This document shows positions 1 through 64,000 of a DNA stretch of 64,000 nucleotides, piece after piece. How positions within the stretch are numbered: position 1 is the stretch's first letter; every line of letters begins with the position of its first letter. The notes under the pieces were generated by a model. It saw nothing but the letters and a program-made list of their open reading frames with translations. It did not search any database and was not told the origin of the DNA. The position numbers were made by a program, and so were the translations under genes. Where the stretch lies: contig JAXGZO010000001.1 in NCBI GenBank assembly GCA_040776965.1, positions 1,062,275 to 1,126,274 on the forward strand, written 5' to 3'. This DNA comes from Thermoleophilia bacterium (GTDB lineage Bacteria > Actinomycetota > Thermoleophilia > UBA2241).

Positions 1-874
<874 letters not shown>

Positions 875-883
875 CACGGCCGC

Positions 884-2476
884 CTATTGTACAGCTTCTG
901 CGCCGTCGTCTCCGCCGCGGCGCCCGCGGCGGCGCATCATGCGCCGTACTACCGCCATCTCCTCGAGGCGCAGCGCCCGGGCCACGCCGAGGTAGACGAG
1001 GCCGCCGGCGCCGACCGCGAGGGTGACGGCGACGAGCAATTGGAGGAAGCCGCCGGCCGCGAACCCGCGGAGCAGGTACCAAAGGCCGCCGGAGACGGCC
1101 GCCAGCGCCACGGCGGCGAGCGCCGCGCCGGCGGCGGCCCGGGCGATGCCGCGGCCGCCCAACCGCCCCACCTGCCGCCGGAGCAGCCAGATGAGCGCGA
1201 TCGTGTTAAAAGCCGAGACGATCGAGGTGGAGAGCGCGATGCCGGCCACGCCGAGCGGCTTGAGCAATACCCAGTCGAGCACGGCGTTGAGAAAGAGGTT
1301 GATGAGACCCACGAAGAGCGGCAACCAGGGGCGCTGCATGCTCTGAAAGCTCCGGTTAAACATGATGTTGACGTTGGCGAAGGTGAGGCCGATGGAGAGC
1401 ATCGCGAGGGTGGCGCCCACCTGCGCGCTGGCGGCGGCGGTAAAGGCGCCGCGCTCATACACCAAGCTCACGATCGGCAGGGCGAGCACCGTGAACCACG
1501 CGAAGAAGGGCAACGAGACGAAGACCATCTGCCGCACGCCGGTGGAGAGCGTCTCGCGGAACTGATCCCAGTCGCCCTGCGCCACAAACCGCGAGAGCGA
1601 GGGAAACAGAATCGTGCCTATGGTGACCGCGAAGATCCCCTGCGGGAGCTGGTAGAGGCGGAAGGAGAAGCCGATCTCCGCCGCCGCGTGGTCGCTCACG
1701 TACTGCGCGAAGAAGGTGTCGATCAGCGAGTTAAAGTTGAGGATGCCGAGCGTGACGGTGATGGGCACCATGAGCACGAGTACGCGGCGGAGGTTGGGGT
1801 CTTTAAAGTTAAAGCTGGGGCGCAGCGGCTCGCCGGCGGCGTGCGCGGCGAGCATGAGTAGGATGAGCTCCACGACCGTACCCACGAGGGTGCCCCACGC
1901 CAGGGCGTAGATGCCCCACTGCTCGTGCCAGATCACCATAAAGAGGATGATCGCGAGGTTCCACACAATGGAGACCACGGCGGGCATGGTGAACCGCTCG
2001 TGCGCGTAGAGCACACCGGTGAGCACGCCGGCCAGCGCCAGCACGAGGATAGTGGGTACGAGGATCTGCAGCAGGTGGGCGGCGAGCACGGCCGTGTGCG
2101 AGGAGGCGGTGAGCTCGGGGAACACCGCCCCCACGAGCGGCGAGGCCGCCACCACGAGCGCCACGCACACGGCGCCCACCACGAGCAGCATAAACCCGAG
2201 GAGCGAGGAGGTGAGCTTGCGGGCGCGCTCCGACTCACCGGCGGCGAAGAGCCCGGTGAGCACCGGCACGAAGGCGGCGCTAATAGCCGCGTCGGCGAAG
2301 AGCTGCCGAATGAGGTTGGGGATCACCGAGACGGAGACGAAGGTGTTGTAGTCGGCGGCCACGCCGTAGATGCCCGCCGTGAGCACCTCGCGACCGAGGC
2401 CCATAACACGAGAGATAGCCGTGGCCGAGGCCACGATCACCGCGGCCCACGCAAGCTTGCGACCGTGTTCGCTCAT
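884..2476 (-). CDS. murJ: Lipid II flippase MurJ (MviN family)
   Basis: ORF 884..2599. It is a polytopic membrane protein with the MurJ-like N-terminus [38 protein letters not shown]...[20 protein letters not shown]. The start was chosen at the internal MSEHG (2476); the upstream 41 codons look like a high-GC extension. Confidence 0.85.
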
Positions 2477-2662
2477 CCCCCTCCTCATCTGCTGTCGATG
2501 GCCGGGCCGGCCAACCACCGACCGCCGGCCAGTGTACCAGAGCGGCGAGCGGCTGCGCTCGCGCCGCTGTTGCCGGCACCACACTTCGCGTGATAGCATA
2601 CTGCGCTCGAGCGCAGCCCCACTGCCTCAGCACGCCGTCACGACCACGAGAACGAGGACCAC

Positions 2663-2929
2663 GTGGCTAACATTAAGCAGCAGAAGAAGCGCATTCGTCT
2701 GGCCGAGAAGCAGCGGCTGCGCAACCGTCACACCAAGTCGACGCTCAAGTCGCTCTTTAAGCGCCTCGAGTCGCAGATCGCCGACGAGCAGAGCGAGGAG
2801 GCCGGCAAGACGGCCACCCTCCTCACGTCGCGTATCGACAAAGCCGCCTCTAAGGGCGTCATCCACAAGAACAACGCCGCCCACAAGAAGAGCCGCGTCG
2901 CCAGCATGCTGGCGCGCTTCTCCAGCTAA
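2663..2929 (+). CDS. rpsT: 30S ribosomal protein S20
   Basis: 88 aa reading MANIKQQKKRIRLAEKQRLRNRHTKSTLKS...; the basic, Lys/Arg-rich S20 signature. It is divergent from murJ. Confidence 0.9.
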   Translation: MANIKQQKKRIRLAEKQRLRNRHTKSTLKSLFKRLESQIADEQSEEAGKTATLLTSRIDKAASKGVIHKNNAAHKKSRVASMLARFSS

Positions 2930-2965
2930 AGCGGCGCGAGCGGCGAGTCCGCAGCGTTTCAGCGA

Positions 2966-2999
2966 AACGGCCGGTGCACCTCCGTGCGCCGGCCGTTTC
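2966..2999. terminator. Bidirectional rho-independent terminator between the convergent rpsT and holA genes
   Basis: A near-perfect 14-bp stem AACGGCCGGTGCAC / GTGCGCCGGCCGTT has a 4-nt loop. It is followed by TTCGTCGTT on the + strand and preceded by GAAA (a T-run on the other strand). Confidence 0.55.
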
Positions 3000-3052
3000 G
3001 TCGTTCCGGGGGCGATTACAAGAGAGGCGCCGCCGCGCGGCGAACGCGACGC

Positions 3053-4093
3053 CTACTCCGCGAGGATCCGCGCGAGCGCCAGCTCGAGCACGAGCCGGTC
3101 GGTGTGGTTCACGCCGGCCTCCGTCTCGAGCGTGGCCGGCGCCCGCCCCCGCATGCCGAGCTGGGCGGCGGCGAGGGCGCGGAGCGCCCGGTTGAGCCGG
3201 CGGCGGTCGTAGTGCCTCCGCTGCTCCAGCACCTTACGCGCCGTAAAGGCGTGCACCGAGGCCCCCAAGGCCTCGGTGAGCTCCTTGGCGGCGGTGGCCG
3301 AGTCGTTGCACTCGAGCCGGGATGCCGCGTTGAGGAGCCGCACGTGCCGCACGAGCATGGCGAGCACTCGGCCCGCGTCCTCCTGCGCGTTGGTGGAGGC
3401 GAAGATGATCTCGAGCAGCGCGAAGGCCCGTGAGCGATCGCGGTGCCCCACCGCATCCATGAGGTCGAAGATGCGCGCCTCGTCGTCGGGGGTGCAGACG
3501 GCGTCGATATCTTGCTCGGTGGCCACCTCGCCGCGGCAGTAGACCGCGAGCTTCTCGATCTCGCGCTCCAGGCGCTCCGCGTGTTGCGGGTCGTCGCCGC
3601 ACACCTTAAGGAGGTGCTTGGCCGCATCCTTTCTCAGCGGCAGGCGGTTCGCCTTGGCGCGCCCCTGCGCCCACTCCGCCATCTCGTACTTCTTGGGCAG
3701 CTCCCAGACCAGCACCGAGCCGACCGCGTTGATCGCCTTAAAGAGCGCGTCGTCTTTAGGGAGCTTGAGCGCCTCCACGGCCAGGCACGTGTCGGGCAGG
3801 AGGTTGGCGGCGCAGGCGGCGAGGCGCCCACGCTGCTTCACGCGCAGCACGTGCGCGTTGGCGACGAGGATAAGGCGCGTGCCGAGGGCGAACCCGGGCA
3901 TCTCGCAGGCGTCCAGCACCTCCTGGAGTACGTCCTCGGGCCTGCCGCTCTCGATGTCGAAGGAGCTGATGTTGATGTCGCTCCCCGACTCGTCGATAAC
4001 GCGCTGCCGCAGACGCAGCACCGCGCGGCGGACCTTGGGGCGGTCGCTGCCGAGCATGAGGTACGCGGGTTTAAGGGGGGCGGGCTCGCTCAT
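3053..4093 (-). CDS. holA: DNA polymerase III delta subunit (HolA)
   Basis: 346 aa reading MSEPAPLKPAYLMLGSDRPKVRRAVLRLRQ... It sits in the conserved rpsT / holA-comEC-comEA arrangement. Confidence 0.8.
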   Translation of the reverse strand: MSEPAPLKPAYLMLGSDRPKVRRAVLRLRQRVIDESGSDINISSFDIESGRPEDVLQEVLDACEMPGFALGTRLILVANAHVLRVKQRGRLAACAANLLPDTCLAVEALKLPKDDALFKAINAVGSVLVWELPKKYEMAEWAQGRAKANRLPLRKDAAKHLLKVCGDDPQHAERLEREIEKLAVYCRGEVATEQDIDAVCTPDDEARIFDLMDAVGHRDRSRAFALLEIIFASTNAQEDAGRVLAMLVRHVRLLNAASRLECNDSATAAKELTEALGASVHAFTARKVLEQRRHYDRRRLNRALRALAAAQLGMRGRAPATLETEAGVNHTDRLVLELALARILAE

Positions 4094-4114
4094 ACGCCCC
4101 GAAGGATAGCACGC

Positions 4115-6532
4115 TCACTGCGGCCTCGCGACGGTTACACAAAGCTCCCCCGAGCCCCGCGCCGGAGCGACGCGCACGTCGCCGCTGGTGTCGGTGCGCA
4201 GGCACGGGAGCCCGGCGGAGGAGAAGAGGTCGAGGACCTCCCGCGTGGGGTGCCCGTAGCTGTTTGGCCCCACCGAGATGACGCCGACGCGGGCGTGCAG
4301 AGCGGCGAGGTCGGCGGCGCTGAGGCCGCCCCTACTGCCGTGGTGCGGCACGCCGACTACGGCGCAGGGGGGCAGCCCGAGGCGCCGCAGGGCCTCGCCC
4401 TCGCAGTCCCCGGGCAGCAACACACCGTGCGAGCCGACCGTGGCGACGGCGACGAGCGCGGCGTCGTTCTCGCCCTGGTTGGCACTCTCGCCCGGGAGAG
4501 GTTTGGAGGCGAAGATGCGCACGCTCCAACCCTCCCCCGAGAGCGTCGCCGCCTGCGAACACCAGTGCACCTGCGTGCCGGCGTCCTGCAGCTGCCGCGC
4601 TATGCGCGGCAGCGCGGAGCCCGGCGGCGGCAGCGGCAGGAGCGCGGTGCGGATCTTGATGCTGCCGACCACGTCGCTCAGCCCCGCGACGTGGTCGGCG
4701 TGGCCGTGCGAGAGCACGAGCACGTCGATGCGCCGCACCGCGTGTGCGCGTAGCGAGCGGGCGAGCGGCGCGGGCCCGGCGTCGAAGAGCACCGTGTAGC
4801 CGCCGGGCTCCTGCAGCAGCGCGGCGGCCCCCTCCCCCACCTCCAAAAACGTGACCGTGGGGGCTGCCGGAAGCTGAGCGCCGCGTGGCGCGAAGAGCAG
4901 GACGAGCGCGACGAGGCAGGCCGCGAGGGTGAGGAGCCGGCCGCGGCGACCGGGCTGAGTGACGTACGCGCGCAGCCCGCAGCCGACGCGCACCGCCAGC
5001 ACGCCGGCCCCGGCGGCGAGCGCGACCGCGAGCAGCACCCCGAGGCTGAGCCCGTGCCACTCCCACACAGCCCACGGCAGCCGGCCGAAGAGCCGGGCAA
5101 CGGCGAGCAAGAACCCGGCGAAGACGCCCGCCACCACGTTGAGTGCCCCCGAGAGCCAGGGGCTCACGAACCCGAGCAGCAGCGAGAGCATGCCGAGGAA
5201 CATGATGGGCATGAGCACGAACCCACCCACCAGGTTGGCCGGCACCGCCACCAACGAGGTGGAGCCGAAGGCGAGGAGCGAGACCGGCGTGGTGGCCAAG
5301 CTGGCCGCCGCCGTAACCCCCGCCTGCTCGCTGAGCGGCCCCGGCAAAAAGGAGAGGAGCCGCGTGAGGCGATTGGCCAGGAGCAGCAGCCCGGCCACGG
5401 CCGCGAACGACAGCTGAAACGAGACGTCGTGCACCGCGTACGGGTTTGCCGTGAGCAACCAGGCGCCCGGCGCGAGCCAAAAGAGCCAGCCGTCGCTCGG
5501 CCGGGAGGCGAGTATGGCGAGCAGGCCGAGCACGCCCGATATGCCGGCGCGGACGATAGAGGGGGAGGCGCCGGTGAGCAGCACGTAGCACAACACCACC
5601 GGCACGAGCAGCACCGTGCGCGCCAGACGGGGCACCCTGAGGAGCGTAAAGAGAAACGCCCACATGGCGCAGAGCAGCACCACGTTCTCGCCGGAGACGG
5701 CCATAATGTGCAGGAGCCCGCTGCGGCGAAAGTCGCTGATGGACTGCTCGTCTACCCCCTCGTCGTCGCCCAGCACCATGCCCTGCAGGATCTCGCTCAC
5801 CGGCGGCCGCACGGCCTCGCGCAGGTGAGCCCGCGAGGCCTGCCGCAAGCGGTCGACGGCGCCGAGCACGCCGCCGCGCCGGCCCTCCACCTTAAGGCTC
5901 TGCCACCGCGCGGAGAGCAACACGTGCTCGCCGCGCCTTTTGAGGTAGCGGCCGTAGTCGAAGGAGTTCGGCCGCGGCGCCGGCAACGGCTTAACGCGTA
6001 CGTCTGCGACGGAGACGGTGACGCCCTCCACGAGCGGACCGGCCGAGTCGAGGCGAGGGGACCGCTCGCCGTCGAGGTAGAGCCGGAGGTGCGCCGGCTC
6101 CCGCACCGGCCGGCCGTTAACCTCCGTGACCGAGAGGGCGAGGGTGACGACGCCTTGCTTCTCCCGCGGCAGGTCGGTGAGCGTGGCCCGCAGGCCCACG
6201 GTGCGGCCCACAGCCGGCCGCAACGCCGAGCGCTCGAGCGCCGCGAGGCGCCACTCCCCCACCACGAACCCGGCGAGCGCCGCGAGCGCGGCCAGGCCCA
6301 CCAGCACGAGCAGCGGCCACGCGGCGGCGGCCGGCCGGCCCTCCGCCGCCCGCGCCATGCGCCCGGCCAACGCCGTGCCGCCTACGGCCGCGGCGAAGAG
6401 CACCACTACCGCCGGCCGGGAGAGCCCGAGCGCCGGGGCCGCTACGAGGCCGAGGCAGTACCCCGCCAGTATGGCGTGTGGCGCCGAGACGCCGCGCGCG
6501 ACGGCGAGCAAGCGCCCGAGGAGGCGCTCCAC
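4115..6532 (-). CDS. comEC: DNA internalization competence protein ComEC/Rec2
   Basis: 805 aa. It has an N-terminal multi-TM competence domain and a C-terminal metallo-beta-lactamase fold (VLVLSHGHADHVAGL, HHGS). It lies immediately downstream of comEA. Confidence 0.85.
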   Translation of the reverse strand: MERLLGRLLAVARGVSAPHAILAGYCLGLVAAPALGLSRPAVVVLFAAAVGGTALAGRMARAAEGRPAAAAWPLLVLVGLAALAALAGFVVGEWRLAALERSALRPAVGRTVGLRATLTDLPREKQGVVTLALSVTEVNGRPVREPAHLRLYLDGERSPRLDSAGPLVEGVTVSVADVRVKPLPAPRPNSFDYGRYLKRRGEHVLLSARWQSLKVEGRRGGVLGAVDRLRQASRAHLREAVRPPVSEILQGMVLGDDEGVDEQSISDFRRSGLLHIMAVSGENVVLLCAMWAFLFTLLRVPRLARTVLLVPVVLCYVLLTGASPSIVRAGISGVLGLLAILASRPSDGWLFWLAPGAWLLTANPYAVHDVSFQLSFAAVAGLLLLANRLTRLLSFLPGPLSEQAGVTAAASLATTPVSLLAFGSTSLVAVPANLVGGFVLMPIMFLGMLSLLLGFVSPWLSGALNVVAGVFAGFLLAVARLFGRLPWAVWEWHGLSLGVLLAVALAAGAGVLAVRVGCGLRAYVTQPGRRGRLLTLAACLVALVLLFAPRGAQLPAAPTVTFLEVGEGAAALLQEPGGYTVLFDAGPAPLARSLRAHAVRRIDVLVLSHGHADHVAGLSDVVGSIKIRTALLPLPPPGSALPRIARQLQDAGTQVHWCSQAATLSGEGWSVRIFASKPLPGESANQGENDAALVAVATVGSHGVLLPGDCEGEALRRLGLPPCAVVGVPHHGSRGGLSAADLAALHARVGVISVGPNSYGHPTREVLDLFSSAGLPCLRTDTSGDVRVAPARGSGELCVTVARPQ

Positions 6533-6535
6533 ACG

Positions 6536-7183
6536 CTACACCGTGATGTTGGCCTTGATGGCCTCGAACTTAGCGGGGCCGATGCCCGGCACCTGCTTAA
6601 TGTCGTCGATCGTTTTAAACGCGCCGTTGGCGGTGCGGTAGTCGATGATCTTCTGCGCGGTGGCGGGGCCGATGCCGGTGAGCGAGTCGAGCTCCTCCAG
6701 CGAGGCCGTGTTGATGTTGACGGGCGCGCCGGCGGCCGCGGGGCCGGCGGCCGACGAGGAGCCAGCGGCCGCAGGGCCACCGGCTTGTGCCGCACCACCG
6801 GCCGCCGCGGCCTCGCCGCGGCGCGGCACGACGATCTGCTGGCCGTCGGCGAGCTTAGCGGCGAGGTTGAGGGCGGCGAGCTCCGCCCCGGAGGTGGCGC
6901 CACCCGCCCGCTTGAGCGCGTCGGCCACCCGCGCCCCGGTGGGGAGCCTTACGAGCCCCGGGGAGCGCACGGCCCCGCACACATACACAACCACCTCGCC
7001 GGCCGGAGACGACGCCGGCGAGGCGCCCCGGGGGGCACTCGGCGAGCCGGAGGCTGCGAGCTCGAGCTTTGCCCCAGCCGGCTCGCCCGAGCCGCGAGAG
7101 GGGAGCACGTAGCGCACCCCGACCGCTATGACGAGCGCGGCGAGCACTGCGTAGATGAGAATCTGGCGACGGGTCGGCGGCAT
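6536..7183 (-). CDS. comEA: Competence protein ComEA (helix-hairpin-helix DNA-binding)
   Basis: 215 aa. It has a signal anchor and C-terminal tandem HhH, reading NINTASLEELDSLTGIGPATAQKIIDYRTANGAFKTIDDIKQVPGIGPAKFEAIK. Confidence 0.85.
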   Translation of the reverse strand: MPPTRRQILIYAVLAALVIAVGVRYVLPSRGSGEPAGAKLELAASGSPSAPRGASPASSPAGEVVVYVCGAVRSPGLVRLPTGARVADALKRAGGATSGAELAALNLAAKLADGQQIVVPRRGEAAAAGGAAQAGGPAAAGSSSAAGPAAAGAPVNINTASLEELDSLTGIGPATAQKIIDYRTANGAFKTIDDIKQVPGIGPAKFEAIKANITV

Positions 7184-7314
7184 AGCATCATCTCCTCAGC
7201 AGAAGACAGAGCCGAGGGGGCGAGAGGGCGCCGCCTCGTTGCCGTGATGCTACGCCGGAGCCGCCCGCGCGGGCATCGCCCCAAAGGGGCGATTTTACGC
7301 GGTGACGATGAGCC

Positions 7315-9792
7315 CTACTTCACCACCAGGTTCACGAGCTTGCCGGGCACGTAGATCTCCTTGACGATCTGCTTGCCCTCGAGGAAGCGCGCGGTGTTCT
7401 CCGCCGCGCGCGCCAGCGCGAGCACGTCGTCCTTCTCCGCGTCCACCGGCATCTGCAGACGATCGCGCAGCTTGCCGTTGACCTGTACCACAACGGTGAC
7501 GACCTCATCCGCCGCGAGCTCCTCGTCCCAGCTGGGCCACGATGCGTCCAGCACCGTGCCACCGCCGCCGAGCAGCTCCCACGCCTCTTCGCCGAGGTGC
7601 GGGGCCATGGGCGCCAGCAGGAGCGTCATAGTGCAGAGCACCTCGCGCCACTGCGCGAGGCTGAGCGAGCCACGGGCGTTTACCCACACGTCCAGCGCCT
7701 CGTTCTGCAGCTCCATGAGCGCCGAGACGGCGGTGTTAAAGCGGAAGCCCTCCACATCGCCGGTGACCTTACGGATGGTCTTGTGGAGGATGCGCAGCAG
7801 ATGGCGGCCCCGCTCGGCCTCGGCCTCGTCGGCCGCCACCCCACTCCCCTGCGCCTCGGCCACCTCGCCGACGAGGTTCCAAAAGCGCGTGAGGAACCGC
7901 GAGCACCCCTGCACGCCGCGGTCGCTCCAGGCCACGCTCTGCTCAAAGGGCGCTATGAAGAGCTCGTACACCCGCAGGCTGTCGGCGCCGTAGCGCTCCA
8001 CCACGCTGTCGGGGGTCACCACGTTGCCCTTGCTCTTGCTCATCTTCTGGCCGTCCTCGGCCTGGATCATGCCCTGGTTGCGCAGGCGGGCGTAGGGCTC
8101 GCTGAAGCTCACGTAGCCGGCGTCGTGGGCGACCTTGCAGAAGAAGCGGGCGTAGAGCAGGTGCATCACCGCGTGCTCGGCGCCGCCGACGTACAAGTCG
8201 ACCGGCAGCCAATACTCGACCTTCTCGCGGTTAAACGCCGCGCCCTCTTCGCGCGGCGAGGCGTAGCGGAAGTGGTACCAACTGGAGCACGCGAACGTGT
8301 CCATGGTGTCGGTCTCGCGCCGGCCCGGCCCGCCGCAGCGGGGGCAGGCGGTGTGCAAAAAGGACTCGCTGCGGGCGAGCGGCGAGCGGCCGTCGTCGGT
8401 GGGGTGAAAGTCCTCCAAGTCGGGCAGCAGCACCGGCAGCTCCTCCACCGGCACCGGCACCGGGCCGCAGCTCTCGCAGTGCACGATAGGGATAGGCGCG
8501 CCCCAGTAGCGCTGGCGGCTGATCAGCCAATCGCGCAGCTTAAAGTTGATCTTCTTGCGGGCCACACCGCGCTCGGCGAGCCGGGCGACGATGGCCTCAA
8601 ACGCCTCGCCCGGCGCGGCCAGGCCGTTAAACTCGCCGGAGTTCACCATAAAGCCGTCGCCGGTGTACGCCTCGGTAAGCGTGCCCTGAGCGCCGCTGGG
8701 CGGCGCGATGACCTCGGTTATGGGCAGGCCGAAGGCCGTGGCGAACTGGAAGTCGCGCTCGTCGTGCGCCGGCACCGCCATAATAGCGCCGGTGCCGTAC
8801 CCCATGAGCACGTAGTCGCTGATCCAGATGGGGACGGGCGCCCCGTTAACGGGGTTAACGGCGTAAGCCCCCGTAAAGACGCCCGTCTTCTCCTTCTCGG
8901 TGCTCAGCCGCTCTATGTCGCTCTGGCGCCGCGCCTGGTCCTGGTACGCACCTACCGCCTCGCGCTGCTCGGGCACCGTGAGCTCGGGTACCAGCGGGTG
9001 CTCCGGCGCGAGCACCATGTAGCTGGCGCCGAAGAGCGTGTCGGGCCGCGTGGTAAACACAGTGAGCGTCTCGCCGCTCCCCTGCACGGTGAAGTCCACC
9101 TCGGCGCCCTCGCTGCGGCCGATCCAGTTGGTCTGCATGAGCTTGATCTGCTCGGGCCAGTCGATCGTGCTCAAATCGTCAAGTAGACGCTGCGCGTACT
9201 CGGTGATGCGCAGATACCACTGCTCGAGGCTCTTCTTGGTCACGTCGCTGCTGCACCGCCAGCACCGGCCCTGCTCCACCTGCTCGTTGGCGAGAATCGT
9301 CTTGCAGCTGGGGCACCACCACTGCTGCCCCGCGGAGCGGTACGCGAGGCCGCGCTCGTAGAGCAGCAAGAAGAACCATTGCGTCCACTTGTAGTAGTCG
9401 GGCGAGCAGCTCGTGACCTCGCGCGTCCAGTCAAAGGAGAGCGCGATAAGGTCCATCTGCCGCCGGTAGTTAGCGATGTTGCGCTCGGTGGTCACCTGCG
9501 GGTGCACGCCCATCTTGATGGCGTAGTTCTCGGCCGGCAGACCGAAGGCGTCCCACCCCATGGGGTGCAGCACGTTGTAGCCCTGCATGCGCTTGTAGCG
9601 AGAGACTACGTCGGTGGGCACGTAGTTGCGGCAGTGCCCCACGCTCAGCCCGTCGCCGGAGGGGTAAGGGAAGAAGTCGAGGCAGTAGAACTTGGGCTTG
9701 TCGCCCTCGTCCGGGGTGAGATAGGCGTCCCGCTCCCGCCAACGTCGCTGCCACTTTTGCTCTATGGCGTGCGGGTCGTAACGTCGATCCAT
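7315..9792 (-). CDS. leuS: Leucyl-tRNA synthetase
   Basis: ORF 7315..9882. It has the class I HIGH (PYPSGDGLSVGHCRNY) and KMSKS (KMSKSKGN) motifs. The start was set at MDRRYDPHAIEQKWQ (9792). Confidence 0.9.
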   Translation of the reverse strand: MDRRYDPHAIEQKWQRRWRERDAYLTPDEGDKPKFYCLDFFPYPSGDGLSVGHCRNYVPTDVVSRYKRMQGYNVLHPMGWDAFGLPAENYAIKMGVHPQVTTERNIANYRRQMDLIALSFDWTREVTSCSPDYYKWTQWFFLLLYERGLAYRSAGQQWWCPSCKTILANEQVEQGRCWRCSSDVTKKSLEQWYLRITEYAQRLLDDLSTIDWPEQIKLMQTNWIGRSEGAEVDFTVQGSGETLTVFTTRPDTLFGASYMVLAPEHPLVPELTVPEQREAVGAYQDQARRQSDIERLSTEKEKTGVFTGAYAVNPVNGAPVPIWISDYVLMGYGTGAIMAVPAHDERDFQFATAFGLPITEVIAPPSGAQGTLTEAYTGDGFMVNSGEFNGLAAPGEAFEAIVARLAERGVARKKINFKLRDWLISRQRYWGAPIPIVHCESCGPVPVPVEELPVLLPDLEDFHPTDDGRSPLARSESFLHTACPRCGGPGRRETDTMDTFACSSWYHFRYASPREEGAAFNREKVEYWLPVDLYVGGAEHAVMHLLYARFFCKVAHDAGYVSFSEPYARLRNQGMIQAEDGQKMSKSKGNVVTPDSVVERYGADSLRVYELFIAPFEQSVAWSDRGVQGCSRFLTRFWNLVGEVAEAQGSGVAADEAEAERGRHLLRILHKTIRKVTGDVEGFRFNTAVSALMELQNEALDVWVNARGSLSLAQWREVLCTMTLLLAPMAPHLGEEAWELLGGGGTVLDASWPSWDEELAADEVVTVVVQVNGKLRDRLQMPVDAEKDDVLALARAAENTARFLEGKQIVKEIYVPGKLVNLVVK

Positions 9793-9850
9793 GAGTCCCT
9801 CCGAGGGCGTTCGCCGTGACGAAGCTGCCGCGGCGGCGATTGTGTAACCG

Positions 9851-9880
9851 GCGTGCGCGTGCGTGTACGCGTGCGCGTAC
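9851..9880. repeat. Imperfect GTRCGY hexanucleotide tandem repeat (about 5 units of alternating purine-pyrimidine) upstream of leuS
   Basis: The sequence is gtgcgc gtgcgt gtacgc gtgcgc gtacac. It produces RVRVRV and TRTRTR artefact ORFs on both strands. Confidence 0.45.
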
Positions 9881-10039
9881 ACAGCAAAGCGCTTCGGCTG
9901 ATCTTACACGAGTGCAAAGGGCGGGGCTCGCTTCGCCCGCCCGCAGGCGGGGTCGGCTTCGCCGCCCGCCCCCCGGCTTGCGAGCCCAACCGCTCGGCGC
10001 TATACTCACGACCTGCCGGTTGCTCCGGCACCCCTCGGT

Positions 10040-10115
10040 GGGGGTATAGCTCAGTTGGGAGAGCGTTTGGCTGGCAGCCAAAAGGTCACCGGTTCGAGCC
10101 CGGTTACCTCCACCA
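10040..10115 (+). tRNA. tRNA-Ala (anticodon GGC)
   Basis: A 76-nt cloverleaf: acceptor GGGGGTA/TACCTCC with the diagnostic G3:U70 pair, D-arm GCTC-AGTTGGGA-GAGC, anticodon loop CTGGCAG, T-arm ACCGG-TTCGAGC-CCGGT, and an encoded CCA. Confidence 0.9.
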
Positions 10116-10163
10116 ATTTTCCTCTTTTCCTCAGCGGCAGCTGTTGCTGTGCGCGTCTGTTAC

Positions 10164-10193
10164 GGCCCCGCTTGGCGGGGCCGTTTTCGTCTC
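10164..10193 (+). terminator. Rho-independent terminator downstream of tRNA-Ala
   Basis: GGCCCCG-CTTG-GCGGGGCC followed by GTTTTCGTCTC. Confidence 0.5.
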
Positions 10194-10445
10194 TGGAGCC
10201 GCAGGGGCTCCAGGCGGAGCTTCGCCCTCTACGAGCGCTCCGCCCCGCTCCCCCACGCCAATAGCAGGGACTCTACATATTCTGTCACCCCTGAGGGGTA
10301 TGATGAGTAGCTGCACCCACTGAGGAGACGCCGACATATGAACAGAGCCCGCCACGCCGGGGTGACTCTCCACCCGAGGCATCTAAGAGCGACAGAGCGC
10401 AGCATGTGGCCGAAACGGCCCAGGGCGGCTAGTCGGCAGCTCTAG

Positions 10446-13346
10446 ATGACTATCACCGCCTACCAAGCGAAGTATTACGCCCATGAGCTTCAGCGCTCCT
10501 ACGCGAATGACCACGTCGGTAAGCTCGCAGGCCTCCTCTTTGATGCCCAAGTAGAGCCAAAACCGCATCAGATCGATGCGGCTCTCTTTGCGCTGAGAAC
10601 CTCCTACTCCCCAGGAGTAATCCTCGCCGACGAAGTAGGCCTCGGCAAGACCATTGAGGCGGGCATCGTCATCGCTCAGTTTTGGGCAGAGCGCAGGCGC
10701 CGCATTTTGATCATCTCTCCCTCAAGCCTCCGTCAACAATGGCAGCAAGAGTTGCACGAGAAATTCCTGATCCCCAGCAAGCTGCTCAACCCAAAACTCA
10801 AAACCAAACAACTTACGAACACCACTCAGCACGACAATGAAGTGCTGATTTGCTCTTATGAGTTCGCACTTCATCATGATGCCAGCCTGTTACGCCAGTG
10901 GGACTTAATTATTTGCGATGAGGCACACCGCCTTCGCAACCACTACACAGGGCGTAATAAAACACCAGAGGCAATAAGCCGAATCGTCCGTGAGGCACAT
11001 AAGACACTTCTGCTTACGGCTACCCCGCTGCAAAATCGCCTAGAAGAGCTCTACGGCCTCGTCAGCGTATTCGACCCCGACTACTTCTACTCCCTGAAGG
11101 CCTTTCGAGAGCGCTACGTCAAAGCCAAGAACCTTGGCGACAACGGCGATTTGGCCGAGCGCGTGGCCGCTATCAGCAAGCGAACACTGCGCAGAGACGC
11201 GGATAAGTACATCCAGTTCACGAAGCGCCTACCGCTTACTGTGGAGTTTATGCCAAGCCCCGAAGAGATCCGACTCTACGAGAAGGTCAATGACTACCTG
11301 CAACGCGAAAACCTCTTCGCGTTCGCCAGCTCGCAACGTCATCTAATGACGCTGATCATCCGTAAACGCCTCGGCTCATCCACCTACGCAGCCTCAAGCA
11401 CCCTGGAGAGAATCGCAGACCGACTCGAGGCGGAACTTCATACCGGCGTTCGGCGAGATAACCGTGGCGGCCTCACTGCAACCGACTTTATAGATGACGA
11501 GCTCACCGATGAGGAGCTAGAGGGGCTAGAGGAGGACAGTCTTTCCACCTCTGGGCGAGTCCAGCGTGAGCCCAACGCCGGTGAGCGTCTCAGCGGGACA
11601 ACCATTGAGGCCATGCACGCCGAAGTCGCAGAACTCCGCCACTACGCCGACTTAGCTCGCGCTATCACCGTCAATCAAAAGGCTGTAAAGCTCCATGAAG
11701 CCCTCGAGAAGGGCTTTGAGCGCCTGCGCGAGCTGGGTGCACCAGAAAAAGCGATCATCTTCACCGACTCTACAAAGACCCAGGAATACATCGCACGCTC
11801 GCTGAGCGAGTCTGGTCGCGGCGAGGGCCTGGTCTTGTTTAACGGGTCCAACACCTCTCCCCAGTCAGACAAGATCTACAAAAACTGGTTGGAGGCCAAC
11901 AAGGACGGCGACGTTATCACCAACATCCCAGCAGCAGATCGTCGCAAGGCACTTGTTGACTACTTCCGCGACCATGGCAACATCATGATCGCAACTGAAG
12001 CAGCCGCTGAAGGCATCAACCTGCAGTTCTGCTCGATGGTCGTGAACTACGATTTGCCGTGGAACCCGCAACGCGTTGAGCAGCGTATCGGGCGCACCCA
12101 CCGTTTCGGCCAGAAGTACGACGTGGTAGTCGTAAACTTCTCCAACAAAGGCAATGTGGCAGAGGCCCGCATCCTCGAGCTGCTGGCTAGCAAGTTTCAT
12201 TTGTTCGAATCCGTCTTCGATGCCAGCGACGAAGTACTCGGCGCCATCGAAGACGGGTTCGACTTCGAGAAGACCATTAATGACATCCTCAGCAACTCTC
12301 GTACCGACGCCGACATCGAACGCGCATTCAAGGAGCTTGAAGAGCAGTACGCTACTGAGATCAGCGCGGAGATGGCCGCCACTAAAGCCAAGGTATTTGA
12401 CGCCCTTGACCCAAACGTACAAGACCGCCTAAAAACCTATGACTCACAGTCCGGCGAGGTGCTCAACAAGTTCGAGCGCTTGCTCCTAGCTATCACCAAG
12501 TTCCAACTCGGTCCCTATGCAAGCTTTGAGGAGGATGGCCGTCGCTTCCTGCTGAACCAGGCACCGGTCAAAAACGTCAAGACGGGCCGCTACTACTTTA
12601 AGTCTGAGCCGCTTAAAAACGCTCACCAGTACCGCTTCGACAGCGACCTCGCCCGCTATGTCGTGGAGTCGTCTAAAGCGGCTACCACACCGAGCAGAGA
12701 GCTCACTTTCAGCCTCGGCAGCTCCGATCGCGTCGGCGCTACAGTGAGGGCGCTTGCGGGCAAATCGGGTGAGCTAACGGTCAAAATCGTCACCTTCTCA
12801 ATGAGAGCGAAAAGCGACGATCTGAGTGAGTCCTATGTGCTAGCCACCGGCCTGAGCGACGATGGTGAGCGGCTGGACCACGAACATATCGCCAACCTCC
12901 TCGACTTGGCCTGCATTACCGAGGGCCCAGAGGTAGTTATTGACGACTCCAAATTCGAGCAGTATCTGAGCGAGCGCTGCGACTACCTGCAAAAAGAAGT
13001 ACAAAGCCGCAACTCTCACTACTACGATCAACAAGAGGAGCTACTCTACCGCAACCAGGAAGACCGCCGAGCTGAATCCGAGGCCAAGATTCGCGAGTAT
13101 AAGGCAAAAGAAAAGGAAGCGCGAAGGGCCGCGAAGTGCGCCGACGACCCGATAGAGCAGCTAAAGTACAAGAAGGAAGCTCGTCGCTGGTCAGATCGTG
13201 CAGAAGAAGAAGACGAAGAAGCGCGGGCGGCCCGCAAGAAGATGCGCAAAGAAGCAGACCACTACCTCGAGCTGATCGAGCAAGCCCTCAAGGGGACGCA
13301 ACGGATCGAGCATTTGTTCACCATCCGCTGGAAGGTAGTCGCCTGA
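10446..13346 (+). CDS. SNF2/RAD54-family DEAD-like helicase (966 aa), first gene of a putative three-gene restriction-modification-like operon
   Basis: Walker A ADEVGLGKTIEAG, DEAH box IICDEAHRLRN, and a helicase-C block EGINLQFCSMVVNYDLPWNPQRVEQRIGRTHRFGQ. The C-terminus is a Lys/Glu/Arg-rich coiled-coil tail. It ends 19 nt before the methyltransferase gene. Confidence 0.85.
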   Translation: MTITAYQAKYYAHELQRSYANDHVGKLAGLLFDAQVEPKPHQIDAALFALRTSYSPGVILADEVGLGKTIEAGIVIAQFWAERRRRILIISPSSLRQQWQQELHEKFLIPSKLLNPKLKTKQLTNTTQHDNEVLICSYEFALHHDASLLRQWDLIICDEAHRLRNHYTGRNKTPEAISRIVREAHKTLLLTATPLQNRLEELYGLVSVFDPDYFYSLKAFRERYVKAKNLGDNGDLAERVAAISKRTLRRDADKYIQFTKRLPLTVEFMPSPEEIRLYEKVNDYLQRENLFAFASSQRHLMTLIIRKRLGSSTYAASSTLERIADRLEAELHTGVRRDNRGGLTATDFIDDELTDEELEGLEEDSLSTSGRVQREPNAGERLSGTTIEAMHAEVAELRHYADLARAITVNQKAVKLHEALEKGFERLRELGAPEKAIIFTDSTKTQEYIARSLSESGRGEGLVLFNGSNTSPQSDKIYKNWLEANKDGDVITNIPAADRRKALVDYFRDHGNIMIATEAAAEGINLQFCSMVVNYDLPWNPQRVEQRIGRTHRFGQKYDVVVVNFSNKGNVAEARILELLASKFHLFESVFDASDEVLGAIEDGFDFEKTINDILSNSRTDADIERAFKELEEQYATEISAEMAATKAKVFDALDPNVQDRLKTYDSQSGEVLNKFERLLLAITKFQLGPYASFEEDGRRFLLNQAPVKNVKTGRYYFKSEPLKNAHQYRFDSDLARYVVESSKAATTPSRELTFSLGSSDRVGATVRALAGKSGELTVKIVTFSMRAKSDDLSESYVLATGLSDDGERLDHEHIANLLDLACITEGPEVVIDDSKFEQYLSERCDYLQKEVQSRNSHYYDQQEELLYRNQEDRRAESEAKIREYKAKEKEARRAAKCADDPIEQLKYKKEARRWSDRAEEEDEEARAARKKMRKEADHYLELIEQALKGTQRIEHLFTIRWKVVA

Positions 13347-13365
13347 TTACGAGAGGAAGCATTCA

Positions 13366-15234
13366 ATGAGCGATGACGATTCCTTGCAAGATATCAACGA
13401 AACCCCGAGTAGCACACCGAACTTTAAAACCGAGCTGGCTGCACAACTCGCAGAGCTTATCCCCGAGGCCATTACCGATGGCAAAATCGACGTTGAAAAG
13501 CTTAAGGAACTCCTCGGCGACGATGCGGATGACGAGCGCGAACGCTTCGGTTTATTCTGGCCCGGCAAGAAGCGCGCCTTGCGCGCCGCACAGGAGCCGA
13601 CCACCGCAACGCTAAGGCCCGACTTCGAAAACTCGAAAGACTGGGATACCACCAAAAACGTCTTCATCGAGGGCGACAACCTCGAGGTACTCAAAATCTT
13701 GCAGAAGCACTATCACGGCAAGATTAAGATGATCTATATAGACCCTCCTTACAACACCGGCAGGGACTTCGTCTATGCCGATAATTACAGAGATGGGCTG
13801 AAGACTTATCTTGAGTGGACCCGCCAAGTAAACGAAGATGGTAGGAAAGTTAGCACCAATTCGGAATCGGAAGGTCGCTACCACTCAAACTGGTTAAATA
13901 TGATGTATCCGCGACTTAAGCTCGCGAGGAATTTGCTTACAGATGATGGTGTTATATTTATTTCTATTGATGATAATGAAATTGCAAATCTTCGTAGGAT
14001 TTGCGGTGAAGTATTTGGTGAATCGAACTTTATCGGACAGTTCGTTTGGGTGACAAAAAACGCAGCACGAGGTGTTCCTCCTCGGACGATGTTGATGTCG
14101 AATCATGAATATATAATCACATATGCACGAAACGCTGAGAAACTAAAATTCAAAGGCATAGAAAGAGATGCGGGCGATTTCTCCAATCCTGACAACGATC
14201 CACGAGGGCTATGGCGCTCAGAGAGCATGAAGGCCACTGGTGATCAGAATAATTACTTTACAATTAGTGATCCTTCTAGTAATCGAACTTTCCACGCGAA
14301 TTGGGCGTTTTCAGAGTCGAGAATTGAAAAGATGATCAATGATCGACTTATAATATTTCCAGAAGAAGAGAGCGGAACTCCCCGTCAGAAGAAATTTATT
14401 GATAGCTATTTAAACGAGAGGAAAGCCTTTGTAACAAATCTTGGATGGTATTCAACAGAAAATGAAACTAAATCTCTGATGTCGCTCTTTGGCAATAAAA
14501 AAGTATTTGACTTCCCGAAACCTCTAGCGCTGCTGACTTTTCTTCTTAATCAGTCGACATCAGATGGTATTATTCTTGACTTCTTCGCTGGATCCGGGTC
14601 GATAGCGCATGCAGTGCTTGAGCAAAACTCGAAGGACAATGGAAAGCGGCAATACATTTTAGTTCAGCTGCCGGAACCAGTAAGTAAAGAGTCAACTGCG
14701 TATAGGGAGGGTTTTCGTACAATTACTGCAATCAGCCGACAGCGAATTAATGCCGCGAGAGAGCGTATCAACAGCGTCAGGGGGGGTCAGCTCGAACTTG
14801 ATAGTTCTCAATTAGATACTGGTTTCCGCTCGTACCGGCTAACCGACACCAACTTCACCAAATGGCGCGCCACCAGCGAAACGGATGCATCCACACTGGA
14901 GCAGCACCTCCTAGGCCTGCGCGACAGCGCTGACGACACCGCAACCCCAGATGCCCTCCTGACCGAGATCCTCCTCAAGCAAGGCTACTCGCTCACCGAG
15001 CAGATAGGCGACACTGAGATCTCTGGCCTTAAACTCAAGACGGTAGGCGAAGGCTTGCTTCTCGCCTATCTCGACGAGCACACTAAGCCAACTCTCGAGC
15101 AGCTGCGCGCGATAGTCGCCGAGAAACCCGCCCGTCTCATCATCCTCGAGGACGCCCTCGACGGCGATGATGAGCTCAAGACGAATCTGGTTCAGGAGTG
15201 TAAGTCACGCGGCGTAGAGCTCTGGACGGCTTGA
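13366..15234 (+). CDS. N6-adenine DNA methyltransferase, Type III Mod-like (beta class)
   Basis: Motif IV IYIDPPYNTGRDFVY comes before motif I ILDFFAGSGSIAHA; this is beta-class order with a central TRD-like region. It is adjacent to, and translationally coupled with, the Res-like gene (TGAtATG). Confidence 0.85.
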   Translation: MSDDDSLQDINETPSSTPNFKTELAAQLAELIPEAITDGKIDVEKLKELLGDDADDERERFGLFWPGKKRALRAAQEPTTATLRPDFENSKDWDTTKNVFIEGDNLEVLKILQKHYHGKIKMIYIDPPYNTGRDFVYADNYRDGLKTYLEWTRQVNEDGRKVSTNSESEGRYHSNWLNMMYPRLKLARNLLTDDGVIFISIDDNEIANLRRICGEVFGESNFIGQFVWVTKNAARGVPPRTMLMSNHEYIITYARNAEKLKFKGIERDAGDFSNPDNDPRGLWRSESMKATGDQNNYFTISDPSSNRTFHANWAFSESRIEKMINDRLIIFPEEESGTPRQKKFIDSYLNERKAFVTNLGWYSTENETKSLMSLFGNKKVFDFPKPLALLTFLLNQSTSDGIILDFFAGSGSIAHAVLEQNSKDNGKRQYILVQLPEPVSKESTAYREGFRTITAISRQRINAARERINSVRGGQLELDSSQLDTGFRSYRLTDTNFTKWRATSETDASTLEQHLLGLRDSADDTATPDALLTEILLKQGYSLTEQIGDTEISGLKLKTVGEGLLLAYLDEHTKPTLEQLRAIVAEKPARLIILEDALDGDDELKTNLVQECKSRGVELWTA

Positions 15235-15235
15235 T

Positions 15236-18214
15236 ATGGAATTTAAGTTCGATGCTCACCAGCAGTACCAGCAGGACGCGATCGCGGCTGTAGTCGATCT
15301 CTTTGCGGGTCAGCTCGCCGATGCCGCCTCGCTGACGACCATGCTTCGCGGCGTCATACCCGACTCGGGCGATCAAATGAGCGCCTTCGAGATAGCCAGT
15401 GAGGTCGGCGCGGTCGGCAATAATTTACTCCTCGACGACGAGGCCATACTGCAGAATCTGCAAGCCGTGCAAGACCGCAACGGCCTCGAGGTGGTCGATG
15501 AGCTGGCTGGAGGAGCGCTGGACTTCGACATTGAGATGGAGACCGGCACCGGCAAGACGTACGTCTATCTGCGCACCATCTTCGAGCTGGCCAAGAGCTA
15601 CCGCTTCACCAAGTTCATTATCCTCGTGCCGAGCGTCGCCATCCGCGAGGGCGTGACCACGAGCATCAAGCTGATGACCGAGCACCTCAACGACCTCTAC
15701 GCCACGCCCTTCGACTCGTTCGTCTACAGCGGCAGCACACCAGAGGAGGTTCAGTCCTTCGCCACGTCCACGAGCGTCCAGATCATGGTGATGACTATCG
15801 GCTCATTGCGCGGAGACAATAATACTCGCGTTATTCACCAAACCCGTGACAAGCTCAACGGGCTACGCCCTATCGACTACCTGAAGGCCACGCAGCCCGT
15901 GGTCATTATGGACGAGCCGCAAAATATGGAGTCGCTGCTGAGCAAGTCCGCGGTAGGCGAGCTGAACCCCCTGTGCACACTGCGCTACTCAGCCACACAC
16001 CGCAAAACCCGCAATGTCGTGTACCGGCTCGACCCGGTCGACGCTCACGACCTGGGATTAGTTAAGCAGATCGTAGTGGCCGAAGCCCTGCAGCAAGGTA
16101 CCGATGCCGCACCGTACCTAAAGCTTCAATCCGTCCGTAGCGATAAGGGCTTTCTCGCCCGTATGGAGCTAGCTATGCGCTCTCAACGAGACGGCGTGAT
16201 TCAACGCAAGACGGTGAGCGTTAAAAAGGGTCAAGACCTCGCCGTCCTCACGGGCAACTCCGCCTACAATGGCTGGTGGCTCAACGAGCTGAGCATCGAT
16301 CCTGAATCGGTCGAGCTCTTCCCCTACGGATGGCTTCAGGTCGGCGAGACTATCGGCGGCTCTAGCGATTCCATCTACCGCGAGATGATCCGCGAGACCA
16401 TTCGCGAGCACCTTCGCAAGGAGGCAATGCTCCGAGCGCACGGCGTTAAAGTGCTCAGTCTATTTTTCGTCGATAAAGTCGCACGTTTCCTCGGCGAGGG
16501 CTACAACAACGACACCGCTAACGGCGACTTCGTAACATGGTTCGACGAGCTCTTCGAAGAGGAGCGAGCCAGAGACCAGCGATGGGTAGCCTCCCTGCCG
16601 CTCGATCCGATCGAGTACCGCCGCGCCTACTTCTCGGCAATCAAAGGTACAAAAGGGCGACGCGACACCTTTAAAGACACCAACGGCACCTCTAAAGTCG
16701 ATGATGGCGCCTACGACCTCATCATGCGCGACAAAGCGCGGCTACTGGATGAGAGCGAGCCGGTGCGATTTATCTTCAGCCACTCGGCGCTCCGCGAGGG
16801 CTGGGACAACCCCAACGTCTTTCAAATCTGTGCCCTGCGGGAGATGGGCGAGCCCACAGAACGCCGTCAGACTATCGGGCGCGGGTTACGCCTACCGGTT
16901 AACCAGTCCGGCGAGCGAGTGCCCAACAAGAGCATCGCTCAACTCACCGTCGTGGCCAATGAGTCCTACCGCGAGTTCGCGAGCAGCCTGCAGAGGGAGT
17001 ACCGCGATTCCGGCGTCAGCATCGGCGTAGTGCGTCCCGGTGAGTTCGCCAAGGTCCCCACCACCGATGATGCCACCGGCGAGGAGCGGCGCCTGGGCTT
17101 CCAGGGCTCTCAGTTGATATGGGGTGAGCTGGTTGAGCGTGGCTTTCTCGACAAAGAGGGCAACCTCACCGCCAGCTTTCGCCCCGAGACCCTCGGCTTC
17201 ACACTCGGCCCAGCGCCGAACTTCTTTTGGCCGCAAAACGAGATCATCCACGTTATGCGGAACTCTCGTATCGAACGCATGGTCAAGACTCAGCGCGAGC
17301 GCGTAACCCGCAAGCTGAACAAAGAGGTCTACACATCGCCGTGGTTCGAGGACTTCTGGCGCACGATCTCACGGAGGACCACCTATCGCGTCGCCCTTAA
17401 GCGCGACGAGATCATTCATAACGCTGTCGCCAAAATTAAGGCCGAACAGCCTATCCCGCCCCTACGAGTCCAGGTCACTCGCGCGGGCGTCAAACTAATG
17501 CGTGGCGGTACCAAAACCTCTGAGACAGTCACCCGCTCGGCCGAATTGTCGGGCACCTACCAGCTGCCCGACATCATTAGCGAGCTGCAAGAAGCCACCT
17601 CACTCACCCGCAAAACGCTGGTGGATGTATTGACTCGCTCGGGCAAGCTTGATGAGTTCATCGGTAACCCCAATGACTTCATCGCGATGGTTAAACGCAA
17701 CCTACAAAACGTGGTGGCCACTGCTGTTCAGGAGGGCATCCAGTACGAGAGAATCGACGGCTACATCTATGAACTGCGCGAGCTACAGGCTGATGGAGCT
17801 GAGGCGCGAGACCTCTTCCTCGACCGCGTCTATAAGGTCGAGCACACCGACAAGACGGACTTCGACTATATCCAAATCGACTCGGAGGGGGCGAACGCAC
17901 CGGAGCGTCAGTTCGCTGAGAAGCTCGACTCGCGTGAGGACGTAAAGTTCTTCATGAAGCTGCCCGACAAGTTCAAGATCGAGACACCCGTGGGCCCCTA
18001 CAACCCCGACTGGGCGATTATCAAGCAGGATGAGAGCGGCGAGGATCGCATCTACCTGATCCGCGAGACCAAGAGCACGCTGGACGAGTCCCAACGCCGC
18101 CCAAGCGAGAACGCCAAGATCAAAGCCGCAGAGGAGCACTTCAAACAGCTAGGCATCGGCACCGAAGCTATCCCTGGCTACGCTGTTAGTGTGCCCGGCA
18201 ATTGGAGATTGTGA
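15236..18214 (+). CDS. Type III restriction endonuclease Res-like subunit (N-terminal SF2 helicase, C-terminal PD-(D/E)xK nuclease)
   Basis: 992 aa. Walker A METGTGKTYV, motif II VIMDEPQN, and a C-terminal nuclease motif PYNPDWAII...IYLIRETK. The start overlaps the mod stop. Confidence 0.8.
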   Translation: MEFKFDAHQQYQQDAIAAVVDLFAGQLADAASLTTMLRGVIPDSGDQMSAFEIASEVGAVGNNLLLDDEAILQNLQAVQDRNGLEVVDELAGGALDFDIEMETGTGKTYVYLRTIFELAKSYRFTKFIILVPSVAIREGVTTSIKLMTEHLNDLYATPFDSFVYSGSTPEEVQSFATSTSVQIMVMTIGSLRGDNNTRVIHQTRDKLNGLRPIDYLKATQPVVIMDEPQNMESLLSKSAVGELNPLCTLRYSATHRKTRNVVYRLDPVDAHDLGLVKQIVVAEALQQGTDAAPYLKLQSVRSDKGFLARMELAMRSQRDGVIQRKTVSVKKGQDLAVLTGNSAYNGWWLNELSIDPESVELFPYGWLQVGETIGGSSDSIYREMIRETIREHLRKEAMLRAHGVKVLSLFFVDKVARFLGEGYNNDTANGDFVTWFDELFEEERARDQRWVASLPLDPIEYRRAYFSAIKGTKGRRDTFKDTNGTSKVDDGAYDLIMRDKARLLDESEPVRFIFSHSALREGWDNPNVFQICALREMGEPTERRQTIGRGLRLPVNQSGERVPNKSIAQLTVVANESYREFASSLQREYRDSGVSIGVVRPGEFAKVPTTDDATGEERRLGFQGSQLIWGELVERGFLDKEGNLTASFRPETLGFTLGPAPNFFWPQNEIIHVMRNSRIERMVKTQRERVTRKLNKEVYTSPWFEDFWRTISRRTTYRVALKRDEIIHNAVAKIKAEQPIPPLRVQVTRAGVKLMRGGTKTSETVTRSAELSGTYQLPDIISELQEATSLTRKTLVDVLTRSGKLDEFIGNPNDFIAMVKRNLQNVVATAVQEGIQYERIDGYIYELRELQADGAEARDLFLDRVYKVEHTDKTDFDYIQIDSEGANAPERQFAEKLDSREDVKFFMKLPDKFKIETPVGPYNPDWAIIKQDESGEDRIYLIRETKSTLDESQRRPSENAKIKAAEEHFKQLGIGTEAIPGYAVSVPGNWRL

Positions 18215-18396
18215 TTGTTTACGGGATGAATAGTAGCAGCGAGTAAGATCTCCTTGAGAGCTCATGCTGAAATACAGAGCTGGATAAGCACTGACGGAAA
18301 TTTCAGATGAGTTAAAACTAGCGATCTGATTAATCAATTCTTTGTAATCTAATTTGAAAAGATTGATATCCAGCAGGAGTATACTTTCAAAACACT

Positions 18397-20697
18397 ATGC
18401 TACAAAATGACTGGCAGATCCATCATCTTGAAAAAATTGTAAACATAGCGAGCAATCGCTATGACAGCGCGCTGAACGTTGATCTAAGTTATAAAACAGT
18501 TTTTTCAGCATTAGGCAGAACAAGTGAGTTTCAAAAAAAACTCCTAGCGATGAGTAATCGGCTTAGAACTGTACTTGATGAAGTGTCGAAATATAATAAG
18601 TCTACTGAAATTGAACGCCTCATTAACGCCTCAAAATCTGTTGCACTCGGAATACGACGGGTGTCGGATAGCGCTGCTGATACCACTCTAGATTACTCAC
18701 AAATTATCAATGATGCCAGATCTGGAATCAATTTAGCTGAGATGATCAGAAAGTCACGAAACGATCAATGTTGTAAAAAGAAATCAATATATCCATTAGA
18801 TTTTTCGCTCGATAATGTGAAGCAGGTAGCAGATTTACTCGCCGAAGCTCTGAATCTATGTGATGGGAAAGAAGCTAAAGCAGCAAACGAACAGATGCTG
18901 CTTCTGACGGGGTCGGCTGGAGCAGGTAAAACTCACATGCTGGTAGATCTAGCACTCAAACGCAATGTTGAAAAACTCACTTCAATCGTTCTCTTTGGGG
19001 ATCAATTCAGCGCACTAAAAGATATATGGCAATTTACAACAAAACTGGGCACCAAAAATAGATACTCTCTCATTGAAGTTCTTGATAAGCTGGAAACAAT
19101 TGGGAGATCATCAAAAGCACGAACAATGCTTCTTATTGATGGGATAAATGAAACTTCACCATGCAGGATCTGGCAAAATGGACTTGAGTCGCTAAAGGCA
19201 AAACTACTCGATCGACCAAACGTTTGTGTAGTTATTTCTATACGAAATGGATTTCAAGATTTAGTAGCGACCCAGAGAACCATCAATGAAACCATGACGG
19301 TTGAACATTATGGGTTTGGCAAAGATATATGGAAAGCTGTTCAGCTATTTTTTGGACACTACCGAGTACAATGGCCAGAAATTCCACTTCTTGGGCCAGA
19401 GTTCTCAAATCCACTGTTTTTAAAACTATTCTCAGAGGCATTTTCAGGTAAAACACCAAGAAGCTTCCGTGGGCACGAGGGTGGGACCCACATATTTGAG
19501 GCCTATGTAAAGAAGGCCGATCAAAAGATCAATAAGGATCTTGGGATCTCTGGAAGAGCTCATATCAACTGCTGGAATGATCTCATTAAACCCATTGCAG
19601 TCTGGATGGGAGAGAATAAAGTCCAAGAAATTCCAGCCGATAAGGCAGTTGATATCGCAGAAACAGCCTACCCCGGTTTGGGAGATCAAGCACTCACCTT
19701 AATGGAGCGTCATGCCCTCATCACGAAGTCTGCTCGAGTAGATAAGTTGAGTGGAAATCATGACTATTTCTATCGCTTTTCGTACCAGAAATTCAGTGAT
19801 CATTTAATAGTCCGCTTCCTACTCAACAGCCACCTTGACTCCAAATCTTCAGTGTCCGAAAAGAAATTCCTTTCAGAGATTTCGCTGGAACAAATCGTAA
19901 GACCAGATGAGAGGCTAGGACTACTAGAGGCGCTTTCTGCGCAAATACCAGAACGCAAAAATGGGATTTGCGAACTGATTGACTATATCTCAGAAGATAT
20001 GGTGCGATACGAAAAGGTAATCGACGCATTTCTCGATAGCTTAGTCTGGCGAAAGCCAGAGGCGATCGGTAAGAGTGCAATTAACTACATAAATAATGTT
20101 GTTCTCAAAAATGAACGATGCACACATAATTTCTACGAGGTTCTTCTCTCCGTCGCAAGTATACCGAATTATAAACTCAATGCACGAACATTGCACAAAT
20201 TACTGGAGGAATCATCACTTACCGATAGAGATCAGATATGGACGATGTGGCTTAATCATAACTATAGAGATGAAGGAAATGCTGTTGACCGCCTTGTTTC
20301 CTGGGCTCGAAGAGCACCAGGTCGCGATAAGGTAAATCCAGAAAGTGCGCTATTAACCGCGATAGCGATATCTTGGTTTTTCACTTCATCAAATCGTTTT
20401 CTAAGAGACGATGCGACAAAAGCTGTCATCGCACTGCTTGAGCATCATCCTGGCGTAGTGGCTGATCTAATTCGTATGTTTGAGACGGTAAACGACCCAT
20501 ATGTGCTTGAGCGCGTACTGTGCTCCGCTTATGGAGCCTTAGCTCGAAATCCCCAGGTTGATGCTCTTAAAGATGCTTCTATTACTTTACTGGATGGGTT
20601 TTTCAAAAGAAACGACTGCACTCATCTTCTGAGTCGCGACTACGCGCGTGGAATCGTCGAGCTGGCGATGAAAACTGGAGTTCTTAATGGAGGATGA
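18397..20697 (+). CDS. P-loop NTPase, STAND-like (766 aa). Upstream part of a 1311-codon frame interrupted by a TGA at 20695-20697
   Basis: Walker A LLLTGSAGAGKTHMLVDL at about residue 165 and Walker B-like TMLLIDGINETS. A long alpha-helical C-terminal region follows. The AT-rich composition is unlike the host. Confidence 0.6.
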   Translation: MLQNDWQIHHLEKIVNIASNRYDSALNVDLSYKTVFSALGRTSEFQKKLLAMSNRLRTVLDEVSKYNKSTEIERLINASKSVALGIRRVSDSAADTTLDYSQIINDARSGINLAEMIRKSRNDQCCKKKSIYPLDFSLDNVKQVADLLAEALNLCDGKEAKAANEQMLLLTGSAGAGKTHMLVDLALKRNVEKLTSIVLFGDQFSALKDIWQFTTKLGTKNRYSLIEVLDKLETIGRSSKARTMLLIDGINETSPCRIWQNGLESLKAKLLDRPNVCVVISIRNGFQDLVATQRTINETMTVEHYGFGKDIWKAVQLFFGHYRVQWPEIPLLGPEFSNPLFLKLFSEAFSGKTPRSFRGHEGGTHIFEAYVKKADQKINKDLGISGRAHINCWNDLIKPIAVWMGENKVQEIPADKAVDIAETAYPGLGDQALTLMERHALITKSARVDKLSGNHDYFYRFSYQKFSDHLIVRFLLNSHLDSKSSVSEKKFLSEISLEQIVRPDERLGLLEALSAQIPERKNGICELIDYISEDMVRYEKVIDAFLDSLVWRKPEAIGKSAINYINNVVLKNERCTHNFYEVLLSVASIPNYKLNARTLHKLLEESSLTDRDQIWTMWLNHNYRDEGNAVDRLVSWARRAPGRDKVNPESALLTAIAISWFFTSSNRFLRDDATKAVIALLEHHPGVVADLIRMFETVNDPYVLERVLCSAYGALARNPQVDALKDASITLLDGFFKRNDCTHLLSRDYARGIVELAMKTGVLNGG

Positions 20698-20823
20698 GCG
20701 GAATCAGCGAAACCTCCGTACGGTTCCCCTTTTCCGAAAAATGTACCCAGCAAAGATGAGATTAAAAAAAAATACGCAGATAATAAAGATCCCGTAAGCA
20801 ACTACAAATCGATATGGTATTCG

Positions 20824-22332
20824 GTGATGCATGGAGACTTCGGTAGATACATCATCGGGACAAATTCCGAAAGTATTCCATGGAGCAATCGTCCTCTTGG
20901 AGACTATATCTCTCCAGCGCCGGAGGAACGATGGGAAGATTTTTTGCTAACACTATCGATAGAGGCACGGCAAGCACTCAAAGCGTGGGAAGAATCGAAA
21001 ATCACAGACGTGATGAAGTTTAACAGCAGTAAACTACAGAGTGACAACACAGGCGAGCCGAATGAAATCACGCCTCAAGAGCAATACATGGAAGTCCTAC
21101 TACTTAGGCTACTCACGGAGGAGCAACGATCTACGCTTAAGTCTACTAACACCTTAACACAGGATTGCGCTGATAGCTCCTTTGATCTAAGAATTGCACA
21201 GTCGTGGATCTTTTTACGATGCATCCAACTAGGATTGACTAAGGATCGATTTTGGAAGAGCGATAGAGATCATTATTCTACGTTGAGTTATAACGATAAA
21301 TGTAAAATAGAACGCATAGGCAAAAAGTACCAGTGGATAGCGTATTATGAGTTCCTGGGCTTACTCGCCGATAACTATGCCCTGAAGCCGCCTTGGAACT
21401 CAAGTAAATCACCTGAGTACCTTGGTCCATGGCTGGACCTGCTTCGCGACATCGATCCAACGTGTTTGACTGATGGGCTCTCCGATGAGGAGCTTCCCCC
21501 CATCTGCAGCCAGCCCAGATACGATCCAGATGCATTCTCTTTTGATCATGAGAAGTGGCTCCTCACACTTGAGGATCTAATAGATCCCCGCCAGCTAATT
21601 GAGCGCTCCGATGAGAATGGCGAGTCCTGGTTAACCCTCGCTGGATTCTTTGAATGGGAATCTTTATCTGCACCAGGAATAAGCCGTTCCTCAGTCCTAC
21701 ATCGCTATGTCTGCTGCCAACTGCAGGGCTACCTAATACCGATCGAAGAAGCATCTATCTTTATTAGTCTAGCAAGATCACAAAACTTCAAGGAACTATG
21801 GATTCACAGGAATTATTCATCACTTGATGTCTATCTACGAGAATACCCGGATTCCATAGCATTTACCGACATGCTTAAGTCATCAGAAAACGATTCTTCT
21901 TCTCTCAGCGAAGACATGAAAATACCAATACTTGCTGCCACTAATAGCTATTCATCAATCTTAACTGATAGAGATTGCTCGGTTAAGAATCCGTTTACGA
22001 TTACACTTCCTTCATATAAGCTAGTTAAAGAAATGAATATGGTGCAAGGAATCAAAGACGGTAGCTGGACAATTAACGGACAGACCGTTGCATTTGATCC
22101 ATCAGTCGATTCGAAGTCACATAGCATGCTTCTTATTCGTCGATCAAATCTAGAATTTTATCTACAAAAAGCAGGCCTTGCGCTTGTCTGGACTGTAATT
22201 GCCTCTAAGGCGCTTAACGGCAGATGGAATGAGCTCAACGACAGACCAGCAAGAACCGAAGTGAATGCTGTATATAAGATGCAAACCAGGGGTATTACTG
22301 GCCGCATGTGGAAAAGAGAAGCGTCAAGCTAG
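20824..22332 (+). CDS. Hypothetical protein (502 aa); downstream continuation of the interrupted NTPase frame
   Basis: An ORF in low-GC DNA. I recognise no motifs. It is in frame with the upstream NTPase ORF, and its stop coincides with the low-GC/high-GC boundary. Confidence 0.45.
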   Translation: MMHGDFGRYIIGTNSESIPWSNRPLGDYISPAPEERWEDFLLTLSIEARQALKAWEESKITDVMKFNSSKLQSDNTGEPNEITPQEQYMEVLLLRLLTEEQRSTLKSTNTLTQDCADSSFDLRIAQSWIFLRCIQLGLTKDRFWKSDRDHYSTLSYNDKCKIERIGKKYQWIAYYEFLGLLADNYALKPPWNSSKSPEYLGPWLDLLRDIDPTCLTDGLSDEELPPICSQPRYDPDAFSFDHEKWLLTLEDLIDPRQLIERSDENGESWLTLAGFFEWESLSAPGISRSSVLHRYVCCQLQGYLIPIEEASIFISLARSQNFKELWIHRNYSSLDVYLREYPDSIAFTDMLKSSENDSSSLSEDMKIPILAATNSYSSILTDRDCSVKNPFTITLPSYKLVKEMNMVQGIKDGSWTINGQTVAFDPSVDSKSHSMLLIRRSNLEFYLQKAGLALVWTVIASKALNGRWNELNDRPARTEVNAVYKMQTRGITGRMWKREASS

Positions 22333-22334
22333 AA

Positions 22335-23245
22335 CGCAACGCATATCAGAAGGCGCCAGCACTATCCGCGCGTCGTTTGAGCCCTACTACCGCACCACGA
22401 TCCTCAGCGAGGAGACCGACCCCAACAAACTCCACGACCTCAAGGCTGACCTCGACGGCTACCAGATCTACGCCACCGAGGATGTACAAACACTGACGGA
22501 GCGCTACCTCTCCGGCGCCGACCGCGACGAGCTCGACCCTATTCTAGACACCTGCGTCGCCCTCTACACCGAGGAGTTCGACGAGGACGACCAGGTCGAC
22601 TTCAAGAGCAAGGCGAAGGCCTTTATCCGCACCTACGACTTCCTCGCCTCCATCCTCCCCTACGCGAACGTCGAGTGGGAGAAGCTCTCGATCTTCCTCA
22701 ACTTCCTCGTACCCAAACTACCCGCACCGGTGGAGCAGGACCTCGCCAGGGGCATCCTGGAGTCTATCGACATGGAGAGCTACCGCGTAGAGAAGCGGGC
22801 CGCCATCGCCATCGAGCTAGCCGACGAAGACGCGGAGATAGGCCCGGTGCCGGCCCAGGCGGGCGGCCGCCGGGCGGAGCCGGAGCTAGACATCCTCTCC
22901 ACCATTATCGAGGAGTTCAACGACCAGTTCGGCGACATCCCCTGGACCGACGAGGACCGCATACAGCGCCTCATAACGGAGGAGATCCCGCAGAAGGTCG
23001 CCGCCGACCCAGCCTACCGCAACGCGCAGCGCAACAACGACGCGCAAAACGCGCGTATCGAGCACAACAGGGCGCTCGAAAGCGCGATGAGTGAGCTCGT
23101 CAGCGTAAACCTCGAGCTCCTCAAGCACTTCAGCGACAACCCGGGCTTTAAGCGCTGGCTCTCCGACACCACTTTTAACATGACGTATGGAGGACCGCAG
23201 GGCGAGGGGCGTAAAGCGAGACATCTCGCGATCAACCCTGAGTAA
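22335..23245 (+). pseudogene. hsdR: 3' fragment of a Type I restriction enzyme R subunit gene (HsdR C-terminal domain), with the 5' part missing
   Basis: A high-GC frame reading ...IRASFEPYYRTTILSEETDPNKLHDL...KAFIRTYDFLASILPYANVEWEKLSIFLNFLV... resembles the conserved C-terminal (DUF3387-type) region of HsdR. There is no upstream nuclease or helicase part and no proper start. It abuts the AT-rich cassette. Confidence 0.5.
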
Positions 23246-23274
23246 GGAGCCCTTCAATAGACCTCCTCCCCACA

Positions 23275-23829
23275 ATGAAAGCCCGCCACTCGGTGCGCAG
23301 CTTTACGAAGGAGCGCATCGACGACGAGACCAAGGCGGCGCTCCTGCAGGAGATCGCCGTCAAGAACTGCCGTAACTACCTCGCCATCGCCGGCGTGAGC
23401 GGAGCGGATGAGGCCGTGGGGTACTACGGCGAGAGGGTTGTGCTCGCAGCGCAGGCCCTCGGCCTCAACTCGTGCTGGGTGGCGGTCACCTACAGCAAGG
23501 GCAGGGTCCCGTGCAGGCTGGAGGAGGGCGAAAAGCTGCACATCGTGGTCGCCCTCGGCTACGGCACAACGCAGGGCTCCCCCCACAAGAGTAAACGCCT
23601 TGAGGCCGTCTGCGAGGTGGACGACGCCACGCCCGACTGGTTTAAGGCCGGCGTGGAGGCCGCGCTCCTCGCCCCCACGGCGATGAACCAACAGAGGTTC
23701 CACTTCTCGCTCGCGGGCGAAGAGGTGCGCGCAACAGCGGGCGTCGGCTTGTACACAGCCATAGACCTCGGCATCGCGAAGTACCACTTTGAGGCTATCG
23801 CGGGCGCAGACAACGTTAGGTGGGCGTAG
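23275..23829 (+). CDS. Nitroreductase-family protein
   Basis: 184 aa reading MKARHSVRSFTKERIDDETKAALLQEIAV...; the typical nitroreductase N-terminal RxSxRxF motif. Confidence 0.75.
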   Translation: MKARHSVRSFTKERIDDETKAALLQEIAVKNCRNYLAIAGVSGADEAVGYYGERVVLAAQALGLNSCWVAVTYSKGRVPCRLEEGEKLHIVVALGYGTTQGSPHKSKRLEAVCEVDDATPDWFKAGVEAALLAPTAMNQQRFHFSLAGEEVRATAGVGLYTAIDLGIAKYHFEAIAGADNVRWA

Positions 23830-23929
23830 CCCGTACTGCGCGCCTCCCCGCAGAGCCCCGCCCTGCCGCCGCTCCGGCGAGGGTCGGCACGTCTTAATTG
23901 AGCGCCGAGATGAAGCTCCCGCGCAACCC

Positions 23930-24316
23930 CTAGGGAGCGAGCGGAGGCGGCGTAGTCGCCGCAGCACCAGCGGGAGCCACAAGCGGCGAGGAGGAGGCCG
24001 GCGACATGGGCTCAGAGAGCGGCTGGGCGGAGGAGGGGGCAGGGGATAACGCCGAAGGACCACTCGGGACCACGAGTGGCGCCGGGGAGGCGGAGGGTGG
24101 AGCACTCGAGGCGAAAGGCGACACAGGCGAAGCCGAAGCGGTGGGGCGCTCGGCGGAAAAGGGATCCCGCTGAGCGAGCTCGCTAAAGAGTGTGTACCCG
24201 GCGAGAAAACAGAGGGCGACGGCCGCCGCGAAGGCGATGAGCTTAGCGACCGCCTTAAGCACGGCACGGCCTCGCCCGCCGCGCCGGAAAAGCCGAGGGA
24301 GCCCGCTGCGCTCCAT
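23930..24316 (-). CDS. Small membrane-anchored Pro/Ser/Ala-rich protein (hypothetical)
   Basis: 128 aa: a basic N-terminus, one TM helix (LIAFAAAVALCFLAGYTLF), then a PSA-rich low-complexity tail. It is convergent with the nitroreductase. Confidence 0.35.
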   Translation of the reverse strand: MERSGLPRLFRRGGRGRAVLKAVAKLIAFAAAVALCFLAGYTLFSELAQRDPFSAERPTASASPVSPFASSAPPSASPAPLVVPSGPSALSPAPSSAQPLSEPMSPASSSPLVAPAGAAATTPPPLAP

Positions 24317-24500
24317 GAGATTCTTCAGCGTAGATCGCTTCAGGTGCGCCCCTTAGTCGCATCGTTTGCACTCCGCATGCTACCAAACTGGAGAAGCATT
24401 CACCGCTGGGTTAAACTATGCAACTTACACCGTACAACCCTCATCGCCCGGCGCCCGTATGCCGGGCGGCGGGCGTAAACCCGAAACCAGGAGGTACAGC

Positions 24501-25274
24501 GTGAGGGTTGGGCAAATCGGCTTCGGTCGGGCGGGGCGGTGCATCGCTACCGCTTTACTCGGCTCCGCATCGGTAGAGCTCGCTTGGGTGCTCCAGGATG
24601 CCCTCCCCCCGAGCAACCGGTCGGCGACGGAGCTCCTCGGCCTCACCTCGGAGGAGTTCGTACCGCTCCACACCGCACAGCACACGAACGTCGCTGAACT
24701 CCTCGACCGCGAACCCGTCGACGCCATCGTCGACTTCTCCTCGTCGGAGGGCATCTTCGCCTACGGCGATGAGGCGGCGCAAAGGGGCATCACCATCCTC
24801 ACCGCCGTCTCCAGCTACCCGGAGGAGACAATCACTCACCTCACCACACTGGCGGACCGCACCGTCGTACTCCGCTCCCCCAACATCACCCTCGGCGTCA
24901 ACTTCCTCATCATCGCCGCGAAGGCGCTCAAGGGCATCGTGCCCACCGCCGATATCGCGATCGTCGAGGAGCACTTTAAGGGCAAACGAGAAGTCTCGGG
25001 CACCGCCCAGCGAATCGCCAGTGTACTGGAGGTGCCACAAGAGGAGATCAACACGGTGCGGGCGGGCGGCATTGTGGGCGTGCACGAAGTCATCGTCGGC
25101 CTCCCCCATGAGACCGTACGGCTCAAGCACGAGTCGATCTCCCGCGAGGCATTCGGCGCGGGCGTTATCTTCGCCCTCGAGCACCTGCGGGGCAAACCAA
25201 ACGGCCTCTACCGAATGGAGGACCTCCTCCTCCCCCTCCTCCACCAAGCGCTCACAACCACGTCCGCGCTCTAG
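24501..25274 (+). CDS. dapB: 4-hydroxy-tetrahydrodipicolinate reductase-like protein (DapB family)
   Basis: A Rossmann N-terminus VRVGQIGFGRAGR and the DapB signature IAIVEEHFKGKREVSGTAQRIA (E-x-HH-x-K-x-D-x-PSGTA-like). A GTG start is preceded by AGGAGG; ORF 24366..25274. Confidence 0.65.
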   Translation: MRVGQIGFGRAGRCIATALLGSASVELAWVLQDALPPSNRSATELLGLTSEEFVPLHTAQHTNVAELLDREPVDAIVDFSSSEGIFAYGDEAAQRGITILTAVSSYPEETITHLTTLADRTVVLRSPNITLGVNFLIIAAKALKGIVPTADIAIVEEHFKGKREVSGTAQRIASVLEVPQEEINTVRAGGIVGVHEVIVGLPHETVRLKHESISREAFGAGVIFALEHLRGKPNGLYRMEDLLLPLLHQALTTTSAL

Positions 25275-25382
25275 CGCCGGGGGGGGGCGCCGTGGTTTAG
25301 CCACGCGCCCCGGGGGGAACGAGCGACTCATGTATTACGGCGTGCCGACCGAGGCACACCGACGACCGAAGAGGGCAGATTT

Positions 25383-25742
25383 GTGGAAGATGCACCGCAG
25401 TTCAGCGTTACCTACGAGGAGGCCGAAGGCGGCACCGCTGTTCTCTCCCTCACCGGCGAGATCGACATTTACTCAGCTCCCACGTTTAAAGAGGCGCTCA
25501 TCGGCGGCGTCGACGCCGGGGCGCAGCGCATCGTCGTCGACCTCACCCTGGTGAGCTTTATCGATTCAACAGCGCTGGGAGTGCTCGTAAGCGGCGCGAA
25601 GCGCATTCACCTGCGCAACGGCAAGATCGATATTATCTGCCCCGACGAGAGCATTGTGAGGGTCTTCGAGATTACGGGGCTCAACCAAACCTTCAGCATC
25701 TACCCCTCGAAAGAAGCGGCACTCGCGCCCTTGGAGCCTTAA
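25383..25742 (+). CDS. STAS-domain anti-sigma factor antagonist
   Basis: 119 aa reading ...AVLSLTGEIDIYSAPTFKEALIGGVDAGAQRIVVDLTLVSFIDSTALGVLVSGAKRIHLRNGKIDIICP. Confidence 0.7.
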   Translation: MEDAPQFSVTYEEAEGGTAVLSLTGEIDIYSAPTFKEALIGGVDAGAQRIVVDLTLVSFIDSTALGVLVSGAKRIHLRNGKIDIICPDESIVRVFEITGLNQTFSIYPSKEAALAPLEP

Positions 25743-26710
25743 GAGGCCTCCTCGCCCCGCTCCGCAAGCTTAAACTTGCGGTACTTGGGCTCGCGCTCCT
25801 TGAGGATAGAGAGAAGCGGGCTCGCAACGAAGATCGTGGAGTACACACCCGAGATGATGCCGATGGTGAGGGCGAAGGCGAAATCCCTGAGCGTCTCGCC
25901 GCCGAAGAAGAGGAGGCACACCACGGGCAGCAAGCTCATCAACGAGGTGTTGAGCGAGCGAGTGAGCGTCTCCCACAGTGACTTATTGACGATGGAGGCG
26001 TACGGCAGACGGCCGAGCTTGGGCTCGTTCTCCCGAATACGGTCGAAGATGATGACCGTGTCGTAGAGCGAGTACCCCATGATCGTGAGGACCGCAGCGA
26101 TAGTGCCGGTGGTGACGTCGCGCCCGGTGAGAGCGTAGACCCCAATCACGATGAGGAGGTCGTGGAGCTCCGCGGCGATAGCGCCGACCGCGAACTTCCA
26201 CTGAAAGCGGAAGGTAACGTACGCGAGGATGAGTATGAGGGCGATGACGACCGCCTTAAGCGACGAATCCACGATTTGGCGCCCGAAGCTCGCCCCGACG
26301 GTCTCAAGCGCGAAGACCTGGCTACCGCCCTGCGTCGCTATAGTGAACTCGCTATCGAGCGCTTGCTTGAGCTTCGCCTGGGCGTCGGGCGTAATGGACT
26401 CGATCTGAATCTGGTAGCCGGCAGTGGTGGTGCCGGCGATGCGCTCGGTGGCCTGAATCTGAGCATCGTCGTACCCGGCCTTCGCGACGACATCGCGGAG
26501 CTCGCCGAGTGAGGGGTGCTCGACGAAGGCGACGCTGATCCGCGTGCCCTCCTTAAACTCGAGGCCGTAGTTGAGCCCCTGCAGGGGATTGCCTCCGCCG
26601 CGAACGAAGAGGCCGATAAGGCCGACGGCGATGATAACCCCGGAGAGAGCGAACCAGAGCTTTCTGTGACCTATGAAGTCGAAGCTGTAGATGCGGCGCA
26701 GGAAGTTCAC
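25739..26710 (-). CDS. secF: Protein translocase subunit SecF
   Basis: ORF 25739..26842. The SecF-like N-terminus FLRRIYSFDFIGHRKLWFALSGVIIAVGLIGLFVRGG is followed by 6 TM helices. The GTG start chosen at 26710 avoids overlap with secD. Confidence 0.8.
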   Translation of the reverse strand: MNFLRRIYSFDFIGHRKLWFALSGVIIAVGLIGLFVRGGGNPLQGLNYGLEFKEGTRISVAFVEHPSLGELRDVVAKAGYDDAQIQATERIAGTTTAGYQIQIESITPDAQAKLKQALDSEFTIATQGGSQVFALETVGASFGRQIVDSSLKAVVIALILILAYVTFRFQWKFAVGAIAAELHDLLIVIGVYALTGRDVTTGTIAAVLTIMGYSLYDTVIIFDRIRENEPKLGRLPYASIVNKSLWETLTRSLNTSLMSLLPVVCLLFFGGETLRDFAFALTIGIISGVYSTIFVASPLLSILKEREPKYRKFKLAERGEEAS

Positions 26711-26714
26711 CGGG

Positions 26715-28343
26715 TCACCTTCTTCTCTTCTTGCGTGAGGTGGACGTACGGCGCGCCGTCGTCTTTGCGGAACGGGATGCGGCCCCCGAGGAGCTCGAGG
26801 GGCTCGCCGGCGAGGTGGCGGGCGCGGCTTTCGCCTCCGCACGCCGAGCCTGACGGTGCAACGAGGCCGTGCCGTGATCGGTGGCTTCGCTCACGATCTG
26901 GCTGGTCTTGACGCCCATGAAGGCCGGCTTATTGAAGAAGGTGAAGCCGGCGAGCGTGCCGAGCATGGCCCTGGTGAAGAGAATAGCCGTGAACATACTG
27001 GTGAGCGTACCGAGGATGAGGGTGAGCGCGAAGCCCTTCGGCTGCGCGCTCGCGAACACGAAGAGCACACCGGCCGTAAGGATGGTGAGGATGTTGGCGT
27101 CGAGGATGGTGCGGAAGCCCATGGAGTAGCCAGAGTTGACGGCGGAGCGTACCGACTTGCCGCGACGCACCTCCTCTTTAATGCGCTCGAAGATGACGAC
27201 GTTGGCGTCGGCCGCCACGCCGATGGTGAGGATCATACCGGCGATACTGGGGAGCGTGAGCGTAACCGGGATGATGTTGAAGAGCCCCCAGAGGAGGATG
27301 CCGTAGACCAACAGAGCCAGGTCGGCCACCAGCCCGAGGAAGCGGTAGTACACCAGCATGTAGAGGAAGACGAGCCCGAGGCCGATGATGCCCGCGACGA
27401 GGCCCTGCTGTAGGGAGTCCTTGCCGAGCGTCGCCGAGACCTGCTGCTGATACGAAGGGATGAGCTTGACCGGCAGGGCGCCGGTCTTGAGCACGAAGGC
27501 CAAGTCTTTGGAGTCCTGCACCGTCATGGACCCGCCGGAGATGACGGCGCCGCCGGAGATGCCATCCTGCAGGTCGGGCTTGGTGTAGTCGATCATGGGA
27601 TCTGACGACATCTTGCCGTCGAGCACGATAGCGAACGTTTGCTGCTCGTTTTTAAGCAGACCGGCGCGGAAAAGCTCGCGGGTAATGCGCTGGAAGGTCT
27701 TGCTGCCTTGATCCGTGAACTCGATAGAGACCTGCGGCTTGCCGTCTTGGCCGAACCCGGGGACGGCGTTGGAGATGGCGTCGCCGGTCATGGCGGCGGG
27801 GAGCCGGTAGACCGACCAGAACGACTTCTCGTTGCCGTACACGCCCGGAGGGGTCTCGACGAGCACGTATTTGGCGGTGCTCCCGGCCTCGCTGAGCTGC
27901 TTAACCTCGGCGCTGGAGGCGCCCTGCTGGCGGAGCTTCTTGAGGGCGTCGGCCTTGGAGGCGACGGGGCTCACCGGGCGCGACTGCGCGTCGTCTTTAA
28001 AGAAGAGGAGCTGGGCCGTCTTGCCGATGATTGAGAGCGCCTGCTCTTTCTCACGAATGCCCGGCAGCGCCACGGAGATTTGGTTTTTACCCTGGCGCTG
28101 GATCTGGGACTCGGTGACGCCGAGTCCGTTAACGCGACGGTCGAGGATCGCGATGGCTTGATCCATCTGCTCGCTCGTGGGCACGCTGCCGTCTGCGGTC
28201 GTGGCCGTGTAGATGATCTCGAGGCCGCCTTGGAGGTCGAGACCGAGGTGGGTCTTCACCCCCGGAGGCACGATGAAGTACACCGCGACCCCAACGAGGA
28301 TGAGCATAAAGGCGAGAATCAGAAAATTAGCGTGCTTCTTCAC
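26715..28343 (-). CDS. secD: Protein translocase subunit SecD (with a basic low-complexity C-terminal tail)
   Basis: ORF 26715..28397. It has a SecD periplasmic domain and a C-terminal 6-TM bundle. The GTG start at 28343 (VKKHANFLILAF) was chosen. Confidence 0.8.
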   Translation of the reverse strand: MKKHANFLILAFMLILVGVAVYFIVPPGVKTHLGLDLQGGLEIIYTATTADGSVPTSEQMDQAIAILDRRVNGLGVTESQIQRQGKNQISVALPGIREKEQALSIIGKTAQLLFFKDDAQSRPVSPVASKADALKKLRQQGASSAEVKQLSEAGSTAKYVLVETPPGVYGNEKSFWSVYRLPAAMTGDAISNAVPGFGQDGKPQVSIEFTDQGSKTFQRITRELFRAGLLKNEQQTFAIVLDGKMSSDPMIDYTKPDLQDGISGGAVISGGSMTVQDSKDLAFVLKTGALPVKLIPSYQQQVSATLGKDSLQQGLVAGIIGLGLVFLYMLVYYRFLGLVADLALLVYGILLWGLFNIIPVTLTLPSIAGMILTIGVAADANVVIFERIKEEVRRGKSVRSAVNSGYSMGFRTILDANILTILTAGVLFVFASAQPKGFALTLILGTLTSMFTAILFTRAMLGTLAGFTFFNKPAFMGVKTSQIVSEATDHGTASLHRQARRAEAKAAPATSPASPSSSSGAASRSAKTTARRTSTSRKKRRR

Positions 28344-28464
28344 GAAGTAACGACAGCCCTTTCGATAACGACAGTACCCGACGGCGAGCGCCGGCAAGGG
28401 AGTTTACGCTACTCACGCGCAGTAGCGCAAGTGCAACTCCCTTGCACGCGCCCTTAGCCGAATC

Positions 28465-29598
28465 TCAGCGGTCGCGGAGAAAACTCGGAACGTCGAGAAT
28501 GTCGTCGTCGACCTCGAACGACGGCCGCTGCCCGTCGCCGAAGAGCGGCGTGCCCTGCATGCCCCTCTCCTCCGGCCGCTCAGCCACCTCTTCGGCTCGC
28601 TCATCGGAGCGCTCCTTGCGCGAGAACGAGAAGGCGCCGTTGCCCTGCGGTACGCGGTCGAAGCCGGTGGCGATAACCGTGACGCGGACCTCGTCGCCGA
28701 GCGAGGGGTCGATGACGGCGCCGAAGATGATGTTGGACTCGGCGTCGGCCGCACTCGAGATGATCTCGGCGGCCTCGTTGATCTCGAAGAGGCCGAGATC
28801 GTTGCCGCCGGTGATGTTGAGCAGGATGCCGCGGGCGCCCTCGACGCTCGCCTCCAGAAGCGGCGAGCTAATAGCCGCGCGCGCAGCCTCGACGGCACGA
28901 TTCTCGCCGCCGGCCGTGCCGATACCCATGAGGGCGGAGCCGGCGTCTTTCATGATGGTGCGCACGTCCGCGAAGTCGAGGTTGATGAGCCCGGGGACGG
29001 TGATGAGATCGGTGATGCCCTGCACGCCCTGGCGGAGCACATCGTCGGCCACTTTAAAGGCGTCGATAACCGAGGTGCGGCGCTCGACGACGTGGAGCAG
29101 GCGGTCGTTGGGGATGATGATGAGCGTGTCGACCTTCTCGCGGAGCTCCTGAATGCCCTCCTCGGCCTGACGGGAACGACGGTTACCCTCAAAGGCGAAC
29201 GGCCGCGTAACCACACCGACGGTGAGCGCGCCGAGCTCCTTGGCGATCTCGGCGATGACGGGGGCGGCGCCGGTACCGGTACCGCCACCCTTGCCCGCGG
29301 TCACGAAGACCATGTCCGCGCCCTTGAGCGCGTCGCGCAGCTCGTCTTTGCTCTCCATAGCGGACTGAGCGCCAATGCTGGGGTTGGCGCCGGCGCCGAG
29401 GCCGCGGGTGATCTTGCTGCCGATGTGGATTTTAACGTCGGCGTCGCACATCTGCAGCGCCTGGGCATCGGTGTTGACGGCGATAAACTCGACGCCGCGC
29501 AACCCAGCGTCCACCATCCGATTCACGGCGTTTGTACCGCCACCGCCCACACCGACAACCTTGATGACCGCGAGGTAGTTGGCTGAAGCATCGATCAT
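28465..29598 (-). CDS. ftsZ: Cell division GTPase FtsZ
   Basis: Tubulin signature GGGTGTG in [40 protein letters not shown], and a C-terminal [12 protein letters not shown] peptide. The start was set at [11 protein letters not shown]. Confidence 0.9.
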
Positions 29599-29864
29599 GG
29601 TGTTGACCCTCCTGTCGTGGTCGAGACTTCTCGTCACGACTCGTTGCGAGCTCTCGAGCTGGCCTTGAGACTCAATTGCACCTCTCGCCTCTCTCCGGCG
29701 AAAAGGCTCATTTGCTGGTTCTTCCCGGGCCAAGCCCGCCGAAAAGTCGACGATGGCCCGAGTTTGATTTAACAACATACTGAGCGCTCGGGGAGGTGTC
29801 AACACCGAAGCCTCTCATCGGGTAGAGAGTCACCTCGACCTCGGGTTCATATGAGCCTCATCCC

Positions 29865-30887
29865 TCACTTGAGGACCGGCCGAGCGAGCACGCGGTCGGG
29901 GATCGTAACGTCGACGAAGGCGCAGGTCACGCCCGAGCTTTTGTACTTCTCGAGCACCGTGCGCAGCGCGAGCGCCTTAGCCTTCGAGCGCGTGAAGTCG
30001 CCCCACACGACCTCGAGTCCATCGCGAAAGAGGAGTGTGCAGCGACCGTTCTTAGCGACGTCAACCGCCGCTACACGCTGCCGAGAGGAGGCGGGGAGCG
30101 CCGCGATAACGGTGAGTACCCCCTTCTCGTTCGCGCCCTTGAGCACCGTCTTCGGGGCGATTGCCGCAGAGGTAGTGAAGCACGGGAGCTTGCGCTGAAC
30201 CCAAGAGAGCTCCGCCTGGAGGCGCGCGAGCCGAGCGGCGGTGCCGGTGGCCGTCGTAGTGGCAGTAGCGGCACCGACGGATCCGGCAGCCGGCGTTGCG
30301 CCAGCGGCCGCAGGCGTGCTGGCTGCCCCCGGCAGAGCCCCGGAGGGCCCCGCCGCGGAGGGCGAGGCGGCGGGACTGGTAACCGCAGGGGCGCTGGCTG
30401 TGCCAGCAGCTGCGGCGGCGCCGGTCGAACTCGGCGAGGCAGACGCCGCCGTAGCCGGGGCGGCCGCCGTCTTTCGCCGAAGCTCACAGATCACGTAACC
30501 GTCGTTGGCGACGACGTACCACGTTTTCCTCGAGGAAACGTACGCCGTGGGCTTGTGCTCGCGAACGACGACGTGGAGCGTTGAGGGAAAGTCGCGGTCG
30601 ACCTCCACCCGCTTAACGTAAGGAAACGCCTTGAGCGCCTGGAGCACCTCCTCCTCCCCCGCGACGAAGAGGTTCGTGCCAAAAAACGAGCGATGAAGTT
30701 GCTTCTCGATCGCCTTTTGACCGGTAAGAGCGCCGCCGACGACCTCGACTTTGCGCACCGCGAACGACGACGAGTGCTTACCCCAGAGGAAGACGCCCGC
30801 GGGGAGGAGGAAGATGAGCGCGATCAACCCCACGGCGGAGAGCACACGGCGACGCATTCGCTGCTGTTTGCGGCGACCCTCGGCCAC
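29865..30887 (-). CDS. ftsQ: Cell division protein FtsQ/DivIB (POTRA domain)
   Basis: 340 aa: a basic N-terminus, one TM helix, then a POTRA-like region FAVRKVEVVGGALTGQKAIEKQL. It lies between murC and ftsZ. Confidence 0.75.
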   Translation of the reverse strand: MAEGRRKQQRMRRRVLSAVGLIALIFLLPAGVFLWGKHSSSFAVRKVEVVGGALTGQKAIEKQLHRSFFGTNLFVAGEEEVLQALKAFPYVKRVEVDRDFPSTLHVVVREHKPTAYVSSRKTWYVVANDGYVICELRRKTAAAPATAASASPSSTGAAAAAGTASAPAVTSPAASPSAAGPSGALPGAASTPAAAGATPAAGSVGAATATTTATGTAARLARLQAELSWVQRKLPCFTTSAAIAPKTVLKGANEKGVLTVIAALPASSRQRVAAVDVAKNGRCTLLFRDGLEVVWGDFTRSKAKALALRTVLEKYKSSGVTCAFVDVTIPDRVLARPVLK

Positions 30888-30898
30888 GACGGCGGCCC

Positions 30899-32296
30899 CT
30901 ACTTTTTGCTCCGCTCGACGAGCGCGGCGAGGAGCTGTTCGCCGACCCGGCAGACGTCGCCCGCGCCGAGCGTGAGCACAAGATCGCCCTCGCCCACCCG
31001 CGGGAGGAGGTTGTTGACGATATCCGAGAAGCGCGGCAGGTACGAGATGGGGCCGCCCGGCCGCTCCAGGAGGTACGCGTCCACCACGAGCTTGCCCGTG
31101 ACCCCCGGCTCCGGCTCCTCTCGCGCTGGGAAGATCTCGGTGACGATCGCTTCGTCGGCGAGCGTGAGCGCCCGCCCGAACTCGCGCTGGAGGTACCTAG
31201 TGCGCGAGAAGAGGTGAGGCTGGAAGATGGCGATAACGCGCCGGTGCCCGCCGCGCATGGCGGCCGTAAGGGTCACCTCGATCTCGGTGGGATGGTGCGC
31301 GTAATCGTCGACGATCGTGACGCCGCAGCAACGGCCGATCTCTTGGAAGCGCCGCGCCGCGCCGCTGAACGTAGCGAGGTGCGGGGCGGCCTCGGCCGGC
31401 GAGAGGCCGGCGTGCCGGAGCACGGCCAACGCCGAGAGTGCGTTGAGGACGTTGTGGGCGCCCGGCACCCGAAGGGAGACCCGGGCGAGCTCTTCGCCCT
31501 CGGCGGTGGAGACCGCGAACTCGCTCCCGCGATCGTCGACGCGGTCCACCGTCGCCCGTAGATCCCCCTCGTCGATGCCGATACGCACGACCTCGGCCTG
31601 CGTGTGCTCGGCGAGCTCCTCCCCGCCGCTCCCGACGGTGAGGACGAGGAGCCCCGTGCTCGGCAGAAGCGCGACGAAGGAGCGGAAGACCCGCTGCACG
31701 TCGTCGATACAGCCGTACGTAGCGTGGTGGTCGAGCTCGACGTTGCTCACGATAGCGACCTCGGGGCGCAGCGCGAGGAGGCTGCCGTCGCTCTCATCGG
31801 CCTCGGCGACGAGCCACTCGCCCTTGCCCACGCCGGCGTTGGAGCCGATGTCGTTGAGCTCGCCGCCGACGAGGAAGGTGGGGTCGAGCCCGGCCTGGTA
31901 GAGCACGTGCGCGATCATCGAGGAGATCGTCGTCTTGCCGTGCGTGCCGGCGACCGCGATGCCGCGACGAAGCGTCATAACCCGGGCGAGCATCTCGGCC
32001 CTGCGCAGCACGGGCAGGCCGAGCACCCCGGCCGCGCGAAGCTCCGGGTTGCCCTCGCCGATCGCCGTGGAGATTACGACGAGCGCCGCGCCGCCGAGGT
32101 TCTCGGCGCGATGCCCGATACTCACCGGCACGCCGGCCGCCTCCAAACCACGAGTGTAGCGAGAGGCTTTAAGGTCGGAGCCGGTGACGGCGATGCCCAG
32201 GCGATGGAGCACCATCGCGATGCCGCTCATACCGGCGCCGCCGATCCCGATGAAGTGTACTGGTTGCGGAAAGGACGTTGTGTAATCGTCGGTCAT
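30899..32296 (-). CDS. murC: UDP-N-acetylmuramate--L-alanine ligase
   Basis: Reads MTDDYTTSFPQPVHFIGIGGAGMSGIAMVLHRLG... with Mur ligase motifs GTHGKTTISSM. Confidence 0.85.
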   Translation of the reverse strand: MTDDYTTSFPQPVHFIGIGGAGMSGIAMVLHRLGIAVTGSDLKASRYTRGLEAAGVPVSIGHRAENLGGAALVVISTAIGEGNPELRAAGVLGLPVLRRAEMLARVMTLRRGIAVAGTHGKTTISSMIAHVLYQAGLDPTFLVGGELNDIGSNAGVGKGEWLVAEADESDGSLLALRPEVAIVSNVELDHHATYGCIDDVQRVFRSFVALLPSTGLLVLTVGSGGEELAEHTQAEVVRIGIDEGDLRATVDRVDDRGSEFAVSTAEGEELARVSLRVPGAHNVLNALSALAVLRHAGLSPAEAAPHLATFSGAARRFQEIGRCCGVTIVDDYAHHPTEIEVTLTAAMRGGHRRVIAIFQPHLFSRTRYLQREFGRALTLADEAIVTEIFPAREEPEPGVTGKLVVDAYLLERPGGPISYLPRFSDIVNNLLPRVGEGDLVLTLGAGDVCRVGEQLLAALVERSKK

Positions 32297-33399
32297 CGTC
32301 TACCCCATCTCCTCAGAGTCTCTTCCATCTCATCCACCACGTGATGCGTGGCCTTCGGCCGCCCGAGCGAGGCGCTCGCCGCCGCCATCGCCGCCAGGCG
32401 CGGGCGGTCGGCGAGGAGCCCCCCGACGAGGCGGTCGAGCATCGCGCCGTCGAGGTCGGCGTCGTCGATCAGCAGGGCCGCCCCCGCAGAGCGCATCCAC
32501 TCCGCGTTTCGCCGCTGATGGTCGGCGGTAGCGTAAGGATACGGCACGAGGAGGGCGGGTTTGCCGAGGGCCGCCAACTCGGCGATGGAACCGCCGGAGC
32601 GGGCGATAACGAGGTCGGCGGCGGCCATCGCCTGCGCAAGCGAGGTGGTGTAGGGCACTAAATGGTAGTGCTCGAACGTCTCGCCGCGCGCCAGCAACGC
32701 CTCGCGGGTCTCCTCGTACTTACCCGCACCGCAGACGTGCACGAGCTGAAGGTCGCGGAGGCGCCCGCCGAAGGCGTCCACGCAGGCGCGGTTAATGCTC
32801 TGCGCCCCCTGGCTCCCCCCGAAGATGAGGAGGGTGGGAAGACCCTCCTCTAACCCGAAGAGCTCCCGGCCGTCTGCGGCGGTCGCCGTAGCCTGCTCCG
32901 CTGTCAGCGGCCTCCCGGTGACCACGAACTTCGGCGGCGTGAGGCCGGCGATGGGAAAGCTCAGGCAGACCCGCCGCACGAACGGACGGAGCATACGGTT
33001 GGCGACGCCGAGGTGGGCGTCGGCCTCGAGCGCGACGCCGGGCACGCCGTGAAGCGCCGCGAGCGCCACCACCGGCCCACTGGCGAAGCCGCCACCGCCC
33101 ACCACAATCCCCGGGCGGACCTCCTTGAGGAGGCGCTCGACCCGCGGCACTGCGGCCGCGAGCACCTTAAAGGTTTGCGCGTACTCGCGCGGCGCGAAGC
33201 GCCGAGCGAAGCCCCGCAGCTCGAGCGTATGGGTCTCGAACCGCGCGGCGGCGTGCTCGCGCTGTGAGGGCGTCGTCACGAGGACGACACGGGCTCCGCG
33301 CCCCTGCGCCTCAGCCGCGACGGCGAGGACCGGCTGCAGGTGGCCGCCGGTCCCCCCCGCCGCGAGGAGCACGGTGACTCCGTTGATCGGTGACGACAA
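32293..33399 (-). CDS. murG: UDP-GlcNAc:undecaprenyl-PP-MurNAc-pentapeptide GlcNAc transferase MurG
   Basis: Reads VTVLLAAGGTGGHLQPVLAVA..., the typical MurG N-terminal GGTGGH motif. Confidence 0.85.
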   Translation of the reverse strand: MSSPINGVTVLLAAGGTGGHLQPVLAVAAEAQGRGARVVLVTTPSQREHAAARFETHTLELRGFARRFAPREYAQTFKVLAAAVPRVERLLKEVRPGIVVGGGGFASGPVVALAALHGVPGVALEADAHLGVANRMLRPFVRRVCLSFPIAGLTPPKFVVTGRPLTAEQATATAADGRELFGLEEGLPTLLIFGGSQGAQSINRACVDAFGGRLRDLQLVHVCGAGKYEETREALLARGETFEHYHLVPYTTSLAQAMAAADLVIARSGGSIAELAALGKPALLVPYPYATADHQRRNAEWMRSAGAALLIDDADLDGAMLDRLVGGLLADRPRLAAMAAASASLGRPKATHHVVDEMEETLRRWGRR

Positions 33400-34771
33400 G
33401 AGAGCTCCTCCGATTCGTCGTGATATTGAGCAAGATGCCGAGGGCCGAGAGGATGACGACGAGGTTGGTGCCGCCGATAGAGACCAAGGGCAAGGGCACG
33501 CCGGTCAGCGGAAGCAGCCCGAGCGCGGCCCCCATATTGATACACACCTGCGCGGCGACGAGCGAGGTGATGCCGCCGGCCAGGAGCTTGCCGAAGATCT
33601 CCTTGCACTCGATCGCGATGCGAAACCCGGTCCACAGCAAAAAGAGATAGAGGAGGATGAGGACGAGGAGCCCCAGAAGGCCGAGCTCCTCCCCGATGAT
33701 CCCCGTGATCATGTCGGTGCTCTGCTCGGGCAAAAACCCGAACTTCTGCACGGAGTTGCCGAGCCCCACGCCGAAGAGCCCTCCGGAGGCGATGGAGATG
33801 AGCGACTGCGTCGCTTGATGCCCGCTGCCGTGAGGATCCTTCCAGGGGTCCAAAAAGGTCATGAGCCGCTGAAGCCGGTAGGGCTCCACAATGATCGCAG
33901 CGAGGATCATCACCACCCCGACTCCTACCGTCGCGAGGATGTGCCGCATGCGCCCACCGGCCATCACCAGGATGGAGATAACCCCACAGGAGAGCACGAG
34001 GGTCGTGCCGAGGTCGGGCTCGCGCATAATGAGAAGAGCGGACGGCAGAATGCCGACGCCGACCAAGAAAAGGTACCCCCTGGCTGTCGTCACTATCTGC
34101 GGCCGACGGGCGACCAGCATGGCGACCAGGATAACCGCGGCGAGCTTGGCGATCTCGCTCGGCTGAAGAGCCTGCCCGCCCAGGGAGATCCACCGGCGAG
34201 CACCGTTGACGACGACGCCCACCCCGGGGATGAGCACGAGGACGAGGCCGAGGAGGGCGATCGCGAAGGCCGGCTTGGCGAAGCGCCGCCAGGTTCCGTA
34301 GTCGATCTTGGAGATCAGGAACATCGCGATGAGTCCGACCAGGGCGAAGGCGAACTGCCGTTCTAAAAAGTGAACGCTCGACTTGTACTCGAAGTAGGCC
34401 TTGCCGGAGGAGGCGCTGTAGGACATCACGAGGCCGTACAGCAGGAGCAAGAAGATGGCCGCGAGGAGGTTCCAGCGGGCGACGAGACCGGGGGCCGCCT
34501 GACGCGGGAGCGACTCGCCCCCGCCAGGGGCACGACGCGACCGCTGAGGCGACCGTTGAGGCGACCGTTGCTCGGCGGGAGGCGCCGGGCGGCGCGGAGT
34601 TGCCGGGCGGCGCGGAGCGGGAGGAGCACCGGCGCGGCGGCGCGGGTTGGGCGCCGACTTGCGGGTCGCCCTCTGACGGCTCGCGCTCACGCCCCCTCGC
34701 CTCCGCGGAGCCCTTCGACGAGCCGGATAAAGTGCTCGCCGCGCTCCACGTAATCCGCGTACTGATCCCAA
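33311..34771 (-). CDS. ftsW: Peptidoglycan glycosyltransferase FtsW (SEDS family); the start is uncertain
   Basis: A 10-TM SEDS protein reading LLYGLVMSYSASS...WISLGGQALQPSEIAKLAAVI. An N-terminal ~90 codon Arg/Pro-rich extension overlaps the murD 3' end; the true start probably lies between 34483 and 34771. Confidence 0.75.
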   Translation of the reverse strand: MGSVRGLRGARRALYPARRRAPRRRGGVSASRQRATRKSAPNPRRRAGAPPAPRRPATPRRPAPPAEQRSPQRSPQRSRRAPGGGESLPRQAAPGLVARWNLLAAIFLLLLYGLVMSYSASSGKAYFEYKSSVHFLERQFAFALVGLIAMFLISKIDYGTWRRFAKPAFAIALLGLVLVLIPGVGVVVNGARRWISLGGQALQPSEIAKLAAVILVAMLVARRPQIVTTARGYLFLVGVGILPSALLIMREPDLGTTLVLSCGVISILVMAGGRMRHILATVGVGVVMILAAIIVEPYRLQRLMTFLDPWKDPHGSGHQATQSLISIASGGLFGVGLGNSVQKFGFLPEQSTDMITGIIGEELGLLGLLVLILLYLFLLWTGFRIAIECKEIFGKLLAGGITSLVAAQVCINMGAALGLLPLTGVPLPLVSIGGTNLVVILSALGILLNITTNRRSSLVVTDQRSHRAPRGGGDRRPPAAGPRRRG

Positions 34772-36111
34772 CTCGCACAGGCCGGGCTCAGCAACACGAC
34801 GTCGCCTGGCGCCGCGCTCGCGGCGGCGGAGCGTACGGCGACGGCGAGGTCGCCGCAGACGGCGACGGGCGTGGACCGCGAAGCATCCGCACGCCGGCAG
34901 GAGGCGAACGCCTCTTGCAGCCGTGGCGCTGTGGCGCCCACGAGCAACACCTGCTTAACTGCCCCCTCCACCGCGCGTGCCAGCTCGTCGTACTCCGCCC
35001 CTTTATCGTAGCCCCCGAGGATGAGGAAGACGTCGCCGGAGTACGCGGTGAGGGCCTTGAGCGTCGCGTCGACGTTGGTGGCCTTCGAGTCGTTGATGTA
35101 GGTGACGCCGCGATGCTCGCCTACGACCTGCAGCCGGTGGGGGACGCCCTCAAACGAGCGGAGCACCTGTGCGATCGCCGTGGCGGAGACGCCGATAGCG
35201 CTCGCGGCGGCCGCGGCGGCCAGGGAGTTCTGCACATTGTGCTCGCCCTTCAGGGCGAGCTGCTCCACGGAGCACAACCGGCGGCGAAGGCCGTCGACGG
35301 CGACCCAGAGCACGCCCTCGCCGTCGACGCCGGCGCCGAGCGCCGCCCCGCAGGGGCTTGTCTCGGCGCCCTTCCGGGCGGAGAACCACACACGGCGACC
35401 CTCGCCGAGCCCCTCGAGGGCGGCGAGCTCCTCCGCCACACCGGGGTCGTCGGCGTTGAGCACGCTCACATCGCCGGGCCCCTGGTTCTCGAACACTCGG
35501 AGCTTGGCGCGAACGTAGCTGGCGTAGTTCCCGTGGCGATCGATGTGATCCTCCGCGAGGTTGAGCAGCACGGCGACCTGCGGACGAAACCGCTCGATGT
35601 GCTCGAGCTGAAAACTGGAGAGCTCGACCACGAGCACCGTCTCGGCGGTCACGCTCGCGGCCGCACCGGCGAGCGCGTACCCGATGTTGCCGCCGACGGC
35701 CACGGGGAGCCCGGCGCCGCGCACCACGGCCCCCACGAGCTCCGTCGTCGTCGTCTTGCCGTTGGTCCCCGTGATGCCGATGAGCGGGTTGGAGAGAAAC
35801 CGCGAGGCGAACTCGATCTCGCTCCACAGCGGAACGCCGCGGCGAAGCGCCTCTTGGACGACGACGCTCGCATCGGGCACGCCGGGGCTCTTAACGAGGA
35901 GGTCGACCTCCGGCGGCAGCGCCGCCGCCCGGCCAACCAGTACCTCGACGCCGGCGTGGACGAGCTCGTCGACCAGACCGCCCGCGACCGCGCCCTCGTC
36001 GATACCCACAACGCGGACGCCGGGGAGCCGCTCGCGCGCGAGCAGGGCGGCCGGGCGGCCGCTCCGACTCAAGCCGAGGACCGCGATACAGCGGACGTGG
36101 TCGAGTTCCAC
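34687..36111 (-). CDS. murD: UDP-N-acetylmuramoylalanine--D-glutamate ligase
   Basis: Reads VAVLGLSRSGRPAALLARE...GITGTNGKTTTTEL; sits at the dcw position. Confidence 0.85.
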   Translation of the reverse strand: MELDHVRCIAVLGLSRSGRPAALLARERLPGVRVVGIDEGAVAGGLVDELVHAGVEVLVGRAAALPPEVDLLVKSPGVPDASVVVQEALRRGVPLWSEIEFASRFLSNPLIGITGTNGKTTTTELVGAVVRGAGLPVAVGGNIGYALAGAAASVTAETVLVVELSSFQLEHIERFRPQVAVLLNLAEDHIDRHGNYASYVRAKLRVFENQGPGDVSVLNADDPGVAEELAALEGLGEGRRVWFSARKGAETSPCGAALGAGVDGEGVLWVAVDGLRRRLCSVEQLALKGEHNVQNSLAAAAAASAIGVSATAIAQVLRSFEGVPHRLQVVGEHRGVTYINDSKATNVDATLKALTAYSGDVFLILGGYDKGAEYDELARAVEGAVKQVLLVGATAPRLQEAFASCRRADASRSTPVAVCGDLAVAVRSAAASAAPGDVVLLSPACASWDQYADYVERGEHFIRLVEGLRGGEGA

Positions 36112-36120
36112 CGCTCCCCC

Positions 36121-37107
36121 TTAGAAGGTCGCGTAGTACGCCGCGAACCCGGCGCCCGCGAACACGGCGGTGATGATCCAGAACCGAACGATGATCTTTG
36201 CCTCCGACCACGCCTTGAGCTCGAAGTGGTGGTGGAGCGGCGCCATGAGCAGCACGCGGCGGCGGAAGAGCTTAAAGGAGATGACCTGGGCCATCACCGA
36301 GAGGGTCTCCACCACGAAGAGCCCGCCGATGATCACGAGCACGAGCTCGGTGCGCGTGAGTACGGCGAGGCCAGCGATAGCGCCGCCGAGCCCCAGCGAA
36401 CCCGTGTCGCCCATGAAGATGTCCGCCGGAAAGGTGTTAAACCAGAGAAAGCCGAGGCAAGCGCCGCCGATGCACCCCGCGACGACCATGAGGTCGCTGA
36501 CCCCGGGGTCGTGCGCGTTGCGCCCGATAATGAAGGCGATGCCGGCCATGGCTACGAGGACGATCGCGGAGGAGCCGGCGGCCAAGCCATCCAGCCCGTC
36601 GGTGAGGTTCACCGCGTTAGAGAAGCCGGCGATCGTGAGGAAGATGAGCGCGTAAAAGCCGACCTGCCCCAGCTCCAGCTGGTACGCGACGAAGGGGATG
36701 TCGATGCGCGTATCGATGCCGGCGAACCGCAAGGCGATGAACCCCACGAAGAGCGAGAGGATCAGCTGCAGGGGGAGCTTGGCCCGCGCCGCCAACCCAA
36801 GCGACCGCTTACGGGCGATCTTCGTCCAGTCGTCCACGAAGCCGATGAGCGCATTGCCCAACGCGGCGATCATCACCGTCAGGGATGCCACCGAGAGCCG
36901 GCTGAAGATGAGGAAGGAGACGATGACGGCGAACCAGATGAGCACGCCGCCCATCGTGGGCGTACCCTCTTTGGTCTTGTGCCCCTGCGGCCCCTCTTCA
37001 CGGATGTTTTGGCCGAACGCGTTGCGGCGCAACCAGCGGATGAAGAACGGTCCGATAGCCAGCACCAACACCATGGCGAGCACGCTCGCGCTCATCGCCC
37101 TCAGCAT
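36121..37107 (-). CDS. mraY: Phospho-N-acetylmuramoyl-pentapeptide transferase
   Basis: A 328-aa polytopic membrane protein reading ...GTPTMGGVLIW... with motifs DDWTKIARKRSLGL and GDTGSLGLG. Confidence 0.85.
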   Translation of the reverse strand: MLRAMSASVLAMVLVLAIGPFFIRWLRRNAFGQNIREEGPQGHKTKEGTPTMGGVLIWFAVIVSFLIFSRLSVASLTVMIAALGNALIGFVDDWTKIARKRSLGLAARAKLPLQLILSLFVGFIALRFAGIDTRIDIPFVAYQLELGQVGFYALIFLTIAGFSNAVNLTDGLDGLAAGSSAIVLVAMAGIAFIIGRNAHDPGVSDLMVVAGCIGGACLGFLWFNTFPADIFMGDTGSLGLGGAIAGLAVLTRTELVLVIIGGLFVVETLSVMAQVISFKLFRRRVLLMAPLHHHFELKAWSEAKIIVRFWIITAVFAGAGFAAYYATF

Positions 37108-38465
37108 CGCTCTCCCCCCTCTCGCAGAAGGGCCTCGGCCACCCGCTCGAGCCGCAGGAGACGAGAGGCTTTAACGAGCACGGCGGAGCCGGCGGGGACG
37201 AGCTCCGGAAGCGCCTCGATGCACTCCTCGACCGTCGCATACCACCGCTCCCCCGGCGCACCCTTTAAGTAATGACGGGCGAGCTCACCCACGGCGACGA
37301 CGCGCACCCCCACGGCCGCGCAGTGCGCGCCGACCTCCTCGTGGTACGCCTCGGCGTCGGCGCCGAGCTCGTACATATCGCCGATAACGGCGACGGTCGG
37401 CCGCCCGGCCGCGACCTCGACGAGGTGGTCGATCGCCGCCTTCATGGCGGTGGGGTTGGCGTTGTACGCGTCGTTGAGCACAACCCCGCCGCCACGCAAC
37501 GGCGTAAGCGCGCCGCGGAGGTCGCTGAAGACGACCCGGGCGGCGCCCTCACGGGCCGCCTCGAGCGGGTACCCGAGCTCGAGGAAGACGGCGAGGGCGG
37601 CGAGGGCGTCCTCGAGGTAGTGCCGGCCGGTAAACCCGAAGGTGAGCCGCTCCCGGCGGCCGAAGGCCTCCACGAGCGCCTGCGTCGTGCCCTCGCGATG
37701 CTCCACGGCGACCGCGCGAACGTCGCCCCCCTCGATCCCGAAGGTGACGGTGCACCCGCGGTGCCCGCGGGCGTGCTCCTGCAGCAAGGGCTCGGAGGCG
37801 GGGAGAACGGCCGTACCCTCGCCGAGCTCCTCGATGAGCTCGGCCTTGGCGGCGGCCACCCCGGCGAGCGTCCCGACGGCCTCGAGGTGCACCGGCGCCA
37901 CCGAGGTGATCACCCCGATCTCGGGCAACGCGATGCGCGCGAGCTCTCGGATTTGGCCGAAGCCCCGCATCCCCATCTCCACGACGAGGACCTCGGTCTC
38001 GGGGGAGGCGGCGAGCACGGTGAGCGGTAGGCCGATCTCATTGTTTAAATTGGCGTACGTGGCGGTGACGCGGGCGACCGGGCGCAAGAGCGCGGTCAGA
38101 ATATCTTTGGTCGACGTCTTGCCGGCGCTCCCGGTGACGCCGACGACGCGAGCGGGGAGGCGAAGCCGAACGGCGCGAGCGATGCGCTGCAGCGCCACGA
38201 GGCCGTCGTCGACGACGATGCGCGAGCATCCGCGCGGCACGTGCACGGCGGTCTCCGCGCGCACGACGACTGCGGCGGCCCCGGCAACGAGCGCCGCCGC
38301 AGCGTACGCGTCGCCGTCGAAGCGCTCACCGCGGAGGCCGAGAAAGAGATCGCCAGGCTGCACCGACCGCGAGTCGGTGGTGACGCCGCTCACGAGCACC
38401 TGCGGATCGCCCTCGAGACGGCCGCCGCAGGCGACGGCGAGTTCGGCGAGCGTAAGTGGAATCAC
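37101..38465 (-). CDS. murF: UDP-MurNAc-tripeptide--D-alanyl-D-alanine ligase
   Basis: Reads MIPLTLAELAVACGGRL...VTGSAGKTSTKD. Confidence 0.85.
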   Translation of the reverse strand: MIPLTLAELAVACGGRLEGDPQVLVSGVTTDSRSVQPGDLFLGLRGERFDGDAYAAAALVAGAAAVVVRAETAVHVPRGCSRIVVDDGLVALQRIARAVRLRLPARVVGVTGSAGKTSTKDILTALLRPVARVTATYANLNNEIGLPLTVLAASPETEVLVVEMGMRGFGQIRELARIALPEIGVITSVAPVHLEAVGTLAGVAAAKAELIEELGEGTAVLPASEPLLQEHARGHRGCTVTFGIEGGDVRAVAVEHREGTTQALVEAFGRRERLTFGFTGRHYLEDALAALAVFLELGYPLEAAREGAARVVFSDLRGALTPLRGGGVVLNDAYNANPTAMKAAIDHLVEVAAGRPTVAVIGDMYELGADAEAYHEEVGAHCAAVGVRVVAVGELARHYLKGAPGERWYATVEECIEALPELVPAGSAVLVKASRLLRLERVAEALLREGGERC

Positions 38466-40018
38466 GACCCCTCCTCTCCACCGAAGAGCTCGGCGAGCAC
38501 CTCGAGCGCGACGGTACGGTCGTCGAACGGCAGGCGCTCGCGCCCCACGATCTGCCCTTGCTCATGGCCCTTGCCGGCGATAAGGACGGTGTCGCCGGCG
38601 CGTGCGCCCCGCAGGGCGCCGGCAATGGCGGCTCGGCGGTCCTCTTCGGTGGAGACGGCGGCGTGCCCCTCCGGCGAAATGCCGGAGAGGATGTCGGCGA
38701 TGATCGCCGAGGGCTCCTCGGTGCGCGGGTTGTCGGAGGTGACGACCGCGAGGTCGGCGAGGCGCGCGGCGATCTCGCCCATGAGCGGGCGCTTGCCGCG
38801 GTCGCGGTCGCCGCCGCAGCCGAAGACGACGATGAGTCGGCCGACGGTGAGGTCTCGCGCGGCCGCGAGGGCGTTCTCCAGCGAATCCGGCGTGTGGGCG
38901 TAGTCGACGAGCACCCCAAACGGCTGCCCGGCGCGCACCGCCTGGAACCGCCCGGGCACGCCCTCCACCCCCGCGAGCGCGCGGAGGACCGCCTGAAGCG
39001 GGAGGCCGAGCGCGAGGGCCGTGGTCGCGGCCGCGAGGGCGTTCTCCACATTAAACCGCGCGGTGAGCAACAGTGAGACGCGCTCACTCACACCCAAACG
39101 CGGCACCTCAAGGATGAACGAGGAGCCGTGAGCATGCACCTCCACGCTCCGCGCGAGAGCAGTGGGAGCGCCCTCGGCCGCGCCCTCAAGGGCGTAGGTC
39201 CAGAGATCGCCGCGGTAGACGGCGGAGCACTCCGCGGCGAGCCTCTCGCCGTAGCGGTCGCCCGTATTGACCACCGCGACCGCGGCGCCGTTGCGCCCCT
39301 CCTCGGGCAAGAAGAGCCGTCGCTTGGCCGCGAAGTAGTCTTCAAAATCCGAGTGATAGTCCAGATGATCGCGGGTGAGATTGCTGAAGACGACGGCGTC
39401 GAAGCTGATCGCGGCACTTCGCTCCTGAGAGAGGGCGTGCGAGCTGACCTCGAAGACGCACGCCTTATCGCCGGCCTCGACCATCTCCCCGAACATCCGC
39501 TGAAGGTCCAGGGACTCCGGCGTCGTTAACTGCACCGGCCACTCGCGCCCCCCGATCCTGTTGACGACGGTGCCGAGCAAGCCGGAGGGGAGGCCCGCCT
39601 CCTCGAAGATACGGGCGATGAGGTAGGAGGTCGTGGTTTTGCCGTTGGTCCCAGTGATCCCGACGACGCGGAGCTCGCGGGAGGGGTGCCCGTACCACTG
39701 CGCGGCGACCGCGGCCATCGCCCGCCGCACCGAAGGTACGATGATGTACGGGACGGGCTCGCCGGTCTCGCGCTCACAGAGGAGCGCGGAGGCGCCGGCG
39801 GCAACGGCCTGCCCCGCGAACCGGTGACCGTCGTGCGCTACGCCCGGCACGCAACAAAACAGCGTGCCGGCGGCGACGTCGCGGGTGTGATAGGCGAGAC
39901 CCGAGATAGGGGTCGATGGATCGCCCTGAAGGACGGCGCCCTCGATCTCTTCGAGTAAGGTGATGAGCTTCATCGGCGTGGAGTCTACCAAAGCACCGGG
40001 CGGTTGAGAGAGACTCAC
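38462..40018 (-). CDS. murE: UDP-MurNAc-L-Ala-D-Glu--2,6-diaminopimelate ligase
   Basis: Reads ITGTNGKTTTSYLI...; a Mur ligase fold with the DNPR motif (TSDNPRTEEP) typical of MurE. Confidence 0.85.
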   Translation of the reverse strand: MSLSQPPGALVDSTPMKLITLLEEIEGAVLQGDPSTPISGLAYHTRDVAAGTLFCCVPGVAHDGHRFAGQAVAAGASALLCERETGEPVPYIIVPSVRRAMAAVAAQWYGHPSRELRVVGITGTNGKTTTSYLIARIFEEAGLPSGLLGTVVNRIGGREWPVQLTTPESLDLQRMFGEMVEAGDKACVFEVSSHALSQERSAAISFDAVVFSNLTRDHLDYHSDFEDYFAAKRRLFLPEEGRNGAAVAVVNTGDRYGERLAAECSAVYRGDLWTYALEGAAEGAPTALARSVEVHAHGSSFILEVPRLGVSERVSLLLTARFNVENALAAATTALALGLPLQAVLRALAGVEGVPGRFQAVRAGQPFGVLVDYAHTPDSLENALAAARDLTVGRLIVVFGCGGDRDRGKRPLMGEIAARLADLAVVTSDNPRTEEPSAIIADILSGISPEGHAAVSTEEDRRAAIAGALRGARAGDTVLIAGKGHEQGQIVGRERLPFDDRTVALEVLAELFGGEEGS

Positions 40019-41778
40019 GGTGCGATCTTCATCCGCTGCAGCGAGTACTGCATGATCTTCTTGACGGCGGGGGCGGCGATGTCGCCACCGTAGATCGAGC
40101 TCCGCGGCTCGTCCACCATCACCATGACGACGAGCCGAGGGCGGGCGGCGGGCACCATCCCGACAAACGAGGCGACGTAATTGGTCTTGGAGTACCCCTT
40201 GCCGTTCGGCAACGGCTTCTCCGCGGTGCCGGTCTTCCCGGCGACGGCGTACCCAGGGATCTTTGCCTTCTCACCGGTCCCCTTGTCGACCGCCGTGGCC
40301 AGCATAGAGCGGATCTGCGAGGCGACCTTGGCCGAGATAACGCGTCGACCCGGCTTGGAGGAGCGCGCCTCCTTCCCGACCCGGGCGATCAACCGCGGCT
40401 CAACGTGCACGCCGTCGTTGGCGACGATGGAGAAGGCGACGGCCATCTGCAGTGGTGTCACGGCGATACCCTGCCCCATCGGGATGTTGGCGATCGAGGT
40501 TCCAGACCACTGCTCCGCAGGGGGCACGATGCCGGCGGCCTCACCCGGAAACTCAATGCCGGTGCGTTTGGCGAAGCCGAACTCATCCATCCAGTGCAGC
40601 ATGCTCTTCTTCCCCATCTTCATACCGATCTTCACCGAGCCGACGTTGCTGGACCACTGGAGGATCTCGCGCACCGAGTAGTTAACGACGCCGCGCTTGT
40701 GCGACTCGGTGATCGTGCGATCGTAGATCGTGAGCGTGGGGGCGAGCGTGTAGGTCGTCGTCGGCGTCACCACACCGTCTTGCAGCGCACCGGAGATCGT
40801 CACGAGCTTAAAGATGGAGCCCGGTTCGTAGATATCGGTAACGCAGCGGTTGCGGTTGGCCGCCTCACTGAGGCTGAAGTCGTGGTTCTTCACCTTCGGG
40901 ACGTTGGCCATGGCGAGCACCTCGCCGGTCTTTGGGTCCATGACGATCGCGGCGGCGGCCTTGGCGTGCGAGGTTCGCACCGTCGTGGAGAGTACATCCT
41001 CCGCAGCCAACTGAATACTCTCATCGATCGTTAACTGCACGTCGGAGCCGGGCACAGCCGGCGTCTGCCGTACGATCTTGAGGGCGTGACCAGCCGGATC
41101 CCGCACGACCTCCTCTTTGCCGGCCTTTCCGCAGAGCTCTTTGTCGAAGGTGAGCTCGAGCCCGGCCAGGCCGGTGTTCTCAACGCCGGCGAACCCGAGG
41201 ACCTGGGCGAGGGATCCCTTCATCGGGTAAAGGCGTTTTTCCTCCTCGTACGACCCGACTCCATCGATCTTGAGGGCGAGCGCCGCCTTGGCGAGCTCGG
41301 GGTCGGCCTTGCGGGCGACGTAAGCGAACCAGCTCTCGCGATCCGAAAGCCTCTTCGCCATGCTTTTGCGTTCCTTGGGGTCGCGAATATGGAGCGCATC
41401 GGCGAGCTTCTCCGCGGACTCCGCCGGGTTGTTGAGTTTGCAGGGCGCCGCGAAGACGGTCTGCGCCGACTTCCCCACGGCGAGCTCTTGACCGTAACGG
41501 TCGAGGATCGCCCCGCGATGCGCCGGAAGCGTGACGCTAATGACTTGCTGCTCACGCGCGAGCTTGGTGAGGTTCTTGGAGGAGACCGCCAACACGGCGG
41601 CTTTACCGCTCACCACAACGAGAAAGACGAGGACGATCGCGCGGAGGAGACGAAGACGGCCGTTAAACCCCGGCCCTCCACCGACCCCGCCCCCCCGTGC
41701 GATCTTACGGGAGAACGCGCGAAGGCCGCCGCCGCGTGTGCCCCCTTCGCGGCGTCGAGGCTGAGGTGCACGGGCCAT
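40015..41778 (-). CDS. ftsI: Penicillin-binding protein / peptidoglycan D,D-transpeptidase FtsI
   Basis: 587 aa with an N-terminal TM anchor, a PBP dimerisation domain and a transpeptidase domain. Motifs: SIFK (SxxK), SSN, and KTGT. Confidence 0.85.
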   Translation of the reverse strand: MARAPQPRRREGGTRGGGLRAFSRKIARGGGVGGGPGFNGRLRLLRAIVLVFLVVVSGKAAVLAVSSKNLTKLAREQQVISVTLPAHRGAILDRYGQELAVGKSAQTVFAAPCKLNNPAESAEKLADALHIRDPKERKSMAKRLSDRESWFAYVARKADPELAKAALALKIDGVGSYEEEKRLYPMKGSLAQVLGFAGVENTGLAGLELTFDKELCGKAGKEEVVRDPAGHALKIVRQTPAVPGSDVQLTIDESIQLAAEDVLSTTVRTSHAKAAAAIVMDPKTGEVLAMANVPKVKNHDFSLSEAANRNRCVTDIYEPGSIFKLVTISGALQDGVVTPTTTYTLAPTLTIYDRTITESHKRGVVNYSVREILQWSSNVGSVKIGMKMGKKSMLHWMDEFGFAKRTGIEFPGEAAGIVPPAEQWSGTSIANIPMGQGIAVTPLQMAVAFSIVANDGVHVEPRLIARVGKEARSSKPGRRVISAKVASQIRSMLATAVDKGTGEKAKIPGYAVAGKTGTAEKPLPNGKGYSKTNYVASFVGMVPAARPRLVVMVMVDEPRSSIYGGDIAAPAVKKIMQYSLQRMKIAP

Positions 41779-42242
41779 CAGGGCCTCGCGGCCAACTTCG
41801 CGAGCTCGATACCCTCCCTCACTTTGAGATACTGAAGGTGAGTCGGGTACTGCAAGCCGAGTTGGTGCGAGGCGATGCGCTGGATGCGCAGAGAGGAGCC
41901 GAGCTGCGCGAGGTTCTCATCGAGCCGCGCGTTTTCGGCGGTGAGGCGGCGCTCCTCGCGCACGATCTTGTCGGTCTGTAGCGTCTTCTCCGTGACGGCG
42001 ATACTGAGCTTGACGCGGCCGATGCCGAGCACCGCGAGACACACGGCGAAGAGGACGATGAGGCGCATGACCCTGAGTCGAAGCGAGGGATAACCGGCAC
42101 GACCAGACGACCGCCGAACGCCCGCTGCAGATGCGCGACCGCGCCCCCGCGGTACGGAGACACGCTCCACGGCGCGAGGCCGCGCCGGAGCGGCGGAACC
42201 CCGCGTCGACGCCGAGCGCCGAGCCTGTGCGGTAACAGCCAT
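41778..42242 (-). CDS. ftsL: Cell division protein FtsL-like (septum formation initiator); the start is uncertain
   Basis: A small protein with one TM helix (MRLIVLFAVCLAVLGIG) and a coiled coil, located between rsmH and ftsI. It may start at the internal M (42068). Confidence 0.55.
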   Translation of the reverse strand: MAVTAQARRSASTRGSAAPARPRAVERVSVPRGRGRASAAGVRRSSGRAGYPSLRLRVMRLIVLFAVCLAVLGIGRVKLSIAVTEKTLQTDKIVREERRLTAENARLDENLAQLGSSLRIQRIASHQLGLQYPTHLQYLKVREGIELAKLAARP

Positions 42243-42244
42243 GG

Positions 42245-43177
42245 TCAGCCCCCGAGCTTGATCGCAGCGCGAAGTTTGGCGGACGAACTCCGGGGGTTGA
42301 GCTCGACTTCATCCTGCCCCGGGGTGACGGGGCGCCGCGTAAGCACTCGCACCGTCGGCTCGTGACCACACGCGCATTGGGGCAGGCCGGGCGGGCACAC
42401 ACACCCCGCCGCGCGACCCCGGAAGAACTCTTTAACGATGCGGTCCTCGAGCGAGTGGAAGCTGATAGCGACGAGACGGCCGCCCGGGCGAAGCACTCGG
42501 TGCGCCTCCTCCAAGCCGTTGCTCAACGACTGCAGCTCGCCGTTGACGGCGATACGAAGCGCCTGAAAGACACGGCGCGCGGGGTTGCCGGCGCCGAAGC
42601 GGGCCGGCGTTGGGATGTTGCGCTTAATGATGTCGACGAGCTCGCACGTGGTCGCGAGGGGCTGACGAGCGCGCTCCCTCACGATTCCGCGCGCGATGCT
42701 GCGCGCGTAGCGCTCCTCGCCGTACTTTTTAAAGAGGCCGGCGAGCTCCTTCTCGGGGAGCGTATTCACAAGCTCTGCCGCGGTGACGGCGAGCTCGGGG
42801 TCCATGCGCATATCGAGCGGTGCGTCGTACGCGTACGAGAAGCCGCGCTCGCGGCGGTCGAGCTGCATAGAGGACACGCCGAGGTCCATGTACACGGCGT
42901 CCGCAGACGCATCGGGGAGCTCAGCAAGGACCTCGCTAAAGGTGCCACGGTACAACTCGCAGGCACACGGAGCGGCCTTCGCAACGGCGTAAAAGTACTC
43001 GTCGACGCTGGGGTCGCGGTCGATCGCGATGAGCCTACCGGAGGCGCCGAGTGCTGCGGCTACGACCTCGGCGTGGCCGCCCGCACCGAAGGTGCAGTCG
43101 ACAGCGACCTCGCCCTCGCGCGGACGGAGAGCCTCGAGGAGCTCGGGGAGGAGGACGGGGATGTGCGCAAGCGCCAT
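42245..43177 (-). CDS. rsmH: 16S rRNA (cytosine1402-N4)-methyltransferase RsmH/MraW
   Basis: Reads MALAHIPVLLPELLEALRP...VDCTFGAGGHA...; the start was set at MALAH. Confidence 0.85.
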   Translation of the reverse strand: MALAHIPVLLPELLEALRPREGEVAVDCTFGAGGHAEVVAAALGASGRLIAIDRDPSVDEYFYAVAKAAPCACELYRGTFSEVLAELPDASADAVYMDLGVSSMQLDRRERGFSYAYDAPLDMRMDPELAVTAAELVNTLPEKELAGLFKKYGEERYARSIARGIVRERARQPLATTCELVDIIKRNIPTPARFGAGNPARRVFQALRIAVNGELQSLSNGLEEAHRVLRPGGRLVAISFHSLEDRIVKEFFRGRAAGCVCPPGLPQCACGHEPTVRVLTRRPVTPGQDEVELNPRSSSAKLRAAIKLGG

Positions 43178-43184
43178 CTCATCC

Positions 43185-43628
43185 TCACGAAAATACGAGC
43201 TCTTTAGCGGGAGCATCGGTATTCCCCTCCAGTCGCGATTCGTACTCAGCCCAAGCGCTGCGATCCCAGATCTCGAGGTGGTCGACGGCGCCGACCACGA
43301 CGACGTCGCGACTGATACCCGCGTAGTCGAGATGTTGCGCGGAGATCGTGACGCGCCCCTGGCGGTCGAGCTCTTGATGAAAGACCGCACCGGAGGCCAG
43401 GAACCTCTTGATATCGCGACGTTCGATTGAGCCGGGCGCGGTGGCATCCATCTCCTCCTGCAGGCGACGCTCAAACCCATCCGGCGTGTAGGCGCCGATG
43501 CAACGCTCCCGCTCCTTGAGGAGGTAAACGCCCTCCGCGAAGCGCGGACGCTTGCATGCGGGGATCACGACGCGATTCTTCGCGTCGAGGGTGAACTCGT
43601 GCTTCCCCACCAAGAGCGGTAACTGCAT
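43185..43628 (-). CDS. mraZ: Transcriptional regulator MraZ
   Basis: Reads MQLPLLVGKHEFTLDAKNRVVIPA...; duplicated MraZ half-domains. It is the first gene of the dcw cluster. Confidence 0.85.
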   Translation of the reverse strand: MQLPLLVGKHEFTLDAKNRVVIPACKRPRFAEGVYLLKERERCIGAYTPDGFERRLQEEMDATAPGSIERRDIKRFLASGAVFHQELDRQGRVTISAQHLDYAGISRDVVVVGAVDHLEIWDRSAWAEYESRLEGNTDAPAKELVFS

Positions 43629-43651
43629 GGCGCAACTGTACCCCATAATTC

Positions 43652-43698
43652 CCCACCATGCAATACTTTGGCACCACTTTAATGTCATTTTCACCCAC
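43652..43698 (-). promoter_or_regulatory. Putative MraZ operator: three direct GTGG[G/T] repeats at 21-bp spacing upstream of mraZ
   Basis: On the minus strand, GTGGG (43698-43694), GTGGT (43677-43673) and GTGGG (43656-43652) sit 24-70 bp upstream of the mraZ ATG. MraZ proteins are known to bind direct GTGGG-type repeats in their own promoter. Confidence 0.4.
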
Positions 43699-43860
43699 TA
43701 CAAGACACCAGGCCTCCCCTCTCTCCACGCAGCGCGACGCGGCTCACCGCCCGAGCGGATCGTCCGAAAGAGCGAAGGCGGGGTGAGTTGAGTGAGGAGA
43801 GAAAGACGAGCGGGAGAGCGAGTAACGCGGAGAAAGGGGTGAAGGAGGAGCGGGAGCGCC

Positions 43861-44607
43861 CTACTTTCGGGGCACGAGGATCTTTTGACCGACCACCAAG
43901 GCGGACTCCCTCACCTTAGGGTTGAGCGACCGGATCGTCTCGACGTCGACGTGCAGACGGGCGGCGATGCCCGAAAACGTGTCGCCGCTCTTGACTACAT
44001 ACGTCTTCGTCGCGACGCTCCGCTGCGCGACGGGTGCGGGCGGAGCGGCCGCACGACCCCCTCCAAAAACCCCGGACTCGACGGCGAGGGCGAACACCGC
44101 GATAACGGCGATGAGAAAGACGACCGGGGCGGCGACGCGCCCGATGCGACGTGAACCTTGAGAGACACCCGCCCCGGCTCCGCGCGGGCGGGCGGCGACG
44201 CGCGAGCCTCGCCCACGCGAGGGCTCACCCCGACGGAGGCGAAACGCCGAGGCGGCGGAACGCCCCTGTGGCGCCGCCTCGCCCCGCTGCGGAGATGAGG
44301 CGGAGGCGGATGCCCTCCGTTCGCTCCGCCTCACAGCCCTCGCCGGCGCCTCGCCCCTCGTGCGGGAGGCGGGTGCGGAGGAGCTCCGCTCGCCGCCCCC
44401 TGAGGAAGAAGCCTGAGAGTACAGCGACTGCAGGCGGGTGGCGACGGCGGTGAGCTCGTCGTCTGGGTCGGCGGTGAGATGCGTGGCCTCATCGCCGGAC
44501 GCAGCGTCGAACGCCTCGGGGGAGCCGTGAAGAGAGGGAATGTGACGCGTGCGATAGTCAGAGGCGTCGTCCGGCGAAGCGCCCATCTGCCGCGTTTGCT
44601 CGGTCAT
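43861..44607 (-). CDS. LysM-domain peptidoglycan-binding protein with a long disordered region; the start is uncertain
   Basis: A C-terminal LysM motif YVVKSGDTFSGIAARLHVDVETIRSLNP...GQKILVP. The start was set at MTEQTRQ (ATGA overlap with the pyrF stop). Confidence 0.55.
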   Translation of the reverse strand: MTEQTRQMGASPDDASDYRTRHIPSLHGSPEAFDAASGDEATHLTADPDDELTAVATRLQSLYSQASSSGGGERSSSAPASRTRGEAPARAVRRSERRASASASSPQRGEAAPQGRSAASAFRLRRGEPSRGRGSRVAARPRGAGAGVSQGSRRIGRVAAPVVFLIAVIAVFALAVESGVFGGGRAAAPPAPVAQRSVATKTYVVKSGDTFSGIAARLHVDVETIRSLNPKVRESALVVGQKILVPRK

Positions 44608-45518
44608 AGCGCGAAGGAGAGCTCCGCGCGCATAGAGGCGGCGGCGCGCTCGGCCGCTCGGCGGTAGTCGCCGCCGTCTTGCTGCCACGCGTAGAGGATA
44701 GAGCGCGAGGCGTTGACGACGAACCCGGCGGCCTCGCCGGCGGCGATGCCCCGCAGGGCGCTTGCGCCCGCCCCCTGCGCGCCGTAGCCCGGCACGAGGA
44801 GGAAGGCGTTGGGGAGCGCCTCGCGCACAAGCCGCAACGACTCCGGCGCGGTGGCGCCGGCGACCGCGCCAACGTCGCTATACCCAGCCTCACCGACCTC
44901 ACGCGCGCCCAGCTCAGCGACGAGCTCGGCGACCCGGAGGTAGAGCGGCCGACCGCAGACCTCCTGCTCCTGCAGGAGCGCTGCGCCGGCGTTGCTCGTG
45001 CGGGTGAGCACGAAGACGCCCTTGCCGCTACGGCAGTGGGCGACGACCGGCTCGAGTGAGTCGGCGCCGAGATACGGGCTGGCCGTGACGGCGTCGACGC
45101 CGAGCCCCTCCGAGGGGGCCACGAGGCCGGGTGCGCCCCCGAAGGCGGCGCGGGCGTACGCGGCACCGGTGGAGGCTATATCGCCGCGCTTAACGTCGAG
45201 GATAACGGGAAGATCGCGCTCGCGGGCGTAGCGAGCGACGGCGCCGAGCGCGCGCCAGCCCGGCGCGCCGTACTGCTCGAAGAACGCGGCCTGGGGCTTA
45301 ACGCACGCCGCGTGCTCCGCCACTGCATCGATGATGCCGCAGCAGAACTCCTCGAAACACGCCGCGACGGCCTCATCGTCGCCGAGCTCGGAGACCCGCT
45401 CGCGGTATGCGTCGAGGAGCGCCGTGGGCAGGCGCTCGAGCATGGGGTCGAGCCCCACGCAGACGACACTGCGCCGCCCGCGAATGGCCGCCGCTAACTT
45501 ATCGGAGAACCGTTGCAT
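44604..45518 (-). CDS. pyrF: Orotidine 5'-phosphate decarboxylase (type 2)
   Basis: Reads MQRFSDKLAAAIRGRRSVVCVGLDP... followed by a DVKRGDI-like motif (ILDVKRGDIASTG). Confidence 0.8.
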   Translation of the reverse strand: MQRFSDKLAAAIRGRRSVVCVGLDPMLERLPTALLDAYRERVSELGDDEAVAACFEEFCCGIIDAVAEHAACVKPQAAFFEQYGAPGWRALGAVARYARERDLPVILDVKRGDIASTGAAYARAAFGGAPGLVAPSEGLGVDAVTASPYLGADSLEPVVAHCRSGKGVFVLTRTSNAGAALLQEQEVCGRPLYLRVAELVAELGAREVGEAGYSDVGAVAGATAPESLRLVREALPNAFLLVPGYGAQGAGASALRGIAAGEAAGFVVNASRSILYAWQQDGGDYRRAAERAAASMRAELSFAL

Positions 45519-45655
45519 ATACCCTCCGCTGAAGACACAGGTAGTATATACCGCAGGGACGGGGCGCCGATGCTGCTCACCACGGCACCGGCGCGTTCTG
45601 CCCACGGGGCGATGTCAGGTACACTTTCGCCATCGAGCACGGAGGATACACACGA

Positions 45656-46498
45656 ATGCACGCAGAGCACCTCGCCGAGGGCGGCGAACCGACGGCACTT
45701 GCCGCCTGCCTCGCCGCTTTTTCCAAGGCGCCCCATAAAGCAGCCCTTCTCTGCGATATCGACGGCACCATCTCCCCCATAGCGCCACACCCGGCAGATG
45801 CCATTGTGCCGGAGTCGTTCGTCTCACTCCTCGAGGCCCTCACGAAGCACCTGGGCCTGGTCGCGTTTCTCACCGGCCGCTCCCTCGAAGACGGCCGCCG
45901 CATGATCCCCCTGGAGGGCGCGGTGTACGTGGGCACCCACGGGCTCGAGACGATGGGCCGCGACGGCGTGCTCCACACCGACCCCGGCGCGGAGCCCTAC
46001 ATCGAGCAAATTAAAGAGGTGGCCGAGGAGGCCGCCCAGGCCCTCGACTGCGAGGCGCTCGGCGTGGTCCTCGAGGAGAAGCGCACGGCCCTCGCCGTCC
46101 ACTACCGGCTCGCGCCGAACAAAGAGGCCACCCGAGAGGAGATCGTGGAGCGGGTGGTAAAGCCCGCGCGCGCCCGCGGCCTCGCGATCAGCACCGGCCA
46201 CTTCGCCTTCGAGATCAAACCACCGCTGCAAACCTCCAAGGGCACGGCCGCCCTCAGCCTGCTCGGCGAGCATGGGTCCAACGCCGCGCTCTTCTGTGGC
46301 GACGACCTCACCGACATCACCGGGTTCCTCGCCGTGCGCCGGTGGGCCGCCGTAGACCCAGATCGCACGGGCTGCGCCCTCGCCGCCATCACCGGCGAGA
46401 CCCCGCAGGAGGTCATCGACGAGGCGGATGTGCTCGTGCACGCCACGCCTGGCGTCCACGAGGCGCTCTCCCTCGTGCTCGCCGCCGTGCGCGCCTGA
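45656..46498 (+). CDS. otsB: Trehalose-6-phosphate phosphatase-like HAD-IIB hydrolase
   Basis: Reads ALLCDIDGTISPIAP...FLTGRS...GTHGLE...CGDDLTDI, the HAD motifs typical of OtsB. Confidence 0.65.
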   Translation: MHAEHLAEGGEPTALAACLAAFSKAPHKAALLCDIDGTISPIAPHPADAIVPESFVSLLEALTKHLGLVAFLTGRSLEDGRRMIPLEGAVYVGTHGLETMGRDGVLHTDPGAEPYIEQIKEVAEEAAQALDCEALGVVLEEKRTALAVHYRLAPNKEATREEIVERVVKPARARGLAISTGHFAFEIKPPLQTSKGTAALSLLGEHGSNAALFCGDDLTDITGFLAVRRWAAVDPDRTGCALAAITGETPQEVIDEADVLVHATPGVHEALSLVLAAVRA

Positions 46499-46502
46499 GC
46501 AG

Positions 46503-48782
46503 CTAGCCCCGCAGCTTACGGAGCGGGGCCACGCTCGCCATAAGGCGTCGCTCCGAGCCGTCGCCCTCGAACTTAACGAGGATCACGCCGCCGCCCTGAA
46601 GGGCGACCACCGTACCCTCTCCGAGGGTGGCGTGGAGCACCCGCTCACCCGCGGCGAAGTACTGCTCCACAACCTCGGCGTCGAGATCGCGCCCCTTGCG
46701 GGGGCCGATGCTGCCGCCGCCGACGTCGATGCGCCCATCGGAGGTGCGGCGCACGGAGCGGCCGCCACCGAGGCTTGAGCTGCCACCGTACACGGTGCCG
46801 CCCTCTGCATCGGCCTGTGGCCGACCGCCGCCGATGGACCGCCGCTCGCAGTAGCGCTCGGGGATCTCCTCGATAAACCGCGAGGGCATGTTGTACTGCG
46901 CGCCACCCCAGAGCGTACGGGCGTGCGCGTGCACGAGGTACAGCACGTCCATGGCGCGCGTAATGCCGACGTACGCCAACCGGCGCTCCTCCTCGATATT
47001 CTGCTCGTCGAGGGCACGCTGATGCGGAAAGATGCCCTCCTCCATGCCCGTTAAAAAGACGACGGGGAACTCGAGCCCCTTGGCGTTGTGCAGCGTCATC
47101 ATGGTGATCAGCGACGAAGCATCCACGAGCGCGTCGCTGTCGCTGTAGAGGCTGATCTCCTGCAGAAAACCGTCGAGGCTCGGCTCCTCGGCGCGCTTGT
47201 CGTACTCGGCGGCGACGCCGACGAGCTCCTCGAGGTTCTCGAGCCGGCCCTCGGCCTCGAGCGTACCCTGCGCCTGCAGCGCCGCCTCGTACCCGCTCTC
47301 CTCGAGGACGCTGCGCACCACCTCGGCCACCGGGCGACCGTCGAGGTCGGCCTGCAGCCCCTCGATGAGCCGCACGAAGCCGAGCACCCCGCCGAGCGCC
47401 GCGCGGGGGAGCCCCGGCACGGTCTCCGCGTCGCGCATCGCCGCCCAGAGGCTCACGCCGACGGCGTCGGCGTGCAGCTGCACGCGCTGGAGGCTGGTGG
47501 CCCCGATGCCGCGACGCGGCAGGTTGACGATGCGCAGGAGCCGCTGAGCGTCGTCTGGGTTAACGAGCACGGTGAGGTACGCGATCAGGTCGCGCACCTC
47601 GGCGCGCTCGTAGAACTTCGGCCCGCCGATAACCCGGTAGGCTATGGCGTAGCGGCCGAACTGCTCCTCGAGCGCTCGGCTCTGCGCGTTGGTGCGGTAG
47701 AGCACGGCGATCTCGTCGGGGCGGTAGGGCCTGGCGGCACCCGCCTCCCCCTCGAGAAGCTTCTGCACCTCGCTCGCCACGAACTGCGCCTCGGCGCGCT
47801 CATCGGCCACCTCGACGACCTGCAGCGGGGAGCCCTCACCTCGCGGCGTCCAGAGGTTTTTGCCCTTGCGCCGGCGGTTGTTGACCACCACGGCGTTGGC
47901 GGCGTCGAGGATAGACTGCGTAGAGCGGTAGTTCTGCTCGAGACGGATAACCTTGGCGTCGGGGTAGTCGCGCTCGAACTCGAGAATGTTGCGAATGTCG
48001 GCGCCGCGCCAGGAGTAGATACTCTGGTCGTCGTCGCCCACGACGGCGAGGTTGCGGGAGCCGCCGGCGAGCAGGTTGGCCAGCCGGTACTGGGCGTGAT
48101 TCGTATCTTGATACTCGTCGACGAGCACGAAGCGAAACGCCCGTTGGTAGTGCGCGAGGCGCTCCGGCGAGGACTCCAGGAGCTGCACCACCTTCATGAT
48201 GAGGTCGTCGAAGTCGAGGGCGTTCATCTTGAGGTGGCGCTTCTCGTAGAGCTGGTACACGTCGGCGGTCGCCTGCGTAAAGTGCCCGCCGATGCGCTCG
48301 CGGTACTCGGCCGGGCCGACGAGCTGGTTTTTGGCGTCGCTGATCTGCCGCGCCAGCACCTCGGGCGTAAAGCGTTTTGGGTCGAGGTTGAGCTCCTCGA
48401 GGCACCGCTTGATGAGCCTGCGGCGGTCGTCCTCCGCGTGGATCGTGAAGCTGCTCTTGTACCCGATGCGCTCGGCCTCTCGCCGCAGGAGCCGGGCGCA
48501 CATACTGTGAAAGGTGCTGATCCACATACGGCGAGCGACCGGCCCCACGAGGCCCTCGATGCGCTCCCTCATCTCCCCAGCGGCCTTGTTGGTAAAGGTA
48601 ATGGCGACGACCTCATCGGGGCGAACGCGGTGCTCCTGCAAAAGGTAGGCCACGCGGTGGGTGAGCACCCGCGTCTTGCCGGAGCCCGCCCCGGCGAGGA
48701 TAAGCAGCGGGCCCTCGAAGTGCATCACCGCCTCGCGCTGCGGCTCGTTGAGGCCCGCGAGCAGCTCGTGCTCTTGCGTCAT
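46503..48782 (-). CDS. pcrA: ATP-dependent DNA helicase PcrA/UvrD
   Basis: 759 aa reading LNEPQREAVMHFEGPLLILAGAGSGKTRVLTHRVAYLL...VDEYQDTN...; the full set of SF1 motifs. Confidence 0.9.
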   Translation of the reverse strand: MTQEHELLAGLNEPQREAVMHFEGPLLILAGAGSGKTRVLTHRVAYLLQEHRVRPDEVVAITFTNKAAGEMRERIEGLVGPVARRMWISTFHSMCARLLRREAERIGYKSSFTIHAEDDRRRLIKRCLEELNLDPKRFTPEVLARQISDAKNQLVGPAEYRERIGGHFTQATADVYQLYEKRHLKMNALDFDDLIMKVVQLLESSPERLAHYQRAFRFVLVDEYQDTNHAQYRLANLLAGGSRNLAVVGDDDQSIYSWRGADIRNILEFERDYPDAKVIRLEQNYRSTQSILDAANAVVVNNRRRKGKNLWTPRGEGSPLQVVEVADERAEAQFVASEVQKLLEGEAGAARPYRPDEIAVLYRTNAQSRALEEQFGRYAIAYRVIGGPKFYERAEVRDLIAYLTVLVNPDDAQRLLRIVNLPRRGIGATSLQRVQLHADAVGVSLWAAMRDAETVPGLPRAALGGVLGFVRLIEGLQADLDGRPVAEVVRSVLEESGYEAALQAQGTLEAEGRLENLEELVGVAAEYDKRAEEPSLDGFLQEISLYSDSDALVDASSLITMMTLHNAKGLEFPVVFLTGMEEGIFPHQRALDEQNIEEERRLAYVGITRAMDVLYLVHAHARTLWGGAQYNMPSRFIEEIPERYCERRSIGGGRPQADAEGGTVYGGSSSLGGGRSVRRTSDGRIDVGGGSIGPRKGRDLDAEVVEQYFAAGERVLHATLGEGTVVALQGGGVILVKFEGDGSERRLMASVAPLRKLRG

Positions 48783-49402
48783 CCGATGCCTCCCCCGAGG
48801 AGAAAGCTGATCACGAGCGCGATAAAGCCGGCGCCCACGAGCCGCAGACCCGAGAGCCAGAGCCGCTCCCGCGACACCGCGCCCAAAAACGCCCCGAGGA
48901 AGAAGAGCTCGACGAGGCCGATGAGGACGGCAACGTAGTACGCGCCGTGCATGGTGAGCACCGCGGTGAACGCGAAGGGGATCATGAGGATGAGCGCCGC
49001 CCCGAACGGCGAGGCGCCGTCCACGAGCGCGATGACGACCGTGGCGTACCGAGAGGCCGAGGAGATGTCGGTGTTGTCGAGGCTGGAGAGCGTGGACTCC
49101 TCCAGCTCACGCATGGCGCGACCGCGCTCCGCCCGCTCCACGAGGTAGGAGCCGTAGAAGCCGGAGACGCCCATGCTGACCGCCGTGGCGAGCACGAGGG
49201 TGAAGATGGCGCGGGGGCTGTTGACGCCGCTGATGTACCCACCGACGAGCACGCCGAGCGCCGTGAGGACGCCGTCGAAGGCGTTCATGGCGAAGTAGCG
49301 CCTCGCGATCTCGCCGACCTCGGCGATCTCGTGGTAGTGGCGCAACACGGCGATGCGTCCGAGCACCCGGTCGCGAACGTTCCGTTTCGCCGAACCGCTC
49401 AC
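48779..49402 (-). CDS. VIT1/CCC1-family membrane protein
   Basis: 207 aa with about 5 TM helices; the N-terminus reads ...RYFAMNAFDGVLTALGVLVGGY. Confidence 0.5.
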   Translation of the reverse strand: MSGSAKRNVRDRVLGRIAVLRHYHEIAEVGEIARRYFAMNAFDGVLTALGVLVGGYISGVNSPRAIFTLVLATAVSMGVSGFYGSYLVERAERGRAMRELEESTLSSLDNTDISSASRYATVVIALVDGASPFGAALILMIPFAFTAVLTMHGAYYVAVLIGLVELFFLGAFLGAVSRERLWLSGLRLVGAGFIALVISFLLGGGIG

Positions 49403-49430
49403 GAATGACTACCGCCTGATCGGGGGCTGC

Positions 49431-49739
49431 TCAGCGCAGCCAGCTGGCGCCGGCATCTTGAGGTGTCTCGACCTCGTCGATGAGCCGCTTGCCGGTAGAG
49501 CACTTGTCGATGGAGTGAATGCTCGCACCCGACTCCTGAACGACCTCCGAGACATCCTGAAAGATGATGTCGTCGCCCTCGAGCGTGATCTTGATGTTCT
49601 CGACCTTGTTGTCGATCTCGATCAACGTGATGTCGACGCCGTGGACGCCCTCCAGATCGCCGAGCTTATCGGCGAGGGTGAGCATCGTGGGCTGGTGTGG
49701 TTTGAGGACGTCGAGCACGAGTCTTCTGACCTCGCTCAT
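49431..49739 (-). CDS. DUF211-family small protein
   Basis: 102 aa reading MSEVRRLVLDVLKPHQPTMLTLADKLGDLEGVHGVDITLIEIDNKVENIKITLEGDDI.... Confidence 0.55.
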   Translation of the reverse strand: MSEVRRLVLDVLKPHQPTMLTLADKLGDLEGVHGVDITLIEIDNKVENIKITLEGDDIIFQDVSEVVQESGASIHSIDKCSTGKRLIDEVETPQDAGASWLR

Positions 49740-49813
49740 CTGGCGGTCACGCTCCGTTCACAGGTCGATTCACCGGGGCATTCATCGTAGCACACCGCGC
49801 GCGAATCGCTCTC

Positions 49814-50665
49814 TTAGCAGTGCGCCGCATCGTCCTCCTGCAGGAGCTCGTCGAGGATAGCCTGCGCCTCCTTTACCGCCGCCGAACGACGCCCCTTGCG
49901 GTCGGGGTGGATCTCGTCGAGCTCCTTCTCCATCTCGAGGATGCGCGTGACGAGGCACTTAATGGCGTCGGCAACTGGATCCGGCAGGTGGCGGTAGTCG
50001 ATGTCGGGGATGCCGACGCGCTCGCCCTCCACCAAGACGGGCCGCCCGGGGTTGCCCACCACCGTCGAGTTCTGCGGAACGTCGTTGATGACGACGCTCC
50101 CCGCGCCGATCTTGGCGTTGTCGCCGATAGTGATGCCACCGAGGACCTTGGCGCCGGCGCCGAAGATCACGTTGTCGCCCACCGTGGGGTGCCGCTTGCC
50201 GGTCTCCTTGCCGGTGCCGCCGAGGGTTACCCCCTGGTAGACCGTCACGTTGTCGCCGATCTCGGCCGTCTCGCCGATAACGACCCCGGCGCCGTGGTCG
50301 ATGAAAAAGCCCTTGCCGATGCACGCCCCGGGGTGAATCTCGATACCGGTGAGAAAGCGGTTGAACTGGCTGATCCACCGCGGGAGCACGGGCAACCCGA
50401 CGGTGTGCAGCCGATGGGCGATGCGGTGCAGCCACAACGCGTGGAGGCCGGAGTACGAGGTGAGGATCTCGAGCTTCGAGGTCGCCGCTGGGTCGCGCTC
50501 CTGCACGGCGTGTACGTCGCGGCTGACCTCGGAGACGCCGACGGAGACGTCGCGCGTGATCTCGGCGATAATACGGCAGGCGAGCGGGGGGCGTTGTGAG
50601 TCGCGCCCGCTGCGCCGGCCCAGCGCGGCGATCGGGCAACCCAACTTGAGGAGCTTGCGAATCAC
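49814..50665 (-). CDS. cysE: Serine O-acetyltransferase
   Basis: A SATase N-domain followed by hexapeptide repeats, reading ...[45 protein letters not shown]. Confidence 0.85.
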
Positions 50666-50757
50666 GTTTCACCTCGGCGTCGTGGATAGGGCGCGGGACG
50701 GAGTCGCCCGCGCCGCCCCTACGCTATCACGGCGGCGCGCCCTTGCGAACGATCTCT

Positions 50758-51576
50758 TTACGACCCCTCGCGACGAGGGGCCGCCCCGCCCACGCGGAGC
50801 CCCTCGAGGTCGAGGGCGACGGCGGAGAACCCGAGGGGGCGAAGCCGCCGCACGATCTCGTGCCGCAGGGCGGCCGCCCGCTCCACCTCCGAGGGCTCGA
50901 CCTCGACCCTCACCACCTCCCCGTGGTGGCGAGCCCGACACCGCCGAAACCCCAGGGAGCGGAGCTCGCACTCGGCCGCCGCGACCGCGCGGAGCTTCTC
51001 GGCGGTAACCGGCTCGCCGTAGGGGATCCGCGAGGCCAGACACGCCTGCGAGGGCGCGTCCCACACACGAAGGCCGTAGCCCCGCGCCAAGCGCCGCACG
51101 TCGTCTTTGCAAAGACCAGCCGCCAAGAGAGGGTGTACCACCCCGTGCTCGGCGGCCGCACGGAGGCCCGGCCGATCGTCGTGGAGGTCGTCTTTGGTGG
51201 TGCCGTCGGCGAGGGCGGCGAAGCCACGCTCGCCGACCACGCGGAGCATGCACCCGAAGAGCTCGTCTTTACAGAGATAGCAGCGCTCGCGCGTGTTCGC
51301 GGCGAACGCGGCGCGCTGAAGCTCGTCGGCCTCGATACCGACGTGCGCGACGTCGAGCCGCTCCGCGAGGCGGCGGGCGGCGGCGGGCTCGCCCGGCGGA
51401 CACGCCGCCGAGACGGCGGTGAGGGCGAGCACCCTGTGCGGGCCGAGCGCGGCCGCGGCCGCGGCCAGCACGAGGCTCGAATCCACGCCGCCGGAGAGGG
51501 CGACGCCCACCGAGCCCAGCTTCGCCAGCTCAGCCTCGAGCCGCCCCTGCAACTGAGCGACGTCGCCCAGCTTTAC
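50758..51576 (-). CDS. PP-loop ATP pyrophosphatase (LarE/TIGR00268-like sulfur-transfer family); the start codon is unclear
   Basis: PP-loop SGGVDSS and a CYLCK motif. There is no ATG or GTG in frame between the cysK stop and the PP-loop; the start may be a non-canonical CTG or TTG. ORF 50758..52104. Confidence 0.55.
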
Positions 51577-52511
51577 GGCTCCGCCAGCTCGCCGAAGAGC
51601 GGCGTGGAGAGGTAGCGCTCCCCGGTATCGCAGAGGATCGTCACGATGACCTTGCCCCGCATCTCCGGCCGCCGGGCGACGCGCTCGGCGGCCCAGACGT
51701 TGGCGCCGGCCGAGATGCCCACGAGCACGCCCTCGCGGCGCGCGAGCTCGCGCGCCGCGGCGTATGCATCGTCGCCGGACACCGTGAGCACCTCGTCGTA
51801 GACCGACGTGTCGAGCACCTCGGGCACGAAGCCCGCGCCGATGCCCTGAAGGGGATGTTGTCCGGGCGGCGACCCGGAGAGCACCGCGGACTCCACCGGC
51901 TCGACGGCGACGATGTGAACCCCCGGTCGCCGCTCCTTGAGCAGCCCGCCGACGCCCGTCAGTGTACCGCCGGTGCCGACTCCGGCGACGAAGGCGTCGA
52001 CCTCCCCGTCGGTGTCGTCCCAGATCTCCTCGGCCGTCGTGTCGTGGTGCGTGGCGGAGTTGACGGGGTTGCTGAACTGCTGCGGCAGAAAGGCGTGATC
52101 GCACACAGCGGCGATGGCCAGGGCTTTTTTCACGGCACCCTGCATGCCCTCAGCGCCGGGCGTAAGGACGAGCTCGGCGCCGTACGCCCTGAGCATCGCC
52201 CGGCGCTCGGCGCTGAACGTGTCGGGCATGGTGAGGACGACCTTGTACCCACGCGCCGCCGCCACCATCGCGAGGGCGATACCGGCGTTGCCACTGGTGG
52301 ACTCGATAATCGTGGTACGGCCCGGCACGCACCGCCCCTCGGCCTCGGCGGCCTCGATCATGGCGAGCCCTACTCTATCCTTAACGCTCCCGCCCGGGTT
52401 GAAGGATTCGAGCTTTCCGAGCACCTCGGCGCCGGTCTCGTCGGAGATACGGTTGAGCCGCAGCAGCGGCGTCCGCCCGATGAGCTCCGTGATACTACTG
52501 GCCGTCTTCAT
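51573..52511 (-). CDS. cysK: Cysteine synthase A (O-acetylserine sulfhydrylase)
   Basis: Reads [19 protein letters not shown]...GGSVKDRVG... with the PLP lysine motif. The stop (TAA) is at 51573-75. Confidence 0.9.
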
Positions 52512-52548
52512 CCGACCTCCTCGCCCCTCTCGACCGCTCGGGGATCGC

Positions 52549-52980
52549 TTAAATGTCGTACGTGAGTGCGCGCCCGCGCTGGGCGTCTTCGCGCGCGAGG
52601 AGGTCGCCGATCGAGGTGCCAGCGAGCACCCCCTCGAGGGCCCGCTGTGCGTCGAGCCAGACCGAGGACGCACCGCAGAGCTCGGCGCCGTCGCAGAGCC
52701 CCTGTGTGCACTCGGCCGGCGAGAGCAAGCCGTCGAGAACAGTCACCACGTCGAGCACGTTGATCTCGTCGGGGTGGGCGGCGAGGGAGTACCCGCCGGC
52801 CGCCCCCCGCCGGCTCCGCACGAGCCCGCCACGCCGCATGGCCGCAAACACCTGCTCGAGGAATTGGAGCGGCATCTGGCCGCGCTCCGCGATGTCGGCG
52901 AGGCGGACAGGCCTCCCGGGCTCCGCGATCTCGCGACGTGCGAGTTCGGTGAGCGCCCTCACCGCGTAACGGCTCTTCAT
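52549..52980 (-). CDS. Rrf2-family transcriptional regulator (CymR/IscR-like)
   Basis: Reads [17 protein letters not shown]...[41 protein letters not shown]. It is immediately upstream of cysK. Confidence 0.75.
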
Positions 52981-53019
52981 CGAGATATTCACCGCTCGCC
53001 CCCGATCCACCGTCACATT

Positions 53020-53068
53020 CTGGATAATTCCAGTCAAGAATACGGATCCATTTTACCACCTGTCAAGA
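53020..53068. promoter_or_regulatory. Divergent rrf2 / WYL-regulator promoter region with inverted repeat CTGGA-N4-TCCAG and two GTCAAGA direct repeats
   Basis: ctggataattccag is at 53020-53033; gtcaaga is at ~53033-39 and ~53062-68. Confidence 0.35.
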
Positions 53069-53109
53069 GGGGAGCGGCAGCCTCAGACCTCCCGTGCTAC
53101 ACTCGTTCG

Positions 53110-55140
53110 ATGAAGGACACCGATAAACTCGTGCGTCAGCTCTCGCTCGTCGCCCTCCTCCTCTCCCGTAACGGTCAGCCGGTGAGCCGCGAGACGATCC
53201 GGCACCGCGTAGAGGGGTACCCGGAGCTCACCGAGGCCGCCTTTACGCGACGATTCCTCGACGACCGCACCGAGCTCGACGCCCTCGGCATCGGTGTTCT
53301 CTGCAGCCATAGCGACGAGGGCTCCGACCTCTTCAGCCTTCCGGGCGACTCCTACTATCTCCCGCCGATCGCCTTTACGGCGGAGGAGCTCACCGCGCTC
53401 GGCACCTGCCTCATCGTCCTCAGCCATCGGTTTCCGTACTCACAGCCCCTCCGCCTCGCCCTGCTGAGCCTCGCCCACGGCCGCCCGGAGTTGCTCCACG
53501 ACGCCCAGGATGCTCCACCGGCCATGGCGCTCGCAGGCGCCCCGGAGCCCGGCCTCCTCCCCAAGCTTCAGGCGGCCATCACGAAGAGTAAAACCGTGCG
53601 GTTTACGTACTACGCCATCGGCAACGACGAGCGGTCGGAGCGGTCGGTCGACCCCTATGGCCTACAGCTCACCGCCGGCGAGTGGTACCTCGTGGGGCGC
53701 TGCCACGCGCGCAACGCCCTCCGCATGTTTAAGCTCGCGCGGATCACATCTAAGGTCACCTACGCCACGCGCAAGCCCCACGACTTCTCACCGCCGAACG
53801 ACTTCGCCCTCGGCGCCCTGCGCAACCGCCCGGCCTGGCAGCTCGCCGAGCGGCGCTCGCGGGCTCGCATCCGCGTCGCACCCTCGCTCGCCTGGTGGGT
53901 AAAGGCTCACTGGGCGCACTGCGGCACCGTGGCGGTCGAGGAGGACGGCTCCCTCCTCTACGAGACCGACGTCGCCGCCTCGCGGCCGCTCCTCTCCTGG
54001 GTGCTCGGGATGGCGGAGGAGGCGGAGCTCCTCGAGCCGCTTGAGCTCCGCGCGCAGCTCGCCAAGCACCTCCGCCGCCTCCTTGAAGCGCTCAACGCAC
54101 CGGAGGCAAGCGGCGAACCGGCAGCCGATGAGCTGCCCCCCGCGCCGCTCCGCCGCCCCCACGACGCCGACTGGCACGTCGGGGTCGACCGCTTCACCCG
54201 ACTCACGGCACTCGCCACCTACCTCATCCACGCCTGCGACGAGCAGGGCGAGGCGGTTCTACCCATCGCCACCGTATGCGCCGACCTCGAGAGCACCGCC
54301 GAGAAGCTCCTGGCCGACATCGACCTCCTCAACCTCGTGAACTTCGGTGGGGGCGACGCGCTCTTCTACATCACGCACGACGAAGATGACCGGCTCCACA
54401 TCTCTAGCGAGCCGGCTGGGACCCACTTCGCCCGTCCGGCACACCTCTCCCCCGTACAGGCCGACACCCTCCTCCTCGCCGTCAACCTCGTGGGTAAACA
54501 CCTCCCCATCTCGACCGGCTCCGCACTCCGCACGGCCGCCGAGAAGCTCCACGCCGCCCGCTCGGCGTCGCCGTACGTCGACCTCAGCGAGCTCCTCGTG
54601 CCCGACGAGTCGATCCTCACCACGGTCAACCGCGCCATCGTAGAGCGCCACCCCCTCGCCATTGAGTACTGGAGCGAGGGGGCGGGCCGCACGAGCGAGC
54701 GCACGGTGGAGCCCTACCTCCTCATCCGCAGCCGCGATGAGTGGTACTACGTGTGCTGGTGTCGCAGCGCCGAGGCAACGCGCGTCTTTCGCGTCGCCAC
54801 GACCAAGACGGCGCGGCCGCTCGACGAGCTCTTCTCCCCGCGGCCGGAGGTGGAACTCGACGTGTACCGGCGCGAGGGCATCCCCACGGCCGAGACCTAC
54901 ACGCCGCAAGCGGCGCGAGTTCACTACAGCGCCGCCGTGAGCCGCTGGATCGCCGAGCGCCAACCGGTAAGCCCGCTCCCCGACGGCTCGTGCGTAGCCA
55001 CCCAGCCCTACCTCGACCTGCAGTGGCTCACCCGCCACCTGCTCCGCTTCGCGGGGGAGGCACGCCCCCTCACGCCACCCGAGGCGGTCGCCGACCTCCG
55101 CGCGACGGCAACCCGCCTCCTCGCCCTCTACACCTCGTAG
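53110..55140 (+). CDS. Fused tandem HTH-WYL transcriptional regulator (PafBC-like)
   Basis: 677 aa starting MKDTDKLVRQLSLVALLL (wHTH). It has two WYL-type units: VRFTYYAIGNDERSERSVDPYGLQLTAGEWYLVGRCH and LAIEYWSEGAGRTSERTVEPYLLIRSRDEWYYVCWCR. The ORF track extends it artefactually to 52114. Confidence 0.75.
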   Translation: MKDTDKLVRQLSLVALLLSRNGQPVSRETIRHRVEGYPELTEAAFTRRFLDDRTELDALGIGVLCSHSDEGSDLFSLPGDSYYLPPIAFTAEELTALGTCLIVLSHRFPYSQPLRLALLSLAHGRPELLHDAQDAPPAMALAGAPEPGLLPKLQAAITKSKTVRFTYYAIGNDERSERSVDPYGLQLTAGEWYLVGRCHARNALRMFKLARITSKVTYATRKPHDFSPPNDFALGALRNRPAWQLAERRSRARIRVAPSLAWWVKAHWAHCGTVAVEEDGSLLYETDVAASRPLLSWVLGMAEEAELLEPLELRAQLAKHLRRLLEALNAPEASGEPAADELPPAPLRRPHDADWHVGVDRFTRLTALATYLIHACDEQGEAVLPIATVCADLESTAEKLLADIDLLNLVNFGGGDALFYITHDEDDRLHISSEPAGTHFARPAHLSPVQADTLLLAVNLVGKHLPISTGSALRTAAEKLHAARSASPYVDLSELLVPDESILTTVNRAIVERHPLAIEYWSEGAGRTSERTVEPYLLIRSRDEWYYVCWCRSAEATRVFRVATTKTARPLDELFSPRPEVELDVYRREGIPTAETYTPQAARVHYSAAVSRWIAERQPVSPLPDGSCVATQPYLDLQWLTRHLLRFAGEARPLTPPEAVADLRATATRLLALYTS

Positions 55141-55142
55141 CG

Positions 55143-55439
55143 ATGATGACGGCCCTTCACCTCCTCCAAAAAGCCGTGTGGGCCTTCTGGGCGCTCGGCC
55201 CGCAGCTCGTCCTCTGCCTTGTGCTGGCCTGGAAGCTCTCCAAGCGACGCGAGGAGAGCGCCCTCTCCTGGATGATCGGTGGGTTCTTCGCCTCGCTCGT
55301 TCCCCTCATCGGCGTCGTCCCCCTCATCGTCTTCTGGCGGGCGGACGACCGAGGCGAGGGCGAACGGGTAGACCGGTGGCTGAAGAGCCTGAAGCGCCTT
55401 ACGGCAGGTCGAGGACGACGACCGCGCAGTCGTCCGTAA
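55143..55439 (+). CDS. Small hypothetical membrane protein
   Basis: 98 aa reading MMTALHLLQKAVWAFWALGPQLVLCLVLAWKL...; two predicted TM segments. It overlaps the 3' end of the convergent phosphatase gene. Low support. Confidence 0.25.
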   Translation: MMTALHLLQKAVWAFWALGPQLVLCLVLAWKLSKRREESALSWMIGGFFASLVPLIGVVPLIVFWRADDRGEGERVDRWLKSLKRLTAGRGRRPRSRP

Positions 55440-58011
55440 GGACGCCGCCGGCGTACTCGCGAACGGTCTCGAGCAGCGTGTCCGCGAGCCCCTGGGGCGA
55501 GAGGTCGAGGTGCTCCATGACCGTCCGCCTCACGCCCTCCTCGCCGAAGAAGGCCTTTCCGCGGCGGGCTTCGATGATGCCGTCGGTGTAGAGCACAATC
55601 CGCGTCTCGGCCGGCAACACGACGCGGTGTGTGGAATACCGGCGGCCGCGGAAGAGGCCGACCGCCGTATCGCCCTCCTGGGGGATAAGGAATTCCTTCC
55701 CGCCCGCGACGACGATGGGCCGCGGGTGGCCGGCGATCGCGTACTCAAAGACGCGGCGGACGACGTCGATGAAGGCGACGAATAGAGTGACGTACGGCTG
55801 ACTCGGCGCCTGTGCGTCCATCGCGGCGTTGAGCCTCGAGAGAGCCTCCCCCGGCGAACCCTCGGCGACGTAGGCCCGCAACATGTACCGCACGGTCGCC
55901 GAGTGCGCGGCCGCACCGAGCCCTTTGCCGCAAACGTCGCCCACCGTGACCATGAGCTTACCGGGTGCCAGCATGACGAGGTCGTAGAAGTCGCCGCCGA
56001 TGCGAGCTGCGTCGGTCGCCGCCCGGTAGCGAACGCCCATCTCCACCCCGGCTACGAACGGGGGTTCCTGGAGCAGTGCCTCCTGGAAGGTCTCGGCGAT
56101 CGCGTGCTCCCGCTGGTAGGCCATGGCGTTGTGCAGGCTGGCGCCGAGCTGAGCCGCGAGCGTGGTGATGAGCAACTCGTCCTCGTCGTCGAACTCCCCG
56201 TCGCTCGACCCGCTCACCACGAGCATCGACGTCTTGCCCATAGACTCGGGGTCGACCGGTACCATGAGGAGGTCATCGTCTTGAGAGACGCCCGCGGGGA
56301 GCACCTCGTCGTCCGCGGGGACGAGGTCGGCCGGGACGCCGAGCGCCCTACTACGGTACCGCTCCAGCAGCTCCTCCTCGGCGACCCCAGTGGAGGCGCG
56401 CACCACGGTGTACTCGCCGACGCCGCTGAGCACGGCGGCGGCGCGCACGTGGAGGAGGTCGGCGGCGGCCGCGACCACCTCGTCGAGGATCTCCTGCTCG
56501 TCGGCGCGGTCGAGCCGCCGATTGAGCTCGACCGCGAACGACTGCAGGCGCTGAAGACGCCGGGCGAGCCGGTCGCGGCGCTCCGTGAGCGCCCGCTCCT
56601 TCTTGAAGAGCCGCGCGGTGTCGACCGCCAACGCGGCGAACCGGCAGATGGTGCGCGCGAGGTCGATCTTCTCCGCGCTCAACTCGCGCGGCACGCGGTC
56701 GTAGAGCTCCACGACGAGCAGGACGTGCTCGCGGATGTAGATCGGGATACTGAACTGCACACAGCGATGAGCGCGGTAGAGAGCCTCCCGCTCCGCGCGA
56801 CTGAGTTGTGGGTCGTCGATACTGTCGACGAAGACCGACCGACGGCTCTGCACCGCCAACTTCGTGACGCCCATAGCCGCGAGGGGGACAACACCCTCTG
56901 CCTCAGCCAAAGGCGCCTCGGCGCCCTTACCACAGCGGTAGACCCTGCGAAGCAGGCCCGCCCCCTCATCGACCTCGAAGACGGTGCACGCCGGCATAGC
57001 CAGCGCCTCGAGGAGCCGCGAGGCGATAACCCTGAGGAGGTCCTCTATCTCGAGGCTCTGCGCGAAGTCGAGGCTCGCGTCGCGCACCGTCTCGAGGGCG
57101 CGTCGCTTGGCGCTCAGCTCCAGCATGAGGCGGACGTTCTCGGTGGCGATACCGAGGTACTGAGCGAGGCCTGCGGCCACCGCCACGCGCTCCTCGTCGT
57201 ACTCGCCGGTGAACTGCGGACGACTGTAGATAAGAACCCCGATCTCGTGCTCCATAGAGCGCATGGGAAAGACGACGGTGCGCTCAAACGGCACCTGCTC
57301 AGCCAGCGGGCCGAAGAGCTCGGCCTGCCGCCCCCACGCGTCGCGAAAGAGCACGTTGTCGGCTCGCAGTGCCTCGCAGGCGATAGGAACCCGCTCGGCA
57401 TCTACGGTGATCTCCTGAAGGTTGCAGGTCGAGCCGAAGACGCACCGCCCGACCCACCGCTGATCCCTGAGGACGATCATGACCCCGACGGTCGCGCCGA
57501 GGAGCTCCGCGAGGCGCATGACGGTGTACTCGAGCAGCTCGCCGATCTCCGCCCATTCGCCGCCGCTCATTAAGACAGCGGCGCCGGCCTCGGCGAGCTG
57601 CGCCCGCAGCATCGCGTACTCGCTCACCATCGTGAGGCGGCGGATGAGGTAGGCGAGGGCGACCAACGCCATGCCGCTTAAACACCCGTAGAGGAGGTTA
57701 AACCAATTCCCCGTAGTCAGGTTGCCTTGAAGAGCCATGACCGCGATCGTGAGGGCGCCGCAGACCACCCCCGCAGCGAGGACGAGACGCTCGCGCCCGG
57801 CGAGCGCGAGGAGCGTAAGGGGGAGGAGGTAAAAGCCGGCCATGGTGACCGGGTGCAAGAAGAGATCGAGATAGGCGATGAGGATGATGAGCGCGGCGGC
57901 CACCGTGACGACGAGGGGAAGGTGGCTCGTGAGCCAGGAGATCCGGCTGACGAGGCGGGGGTGCCGCCTTTTGGCGCTCTCAAAGCTATGAGCCCACTCT
58001 GTGGCGGTCAT
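55399..58011 (-). CDS. Membrane-anchored GAF-domain PP2C/SpoIIE-type serine phosphatase (RsbU-like)
   Basis: 870 aa: N-terminal TM helices, GAF-like repeats, then a C-terminal PP2C domain with GGDFYD and VGDVCGKG motifs. Confidence 0.75.
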   Translation of the reverse strand: MTATEWAHSFESAKRRHPRLVSRISWLTSHLPLVVTVAAALIILIAYLDLFLHPVTMAGFYLLPLTLLALAGRERLVLAAGVVCGALTIAVMALQGNLTTGNWFNLLYGCLSGMALVALAYLIRRLTMVSEYAMLRAQLAEAGAAVLMSGGEWAEIGELLEYTVMRLAELLGATVGVMIVLRDQRWVGRCVFGSTCNLQEITVDAERVPIACEALRADNVLFRDAWGRQAELFGPLAEQVPFERTVVFPMRSMEHEIGVLIYSRPQFTGEYDEERVAVAAGLAQYLGIATENVRLMLELSAKRRALETVRDASLDFAQSLEIEDLLRVIASRLLEALAMPACTVFEVDEGAGLLRRVYRCGKGAEAPLAEAEGVVPLAAMGVTKLAVQSRRSVFVDSIDDPQLSRAEREALYRAHRCVQFSIPIYIREHVLLVVELYDRVPRELSAEKIDLARTICRFAALAVDTARLFKKERALTERRDRLARRLQRLQSFAVELNRRLDRADEQEILDEVVAAAADLLHVRAAAVLSGVGEYTVVRASTGVAEEELLERYRSRALGVPADLVPADDEVLPAGVSQDDDLLMVPVDPESMGKTSMLVVSGSSDGEFDDEDELLITTLAAQLGASLHNAMAYQREHAIAETFQEALLQEPPFVAGVEMGVRYRAATDAARIGGDFYDLVMLAPGKLMVTVGDVCGKGLGAAAHSATVRYMLRAYVAEGSPGEALSRLNAAMDAQAPSQPYVTLFVAFIDVVRRVFEYAIAGHPRPIVVAGGKEFLIPQEGDTAVGLFRGRRYSTHRVVLPAETRIVLYTDGIIEARRGKAFFGEEGVRRTVMEHLDLSPQGLADTLLETVREYAGGVLTDDCAVVVLDLP

Positions 58012-58213
58012 ACGGCCCCCGGTAGATCGTCCTAAAAGCCCGCGCCGGCGGAGCTTTTACCCTCTTATTCTACTACCGAGGAGCGCAAAAGACGCGACCG
58101 CTCGGTGCCGGCCGAGCAACGTCCACCCTCGTCACCCTTTCGGCAGACCAAGGAGCTTGCTACCGTCGACGGTGCACCTGCAAAGACAGCCCGAGGCCAG
58201 CGAGGAGGACTCC

Positions 58214-60751
58214 ATGCACCCACCGGCTCTACGTGCCGCACAGCCACTTGCTCCACAACGTTTCTTCGGAGACGTGTGGAGCAGGCGAGCACTTCTGCGC
58301 CTCCTGCGCGCGGAGCACCCCGGTGTGCGGTTCAGCGCACAGCGCTCCTGGACCTCCGCACCGCGACCCCGAAGCGGCACCGTAGGGGCGTGGTGGTGGT
58401 CGGGGAGCGAAGATGAACTTCGCGAGCGAGCAAACGAGATCCTCCTCCACCTCGTCTATCCGCTCGTGGCTGGGGGGTACCGGGGCTATTTCGCCGCCCC
58501 CTTCTCCGATGAGATGTTCACCCCGCGCCGCCTCACCGTGCAGGAGCGCGGGCTCCTCGACCTCGAAGACCTCGGCTCGCTCTGGGGGGTGAACGATACG
58601 GAACCGACGAGGCGCGCGCCATCCAACGGCCACTGGACCAGGGGGGCGGAGCGCGACCCCACCCCCCTCGCCCCGGCACAACGAGCCGCCGCCGAGCACG
58701 GCCATGGTCCAGCTCGCGTACTCGCCCCGGCCGGGGCCGGCAAAACCAAGACCATCGTCGCGCGCGTGCACCAGCTCCTCGCGCGAGGGATCGACCCGGG
58801 CGGCATCCTTGTCCTCGCCTTTAACCGTAAGGCGGCTGAGGAGTTCGAGGAGCGCCTTATGGCCTCGGGCGTGCCCACAACCCGTCGTCTGGCGCACTCG
58901 GGGCTGGCGTCATTGCGCGGCGGCGGCGGCCCCGGCGCCGTGCACTGTGCCACCTTCAACGCCTTCGGCTCCCGCTACCTGCGAGAGATCGTCGGCGACC
59001 GCGGCCGCCTCCAGACCGACGAGAGGTCGCAGCGGTCGCTCCTCGCCCAGGCCATCGCCGACGCCGGCTACGCACTGCACGCACCGGGCTCACCGCAGGG
59101 CAACACCCCCTTGAGCGGCTTTCTCGCCGCGCTCACAGCCGTGCGCTCGTCGCTCATCTCACCGGAGCACCTCACCATCCCCGTCGCCTCACCCGCCGAC
59201 CAACCCGTTATCGAGGTGCCCTTCTCCCCCATCCACGCGGCGTACCTCCGGCGGCAGCAGGTCGCAGGGTGCCGCTCCTTCGACGACCAAATCTACTTCA
59301 CCGTCGCCGACCTCCTCGCCTCGCCCACCAACCGGTGCGCGCTCCAGCGGCGGTTTCAGCACATCCTCGTCGACGAGTTTCAAGACCTCAACGGCGCCCA
59401 GCTCGCCCTCATCGACATCCTCTCGCGGCCCCATCGCAACCTCTTCGTGGTCGGCGACGACGACCAGCTCATCTACGGATGGCGCCGAGCCGAGATCGAA
59501 ACTATCTTGGGGTTTCACCGGCGCATGCCGCCGGAGCCCTTCTCCACCACCTACACACTGCCCATTAACTACCGCTGCGCCCGCAGCATCGTGGAGGCGT
59601 CCAGTCGACTCGTCGCCGCAAACACCCACCGGGAGCACAAGCCCATCCGGCCCCGCGAGGGCGCACCCGACGGCGCGGTCCACTTCGTGGGCGCGCCCAC
59701 GTGGCCCGAGCGCGCCGAGGCCGTGCAGTCGTTTGTGCAGACGGAGAGGTCGCGCTTGGGCTGCGCGTGGCGCGACCTCGCCGTGCTGTGCCGTTACCGC
59801 TCGCAGCAGCTCCCCATCGCGCTCGCCCTCGACGAGGCCAGTGTGCCCCGCAGCCGCACGCTCGGCTGCCGCATCTTCACCCACCCCTCCTCGCTACTCC
59901 TGCGCGCCCACCTGGCACTCCTGCGCGACCCGCACCACGCCAGCGGCGACCACGTCCAGCGCGCGGCCGCTCACGCGAAGCACCCTACACACCGCAACGA
60001 CTTAGTACGGGTGCGCGAGTCCTCCTCGCCTTGGCGCACGCTCCTCGCGCTCGCCGAGAGCACCGACCCCGCTCGCTCACGGCCCTTCTCAACAATCCAG
60101 CAGCAGACCTCGGCGCTCACGGCCACGCTCGCCGAGCTCCCCCAGTGCACCGCCTCCGACCTCATCTGGACGGCCATCGACGGCTTCGAGCTTGAGGCGT
60201 CGTGGGAGGGGCCCCAAGGGGGAAGCGACGAGGGCGGAGCGCTCGAGGTCCTCGACGCCCTTCTGCGCGTGGCGGAGAGCTTCCCCGACCCAGCCTCCTA
60301 CCTCGCCACCTGGGATCGCCTCCTCGCCGAGGAGAAGGAGGAGGCGAGCGGGCGAGCGGTTCAAGCGGAGCGCGAGGACCGCGTCGCCATCGGCACGATC
60401 CACGCCGCTAAAGGCCGCGAATACCACGCAGTGGTGCTCCCCGACTACGACTGCGACCTCACGAGGCTCACGCCGGCGCAGATCGAAGAGGAGCGCCGCG
60501 TGGTGTACGTCGGCGTCACCCGAGCCCGCCACAGCGCCCTGCTCACCCTCGACACCTCGCAGCCGTACCGCCACCCCTTCTTGCGCGAGCTCATCGAGCC
60601 ACCGGAGCCCAGCGAACCCGGCGAGCGCTCAAAGGCGGGGCGAAGAGAACGCCTCACGGCCACCCTCCAGCCGGCGGATCACCGTACCCCCGAGGAGCGA
60701 CTCGCGCTCCTCGAACTGCTCTACCCGGAGCTCTTCGCCGAGGAGCCGTGA
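58214..60751 (+). CDS. UvrD/Rep-family SF1 DNA helicase (second, divergent paralog)
   Basis: Walker A LAPAGAGKTKTI, Walker B FQHILVDEFQDLN, motif VVGDDDQLIYGWR, and C-terminal GTIHAAKGREY...VYVGVTRAR. The start was set at MHPPALR. Confidence 0.8.
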   Translation: MHPPALRAAQPLAPQRFFGDVWSRRALLRLLRAEHPGVRFSAQRSWTSAPRPRSGTVGAWWWSGSEDELRERANEILLHLVYPLVAGGYRGYFAAPFSDEMFTPRRLTVQERGLLDLEDLGSLWGVNDTEPTRRAPSNGHWTRGAERDPTPLAPAQRAAAEHGHGPARVLAPAGAGKTKTIVARVHQLLARGIDPGGILVLAFNRKAAEEFEERLMASGVPTTRRLAHSGLASLRGGGGPGAVHCATFNAFGSRYLREIVGDRGRLQTDERSQRSLLAQAIADAGYALHAPGSPQGNTPLSGFLAALTAVRSSLISPEHLTIPVASPADQPVIEVPFSPIHAAYLRRQQVAGCRSFDDQIYFTVADLLASPTNRCALQRRFQHILVDEFQDLNGAQLALIDILSRPHRNLFVVGDDDQLIYGWRRAEIETILGFHRRMPPEPFSTTYTLPINYRCARSIVEASSRLVAANTHREHKPIRPREGAPDGAVHFVGAPTWPERAEAVQSFVQTERSRLGCAWRDLAVLCRYRSQQLPIALALDEASVPRSRTLGCRIFTHPSSLLLRAHLALLRDPHHASGDHVQRAAAHAKHPTHRNDLVRVRESSSPWRTLLALAESTDPARSRPFSTIQQQTSALTATLAELPQCTASDLIWTAIDGFELEASWEGPQGGSDEGGALEVLDALLRVAESFPDPASYLATWDRLLAEEKEEASGRAVQAEREDRVAIGTIHAAKGREYHAVVLPDYDCDLTRLTPAQIEEERRVVYVGVTRARHSALLTLDTSQPYRHPFLRELIEPPEPSEPGERSKAGRRERLTATLQPADHRTPEERLALLELLYPELFAEEP

Positions 60752-60806
60752 GCCAGCGAGGGCTACCCCGGCCGCCGTGCGGCTCACGAGGCGAGGGCGC
60801 AGCGCC

Positions 60807-62141
60807 TCACAGCGGCTCCGGCGAGGCGTCGGCCGCCGCCTCGGGCGCTGCGACCTCGTCGTCGTCCGCCACCTCAAGTACTCCGGCGGCGAACACCTCA
60901 ACGGCCTCGTGCTCCGGCAGCTGCTCCACCGAGCGCAACTTGCGCTCCATGGCGCGCGTGCGCACCCCCGTCTTCTCGATGCTTCGGCTCGCCGTCTCCA
61001 GCTGGCGCTTGACCGTTAAGAGCACCTCGCCGAACTTCGCGAACTCGGTTTTAACCGCGGCGAGCACCCGCCACACCTCGTCGGCCCGCCGCTCAATGGC
61101 GAGCGTCTGAAACCCCATGCGAAAGCTGCTGAGGAGGGCCGCGAGCGTGGTGGGGCCGGCGGGCACAACGCGGTACTGCCGCTGCAGCTCCTCTATGAGC
61201 GCGGGCTGCCTCACCACCTCGGCGTAGAGCCCCTCCGTCCCTAAAAACATGATCGCGAAGTCGGTCGTAAAGGGGGGCTTGATGTACTTACGCTGAATGT
61301 CCTGAGCGGCCACCCGCACCGCCCTCGCGAGGGACTCGGTGGCACGCTGTGCGGCCTCCGCGTCGCCGAGCTCGGCCGCCCCCTGCAGGCGCACGTAGTC
61401 CTCCTGCGGCAGCTTGGCGTCGATGGGGAGCCACACTCGGCCCTGTGGATCATCCTGTGCGCCGGGCAGGCGAACGGCGTACTCCACGACCTCGCGGGAG
61501 CCAGGCTCTACGTGGACGTTGCGCTCGAACTGCCAGGGCGCCAGCATCTCCTCGAGCAGGGAGCCGAGCTGCACCTCCGCCCACGTCCCCCTCGTTTTCA
61601 CGTTGGTGAGCACGCGCTTGAGGTCGCCGACGCCGACGGCCAGGCTCTGCATCTCGCCGAGACCTCTCTGCACCGACTCGAGCTGGTCGTTGACTATCTT
61701 AAAGGACTCGCCGAGCCGACGCTCGAGGGTCGTCTGGAGCTTCTCATCCACGGTCCGACGCATCTCCTCGAGCTTGCGTTCGTTGCCGCCCTGGAGCTCT
61801 TTAACCCGAAGGTCGAGCGTGTCGCGCAACCGCTCCAGCGAGACACGATTGGCGCTTGTGAGCTCAACAAGACTCCGGCTGACCCCGTCGAGCTGCGAAC
61901 GCTGCACCTCGGCCATGCCCTGCAGGGTCACCGCGAGCGTCTCGTTGCCCGCAGCCAAGCTGCGCGCGAGCTCCTGGCGGGACGCGCGCGCCGAGTTCGC
62001 CGCCTCCTCACGAGCGGCGGCGAGCTCGGCGCGGAGCGCCCGCTCCCCACCGCCGGAGAACGAACGGAGGAGCAGGATCACCAAGAGCACGGTGTCCACG
62101 ACGACCACGAGGAGAAGCGCCCAACTGACAGCTCCGTTCAT
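60807..62141 (-). CDS. rmuC: DNA recombination protein RmuC
   Basis: 444 aa: an N-terminal TM, a long coiled coil and a C-terminal RmuC nuclease-like domain. Confidence 0.75.
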   Translation of the reverse strand: MNGAVSWALLLVVVVDTVLLVILLLRSFSGGGERALRAELAAAREEAANSARASRQELARSLAAGNETLAVTLQGMAEVQRSQLDGVSRSLVELTSANRVSLERLRDTLDLRVKELQGGNERKLEEMRRTVDEKLQTTLERRLGESFKIVNDQLESVQRGLGEMQSLAVGVGDLKRVLTNVKTRGTWAEVQLGSLLEEMLAPWQFERNVHVEPGSREVVEYAVRLPGAQDDPQGRVWLPIDAKLPQEDYVRLQGAAELGDAEAAQRATESLARAVRVAAQDIQRKYIKPPFTTDFAIMFLGTEGLYAEVVRQPALIEELQRQYRVVPAGPTTLAALLSSFRMGFQTLAIERRADEVWRVLAAVKTEFAKFGEVLLTVKRQLETASRSIEKTGVRTRAMERKLRSVEQLPEHEAVEVFAAGVLEVADDDEVAAPEAAADASPEPL

Positions 62142-62166
62142 AGAGCAACCTCCGCACCCACGGGGT

Positions 62167-62733
62167 TTACCCGCCTAGTAGATGATCGACGAGGATCTTG
62201 AGGCCGATCGCGATGAGGATCAGGCCGCCGACGACTTCGACGCGCCGGCCGAACAAAGCACCGAACCGCCGGCCGAGGCGCACGCCGAGTACGGTAAAGC
62301 AAAACGCCACGACGCCGATGACCGCCGCGGGGTACCAGATCCCGACGTTGAGCAGCGCCAACGAAAGCCCAACGGCCAACGCATCGATACTCGTGGCGAC
62401 CGAGAGCACGAGGAGCGAGAGCCCCCGCGTTGGGTCCTTCTCGGCAGGCCCCTCCTCGCCTCCCCGCACCGCCTCGTAGATCATCTTACCGCCCACGGCG
62501 GCGAGCAAGAGGAAGGCAATCCAGTGGTCGATGGCCGAGAACCAGTGAGCCAGCGAACGCCCGGCCACCCAGCCGAGCACCGGCATGAGCGCCTGAAAGA
62601 GGCCGAAGTGCCACGCCAAGCGGAGGGTCGCGCGCACGCCGACGCGCGAGGAGCCGAGCCCGACGCCGATAGCGACGGCGAAGGCGTCCATCGCGAGACC
62701 CACAGCGATACCCAGGAGGACGATAAAGCTCAC
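62167..62733 (-). CDS. mntP: Manganese efflux pump MntP-family protein
   Basis: A 188-aa six-TM protein with an internal repeat, reading ...LAMDAFAVAIG...SIDALAVGLSL. Confidence 0.7.
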   Translation of the reverse strand: MSFIVLLGIAVGLAMDAFAVAIGVGLGSSRVGVRATLRLAWHFGLFQALMPVLGWVAGRSLAHWFSAIDHWIAFLLLAAVGGKMIYEAVRGGEEGPAEKDPTRGLSLLVLSVATSIDALAVGLSLALLNVGIWYPAAVIGVVAFCFTVLGVRLGRRFGALFGRRVEVVGGLILIAIGLKILVDHLLGG

Positions 62734-62800
62734 AGCGCGAGAGCACCCCCGCTCACAGCGCCTACCAGCACAAGCGCTCCATGCTCACGAGATCGGGCGA

Positions 62801-63925
62801 CTACACCAGCGCCGGCTGACAGCGCGCCGGGAGGCCGGCGAGCTCCGCCATAAGGCTCGAGACGGAGAGGATGCGGTCGACTCTGGAGGCCGTAACGCCG
62901 ACCGTATAGAGCGGCTCCTCGCTGCCGTCGCTACAGCCGGTCGCGCTCCAGAGGCCGCCACAGATGCAGAAGAAGCGCTCGTTGTCGTGCTTCGCGGCGC
63001 AGACGCTAAACCGCCCGTTTTGATCCTTGCCGAGCACGTACCCCAAGGTACACTTCGGCGCGCGACGCCGCGCGAGCGCCGACTGATACATGGGCGACTC
63101 GCGCAGCACGCGAAACGGCAGACCGCAGGGAGACCCCGGGTTGTCCGCCAGCACGATATCCTCCGGGCGAGCCCGAAGAACCGCTTGTTTGTATTCGTCT
63201 GAGGCGCTGCTCTCCTCGGTCGCGAGAAAGCGAGTACCCAACTGAACGCCATCTGCGCCGAGCGCGAGGAAGCGGCGAACGTCATCGTGTGTGTACACGC
63301 CACCGGCGACGATGACGGGAAAGTCGCCGTGGGCCTGCGCGAGCTCTTTGACTGGGGGGAGAAGCCGCTCGAGCGTGTTCTCGGCGAGCTCGACTTGATC
63401 CATGCGGAACCCCAAATGCCCGCCGGCGAGCGGCCCCTCGAGGACAACCGCATCGGGGCGGTAACGCGCTCGCTCCCACCGCCGGCAGATAAGCTTGAGA
63501 GCGCGGGCGGAGGAGACGATGGGGATAAGCGCCGTGTCGCCGGGCGCCTTGATCTCGGGGAGGTTGAGCGGAAGACCGGCGCCGGAGACGATCGCGTTGA
63601 CGCCAGCCTCGATAGCGCTGCGCACCGAGACCTCGTAGTCGCGCTGGAGGGCGACCATGATGTTGATGCCGGTGTACCCGCCCTCGACCTTCGCGGCCTC
63701 GACCTCGCTTCGCACGGCCTCGGCGGTACTGAACTTGCGCCCAAAGCGGGCACCGAGAATGCGGTCGAGGCAGACGCTCGAGATGAGCCCGAGCCCGCCG
63801 GTGCGGGCGACAGCACTGGCGAGCCGAGAGAGGGAAATACCGGCACCCATACCGCCCTGCACAATCGGCAGATCGATACGCATGCCCTTAATGAGCAGTG
63901 GGGGAAGCGCAAGGGTCTCGAACAT
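62801..63925 (-). CDS. Nitronate monooxygenase / NMO-family FMN oxidoreductase (FabK-like)
   Basis: Reads IDLPIVQGGMGAGISLSRLASAV...VVLEGPLAGGHLGF..., the 2-nitropropane dioxygenase family signature. Confidence 0.7.
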   Translation of the reverse strand: MFETLALPPLLIKGMRIDLPIVQGGMGAGISLSRLASAVARTGGLGLISSVCLDRILGARFGRKFSTAEAVRSEVEAAKVEGGYTGINIMVALQRDYEVSVRSAIEAGVNAIVSGAGLPLNLPEIKAPGDTALIPIVSSARALKLICRRWERARYRPDAVVLEGPLAGGHLGFRMDQVELAENTLERLLPPVKELAQAHGDFPVIVAGGVYTHDDVRRFLALGADGVQLGTRFLATEESSASDEYKQAVLRARPEDIVLADNPGSPCGLPFRVLRESPMYQSALARRRAPKCTLGYVLGKDQNGRFSVCAAKHDNERFFCICGGLWSATGCSDGSEEPLYTVGVTASRVDRILSVSSLMAELAGLPARCQPALV

Positions 63926-64000
63926 GGGGCAGGCCTCCTGAAGTACCGAGCAACTCTCCCGGAATGGGAACCGTACCCTTTCTCCCTCAACTCGGCAACT

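Follow-up and report, generated by a model that had tools for sequence, protein, structure and literature searches.

The ~12-kb segment from about 10131 to 22332 of the window (the whole 64,000-nt stretch of Thermoleophilia bacterium DNA that we analysed, with positions counted from its first letter) is horizontally acquired DNA, lying in a slot downstream of a native tRNA-Ala(GGC) gene. Its main cargo is an intact three-gene operon, SNF2-Mod-Res (10446-18214), which is followed by an Avs2-like STAND NTPase gene interrupted by one stop codon and by the remnant of a type I restriction gene. The segment is probably a further-decayed member of a family of serine-recombinase elements that reside at tRNA-Ala(GGC). 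As a whole, it is a fairly ordinary, well-documented case of bacteria gaining and losing defence genes.

Composition and extent of the acquired segment

ARAGORN places the tRNA-Ala(GGC) gene at 10040-10115 on the + strand. Directly past this gene, the GC content falls from ca. 0.68-0.70 to 0.56-0.59, and two blocks nested within, one at the centre of mod and one at avs2, go as low as 0.43. Across 50 one-kb windows that lie outside the island, GC averages 0.682 (sd 0.031, minimum 0.623), while the 13 one-kb windows inside 10001-23000 range from 0.417 to 0.589, corresponding to z = -3.0 to -8.5. A first-pass annotation of this DNA had described both the drop after the tRNA and the nested AT-rich blocks, and both are borne out (Table 1). 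The GC deficit is strongest at third synonymous positions. Core genes have a GC3 of 0.84-0.91, with 0.76 in the short STAS gene; the value is 0.68 in SNF2, 0.75 in res, 0.67-0.75 at the ends of mod, 0.34-0.40 in its centre, and 0.37-0.44 in avs2. Base composition and codon usage thus both depart from the genome (GC3 of 0.34-0.75 vs. 0.84-0.91 in the core). The hsdR remnant has a core-like GC3 of 0.845, and therefore the compositional island stops at 22332, ca. 0.9 kb short of the end assigned by the first-pass annotation. Of the extent 10116-23274 given there, the low-GC island itself stands, but its right part is native-like, and by gene content the variable slot reaches ~25290, taking in the nitroreductase and dapB-like genes.

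Table 1. Features and compositional segments of the locus
Feature	Position	Strand	GC	Basis or remark
tRNA-Ala(GGC), native; left anchor of the island	10040..10115	+		ARAGORN; 76/76 identical to the tRNA of island-less L001, L085, L087
Spacer, tRNA to SNF2	10116..10445	+	0.64	pyrimidine-rich trailer, terminator-like hairpin, remainder orphan sequence
DrmD-like SNF2 helicase, 966 aa, intact	10446..13346	+		Pfam SNF2-rel_dom + Helicase_C; PADLOC DrmD 4.6e-174
Type III Mod methyltransferase, 622 aa, intact, mosaic	13366..15234	+		PADLOC MTase_III 1.8e-188; PDB 6k0w, 4zcf (EcoP15I Mod)
Low-GC central cassette of mod	13781..14860	+	0.43	codon-level alignment; GC3 about 0.1-0.55
Type III Res helicase-endonuclease, 992 aa, intact	15236..18214	+		PADLOC REase_III 1.1e-258, full length; Pfam ResIII, RE_endonuc
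AT-rich non-coding leader of avs2 block	18215..18396	+	0.36 (0.363)	stops in avs2 reading frame
Avs2-like STAND NTPase gene, full length, 1311 codons, one in-frame TGA	18397..22332	+		PADLOC, NCBIfam Avs2; homologue alignment
HsdR C-terminal ~30%, type I restriction subunit remnant	22334..23245	+		tblastn
TM1586-type nitroreductase	23275-23829	+		Pfam; essentially full length vs. 1vkw
dapB-like reductase	24459-25274	+		Pfam
Segment	10116-13780		0.559	
Segment (mod centre)	13781-14860		0.427	
Segment	14861-18214		0.588	
Segment	18215-22332		0.427	
Segment	22333-23274		0.616	
Segment	23275-25290		0.662	
Flanks			0.695 and 0.679	

The same locus was compared in four or five relatives of the host, whose LeuS is 82-85% identical; these are the nearest available relatives, and no true same-species empty site is among them. 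All have an identical or near-identical tRNA-Ala(GGC) and lack SNF2-Mod-Res, avs2, and the hsdR remnant. What lies between the tRNA and the STAS gene in L001, L085, L086, and L087 is a spermidine-synthase-like gene, an HGSNAT-family gene, or no gene at all; in L086, the STAS gene comes directly after the tRNA. Synteny with the window picks up again only ahead of the STAS gene, at ~25290. Both the nitroreductase gene and the dapB-like gene are core-like in composition, yet they are missing from the locus in all relatives examined. The empty site predicted by the first-pass annotation, in which leuS and tRNA-Ala would be directly followed by these two genes, was not seen.

Gene content and the SNF2-Mod-Res module

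The earlier gene identifications (SNF2-Mod-Res, a STAND NTPase, and an hsdR remnant) were all confirmed, and so was the defence-only nature of the cargo. The SNF2 protein has homologues of identical length with 73-84% identity, and its nucleotide identity of 76-78% to the elements L098, L099, and L100 begins exactly at the start codon. NCBIfam DrmD models match it at 576 and 240 bits, under their curated cut-offs of 950 and 610. In Mod, alignments to 6k0w and 4zcf locate the motifs DPPY at aa 126-129 and FAGSG at aa 406-410. The target-recognition region, which is hypervariable (aa about 205-400), lies within the low-GC cassette, and the cassette also extends into the conserved flanks. A codon-level alignment with five related mod genes gives 60-98% identity in the flanks and 5-38% in the centre, across which the related genes hold a GC3 of 0.64-0.83; nucleotide homology to related elements is interrupted at 13980-14821. 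The gap between mod and res is 1 nt. The res gene shares 77.5-79% nucleotide identity with related elements, and this homology stops at 18215, one base after the stop codon. The type III module may still be active.

The gene order SNF2-Mod-Res is nearly invariant in ~50 metagenomic loci. A strict linkage of the DrmD-like SNF2 gene upstream of type III genes was found in 50/53 and 43/44 loci, and a homologous triad with 38-42% identity lies on a Cupriavidus plasmid. No description of this upstream linkage was found in the literature searched. We tentatively raise the possibility that SNF2, Mod, and Res form a distinct, so far uncharacterised three-component restriction system in which the SNF2 motor is obligatory, a triad with a swappable fourth-gene slot directly after res that spreads among Actinomycetota on serine-recombinase elements targeting tRNA-Ala(GGC). 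If so, SNF2 could, for example, remodel DNA or load Mod2Res on it, or sense invaders as in DISARM.

The avs2 gene aligns end to end with homologues of 1318-1323 aa at 46-57% identity. The NCBIfam Avs2 model is covered at positions 5-763 and 772-1317 of 1317, and the PADLOC model at positions 171-938 (1.8e-183) and 987-1496 (3.1e-92) of 1504. An N-terminal effector domain is absent from the gene: positions 1-170 of the PADLOC profile are unmatched, and the start codon corresponds to residue 1 of the 1318-aa homologues. The reading frame is broken by a lone TGA at 20695-20697, and an independent assembly has the same stop. The leader (18215-18396) contains no remnant of the nuclease that adjoins the closest avs2 homologues. 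Next to avs2, the hsdR remnant was recognised by tblastn: a Meiothermus plasmid encodes a 1006-aa HsdR whose final ~283 aa match it at 67% identity. The remnant has no Pfam, NCBIfam, PADLOC, or PDB match. Only the last ~283-300 codons of hsdR are left of the type I system, and a check for its other genes found neither hsdM nor hsdS.

Related elements and origin of the segment

The closest homologues of the module tie it to a family of integrative elements. Between the window and L098, amino-acid identity is 83% for SNF2 and 86% for Res, and the LeuS proteins of the two hosts are only 53% identical. At the nucleotide level, identity to L098-type elements is 76-79% over 10443-13980 and 14821-18215 (3.5 and 3.4 kb). 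GC3 in the related elements is 0.70-0.74 for SNF2 and 0.73-0.80 for res; the window's 0.68 and 0.75 equal these values and are unlike the host's 0.85-0.91. Five distinct recombinase-bearing elements fall in the closest SNF2 clade (identity of at least 81%). Four of them lie at tRNA-Ala(GGC) and the fifth at tRNA-Gly(GCC), and in all five the recombinase ORF ends within the tRNA on the opposite strand. In the intact related elements (L098, L100, L102, L103, and L104), genes for a large serine recombinase and a DUF87/TrwB-like (FtsK/TraB-like) ATPase occur together with one for a Replic_Relax protein. Complete elements also carry an MT-A70 methylase, and they are placed immediately 3' of tRNA-Ala(GGC) in other actinobacteria. 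A + strand tRNA-Ala(GGC) upstream of SNF2 is common to the window, L098, L099, L100, L102, L104, L156, L158, L130, and L155, the last two being more distant. These homologues on recombinase-bearing elements, together with the relatives that keep the tRNA and lack the genes, uphold the earlier proposal of an island acquired at the 3' end of tRNA-Ala.

The first-pass annotation had also regarded the island as probably degraded, and loss of the mobility genes is documented in two independent relatives. L099 keeps the tRNA and 190 nt of the recombinase 3' end (90% identical to L104) and has lost ~8 kb; L130 equals an L155-like element minus 2.9 kb. The slot after res is occupied in relatives by OLD-family, PDC-S06/AAA_13, Ppl-like, UvrD/GajB-like, or SLFN-helicase genes. 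In the window, Pfam, PADLOC, and tblastn with mobility proteins taken from related elements detected no integrase, recombinase, or transposase, as had been noted from the sequence. The tblastn search also gave no remnant of the recombinase, the Replic_Relax protein, or the ATPase, its one weak match being the tRNA read on the opposite strand, and no match to DUF2130 or KTSC, the right-hand genes of the family.

The membership proposed at the outset would imply the following history. An integrative element carrying SNF2-Mod-Res would have been delivered beside tRNA-Ala(GGC), and we infer that its recombinase mediated the arrival of this copy, as we infer the order of the later events. A mobility module of ~8.5 kb would then have been lost, comparable to the losses in L099 and L130, along with the right-hand part (the variable ATPase gene, DUF2130, and KTSC). 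The centre of mod would have been swapped for a lower-GC allele by recombination within the conserved flanks, a replacement pointing to an altered recognition specificity. The variable slot right after the res stop codon would have taken in the avs2-like gene with its own leader, so placed that it abuts the last 30% of an older, native-like hsdR gene, presumably the leftover of a destroyed type I system. A single TGA codon would later have inactivated avs2.

The left junction bears on whether the tRNA was targeted at all. The first 15-20 nt of the spacer align with the pyrimidine-rich trailer of host relatives, after which homology to them is lost. This host-like start is hard to square with a crossover right 3' of CCA, unless attB lies further downstream or the likeness of the pyrimidine tracts is coincidental. 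A terminator scan found a strong hairpin at 10162-10184 with a T-rich tail. The 330 bp of 10116-10445 contain no HTH gene and, by nhmmer and blastn, match none of the left ends of related elements; recognisable element ends are lacking in the window. The first-pass annotation had suggested looking for a direct repeat of the tRNA 3' end at the far boundary, and no such repeat or other att repeat was found in the whole window even with mismatches allowed. Serine-recombinase insertions are not expected to leave att direct repeats. Because the intact related elements also lack one, its absence here is uninformative for an element of this type.

These features give some room to another origin, in which the stretch between tRNA-Ala and STAS/secDF is a general recombination hotspot. 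SNF2-Mod-Res, avs2, and the hsdR pieces would then have come in by homologous or illegitimate recombination (by way of transformation, transduction, or conjugative transfer), and their place next to the tRNA would be due to the hotspot and not to site-specific integration. The host-like trailer and the missing att repeats, recombinase remnant, and left-end homology are compatible with this origin. The slot content also differs in every relative and includes non-defence genes, there is variation on the tRNA's leuS side as well, and the junctions at 18215 and 22332 lie at gene boundaries with no repeat or mobile-element signature. A bacterial genome typically has a few dozen tRNA genes, however, and a chance landing at the same one is unlikely, given that, in unrelated hosts, recombinase-bearing elements carry the module's closest homologues next to this tRNA species. 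The arrangement of tRNA, short spacer, and SNF2 is moreover reproduced by two independent deletion derivatives. We therefore consider a hotspot origin unlikely and favour descent from a tRNA-Ala(GGC) serine-recombinase element.

A chimera of assembly or binning, with low-GC pieces of other organisms joined in metagenome assembly, would account for the abrupt GC steps at or beside gene boundaries, and the organism is known mainly through metagenome-derived data. This very improbable explanation is largely refuted by two independent Logan assemblies, from other runs, that match 9675-16822 and 16795-28837 with 0 mismatches. Together, they cross leuS/tRNA/SNF2, both mosaic boundaries of mod, res/avs2, avs2/hsdR remnant, and hsdR remnant/nitroreductase, and continue through secD; all junctions and the stop codon are therefore real features of the assembled population. 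Vertical inheritance of an ancestral region, its low GC due to selection or amino-acid content, would suit the intact SNF2-Mod-Res genes, which are apparently under selection, but is refuted by the absence of the region in all relatives examined, by a GC deficit greatest at synonymous positions, and by module proteins far more similar than the hosts' LeuS.

Comparison with known systems

The SNF2-Mod-Res module resembles type III restriction-modification systems of the EcoP15I-like Mod2Res1 type. Mod has DPPY, a central target-recognition region, and FAGSG; Res joins an SF2 helicase to a C-terminal endonuclease domain; mod and res are adjacent; and mod, like known mod alleles, has a hypervariable centre that can be exchanged. 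In contrast, classical systems have no linked upstream gene for a DrmD-like SNF2 helicase. Such a protein is part of class 1 DISARM (DrmD, DrmMI, DrmA, DrmB, and DrmC), in which, as here, DrmD adjoins a DNA methyltransferase, and the SNF2 protein is homologous to DrmD over its whole length. In the island, however, PADLOC detects neither DrmA nor DrmB nor DrmC, and a type III Res stands in their place. With a DrmD-like protein as the only shared component, and that one scoring below the NCBIfam cut-offs, we rejected an assignment of the module to DISARM.

The STAND ATPase and C-terminal sensor of the avs2 product fit the profiles of Avs2 (AVAST type 2) end to end, but the N-terminal effector domain is missing in the window gene as well as in its closest homologues, and the window ORF is broken by TGA. 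Two of these closest homologues show translational coupling to a DUF2357/PDDEXK_7 nuclease gene, which the window lacks.

A serine recombinase combined with insertion at tRNA genes is a rarity among the actinomycete integrative and conjugative or mobilisable elements, or AICEs (Ghinet et al., 2011, PMC3218068). The intact related elements likewise join a serine recombinase, Replic_Relax, and an FtsK/TraB-like ATPase at a tRNA 3' end in actinobacterial genomes, and the window has the same cargo and the same tRNA. Judged by genes alone, the likeness is limited by the Rep of these elements, which is of the Replic_Relax type and not RepSA, RepAM, or Prim-Pol, and the window itself is unlike AICEs in lacking all three core modules (integration, replication, and transfer). 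Nothing essential sets the segment apart from tRNA-adjacent and defence islands. Save for its likely serine-recombinase vehicle, and hence its lack of att direct repeats, it is typical of them in its atypical composition, its tRNA flank, its clustered and turned-over defence genes, and its pseudogenised remnants.

Composition and genes of the island

Outside 10-23 kb, the GC content of 50 one-kb windows has a mean of 0.682, a standard deviation of 0.031, and a minimum of 0.623. The 13 one-kb windows inside the island range from 0.417 to 0.589, corresponding to z values of -3.0 to -8.5 against these 50. The deficit is concentrated at third codon positions: GC3 is 0.84-0.91 in core genes, 0.68 in the SNF2 gene, 0.75 in res, 0.67-0.75 in the two ends of mod, 0.34-0.40 in the mod center, and 0.37-0.44 in avs2. 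The GC profile, the segment GC, and GC3 bear out the drop described by the first-pass annotation and both low-GC blocks nested in it. The right end of the low-GC island, which had been set at 23274, needs correction. The GC3 of the hsdR remnant is 0.845 like that of core genes, and hence the compositional island ends at 22332. This native-like GC3 also suggests that the hsdR stub is an older resident.

Features of the island, its GC segments, and the recombinase genes of two related elements (window positions unless a locus is named)
Feature	Positions	Strand	GC	Basis or remark
tRNA-Ala(GGC)	10040-10115	+		ARAGORN; sole tRNA found in the window
SNF2 helicase, DrmD-like, intact	10446-13346			PADLOC DrmD 4.6e-174; NCBIfam DrmD aligned over full length, scores below cut-offs
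Type III Mod, intact	13366-15234			PADLOC 1.8e-188; aligns to solved Mod subunits 6k0w and 4zcf
Type III Res, intact	15236-18214			PADLOC 1.1e-258, full length; C-terminal RE_endonuc domain
Avs2-like STAND NTPase	18397-22332			1311 codons; NCBIfam Avs2 covered 5-1317
hsdR remnant	22334-23245			tblastn, 67% identity to the last ~283 residues of a 1006-aa type I HsdR, Meiothermus plasmid
GC segment	10116-13780		0.559	
GC segment	13781-14860		0.427	
GC segment	14861-18214		0.588	
GC segment	18215-22332		0.427	
GC segment	22333-23274		0.616	
GC segment	23275-25290		0.662	
Large serine recombinase	L098 1434-3332			
Large serine recombinase	L100 120-2087			

The SNF2, mod, and res genes follow one another closely, 19 nt and 1 nt apart. 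Alignment of Mod to 6k0w and 4zcf locates the DPPY motif at residues 126-129 and the FAGSG motif at residues 406-410. The small HTH regulator gene found upstream of SNF2 in proteobacterial plasmids is absent from the window, and promoter-like sites in the window sequence are no more frequent than in shuffled sequence. The hsdR remnant has no match in Pfam, NCBIfam, PADLOC, or PDB; the tblastn match to the C-terminal end of HsdR demonstrates that its first-pass identification was correct. Pfam, PADLOC, and tblastn with the mobility proteins of related elements found no integrase, transposase, or recombinase in the window, in agreement with the same annotation.

The tRNA-Ala locus in relatives of the host

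The best LeuS matches of the host are from metagenome-assembled Thermoleophilia, and the host is a poorly sampled actinobacterium, with LeuS only 82-85% identical in the nearest relatives within the searched collections. In four relatives with distinct arrangements (L001, L085, L086, and L087), tRNA-Ala(GGC) is retained, flanked by leuS and a 119-aa STAS gene, and secF and secD come after the STAS gene. Next to the tRNA on the STAS side, L001 and L085 have a spermidine-synthase-like gene and L087 has an HGSNAT-family gene; in L086, the STAS gene itself comes next. None of the four has island genes at this locus, and therefore the reading of the segment as an acquired island stands. Homology between the window and the relatives stops 15-20 nt past the tRNA and resumes ~90 nt upstream of the STAS gene, at ~25290. 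The variable slot as judged by gene content is hence ~10131-25290, and genome annotation should treat 10.1-25.3 kb as accessory and not core.

An empty site with the tRNA followed by the nitroreductase and dapB genes had been predicted. It was not seen; both genes are also absent here in all relatives examined. These two genes (23275-25274) have core-like composition and are missing from the locus in all four or five relatives; they may have been translocated, acquired here, or lost elsewhere. The nitroreductase is of TM1586 type, and the dapB-like gene is divergent, scoring 95.6 bits against TIGR00036, below the cut-off of 122. As the Pfam match of the nitroreductase starts from profile position 63, truncation by the insertion was considered and rejected: its residue 4 aligns to residue 22 of 1vkw, and the gene is therefore essentially complete.

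Comparison of 25383-25742 with the four relatives showed further differences. The relatives have two genes between secF and the 119-aa STAS gene, encoding a 148-152 aa STAS protein and a 127-129 aa hypothetical protein, and in some, leuS and tRNA-Ala are separated by one or two metallophosphoesterase genes. The window lacks all of these, and therefore both sides of the tRNA are variable in the host lineage.

Related serine-recombinase elements and the lower-GC blocks

Homologues of the SNF2 protein at 73-84% identity number in the hundreds. The named ones are nearly all from Actinomycetota, and their hosts include Coriobacteriia, Nanopelagicales, Aeromicrobium, Gordonia, Rhodococcus, and Acidimicrobiia. 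Scanning metagenome contigs yielded 72 further loci of the SNF2 module; SNF2 is followed by mod in 50 of the 53 with enough sequence, and res comes next in 43 of 44. Contigs carrying the module (L102, L103, L104, L130, L142, and L155) often start exactly at the flanking tRNA, a pattern that could arise if assemblies break at element boundaries differing within a population.

The three closest loci, L098, L099, and L100, are 76-79% identical to the window in nucleotide sequence, and all three have tRNA-Ala(GGC) at the left edge in the same orientation. The matching stretch opens with the SNF2 start codon itself and closes at 18215, the base after the res stop codon; the mod center (13980-14821) is its sole interruption. 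Between the L098 host and the host of the window, LeuS is 53% identical, SNF2 83%, and Res 86%. Identities so far above that of LeuS read as a clear signature of horizontal transfer. The GC3 of SNF2 and res matches the values of the related elements and is far from the host value, indicating no detectable drift to host composition.

The closest clade contains five distinct complete elements, L098, L100, L102, L103, and L104. L160 and L101 are identical to L098, L156 is identical to L104, and L158 is nearly identical to L102. Four of the five lie at tRNA-Ala(GGC), and L103 at tRNA-Gly(GCC). Between the tRNA and SNF2, all of them harbor a large serine recombinase, a Replic_Relax protein, a 719-aa DUF87/TrwB-like ATPase, an MT-A70 methylase, and small ORFs. 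In every intact element (L098, L100, L102, L103, L104, L156, and L158), the recombinase ORF overlaps the oppositely oriented tRNA gene by ~60 nt, and hence its last ~20 codons are encoded by the tRNA antisense. The far side of the intact L098-type elements has no repeat of the tRNA 3' end. The direct repeat for which the first-pass annotation proposed a search at the far boundary is likewise missing: no repeats of the tRNA 3' end of 12-30 nt, with mismatches allowed, exist on either strand of the whole window, and a general repeat search of the window gave chance-level matches only. Because the intact related elements do without the repeat, its absence here is uninformative and not contrary evidence.

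Two loci document how such elements lose their mobility genes. In L099, ~8 kb are gone; what remains is the tRNA with ~190 nt from the 3' end of the recombinase gene, 90% identical to L104, on one side of the gap and the region upstream of SNF2 on the other. L130, in which 514 bp separate the tRNA from SNF2, matches both ends of a 3.4-kb interval in L155 and lacks its central 2.9 kb with a recombinase-like gene. The mobility module was therefore lost at least twice independently, leaving tRNA-Ala, a short spacer, and SNF2-Mod-Res. The window has the tRNA, a 330-bp spacer, and SNF2, an arrangement that we take to be the same kind of end state, more eroded. Its spacer has no detectable homology to any related left end by nhmmer with the left ends of the family. 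A candidate recombinase remnant at the tRNA (tblastn of the L098 recombinase C terminus against 10254-10054, E = 9e-5) was rejected, as the match is mostly antisense tRNA and its non-tRNA part has 31% identity over 35 low-complexity residues.

In a codon alignment with five related mod genes, residues 1-200 and 500-622 are conserved, and residues ~205-400 form a stretch that is hypervariable across the whole set (5-38% identity), the behavior expected of a target-recognition region. Among the six aligned genes, only the window copy has an AT-rich center. Its low GC3 reaches ~60 codons into the conserved N-terminal part and extends up to ~residue 480. This pattern is compatible with a recombinational exchange in which a lower-GC mod allele supplied the specificity region and the crossovers fell in the conserved flanks.

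Directly behind res, the L098-L151 loci have a variable slot, whose gene often starts at the res stop codon. Its occupants are PDC-S06/AAA_13 ATPases, an OLD-family nuclease, and Ppl-like, UvrD/GajB-like, and SLFN-type helicases; DUF2130 and KTSC genes often come next. In the window, the slot holds a 4.1-kb block of 43% GC, in which an AT-rich leader of 182 bp precedes the avs2-like gene, and the block ends at the avs2 stop codon, abutting the hsdR stub. N-terminal truncation of avs2 was considered from the unmatched PADLOC positions 1-170 and rejected: homologues of 1318-1323 aa align from first to last residue, and coverage of the NCBIfam Avs2 model from position 5 also argues against it. 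The only lesion is an in-frame TGA (20695-20697); it falls in a linker of low conservation, at a position that is Arg in the nearest homologue. The closest homologues, at 46-57% identity, are from genomes of ~60% GC, and therefore are not evident donors of the block. Two of them (L092 6422-11957 and L096 6382-11957) overlap the stop codon of the DUF2357/PDDEXK_7 nuclease gene that precedes them and are translationally coupled to it, the pair being part of a larger operon that also encodes an MmeI/Eco57I-type methyltransferase. A third is a solitary gene beside an integrase and an IS110 transposase. No remnant of the nuclease is present upstream of the window avs2. The Avs2-like protein encoded here has no effector of its own, and together with these relatives it may form an Avs2 clade with the effector supplied in trans.

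Interpretation and comparison with known systems

Taken together, the island is probably a decayed member of the tRNA-Ala(GGC)-associated element family, with two later lower-GC imports, beside the stub of an earlier type I system. An element of this family would have lost its mobility genes, with the type III and SNF2 genes staying intact without their vehicle. The mod specificity region and the avs2 block would have been imported later, the older type I system would have been reduced to the hsdR stub, and the STAND sensor would have been freshly inactivated by the TGA. Membership in this family accounts for the lack of both an integrase and att repeats, and it ties an integrase-less island to a concrete mobile element family. 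One tRNA-adjacent slot thereby records successive gain, exchange, and decay of defense genes.

In the main alternative, the pieces would have accumulated in a hotspot by ordinary recombination, without site-specific integration. Three points speak for it: the 15-20 nt next to the tRNA are host-like, recombinase and left-end remnants are completely absent from the window, and the slot also varies for non-defense genes. We consider it unlikely, as the nearest homologues are repeatedly associated with the same tRNA. An assembly chimera is effectively excluded by two independent Logan assemblies from other sequencing runs, which match 9675-16822 and 16795-28837 with 0 mismatches; the island junctions and the avs2 stop codon are therefore no artefact of a single assembly. 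Vertical inheritance is effectively excluded by the disparity between the module proteins and LeuS. The Logan contigs covering the island overlap by just 28 nt, 16795-16822, inside res, which hints at a break in the assembly graph at this point; strain variation or a repeat may be responsible.

The triad also occurs on a Cupriavidus taiwanensis plasmid, with 38-42% protein identity in all three genes, and looser variants are found on other plasmids. The triad loci span 10446-18214 of the window, L098-L172, and L089. DrmD-like SNF2, Mod, and Res look to be a conserved variant of type III restriction with three components, in which SNF2 may be a functional partner of Mod-Res. We found no described SNF2 plus type III triad in the literature searched, which does not prove that none exists. 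It is not DISARM, since DrmA, DrmB, and DrmC are absent, and the conserved module is worth an experimental test.

As a genomic island, the segment is of a known kind. The first-pass reading of an acquired, degraded island at tRNA-Ala was essentially right, given its absence from relatives and the family with a decay series at the same tRNA. The intact L098-type elements resemble in organization the integrative conjugative and mobilizable elements of actinomycetes, for which insertion into tRNA genes by a serine recombinase has been described as rare (PMC3218068).

Follow-up and report, generated by a model that had tools for sequence, protein, structure and literature searches.

The window, a 64,000-nucleotide stretch of DNA, carries three consecutive genes on the forward strand. 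The first (10446..13346) codes for a SNF2-family ATPase of 966 aa resembling RapA, BrxHII and DrmD (Pfam, PADLOC and NCBIfam), regarded here as an accessory component. The second (13366..15234) codes for a Type III Mod, a beta-class N6-adenine methyltransferase of 622 aa (PADLOC and PDB), and the third (15236..18214) for a Type III Res of 992 aa, in which an SF2 ATPase is followed by a C-terminal PD-(D/E)xK nuclease (Pfam, PADLOC and PDB). The coordinates and lengths of these open reading frames are exactly those given by the first-pass annotation. The three genes are far beyond chance, since the reading frames are long, E-values reach 1e-258 and public data contain identical or near-identical homologues.

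A tRNA-Ala(GGC) gene, predicted by ARAGORN at 10040..10115 on the forward strand, forms the left edge of a low-GC island and lies outside the operon. Directly past this gene the GC content drops from about 0.68 to 0.57, and the SNF2 gene has 55% GC compared with 68% for the genome. A consensus scan, which provides a pattern match only, located a terminator-like hairpin with a T-run 3' of the tRNA (10162..10184, forward strand), whose 10-bp stem contains nine G-C pairs and is followed by TTTTCGTCT. The trio had been placed directly downstream of the tRNA; the adjacency stands, but the SNF2 gene starts 330 nt away and the hairpin intervenes. Since the tRNA has this strong terminator-like hairpin of its own, the trio would adjoin it without being co-transcribed with it. 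The closest relatives of the locus (L001 and L002) likewise lie downstream of tRNA-Ala(GGC), and comparison of the tRNA-to-SNF2 spacers of the three loci revealed no kinship. Of the hallmarks of an integrative element, neither an integrase nor, at the far end of the island, a direct repeat derived from the tRNA was found.

Within the trio, a 19-nt spacer carrying GAGGAAG separates the SNF2 stop codon from the Mod ATG, and a single nucleotide separates the Mod TGA from the Res ATG. The former distance had been correctly reported, while the TGAtATG junction, previously described as an overlap, is really a 1-nt spacer. No terminator above chance was detected inside the trio by the consensus scan. 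The short spacers, the ribosome binding site in the first of them and the lack of an above-chance internal terminator fit a single transcript for SNF2, Mod and Res, as we infer from the sequence.

The only Pfam match of Mod was PF01555 (N6_N4_Mtase), the PADLOC model MTase_III PDLC03634 matched it over its full length with 626 bits, and the protein could be aligned to the Mod of PDB entry 6k0w and to the EcoP15I Mod (4zcf_A). The DPPY motif (aa 126-129, 13741-13752) precedes FAGSG (aa 407-411, 14584-14598) and the TRD lies between them, the order that defines the beta class and agrees with the class first assigned; this variable middle region has a lower GC content of 0.46. Res, with its endonuclease domain at 17852-18151, matched ResIII and RE_endonuc PF19778 in Pfam and the PADLOC model REase_III PDLC03647 over its full length with 859 bits. 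It aligned to the EcoP15I Res (4zcf_C) with conserved motifs, including PDW...ETK, and contains TGTGKT (15542-15559), DEPQ (15911-15922) and QTIGRGLR (16868-16891), all on the forward strand. The structural features of Type III systems that were tested, i.e., the class of Mod, the domain pair of Res and the location of mod directly 5' of res, were all found. Mod and Res are a complete, motif-intact classical Type III pair related to EcoP15I.

Compared with the Type III prototypes EcoP15I and EcoP1I (Mod2Res), both proteins are homologous over their full length, share the same motifs (DPPY and FxGxG in Mod; Walker A, DEPx, motif VI and PD...ExK in Res) and follow the same gene order, mod then res. 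The difference is the extra conserved SNF2 gene before mod, which co-diversifies with res and which the prototypes lack. The hypothesis that SNF2 replaces a decayed Res motor was rejected, as the ATPase and nuclease motifs of Res were intact in 29 of 29 window-type and L023-type partners. Since Mod and Res are complete and motif-intact, the SNF2 protein would add to a functional Type III core instead of substituting for a decayed motor.

The product of the first gene matched SNF2-rel_dom and Helicase_C in Pfam; annotation pipelines label it solely as "SNF2-related protein". Its ATPase core (aa 35-620, 10548..12305, forward strand) contains the Walker A motif GLGKT (10638-10652), a DEAH box (10917-10928) and the motif VI QRIGRTHRFGQ (12081-12113). 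These motifs were invariant among 55 aligned homologues and were present in 71 of 71 family members, indicating selection for ATPase activity. Against the PADLOC sets, which returned Mod and Res as Type III proteins, the best match of SNF2 was DrmD (PDLC02619, 579 bits), covering only positions 25-631 of the 872 in the profile. The NCBIfam models DrmD_b NF038318 (575.6, positions 22-643 of 868) and NF038317 (DrmD; 239.9) remained below their cut-offs of 950 and 610 respectively, the NCBIfam RapA model, with a cut-off of 576, matched two partial stretches and scored 174.7, and the PADLOC HmaA model (203 bits) matched the helicase part only. The best PDB sequence matches were RapA chains at about 121 bits, with both ATPase lobes aligned, while hhalign aligned SNF2 and RapA over the ATPase N-lobe only. 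A profile search for a wider set of SNF2 homologues returned only the same clade.

The C-terminal module of the protein (aa 672-966, 12459..13343, forward strand) was modelled alone by AlphaFold2 with a pLDDT of 87.6 and a pTM of 0.66. It is predicted to comprise a beta-rich domain, a helical hairpin of about 110 residues (12948-13292) and a last strand, LFTIRWKVV. The C-terminal 336 aa returned neither NOV_C nor any other Pfam match even at E<10, and no solved structure matched the module significantly, the best Foldseek hit being RapA (E=0.019, TM 0.30). The modelled topology appears to correspond to that described for the C-terminal module of RapA and BrxHII (PMC12839542), in which the SNF2 core is followed by an alpha+beta domain and a beta-sheet that takes up two long helices ahead of its last strand. 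The lack of a Pfam match and the absence of any match to the DrmD_b profile past position 643 had given rise to the idea that residues 640-966 were family-specific; this idea was dropped when a published description of RapA/BrxHII with apparently the same topology came to light. Among the representatives searched, the module is confined to SNF2 proteins, where it is always C-terminal. Fusions of SNF2 with Mod or Res were absent from 150 representatives of the domain, and the fusions observed consisted of N-terminal extensions and one UvrD plus PD-(D/E)xK.

A census anchored on SNF2 was carried out on 89 informative loci, each with a full-length SNF2 relative of 35-84% identity, from genomes, metagenomes, plasmids and IMG/VR contigs. 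Type III Mod and Res were adjacent to SNF2 in 84 of them, and the order SNF2, Mod, Res occurred in 81; two loci showed the order Mod, Res, SNF2, and in one Mod/Res lay on the opposite strand. Five had no Mod or Res within 6-9 kb of SNF2; L031, among these exceptions, reaches a Mod fragment at the contig end. In 15 further loci Mod was reached at the end of the contig. The hosts include Actinomycetota, Saccharibacteria, Armatimonadota and Pseudomonadota as well as plasmids, and the trio was found on conjugative plasmids of Klebsiella, Salmonella and E. coli. The fixed triplet proposed by the first-pass annotation is thus a conserved unit.

Members of the SNF2 clade are paired with three Type III subfamilies that have diverged deeply (PADLOC 03634/03647, 03646/03654 and 03636/03648), and the clade co-diversifies with Res: the distance matrices of the two proteins correlated with a Pearson coefficient of 0.74 (Mantel p about 0.001), in 67 of 71 cases an SNF2 protein and its nearest neighbour shared the Res type, and within the Res type of the window the Spearman coefficient rose to 0.94. 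Linkage persists through permutation of gene order (L028, L107) and through insertion of unrelated cargo of up to 5.3 kb. The median gap between Mod and Res is 24 nt in the 81 related loci, while SNF2 and Mod are at least 1 kb apart in 29 of 81, frequently with other defence genes inserted between them, so tight translational coupling of SNF2 and Mod is unnecessary. Other defence genes have repeatedly been inserted at the junctions of the trio. A controller (C-protein-like) HTH gene, found in plasmid versions of the trio, was considered as a fourth component and rejected, being present in only 13 of 113 loci and absent from the window.

When the search was started from Res, most relatives carried a PLD-SNF2 gene with DUF4391 and not the SNF2 of the window; this second module occupied the same slot in 42-49 of 80 Res-anchored loci, and the two modules never co-occurred in 264 loci. 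These PLD(HKD)-SNF2, DUF4391 and Mod-Res clusters, corresponding to the PADLOC candidate C3a139 "HKD+Snf2", share the Res/Mod subfamily and the upstream position of SNF2 with the trio. They differ in having four genes, still unnamed as a system, with another SNF2 lineage fused to a PLD-type domain and an extra DUF4391 protein. The presence of a second, mutually exclusive SNF2 module in the same position suggests that working with an SNF2 partner is the rule for this Res subfamily.

Pairs of an SNF2 protein with an N6-adenine methyltransferase are already known from class 1 DISARM, ARMADA and BREX type 3. The first-pass annotation read the trio as a DISARM-like hybrid, in which a DISARM helicase-methylase pair would act by a DISARM-type mechanism with a Type III Res in place of DrmA/B/C. 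In class 1 DISARM (drmD-drmMI-drmA-drmB-drmC) the SNF2 ATPase gene indeed lies directly 5' of an asymmetric-site N6-adenine methyltransferase gene, an order mirrored here, and DrmD models are the top PADLOC and NCBIfam matches of the SNF2 core. Resemblance ends at that core: both DrmD equivalog cut-offs are missed, the C-terminal part of the better model is left uncovered, and this type of SNF2 is equally common to BrxHII, ArmA and RapA. The DISARM methyltransferases belong to PF13659 (DrmMI) and PF00145 (DrmMII) (10.1101/2021.12.28.474362), whereas Mod is a full-length PF01555 protein that forms a canonical, self-sufficient pair with an EcoP15I-like Res. The effector here is Res instead of DrmA, DrmB (DUF1998) and DrmC (PLD), none of which was detected among the seven island proteins or among the genes after SNF2 in the exceptional loci. 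Membership of DISARM is therefore largely refuted by the DrmD scores, the family of Mod and the missing DrmA/B/C, and we consider the hybrid reading very unlikely. The alternative raised alongside it, a Type III system with an accessory helicase, fits the intact Mod-Res pair and the conservation of the trio.

ARMADA type II (armA-armB-armC-armD) and BREX type 3/DUF499 combine the same kind of RapA-like SNF2 protein with an N6-adenine methyltransferase, and the modelled C-terminal module appears to match the topology of BrxHII and RapA. Their methyltransferases are of the PglX/BrxXI type, and their partners are YprA-type proteins, BrxC or PglZ. ARMADA is defined by the YprA-like helicase-nuclease ArmC (DUF1998) and a PglX-like methyltransferase (10.1101/2025.09.15.676423), and neither was found in the island proteins; PglZ, BrxC (or the DUF499 ATPase) and a BrxXI-type methyltransferase likewise gave no match there. 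Hma differs in that HmaA bears a C-terminal NOV_C nuclease-type domain, which the SNF2 of the window lacks. A housekeeping RapA (HepA)-type transcription factor located by chance beside a restriction-modification system was also considered, as RapA is the closest solved structure by sequence over the ATPase lobes, the top, non-significant, fold match for the C-terminal module and apparently similar to it in topology. The N-terminal Tudor domains described for RapA would not fit in front of an ATPase core that begins at about residue 35, and SNF2 apparently lacks them. The score far below the RapA cut-off, the GC content of the gene in a tRNA-flanked mobile defence island and the relatives beside Mod-Res on conjugative plasmids also contradict this identity, which is refuted by context and scores and hardly credible.

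We therefore favour, with a probability of roughly 0.6, a Type III system of three components, Mod-Res being assisted by a translocase that resembles RapA, BrxHII and DrmD. A short asymmetric site would be recognized by Mod, probably a dimer, which would methylate one adenine as the self mark, while Res would act as ATP-dependent switch and nuclease and cut unmodified DNA. SNF2 would be an accessory dsDNA translocase of the RapA/BrxHII/DrmD/ArmA kind that is dedicated to Mod-Res and has been inherited and has diversified along with them. It may spend ATP to travel on or remodel incoming DNA, clearing bound proteins, and may unite enzyme complexes or sites that lie far apart; the one-dimensional diffusion of Type III enzymes, otherwise passive, would in this way lead to cleavage. 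The RapA-like C-terminal module of SNF2 could provide a docking surface for Mod-Res or DNA. A role as a positive component of restriction, the most likely one for SNF2, is suggested by analogy: ARMADA defence depends on the Walker A/B motifs of ArmA (10.1101/2025.09.15.676423), and, on the side of DrmD, deletion of drmD and drmMI nearly abolished the protection conferred by class 1 DISARM against one phage (10.1101/2021.12.28.474362). Both a physical interaction of SNF2 with Mod-Res and the direction of its effect, helper or regulator, are what we infer.

Several observations run against a helper role. Co-diversification of SNF2 and Res can also result, with no interaction of the proteins, when both genes simply ride on one mobile unit, the well-studied EcoP15I and EcoP1I to our knowledge function without an SNF2-type partner, and SNF2-Mod or SNF2-Res fusions are lacking among the 150 representatives. 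The likeness of the C-terminal module to RapA/BrxHII comes from its topology and a Foldseek hit short of significance, with the hhalign alignment confined to the N-lobe. The cargo between SNF2 and Mod and the five loci devoid of Mod or Res also suit a looser neighbour relation, in which SNF2 would be a stand-alone defence or DNA-transaction gene co-travelling in islands without functional coupling; defence genes cluster in general, and single-gene SNF2 defences such as HmaA are known (PMC11232893). We judge this improbable, given that adjacency and order hold in different phyla, on different replicon types and with three Res subfamilies, that SNF2 and Res co-diversify and that another SNF2 module fills the slot in sister systems, never both together. 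The exceptions can be explained by still larger cargo insertions, L031 does reach a Mod fragment, and unlike HmaA the SNF2 protein shows no nuclease or effector domain by Pfam. Slightly less improbable, although still doubtful, is a safeguard that limits Res on host DNA without aiding the killing of invaders, either by stripping Mod-Res from unmodified chromosomal sites after repair or upon establishment in a new host (restriction alleviation) or by promoting methylation. RapA, the nearest relative of solved structure, clears stalled RNA polymerase off DNA; a mobile Type III system has to be protected while it becomes established, and SNF2, as the first gene of the trio, would be made first. 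Methylation in class 1 DISARM was also fuller with the whole system than with the methylases alone (10.1101/2021.12.28.474362). Against a safeguard, ARMADA defence itself needs the ATPase of ArmA, a homologue, and the fusion of SNF2 to a PLD nuclease-type domain in the alternative module points to an offensive role of the slot.

The trio is a real and widespread Type III variant without a name. No name or test for the combination of SNF2 with Type III Mod-Res was found in the searchable literature, where its only traces were an unremarked cargo list of a Cronobacter element and figure-legend abbreviations. The suggestion of a possibly undescribed variant holds to the extent that no named system of this composition was found, but it is weakened by the fact that the constituent families, and the pairing of SNF2 with an N6-adenine methyltransferase, were already known.

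Type III restriction-modification is a textbook two-subunit system, whose long-range communication by ATP-triggered sliding was established on partner-free enzymes. Such systems hemimethylate an asymmetric site, and their cleavage depends on ATP and on a pair of unmethylated sites in inverse orientation. A third component with intact ATPase motifs is here conserved with Mod-Res in at least four phyla and three Type III subfamilies; if SNF2 were required, or altered how cleavage is governed with respect to site orientation, roadblocks or target range, many systems annotated as "Type III" would be mis-modelled. It is possible, although we advance it only tentatively, that several large "Type III" subfamilies are obligate three- or four-component machines in which an SNF2 translocase, either RapA/BrxHII/DrmD-like or PLD-SNF2 with DUF4391, licenses or drives Res. 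The SNF2 ATPase and the asymmetric-site N6-adenine methyltransferase would then be a common, reusable sensing module combined with exchangeable helicase-nuclease effectors, namely Res in the trio, DrmAB(C) in DISARM and ArmC in ARMADA, and classical restriction would thereby be connected to the more recent defence systems linked to methylation. The trio would also offer the simplest experimental setting for the poorly understood DrmD/ArmA/BrxHII defence ATPases, its other two parts being biochemically well understood, and its junctions, possibly natural docking sites for further defence genes, could be mined for new ones.

Finally, the next plasmid tier of SNF2 relatives was found beside DUF1156 and Swt1-HEPN genes, sharing only the common helicase core at 26-30% identity.

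The three open reading frames of the trio were located exactly at the positions proposed by the first-pass annotation, all on the + strand, with the SNF2 gene at 10446-13346 (966 aa), the Mod gene at 13366-15234 (622 aa) and the Res gene at 15236-18214 (992 aa). Between the SNF2 stop codon and the Mod ATG lie 19 nt that include GAGGAAG; a single base separates the Mod TGA from the Res ATG, and the TGAtATG junction, formerly described as an overlap, is thus a 1-nt spacer. A strong hairpin with a T-run (10162-10184) was found 3' of the tRNA-Ala(GGC) gene (10040-10115), and within the trio no terminators were detected above chance (13 sites, all weak, versus 9.5 +/- 3.6 expected). The GC content of the trio is 49-59% versus about 68% for the genome, and the three genes form the start of a low-GC island extending to about 23 kb. 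A search of the window revealed neither an integrase nor a direct repeat derived from the tRNA.

Same-strand tRNA genes also occur just upstream in several related loci (L001, 7133-8527; L002, 8533-10001; L006; L009; L017; L027), the tRNA being Ala-GGC in L001 and L002, the two closest relatives, and Pro, Gln or Asn in the others. The tRNA-to-SNF2 spacers of the window (10040-10445), L001 and L002 are unrelated to each other.

The Mod protein gave a full-length match to the PADLOC MTase_III profile (626 bits), matched solved Mod subunits including that of EcoP15I, and carries DPPY (aa 126-129) followed by FAGSG (aa 407-411), the motif order of the beta class. A match to REase_III (859 bits) spans the entire Res protein, which contains the Pfam RE_endonuc domain, could be aligned with EcoP15I Res and conserves all its motifs, namely Walker A (TGTGKT), DEPQ, QTIGRGLR and the PD...ETK nuclease motif. 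Since both proteins are full-length with their motifs conserved, the locus encodes a complete and apparently functional Type III system, and it passed every sequence-level test for Type III restriction-modification.

The association with SNF2 was evaluated on loci carrying relatives of the SNF2 gene, 22 from GTDB species genomes, 80 from metagenomes and 79 from IMG/VR contigs, together with three annotated plasmids. Four reference types of Mod and Res were mapped onto these loci by tblastn, and census membership was limited to full-length SNF2 relatives, for which 35% identity or more and a match extending into the C-terminal region were required. The order SNF2>Mod>Res occurred in 81 loci, Mod>Res>SNF2 in 2, and Mod and Res lay on the opposite strand in 1; Mod was reached at the contig end in 15 further loci, and 20 were too short for judgement. 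Both genes were absent within 6-9 kb in five loci, where other defence or mobile cargo lies directly 3' of SNF2 (Fic, Schlafen-AlbA, an SNF2-NOV_C protein, an ABC-ATPase with an HD protein, an ISL3 transposase with type I-E cas genes, AAA_13); none of these five carries DUF1998, DrmA or PLD genes. The association persists at 38-42% SNF2 identity on proteobacterial plasmids from Cupriavidus, E. coli and Klebsiella (IncF plasmids) and Salmonella, where the partners belong to three PADLOC Type III subfamilies (03634/03647, 03646/03654 and 03636/03648) with about equal shares of the census. One IncF version, that of E. coli Ecol_316, is carried by plasmid pEC316_2 (NZ_CP018955.1, 29.5-39.2 kb).

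Some variants of the arrangement were also observed. The two loci of permuted order (L028, 1681-9509; L107, 4049-11835), whose SNF2 proteins are about 58% identical to that of the window, retain the linkage despite the changed order. In an Aquiluna genome (L013, 12945-17139) two Mod genes stand in tandem between SNF2 and Res; they share 49% and 54% identity with the Mod of the window and may equip a single Res with two specificities. The plasmid versions from Proteobacteria carry a small HTH gene (66-81 aa) that stops at the SNF2 start codon or overlaps it (L023, 8795-8995; L024, 8769-9014; L025, 7545-7745); these genes are of two unrelated types, one AlpA/excisionase-like by sequence. The window lacks the HTH gene, which was seen in just 13 of 113 loci and may therefore act as an optional controller.

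The SNF2 protein displays the ATPase motifs GLGKT, DEAH and QRIGRTHRFGQ, which show no variation across an alignment of 55 sequences from two clades and occur in 71/71 census members. Its family is large, with at least 8,000 database clusters at E < 1e-30, all with generic labels ('SNF2-related protein' and the like). No Pfam family covers the C-terminal region (aa 640-966), which was recovered in 454 representative clusters (E<=1e-3); there it always forms the end of an SNF2 protein (about 950-1,030 aa) and is in no case fused to Mod or Res. An AlphaFold2 model of aa 672-966 has the predicted topology published for RapA and BrxHII (PMC12839542); from this likeness we infer that the protein belongs to the RapA/BrxHII/DrmD/ArmA kind of prokaryotic SNF2 ATPase, an assignment kept tentative because hhalign with E. 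coli RapA aligned the N-lobe alone. As the ATPase core begins at about residue 35, the protein seems to lack the N-terminal Tudor domain(s) that RapA and BrxHII possess. The next relatives on plasmids share 26-30% identity over the helicase core only and belong to other systems, containing a helicase, DUF1156 and Swt1-HEPN; the Type III-linked SNF2 family thus forms a discrete clade. Two such helicase, DUF1156 and Swt1-family HEPN clusters (L266, 9746-19466; L267, 9758-21406) apparently correspond to the BREX-related DUF499/DUF1156 systems described in PMC12839542. In one protein of 1,986 aa (P0360), a UvrD helicase and a PD-(D/E)xK nuclease are fused N-terminally to an SNF2 with the same C-terminal module, an arrangement recalling both ARMADA, where SNF2 is paired with UvrD (ArmA/ArmD), and a Cronobacter element whose listed cargo comprises 'helicase IV plus SNF2 plus Type III'.

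The first-pass annotation had mainly read the trio as a DISARM hybrid. The best profile matches of SNF2 are indeed DrmD models; they are restricted to the helicase core (positions 25-631 of 872 in PADLOC PDLC02619, 22-643 of 868 in NCBIfam DrmD_b), and the scores against the NCBIfam DrmD models fall well below the equivalog cut-offs (575.6 versus 950 and 239.9 versus 610). The trio failed every defining test of DISARM, i.e., the core triplet, the DrmD threshold and the methyltransferase family, so that the hybrid reading was abandoned and a DISARM-type mechanism is improbable. Every defining test of ARMADA and of BREX type 3 was failed as well, the feature common to all these systems and the trio being an SNF2 gene paired with an N6-adenine methyltransferase gene. 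A housekeeping RapA is hardly conceivable: RapA chains are the best solved relatives of the protein, with a match limited to the two ATPase lobes, and the NCBIfam RapA score is far below the cut-off (174.7 versus 576). The alternative raised at the outset, a Type III system with an accessory helicase, proved right, the locus combining a complete Type III core with a conserved, co-diversifying SNF2 ATPase.

SNF2 might also be a mere neighbour of Mod-Res. Across 71 SNF2/Res pairs the distance matrices gave a Pearson coefficient of 0.74 (Mantel p about 0.001), 67 of the 71 had the same Res type as their closest neighbour by SNF2, and within the window's own type the Spearman coefficient was 0.94. 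Between types SNF2 is much better conserved than Res (41-45% versus 15-18% identity). These comparisons show long-term co-inheritance of SNF2 and Res, which alone is no proof of physical interaction; we consider a mere neighbourhood unlikely, and assign a probability of about 0.8 to the three genes being one functional system. Type III enzymes bind asymmetric sites and methylate one strand; a burst of ATP hydrolysis switches them to one-dimensional diffusion, and the DNA is cut once such a sliding enzyme runs into another that is bound at an unmodified site in inverse orientation. SNF2 would act here as a positive accessory motor, translocating on or remodelling the incoming DNA and docking via its RapA-like C-terminal module, and could in this way raise the efficiency or widen the range of communication and cleavage by Mod-Res. 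By analogy, this helper direction is somewhat favoured: the Walker A/B motifs of ArmA are essential to ARMADA defence (10.1101/2025.09.15.676423), and in class 1 DISARM deletion of drmD and drmMI nearly abolishes protection against one phage. In the same study the full DISARM system gave more complete methylation (10.1101/2021.12.28.474362). A safeguard or regulator role of SNF2 is the main rival to the helper role, although still a doubtful one.

A second census took Res as its anchor and covered 80 IMG/VR loci encoding relatives of the window's protein (31-63% identity). The SNF2 family of the window occurs in only 6 of the 80; in 42-49 the upstream position is taken by another module, in which a DUF4391 protein comes after a PLD(HKD)-SNF2 fusion (about 1,070 aa; 390-440 bits with PADLOC candidate model C3a139), and 13 informative loci lack a helicase upstream of Res. 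As IMG/VR is a biased sample, these proportions are only indicative. In this sample an SNF2-type partner is the rule for the Res subfamily, the two SNF2 forms are mutually exclusive and the window has the rarer one; DUF4391 was never found in SNF2-anchored loci nor in the window. The PLD(HKD)-SNF2 and DUF4391 cluster is the commonest context of the subfamily on IMG/VR contigs. Its four genes, including Mod and Res, were observed at 4117-12976 in L193, 4232-13030 in L225, 4149-13024 in L209 and in about 42 further IMG/VR loci. DUF4391 turns up in two papers of the searchable literature, both on subjects other than restriction-modification.

In the searchable literature, which leaves aside subscription-only papers and REBASE, we found no SNF2-Mod-Res system named, predicted or tested, and SNF2 and Type III co-occurrence appears only incidentally. 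PADLOC may label such loci under the generic 'DMS_other'. The SNF2-Mod-Res trio is real, widespread and unstudied. That an SNF2 accompanies a methyltransferase is no great surprise to the specialist; what is missing from the reachable literature is how widely and how faithfully SNF2 is linked to classical Type III systems, the existence of two alternative SNF2 modules and the cargo-accepting junctions, which together offer a simple setting for learning what DrmD/ArmA/BrxHII-type ATPases do.

Other defence genes have repeatedly been inserted at the gene junctions. Of 81 loci, 29 have 1 kb or more between SNF2 and Mod (maximum 5.3 kb; L007, L017, L025, L027, L037, L040, L063, L077, L093, L094, L115 and others) and 15 between Mod and Res (maximum 3.0 kb; L048, L088 and others). 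The 65 SNF2-Mod cargo ORFs scanned included OLD/ABC-type ATPases (9), AIPR (5), Schlafen-AlbA (5), Fic (3) and SIR2 with HerA (2), besides a Gabija-like OLD and UvrD pair, ApeA, FRG, an Abi gene, an M78 peptidase and IS elements. Both gaps are places where unknown defence genes might be sought.

Finally, the right edge of the island holds ORFs of 326 aa (22265-23245, +) and 337 aa (23254-24267, -), which have no match in Pfam, PADLOC or NCBIfam and at which GC is back up to the host level. Directly 3' of Res lies an Avs2 (AVAST type 2) gene (18397-22332, +), split by a single in-frame stop into ORFs 18397-20697 and 20824-22332, which share a frame (...VLNGG*AESAKPP...) and match positions 171-938 and 987-1496 of the 1504-position PADLOC Avs2 profile; its first ~170 positions, the N-terminal effector, have no match. 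The split probably reflects either a nonsense mutation that left a pseudogene or an error in sequencing. Since its GC content (0.42-0.44) is below that of both the trio (0.49-0.59) and the host (0.68), base composition suggests that Avs2 was acquired separately from the trio.

What the first reader, a model, noticed from the sequence alone, without database searches (positions are those of the whole stretch)
18397..22332. A 1311-codon STAND-like NTPase reading frame interrupted by a single in-frame TGA
The stop of ORF 18397..20697 (TGA at 20695-97) and the start of ORF 20824..22332 are in the same frame. All 42 codons between them are open in roughly 40% GC DNA, where random frames accumulate stops quickly, so a 126-nt open stretch in the same frame is unlikely by chance. 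The upstream part has Walker A LLLTGSAGAGKTH and Walker B LLIDGINE after a ~165-aa N-terminal domain. That is a STAND / antiviral-ATPase-like layout. The joined product of about 1310 aa matches the size of Avs/STAND-type defence proteins (NTPase followed by a large sensor region). Three readings are possible: a recent nonsense pseudogene; programmed UGA read-through; or a genuinely split two-component system.
Basis: seen in the sequence. Interest (0 to 1): 0.75.

Follow-up and report, generated by a model that had tools for sequence, protein, structure and literature searches.

The report
Avs2 phage-sensor gene, recently broken
The two reading frames are one horizontally acquired anti-phage sensor gene of the known Avs2 family, cut by a single, probably recent stop-codon mutation: most likely an ordinary dead defence gene, from an Avs2 branch that lacks the usual killing domain.

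Summary
ORF 18397..20697 and ORF 20824..22332 share a frame, and one TGA (20695-97) and 42 open codons lie between them. Both halves match Avs2 (AVAST type 2), the STAND NTPase that senses the phage large terminase. Together they cover the whole Avs2 core without a gap. The six closest homologs (46-57% identity) are single proteins of 1318-1323 aa. The 42-codon gap encodes the family-invariant PPY..P motif, so it is coding sequence. The closest homolog has CGA-GCG-GAA where the window has TGA-GCG-GAA, so one C-to-T change would explain the stop. The TGA appears in assemblies of three sequencing runs, which argues against a sequencing error. Neighbouring genes use TGA as their stop. I found no SECIS-like hairpin and no ribosome-binding site or start codon that would keep the invariant motif. 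The 544 downstream codons carry no further stop or frameshift, so the mutation is recent. The gene has 43% GC in a 68% GC genome and lies in a defence island next to tRNA-Ala. Verdict: most likely a recent nonsense pseudogene of a known family. One side point: this branch has no N-terminal effector domain. Interest is low.

The parts
18397..20694 (+). 5' part of the Avs2 gene (residues 1-766). It holds the helical extension (about 1-165), the STAND NTPase (Walker A at nt 18895-18936, Walker B at nt 19129-19152) and the first part of the helical sensor.
   Evidence: PADLOC Avs2 PDLC02164, E=1.8e-183, profile positions 171-938. NCBIfam NF041813 Avs2, 551 bits, profile positions 5-763. Weak Pfam NACHT and AAA_22 hits. 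Aligns to EcAvs2 (PDB 9o4e) from residue 165.
20695..20697 (+). In-frame TGA (codon 767), the only interruption of the gene.
   Evidence: It aligns with Arg in the closest homolog and Asp or Glu in the others. The closest homolog reads CGA GCG GAA where the window reads TGA GCG GAA. It is present in three Logan run assemblies. It maps to about Glu938 of EcAvs2 (hand count on the alignment).
20698..20823 (+). 42 open codons between the TGA and the next in-frame start. This is former coding sequence that encodes the conserved AESAKPPYGSPFPKNVPSKDEIKKKY... segment.
   Evidence: Invariant or nearly invariant family columns P773, P774, Y775, P780, P784, I806, W807 and S809 lie here. The NCBIfam profile resumes at position 772 directly after the TGA.
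20824..22332 (+). The rest of the Avs2 sensor (helical repeats and the C-terminal sensor), ending at TAG 22330-22332. It includes the conserved ERIGKKYQWIA motif (21310-21342) and a degenerate FKELWIHR motif (21787-21810) where the family has FMGRWMPE.
   Evidence: PADLOC Avs2, E=3.1e-92, profile positions 987-1496 of 1504. phmmer to 9o4e residues 1171-1469. Deviations at invariant columns. Coordinates.
10040..10115 (+). tRNA-Ala(GGC) at the left edge of the low-GC island that carries the gene.
   Evidence: GC drops from about 0.67 to 0.53-0.57 just after it.
10446..18214 (+). Neighbouring defence genes of the island: a DrmD-like SNF2 helicase (10446-13346), a type III methyltransferase (13366-15234) and a type III restriction enzyme (15236-18214).
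   Evidence: Pfam. PADLOC DrmD E=4.6e-174, MTase_III E=1.8e-188, REase_III E=1.1e-258. All three end in TGA.

Best explanation
Window 18397-22332 is one gene for an Avs2-type antiviral STAND NTPase that a single nonsense mutation has inactivated.

Shown by alignment: the intact ancestor was a protein of about 1311 aa made only of the Avs2 core. That core is a helical extension, a STAND ATPase with intact Walker A and B motifs, a helical repeat domain and a C-terminal sensor.

Known for the family: in E. coli Avs2 this core binds the ATPase domain of the phage large terminase, with a bridging ATP, and assembles into a tetramer. The tetramer brings the N-termini together to fire an N-terminal effector (PMC13601566, PMC11564622).

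Inferred for this window: a C-to-T change turned an Arg codon (CGA) in a variable surface loop into TGA. Translation now stops after residue 766. The product keeps the ATPase but lacks the 544 residues that align with every EcAvs2 residue reported to contact terminase or the bridging ATP (D981, T1128, R1130, R1132, W1266, E1362, E1364, E1444, E1462). It therefore cannot sense phage in the Avs2 way.

The mutation is recent, because nothing else in the gene is broken. The gene itself arrived recently by horizontal transfer into a defence island beside tRNA-Ala. This branch of Avs2 has no fused effector, so what the intact protein did after sensing is unknown.
For: 1. Family assignment:
- Both halves hit the same Avs2 models, end to end and without a gap: PADLOC PDLC02164 positions 171-938 and 987-1496, and NCBIfam NF041813 positions 5-763 and 772-1317.
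- A profile of the branch matches the solved EcAvs2 chain 9o4e_A, residues 165-1477, at E=1.8e-204.

2. One gene in relatives:
- The six closest homologs are single proteins of 1318-1323 aa that cover 100% of the joined query.
- They are called as single genes on their contigs.
- About 101 of the 150 best representatives found with the post-TGA part are at least 1000 aa long, with the match at their C-terminal end. The short hits start at scattered offsets, as contig fragments do.

3. The gap between the ORFs encodes family-invariant residues.

4. Origin of the stop: the closest homolog has CGA GCG GAA where the window has TGA GCG GAA.

5. Not an error: two run assemblies are 100% identical to the window over 12 kb. 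A third, indel-prone assembly differs only by homopolymer deletions. All three keep the TGA.

6. TGA is a real stop in this organism: the SNF2, Mod and Res genes and several host genes end in TGA.

7. No rescue signal:
- The first in-frame start is 42 codons downstream and has no Shine-Dalgarno-like sequence before it.
- The gene caller used for the two error-free Logan contigs did not call the downstream half.
- RNA folding after the UGA is no better than in shuffled sequence (z=-1.28).
- Rfam finds nothing there.

8. Recent event:
- 5.3% of single substitutions in the 544 downstream codons would create a stop, so P(no new stop) is only 0.11 after 40 substitutions, and there is none.
- The ratio of N-part to C-part identity is the same as among intact homologs.

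9. Horizontal transfer:
- The gene has GC 0.43 and GC3 0.40, against GC3 0.91 in the host leuS.
- A relative with 85% identical LeuRS lacks the island.
Against: - All three run assemblies may come from the same sample series, so an intact allele at low frequency in the population is not excluded.
- No closer relative than 57% identity exists in the databases searched, so the ancestral codon is inferred from one distant homolog in a variable column.
- UGA is the leakiest stop codon (general knowledge), so a small amount of full-length protein cannot be ruled out from sequence.
- The downstream part deviates from family-invariant residues more often than the upstream part: 9 of 58 columns against 2 of 84, Fisher p=0.0076. 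This could mean a longer period of relaxed constraint than I infer, or a sensor that had already changed or failed before the stop arose.
Confidence: 0.85

Rival explanations
1. Leaky or programmed UGA decoding: near-cognate read-through, a suppressor tRNA or selenocysteine gives full-length Avs2 at a low, possibly tuned level.
For: The frame stays open and conserved for 544 codons after the TGA. UGA is the leakiest stop codon (general knowledge). Low expression of a potentially toxic sensor would be plausible.
Against: - There is no SECIS-like hairpin: folding has z=-1.28, and the weak stem includes the UGA itself.
- Rfam finds no RNA family in the region, and the only tRNA in the window is tRNA-Ala.
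- The column is a variable loop holding Arg, Asp or Glu in homologs, not a Cys or Sec site.
- No homolog examined has a stop at this position.
- Neighbouring genes terminate at TGA.
- The base after the stop is G. From my recollection of E. coli work, this is not the leakiest context; I did not check this here.
Confidence: 0.05
2. A genuine two-piece Avs2: the ATPase part and the sensor part are made as separate proteins that assemble, as reported for a split-TPR variant of Avs1.
For: A split-TPR Avs1 variant is mentioned in PMC13601566. The downstream part is intact over 502 to 544 codons.
Against: - The first in-frame ATG, GTG or TTG after the TGA is 42 codons downstream. Starting there would delete the invariant PPY..P..P segment.
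- No Shine-Dalgarno-like sequence precedes it.
- The downstream half was not called as a gene on the two error-free Logan contigs.
- All close homologs are single genes.
- Representatives show no discrete class of about 540 aa.
- The one 539-aa hit I examined is itself a broken gene, with an extra in-frame TAG and a frameshift.
Confidence: 0.04
3. A sequencing or assembly artefact: the real codon is a sense codon such as CGA, GGA or TGG.
For: The source appears to be a metagenome-assembled genome: the best named LeuRS relative is a Thermoleophilia MAG at 76% identity. Consensus errors do occur in such assemblies.
Against: Assemblies of three different runs all carry TGA. Two of them are identical to the window over 12 kb. 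The third differs only by deletions of one or two bases inside short same-base runs, so it appears to be an independent, indel-prone read set. The TGA itself is not in a homopolymer (GGAGGATGAGCGG).
Confidence: 0.03

Closest known systems
Avs2 (AVAST type 2) antiviral STAND NTPase, e.g. EcAvs2 (PDB 9O4E) and KpAvs2
   Same: Homology runs the full length of the Avs2 core: helical extension, STAND ATPase with Walker A and B, helical repeat domain and C-terminal sensor. The ERIGKKYQW motif is conserved, and I estimate that the residues that bind the bridging ATP in EcAvs2 lie near it. The gene sits in a defence island.
   Different: There is no N-terminal effector domain. The alignment starts at EcAvs2 residue 165, and homologs start at the same point. 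The window copy is cut by a TGA at the position of about EcAvs2 Glu938. The family-wide FMGRWMPE motif is degenerate (FKELWIHR). The summed NCBIfam score (551 + 340 = 891 bits) is below the 1000-bit cut-off, as is the score of the intact homolog P0001 (932.6 bits).
Effector-less Avs2-core proteins from Actinomycetota MAGs (P0001-P0006, 1318-1323 aa) and the 1373-1401 aa group (P0009-P0023)
   Same: They have the same architecture and the same N-terminal start (MLPxxWQ..HL). The first group is 46-57% identical to the joined window protein over 100% of its length.
   Different: They are uninterrupted single ORFs. The Actinomycetota genes have about 60% GC, like their hosts, while the window copy has 43% GC. 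They keep FMGRWMPE and the other invariant residues.
Split-TPR variant of Avs1 (mentioned in PMC13601566)
   Same: It is a terminase-sensing STAND whose sensor is divided between two polypeptides, which is a precedent for the 'true split' reading.
   Different: It belongs to a different family. In the window there is no start codon or ribosome-binding site at the break, and no relatives share the break.
L017, another broken Avs2 homolog (Logan contig from SRR5585387)
   Same: It is an Avs2-like gene interrupted in frame by a stop codon.
   Different: It is only about 27% identical. It has two lesions: a TAG in place of the conserved Glu of the GPEF motif, and a frameshift about 25 codons before the site equivalent to the window's TGA. 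It is therefore a more decayed copy or a poorer assembly.

Membership tests
Avs2 (AVAST type 2) | [quoted passage not shown] | tested here: met
   GSAGAGKT (residues 172-179) and LLIDGINE (residues 245-252) are present and lie in conserved family columns. Pfam NACHT and AAA_22 hits are weak and below cut-off.
Avs2 (AVAST type 2) | Avs2-specific sensor (helical extension, helical repeat domain and C-terminal sensor) homologous to characterised Avs2 | tested here: met
   PADLOC Avs2 E=1.8e-183 and 3.1e-92. Profile against the PDB chain 9o4e_A E=1.8e-204, residues 165-1477. The C-terminal 311 aa alone give E=3.8e-15.
Avs2 (AVAST type 2) | Score above the curated NCBIfam equivalog cut-off (NF041813, 1000 bits) | tested here: not met
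   The two halves score 551 and 340 bits, 891 together. The intact homolog P0001 scores 932.6 bits. This is a divergent branch just below the cut-off.
Avs2 (AVAST type 2) | N-terminal effector domain (Mrr-like nuclease, protease or other) fused to the sensor | tested here: not met
   The protein starts at the position of EcAvs2 residue 165 and PADLOC profile position 171. The closest homologs start at the same place. Only 183 nt lie between the upstream Res gene and the ATG.
Avs2 (AVAST type 2) | Single uninterrupted polypeptide of about 1300-1600 aa | tested here: not met
   The window copy has an in-frame TGA at codon 767. The feature is met in all close homologs.
Avs2 (AVAST type 2) | Recognition of the phage large terminase, oligomerisation and anti-phage defence | not testable with these tools
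   This needs co-expression toxicity and plaque assays. From the alignment, the truncated product lacks the region that aligns with all EcAvs2 terminase and ATP contact residues listed in PMC13601566.
Avs2 (AVAST type 2) | Location among other defence genes or on mobile DNA | tested here: met
   The gene lies next to a type III restriction-modification system and a DrmD-like helicase, in a low-GC island beside tRNA-Ala. Homologs sit next to restriction-modification, GmrSD, integrase and IS110 genes.
Selenoprotein gene (UGA = Sec) | SECIS hairpin directly downstream of the UGA, and Cys or Sec in homologs at that column | tested here: not met
   Folding z=-1.28. No Rfam hit. Homologs have Arg, Asp or Glu.

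The most novel reading that the evidence does not exclude
The break is not a dead end. In an Avs2 branch that has no fused effector, and so must signal in a way not yet described (for example by trapping terminase or recruiting a partner in trans), the UGA copy could still work. It might work through low-level read-through, or as a two-piece ATPase-plus-sensor, as reported for split-TPR Avs1. Separately from the stop codon, the effector-less Avs2 core branch itself is conserved as full-length ORFs, at 43-75% pairwise identity within the closest group and 29-34% to the 1373-1401 aa group. That suggests a working sensor whose output is unknown.
Probability: 0.05. Interest if true: 0.6.

Novelty: new member of a known kind. 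Interest (0 to 1): 0.2.

Why it matters
As a stop-codon story it matters little. It adds one more example of a defence gene that was acquired by transfer and quickly lost, and annotation pipelines should mark it as an Avs2 pseudogene rather than two hypothetical proteins. The more useful by-product is the branch it belongs to. Here Avs2 cores of about 1320-1400 aa begin directly at the helical extension and have no effector domain. In the families tested so far, deleting or mutating the effector abolished cell death (PMC13581612). A conserved effector-less branch therefore raises the question of how, or whether, it stops phage. Intact relatives such as P0001 or P0003 would be the proteins to test, not this copy.

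Tried and rejected
- **Alternative genetic code (UGA = Trp or Gly).** Rejected: neighbouring and host genes end in TGA, and the host has about 68% GC.
- **Selenocysteine or a structured read-through signal.** Rejected: no significant fold and no Rfam family other than a tRNA.
- **Separate translation of the C-terminal half.** Rejected: the first in-frame start is 42 codons downstream, has no Shine-Dalgarno sequence, and would remove invariant residues.
- **Long neutral decay of the downstream half.** I considered this because the downstream half deviates at 9 of 58 family-invariant columns, against 2 of 84 upstream. I rejected it as the main cause. Drift large enough to explain those changes would almost certainly have created further stops. 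Six of the nine changes also cluster within residues 1106-1138. The N/C identity ratio matches that of intact homologs.
- **Search for a near-identical intact allele.** Nothing was found in any of these:
  - the protein word search (best hit 57% identity);
  - two genome-contig scans (one search found none; one search found three loci, two at 47-48% identity and one at 27%);
  - an exact pattern with N at the mutated base, in metagenome contigs and viral contigs;
  - plasmids and phages by tblastn (at most 29-30% identity).
- **Attachment-site repeats of the tRNA-Ala 3' end at the right border of the island.** None found.
- **A conserved partner (trans effector) gene.** In the P0001 and P0002 loci, the start of the Avs2 gene overlaps the end of a DUF2357/PDDEXK_7 gene that follows an AAA+ gene hitting PADLOC PDC-M26A. 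This pair is absent from the window and from the P0003, P0006, P0021 and P0023 loci. I therefore treat it as a neighbouring system, not a partner.
- **Papers I could not read.** Gao et al. 2022 (PMC10028730) and the 2026 Avs2-trypsin preprint are not held. I could not check whether effector-less Avs2 has already been described.
Full report
**Observation**

- ORF 18397..20697 (ATG start, 766 aa) ends at TGA 20695-97.
- The next in-frame start is GTG 20824, followed directly by ATG 20827. That ORF ends at TAG 22330-32 (502 aa).
- 20824-18397 = 3x809, so the frames are the same, and the 42 codons between the ORFs are open.
- The joined frame has 1311 sense codons and one internal stop.
- Walker A (GSAGAGKT, residues 172-179) and Walker B (LLIDGINE, residues 245-252) are present.

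The open gap is not statistically striking on its own. P(42 open codons) is 0.074 from the gene's base composition, and 8.4% of inter-stop runs in the gene's five non-coding frames are at least that long. Homology carries the argument.

**What it is**

Both halves hit the same Avs2 models in consecutive order.
- PADLOC PDLC02164 matches at profile positions 171-938 (E=1.8e-183) and 987-1496 of 1504 (E=3.1e-92).
- NCBIfam NF041813 'AVAST type 2 anti-phage system protein Avs2' matches at positions 5-763 (551 bits). It resumes at 772-1317 (340 bits) with the residues directly after the TGA.
- A profile of the window protein and its eight closest relatives matches the solved E. coli Avs2 chain (PDB 9o4e_A, 1484 aa) over residues 165-1477 at E=1.8e-204.
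- Plasmid-borne relatives at 25-29% identity are annotated avs2.

According to PMC13601566, Avs2 senses the ATPase domain of the phage large terminase. [quoted passage not shown] Avs2 then forms a tetramer that brings the N-termini together. In KpAvs2 the N-terminal Mrr-like nuclease then degrades DNA (PMC11564622).

**One gene or two**

In a search of 5.8 billion protein clusters, the six best full-length hits (P0001-P0006) are single proteins of 1318-1323 aa. They cover 100% of the joined query at 46-57% identity and are called as single genes on their contigs.

In the alignments the TGA falls in a variable loop column. The closest homolog has Arg there and the other seven have Asp or Glu. 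The 42-codon gap carries P773, P774, Y775, P780, P784, I806, W807 and S809, all invariant or nearly invariant. The gap is therefore coding sequence, and the two ORFs were one gene.

A full HMMER scan of 1.84 billion representatives with the 544 residues after the TGA found 1880 relatives. About 101 of the best 150 are at least 1000 aa long, with the match at their C-terminal end. The shorter hits begin at scattered offsets, as contig-end fragments do, so there is no discrete class of about 540 aa. I inspected one 539-aa hit that starts near the equivalent site (P0387, locus L017). It is itself a broken gene: it has an in-frame TAG in place of the conserved Glu of the GPEF motif and a frameshift about 25 codons before the equivalent site.

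**How the stop arose**

The closest homolog reads GAA CGA GCG GAA at the position where the window reads GGA TGA GCG GAA. A single C-to-T transition in an Arg codon is the simplest origin. This is an inference from one relative at 57% identity in a variable column.

**Is the TGA real, and is it a stop in this organism?**

The exact 766-aa product is on record from two Logan run assemblies (SRR27558878 and SRR27558879). Both are 100% identical to the window over 12 kb. A third assembly (SRR27560945) differs from the window only by deletions of one or two bases inside short same-base runs, so it appears to come from a different, indel-prone read set. All three carry the TGA, which is not in a homopolymer. 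The runs may come from one sample series, so this excludes a sequencing error but not a population polymorphism.

The SNF2, Mod and Res genes next door and several host genes end in TGA. The host has about 68% GC, and its LeuRS is closest to uncultured Actinomycetota; the best named hit is a Thermoleophilia MAG at 76% identity. A reassigned UGA is therefore not credible.

**Rescue mechanisms**

- The RNA after the UGA folds no better than shuffled sequence (z=-1.28), and the weak stem includes the UGA itself.
- Rfam reports only the tRNA-Ala in the whole window.
- The first in-frame start after the stop lies 42 codons downstream. It has no Shine-Dalgarno-like sequence, and starting there would remove invariant residues.
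- The downstream half was not called as a gene on the two error-free Logan contigs.
- A split-TPR Avs1 variant exists in the literature, so a split sensor is possible in principle. Nothing here supports it.

**Age of the lesion**

5.3% of all single substitutions in the 544 downstream codons would create a stop. The chance of no new stop falls to 0.11 after 40 substitutions and 0.013 after 80. There is no second stop and no frameshift. The ratio of N-part to C-part identity is the same as among intact homologs: 58% and 55% to P0001, against 71% and 68% between P0001 and P0002. The nonsense mutation is therefore recent.

One thing needs explaining. I counted columns that are identical in all the other aligned sequences. 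The window protein deviates at 2 of 84 such columns before the stop (C346S and L658I). It deviates at 9 of 58 after it: L789I, F914L, W1106C, W1125L, G1133E, M1136I, P1137H, E1138R and G1276R. Fisher's exact test gives p=0.0076. Six of the nine changes cluster at residues 1106-1138. They include the near-universal FMGRWMPE motif, which reads FKELWIHR here and corresponds to EcAvs2 residues 1299-1306. Given the limit on drift set by the stop-codon calculation, most of these changes probably predate the TGA. The C-terminal sensor of this lineage had already diverged, or was already impaired.

**Consequence for the protein**

By alignment the TGA corresponds to about Glu938 of EcAvs2 (position counted by hand). 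[quoted passage not shown] The 766-aa product keeps the helical extension, the ATPase and part of the helical domain, but it cannot form the binding pocket. This is an inference from homology.

**Context**

The host DNA has 64-73% GC. A low-GC island starts just after tRNA-Ala(GGC) at 10040-10115. It holds:
- a DrmD-like SNF2 helicase (10446-13346);
- a type III Mod (13366-15234);
- a type III Res (15236-18214);
- the Avs2 gene.

The first three genes have 41-60% GC. The Avs2 gene has 43% GC and GC3 0.40, against 0.91 for leuS. The GC content returns to host level right after 22332. A relative whose LeuRS is 85% identical has different genes between leuS and the STAS/SecDF genes, and no such island. 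The Avs2 gene is thus a recent, unameliorated import, probably from a low-GC donor. Its closest known relatives are 60% GC genes in Actinomycetota MAGs.

**The effector-less branch**

The window protein and P0001-P0006 all start at the same place (MLxxxWQ..HL), which aligns with EcAvs2 residue 165 and PADLOC profile position 171. So do the four members of the 1373-1401 aa group included in the alignment; the rest of that group cover 97-99% of the query. They have no N-terminal effector domain. Other Avs2 hits in the same search carry PNP, caspase-like, trypsin-like or hydrolase domains.

No partner gene is conserved. In two loci the Avs2 start overlaps the end of a DUF2357/PDDEXK_7 gene that follows an AAA+ gene matching PADLOC PDC-M26A. 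In four other loci and in the window that pair is absent. In the Avs families tested in PMC13581612, removing or mutating the effector abolished cell death. How this branch acts after sensing is therefore open. I could not read Gao et al. 2022 to check whether such forms have already been described.

**Verdict**

The best explanation is a recent nonsense pseudogene of a divergent, effector-less Avs2 in a horizontally acquired defence island (confidence about 0.85). The rival readings together take about 0.12:
- read-through, 0.05;
- true split, 0.04;
- sequencing artefact, 0.03.

It is a new member of a known kind, and the interest is low (0.2). The only open biological question concerns the effector-less Avs2 branch as a whole, not this copy.

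Noticed in passing
window 10446-18214: A DrmD-like SNF2 helicase gene (PADLOC DrmD E=4.6e-174; NCBIfam DISARM_DrmD_b 575.6 bits, below the 950-bit cut-off) sits directly upstream of a type III Mod/Res pair. No drmA, drmB or drmC is present. It looks like a type III restriction-modification system with an accessory SNF2 helicase rather than DISARM.
   Followed up: partly
window 14001-14500: Inside the type III methyltransferase gene the GC content falls to 0.41, against 0.48-0.58 in the flanking windows. This may be a swapped target-recognition segment.
   Followed up: no
window 10040-10115 and 22333-22500: tRNA-Ala(GGC) marks the left edge of the low-GC island, and the GC content returns to host level right after the Avs2 stop codon. 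I found no integrase and no direct repeat of the tRNA end, so the way the island was inserted is unclear.
   Followed up: partly
window 21700-21810 and 22207-22227: The window's Avs2 has replaced residues that are otherwise family-invariant in the C-terminal sensor: W1106C, W1125L, FMGRWMPE to FKELWIHR, and G1276R. The upstream 766 residues deviate at only two such columns, both conservatively.
   Followed up: partly
window 18526-18533 and 20766-20774: An A8 run and an A9 run lie inside the Avs2 frame. The indel-prone run assembly L010 has deletions at both. These are potential slippage sites, but both have the in-frame length in the window.
   Followed up: partly
window 22265-23245: A 326-aa ORF of host-like GC overlaps the last 68 nt of the Avs2 gene. 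It was called as a gene on the Logan contigs and has no Pfam, PADLOC or NCBIfam match.
   Followed up: partly
L003 2073-8001 and L011 524-6014: In the loci of the two closest homologs, the start of the effector-less Avs2 gene overlaps the end of a DUF2357/PDDEXK_7 (McrC-like) gene. That gene follows an AAA+ gene of 973-1129 aa that hits PADLOC PDC-M26A, and a gene of about 310 aa. The pair could be a linked nuclease system, but it is absent from the other loci.
   Followed up: partly
L017 170-4767: This is another Avs2 homolog broken into three ORFs. It has an in-frame TAG in place of the conserved Glu of the GPEF motif and a frameshift about 25 codons before the position equivalent to the window's TGA.
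   Followed up: yes
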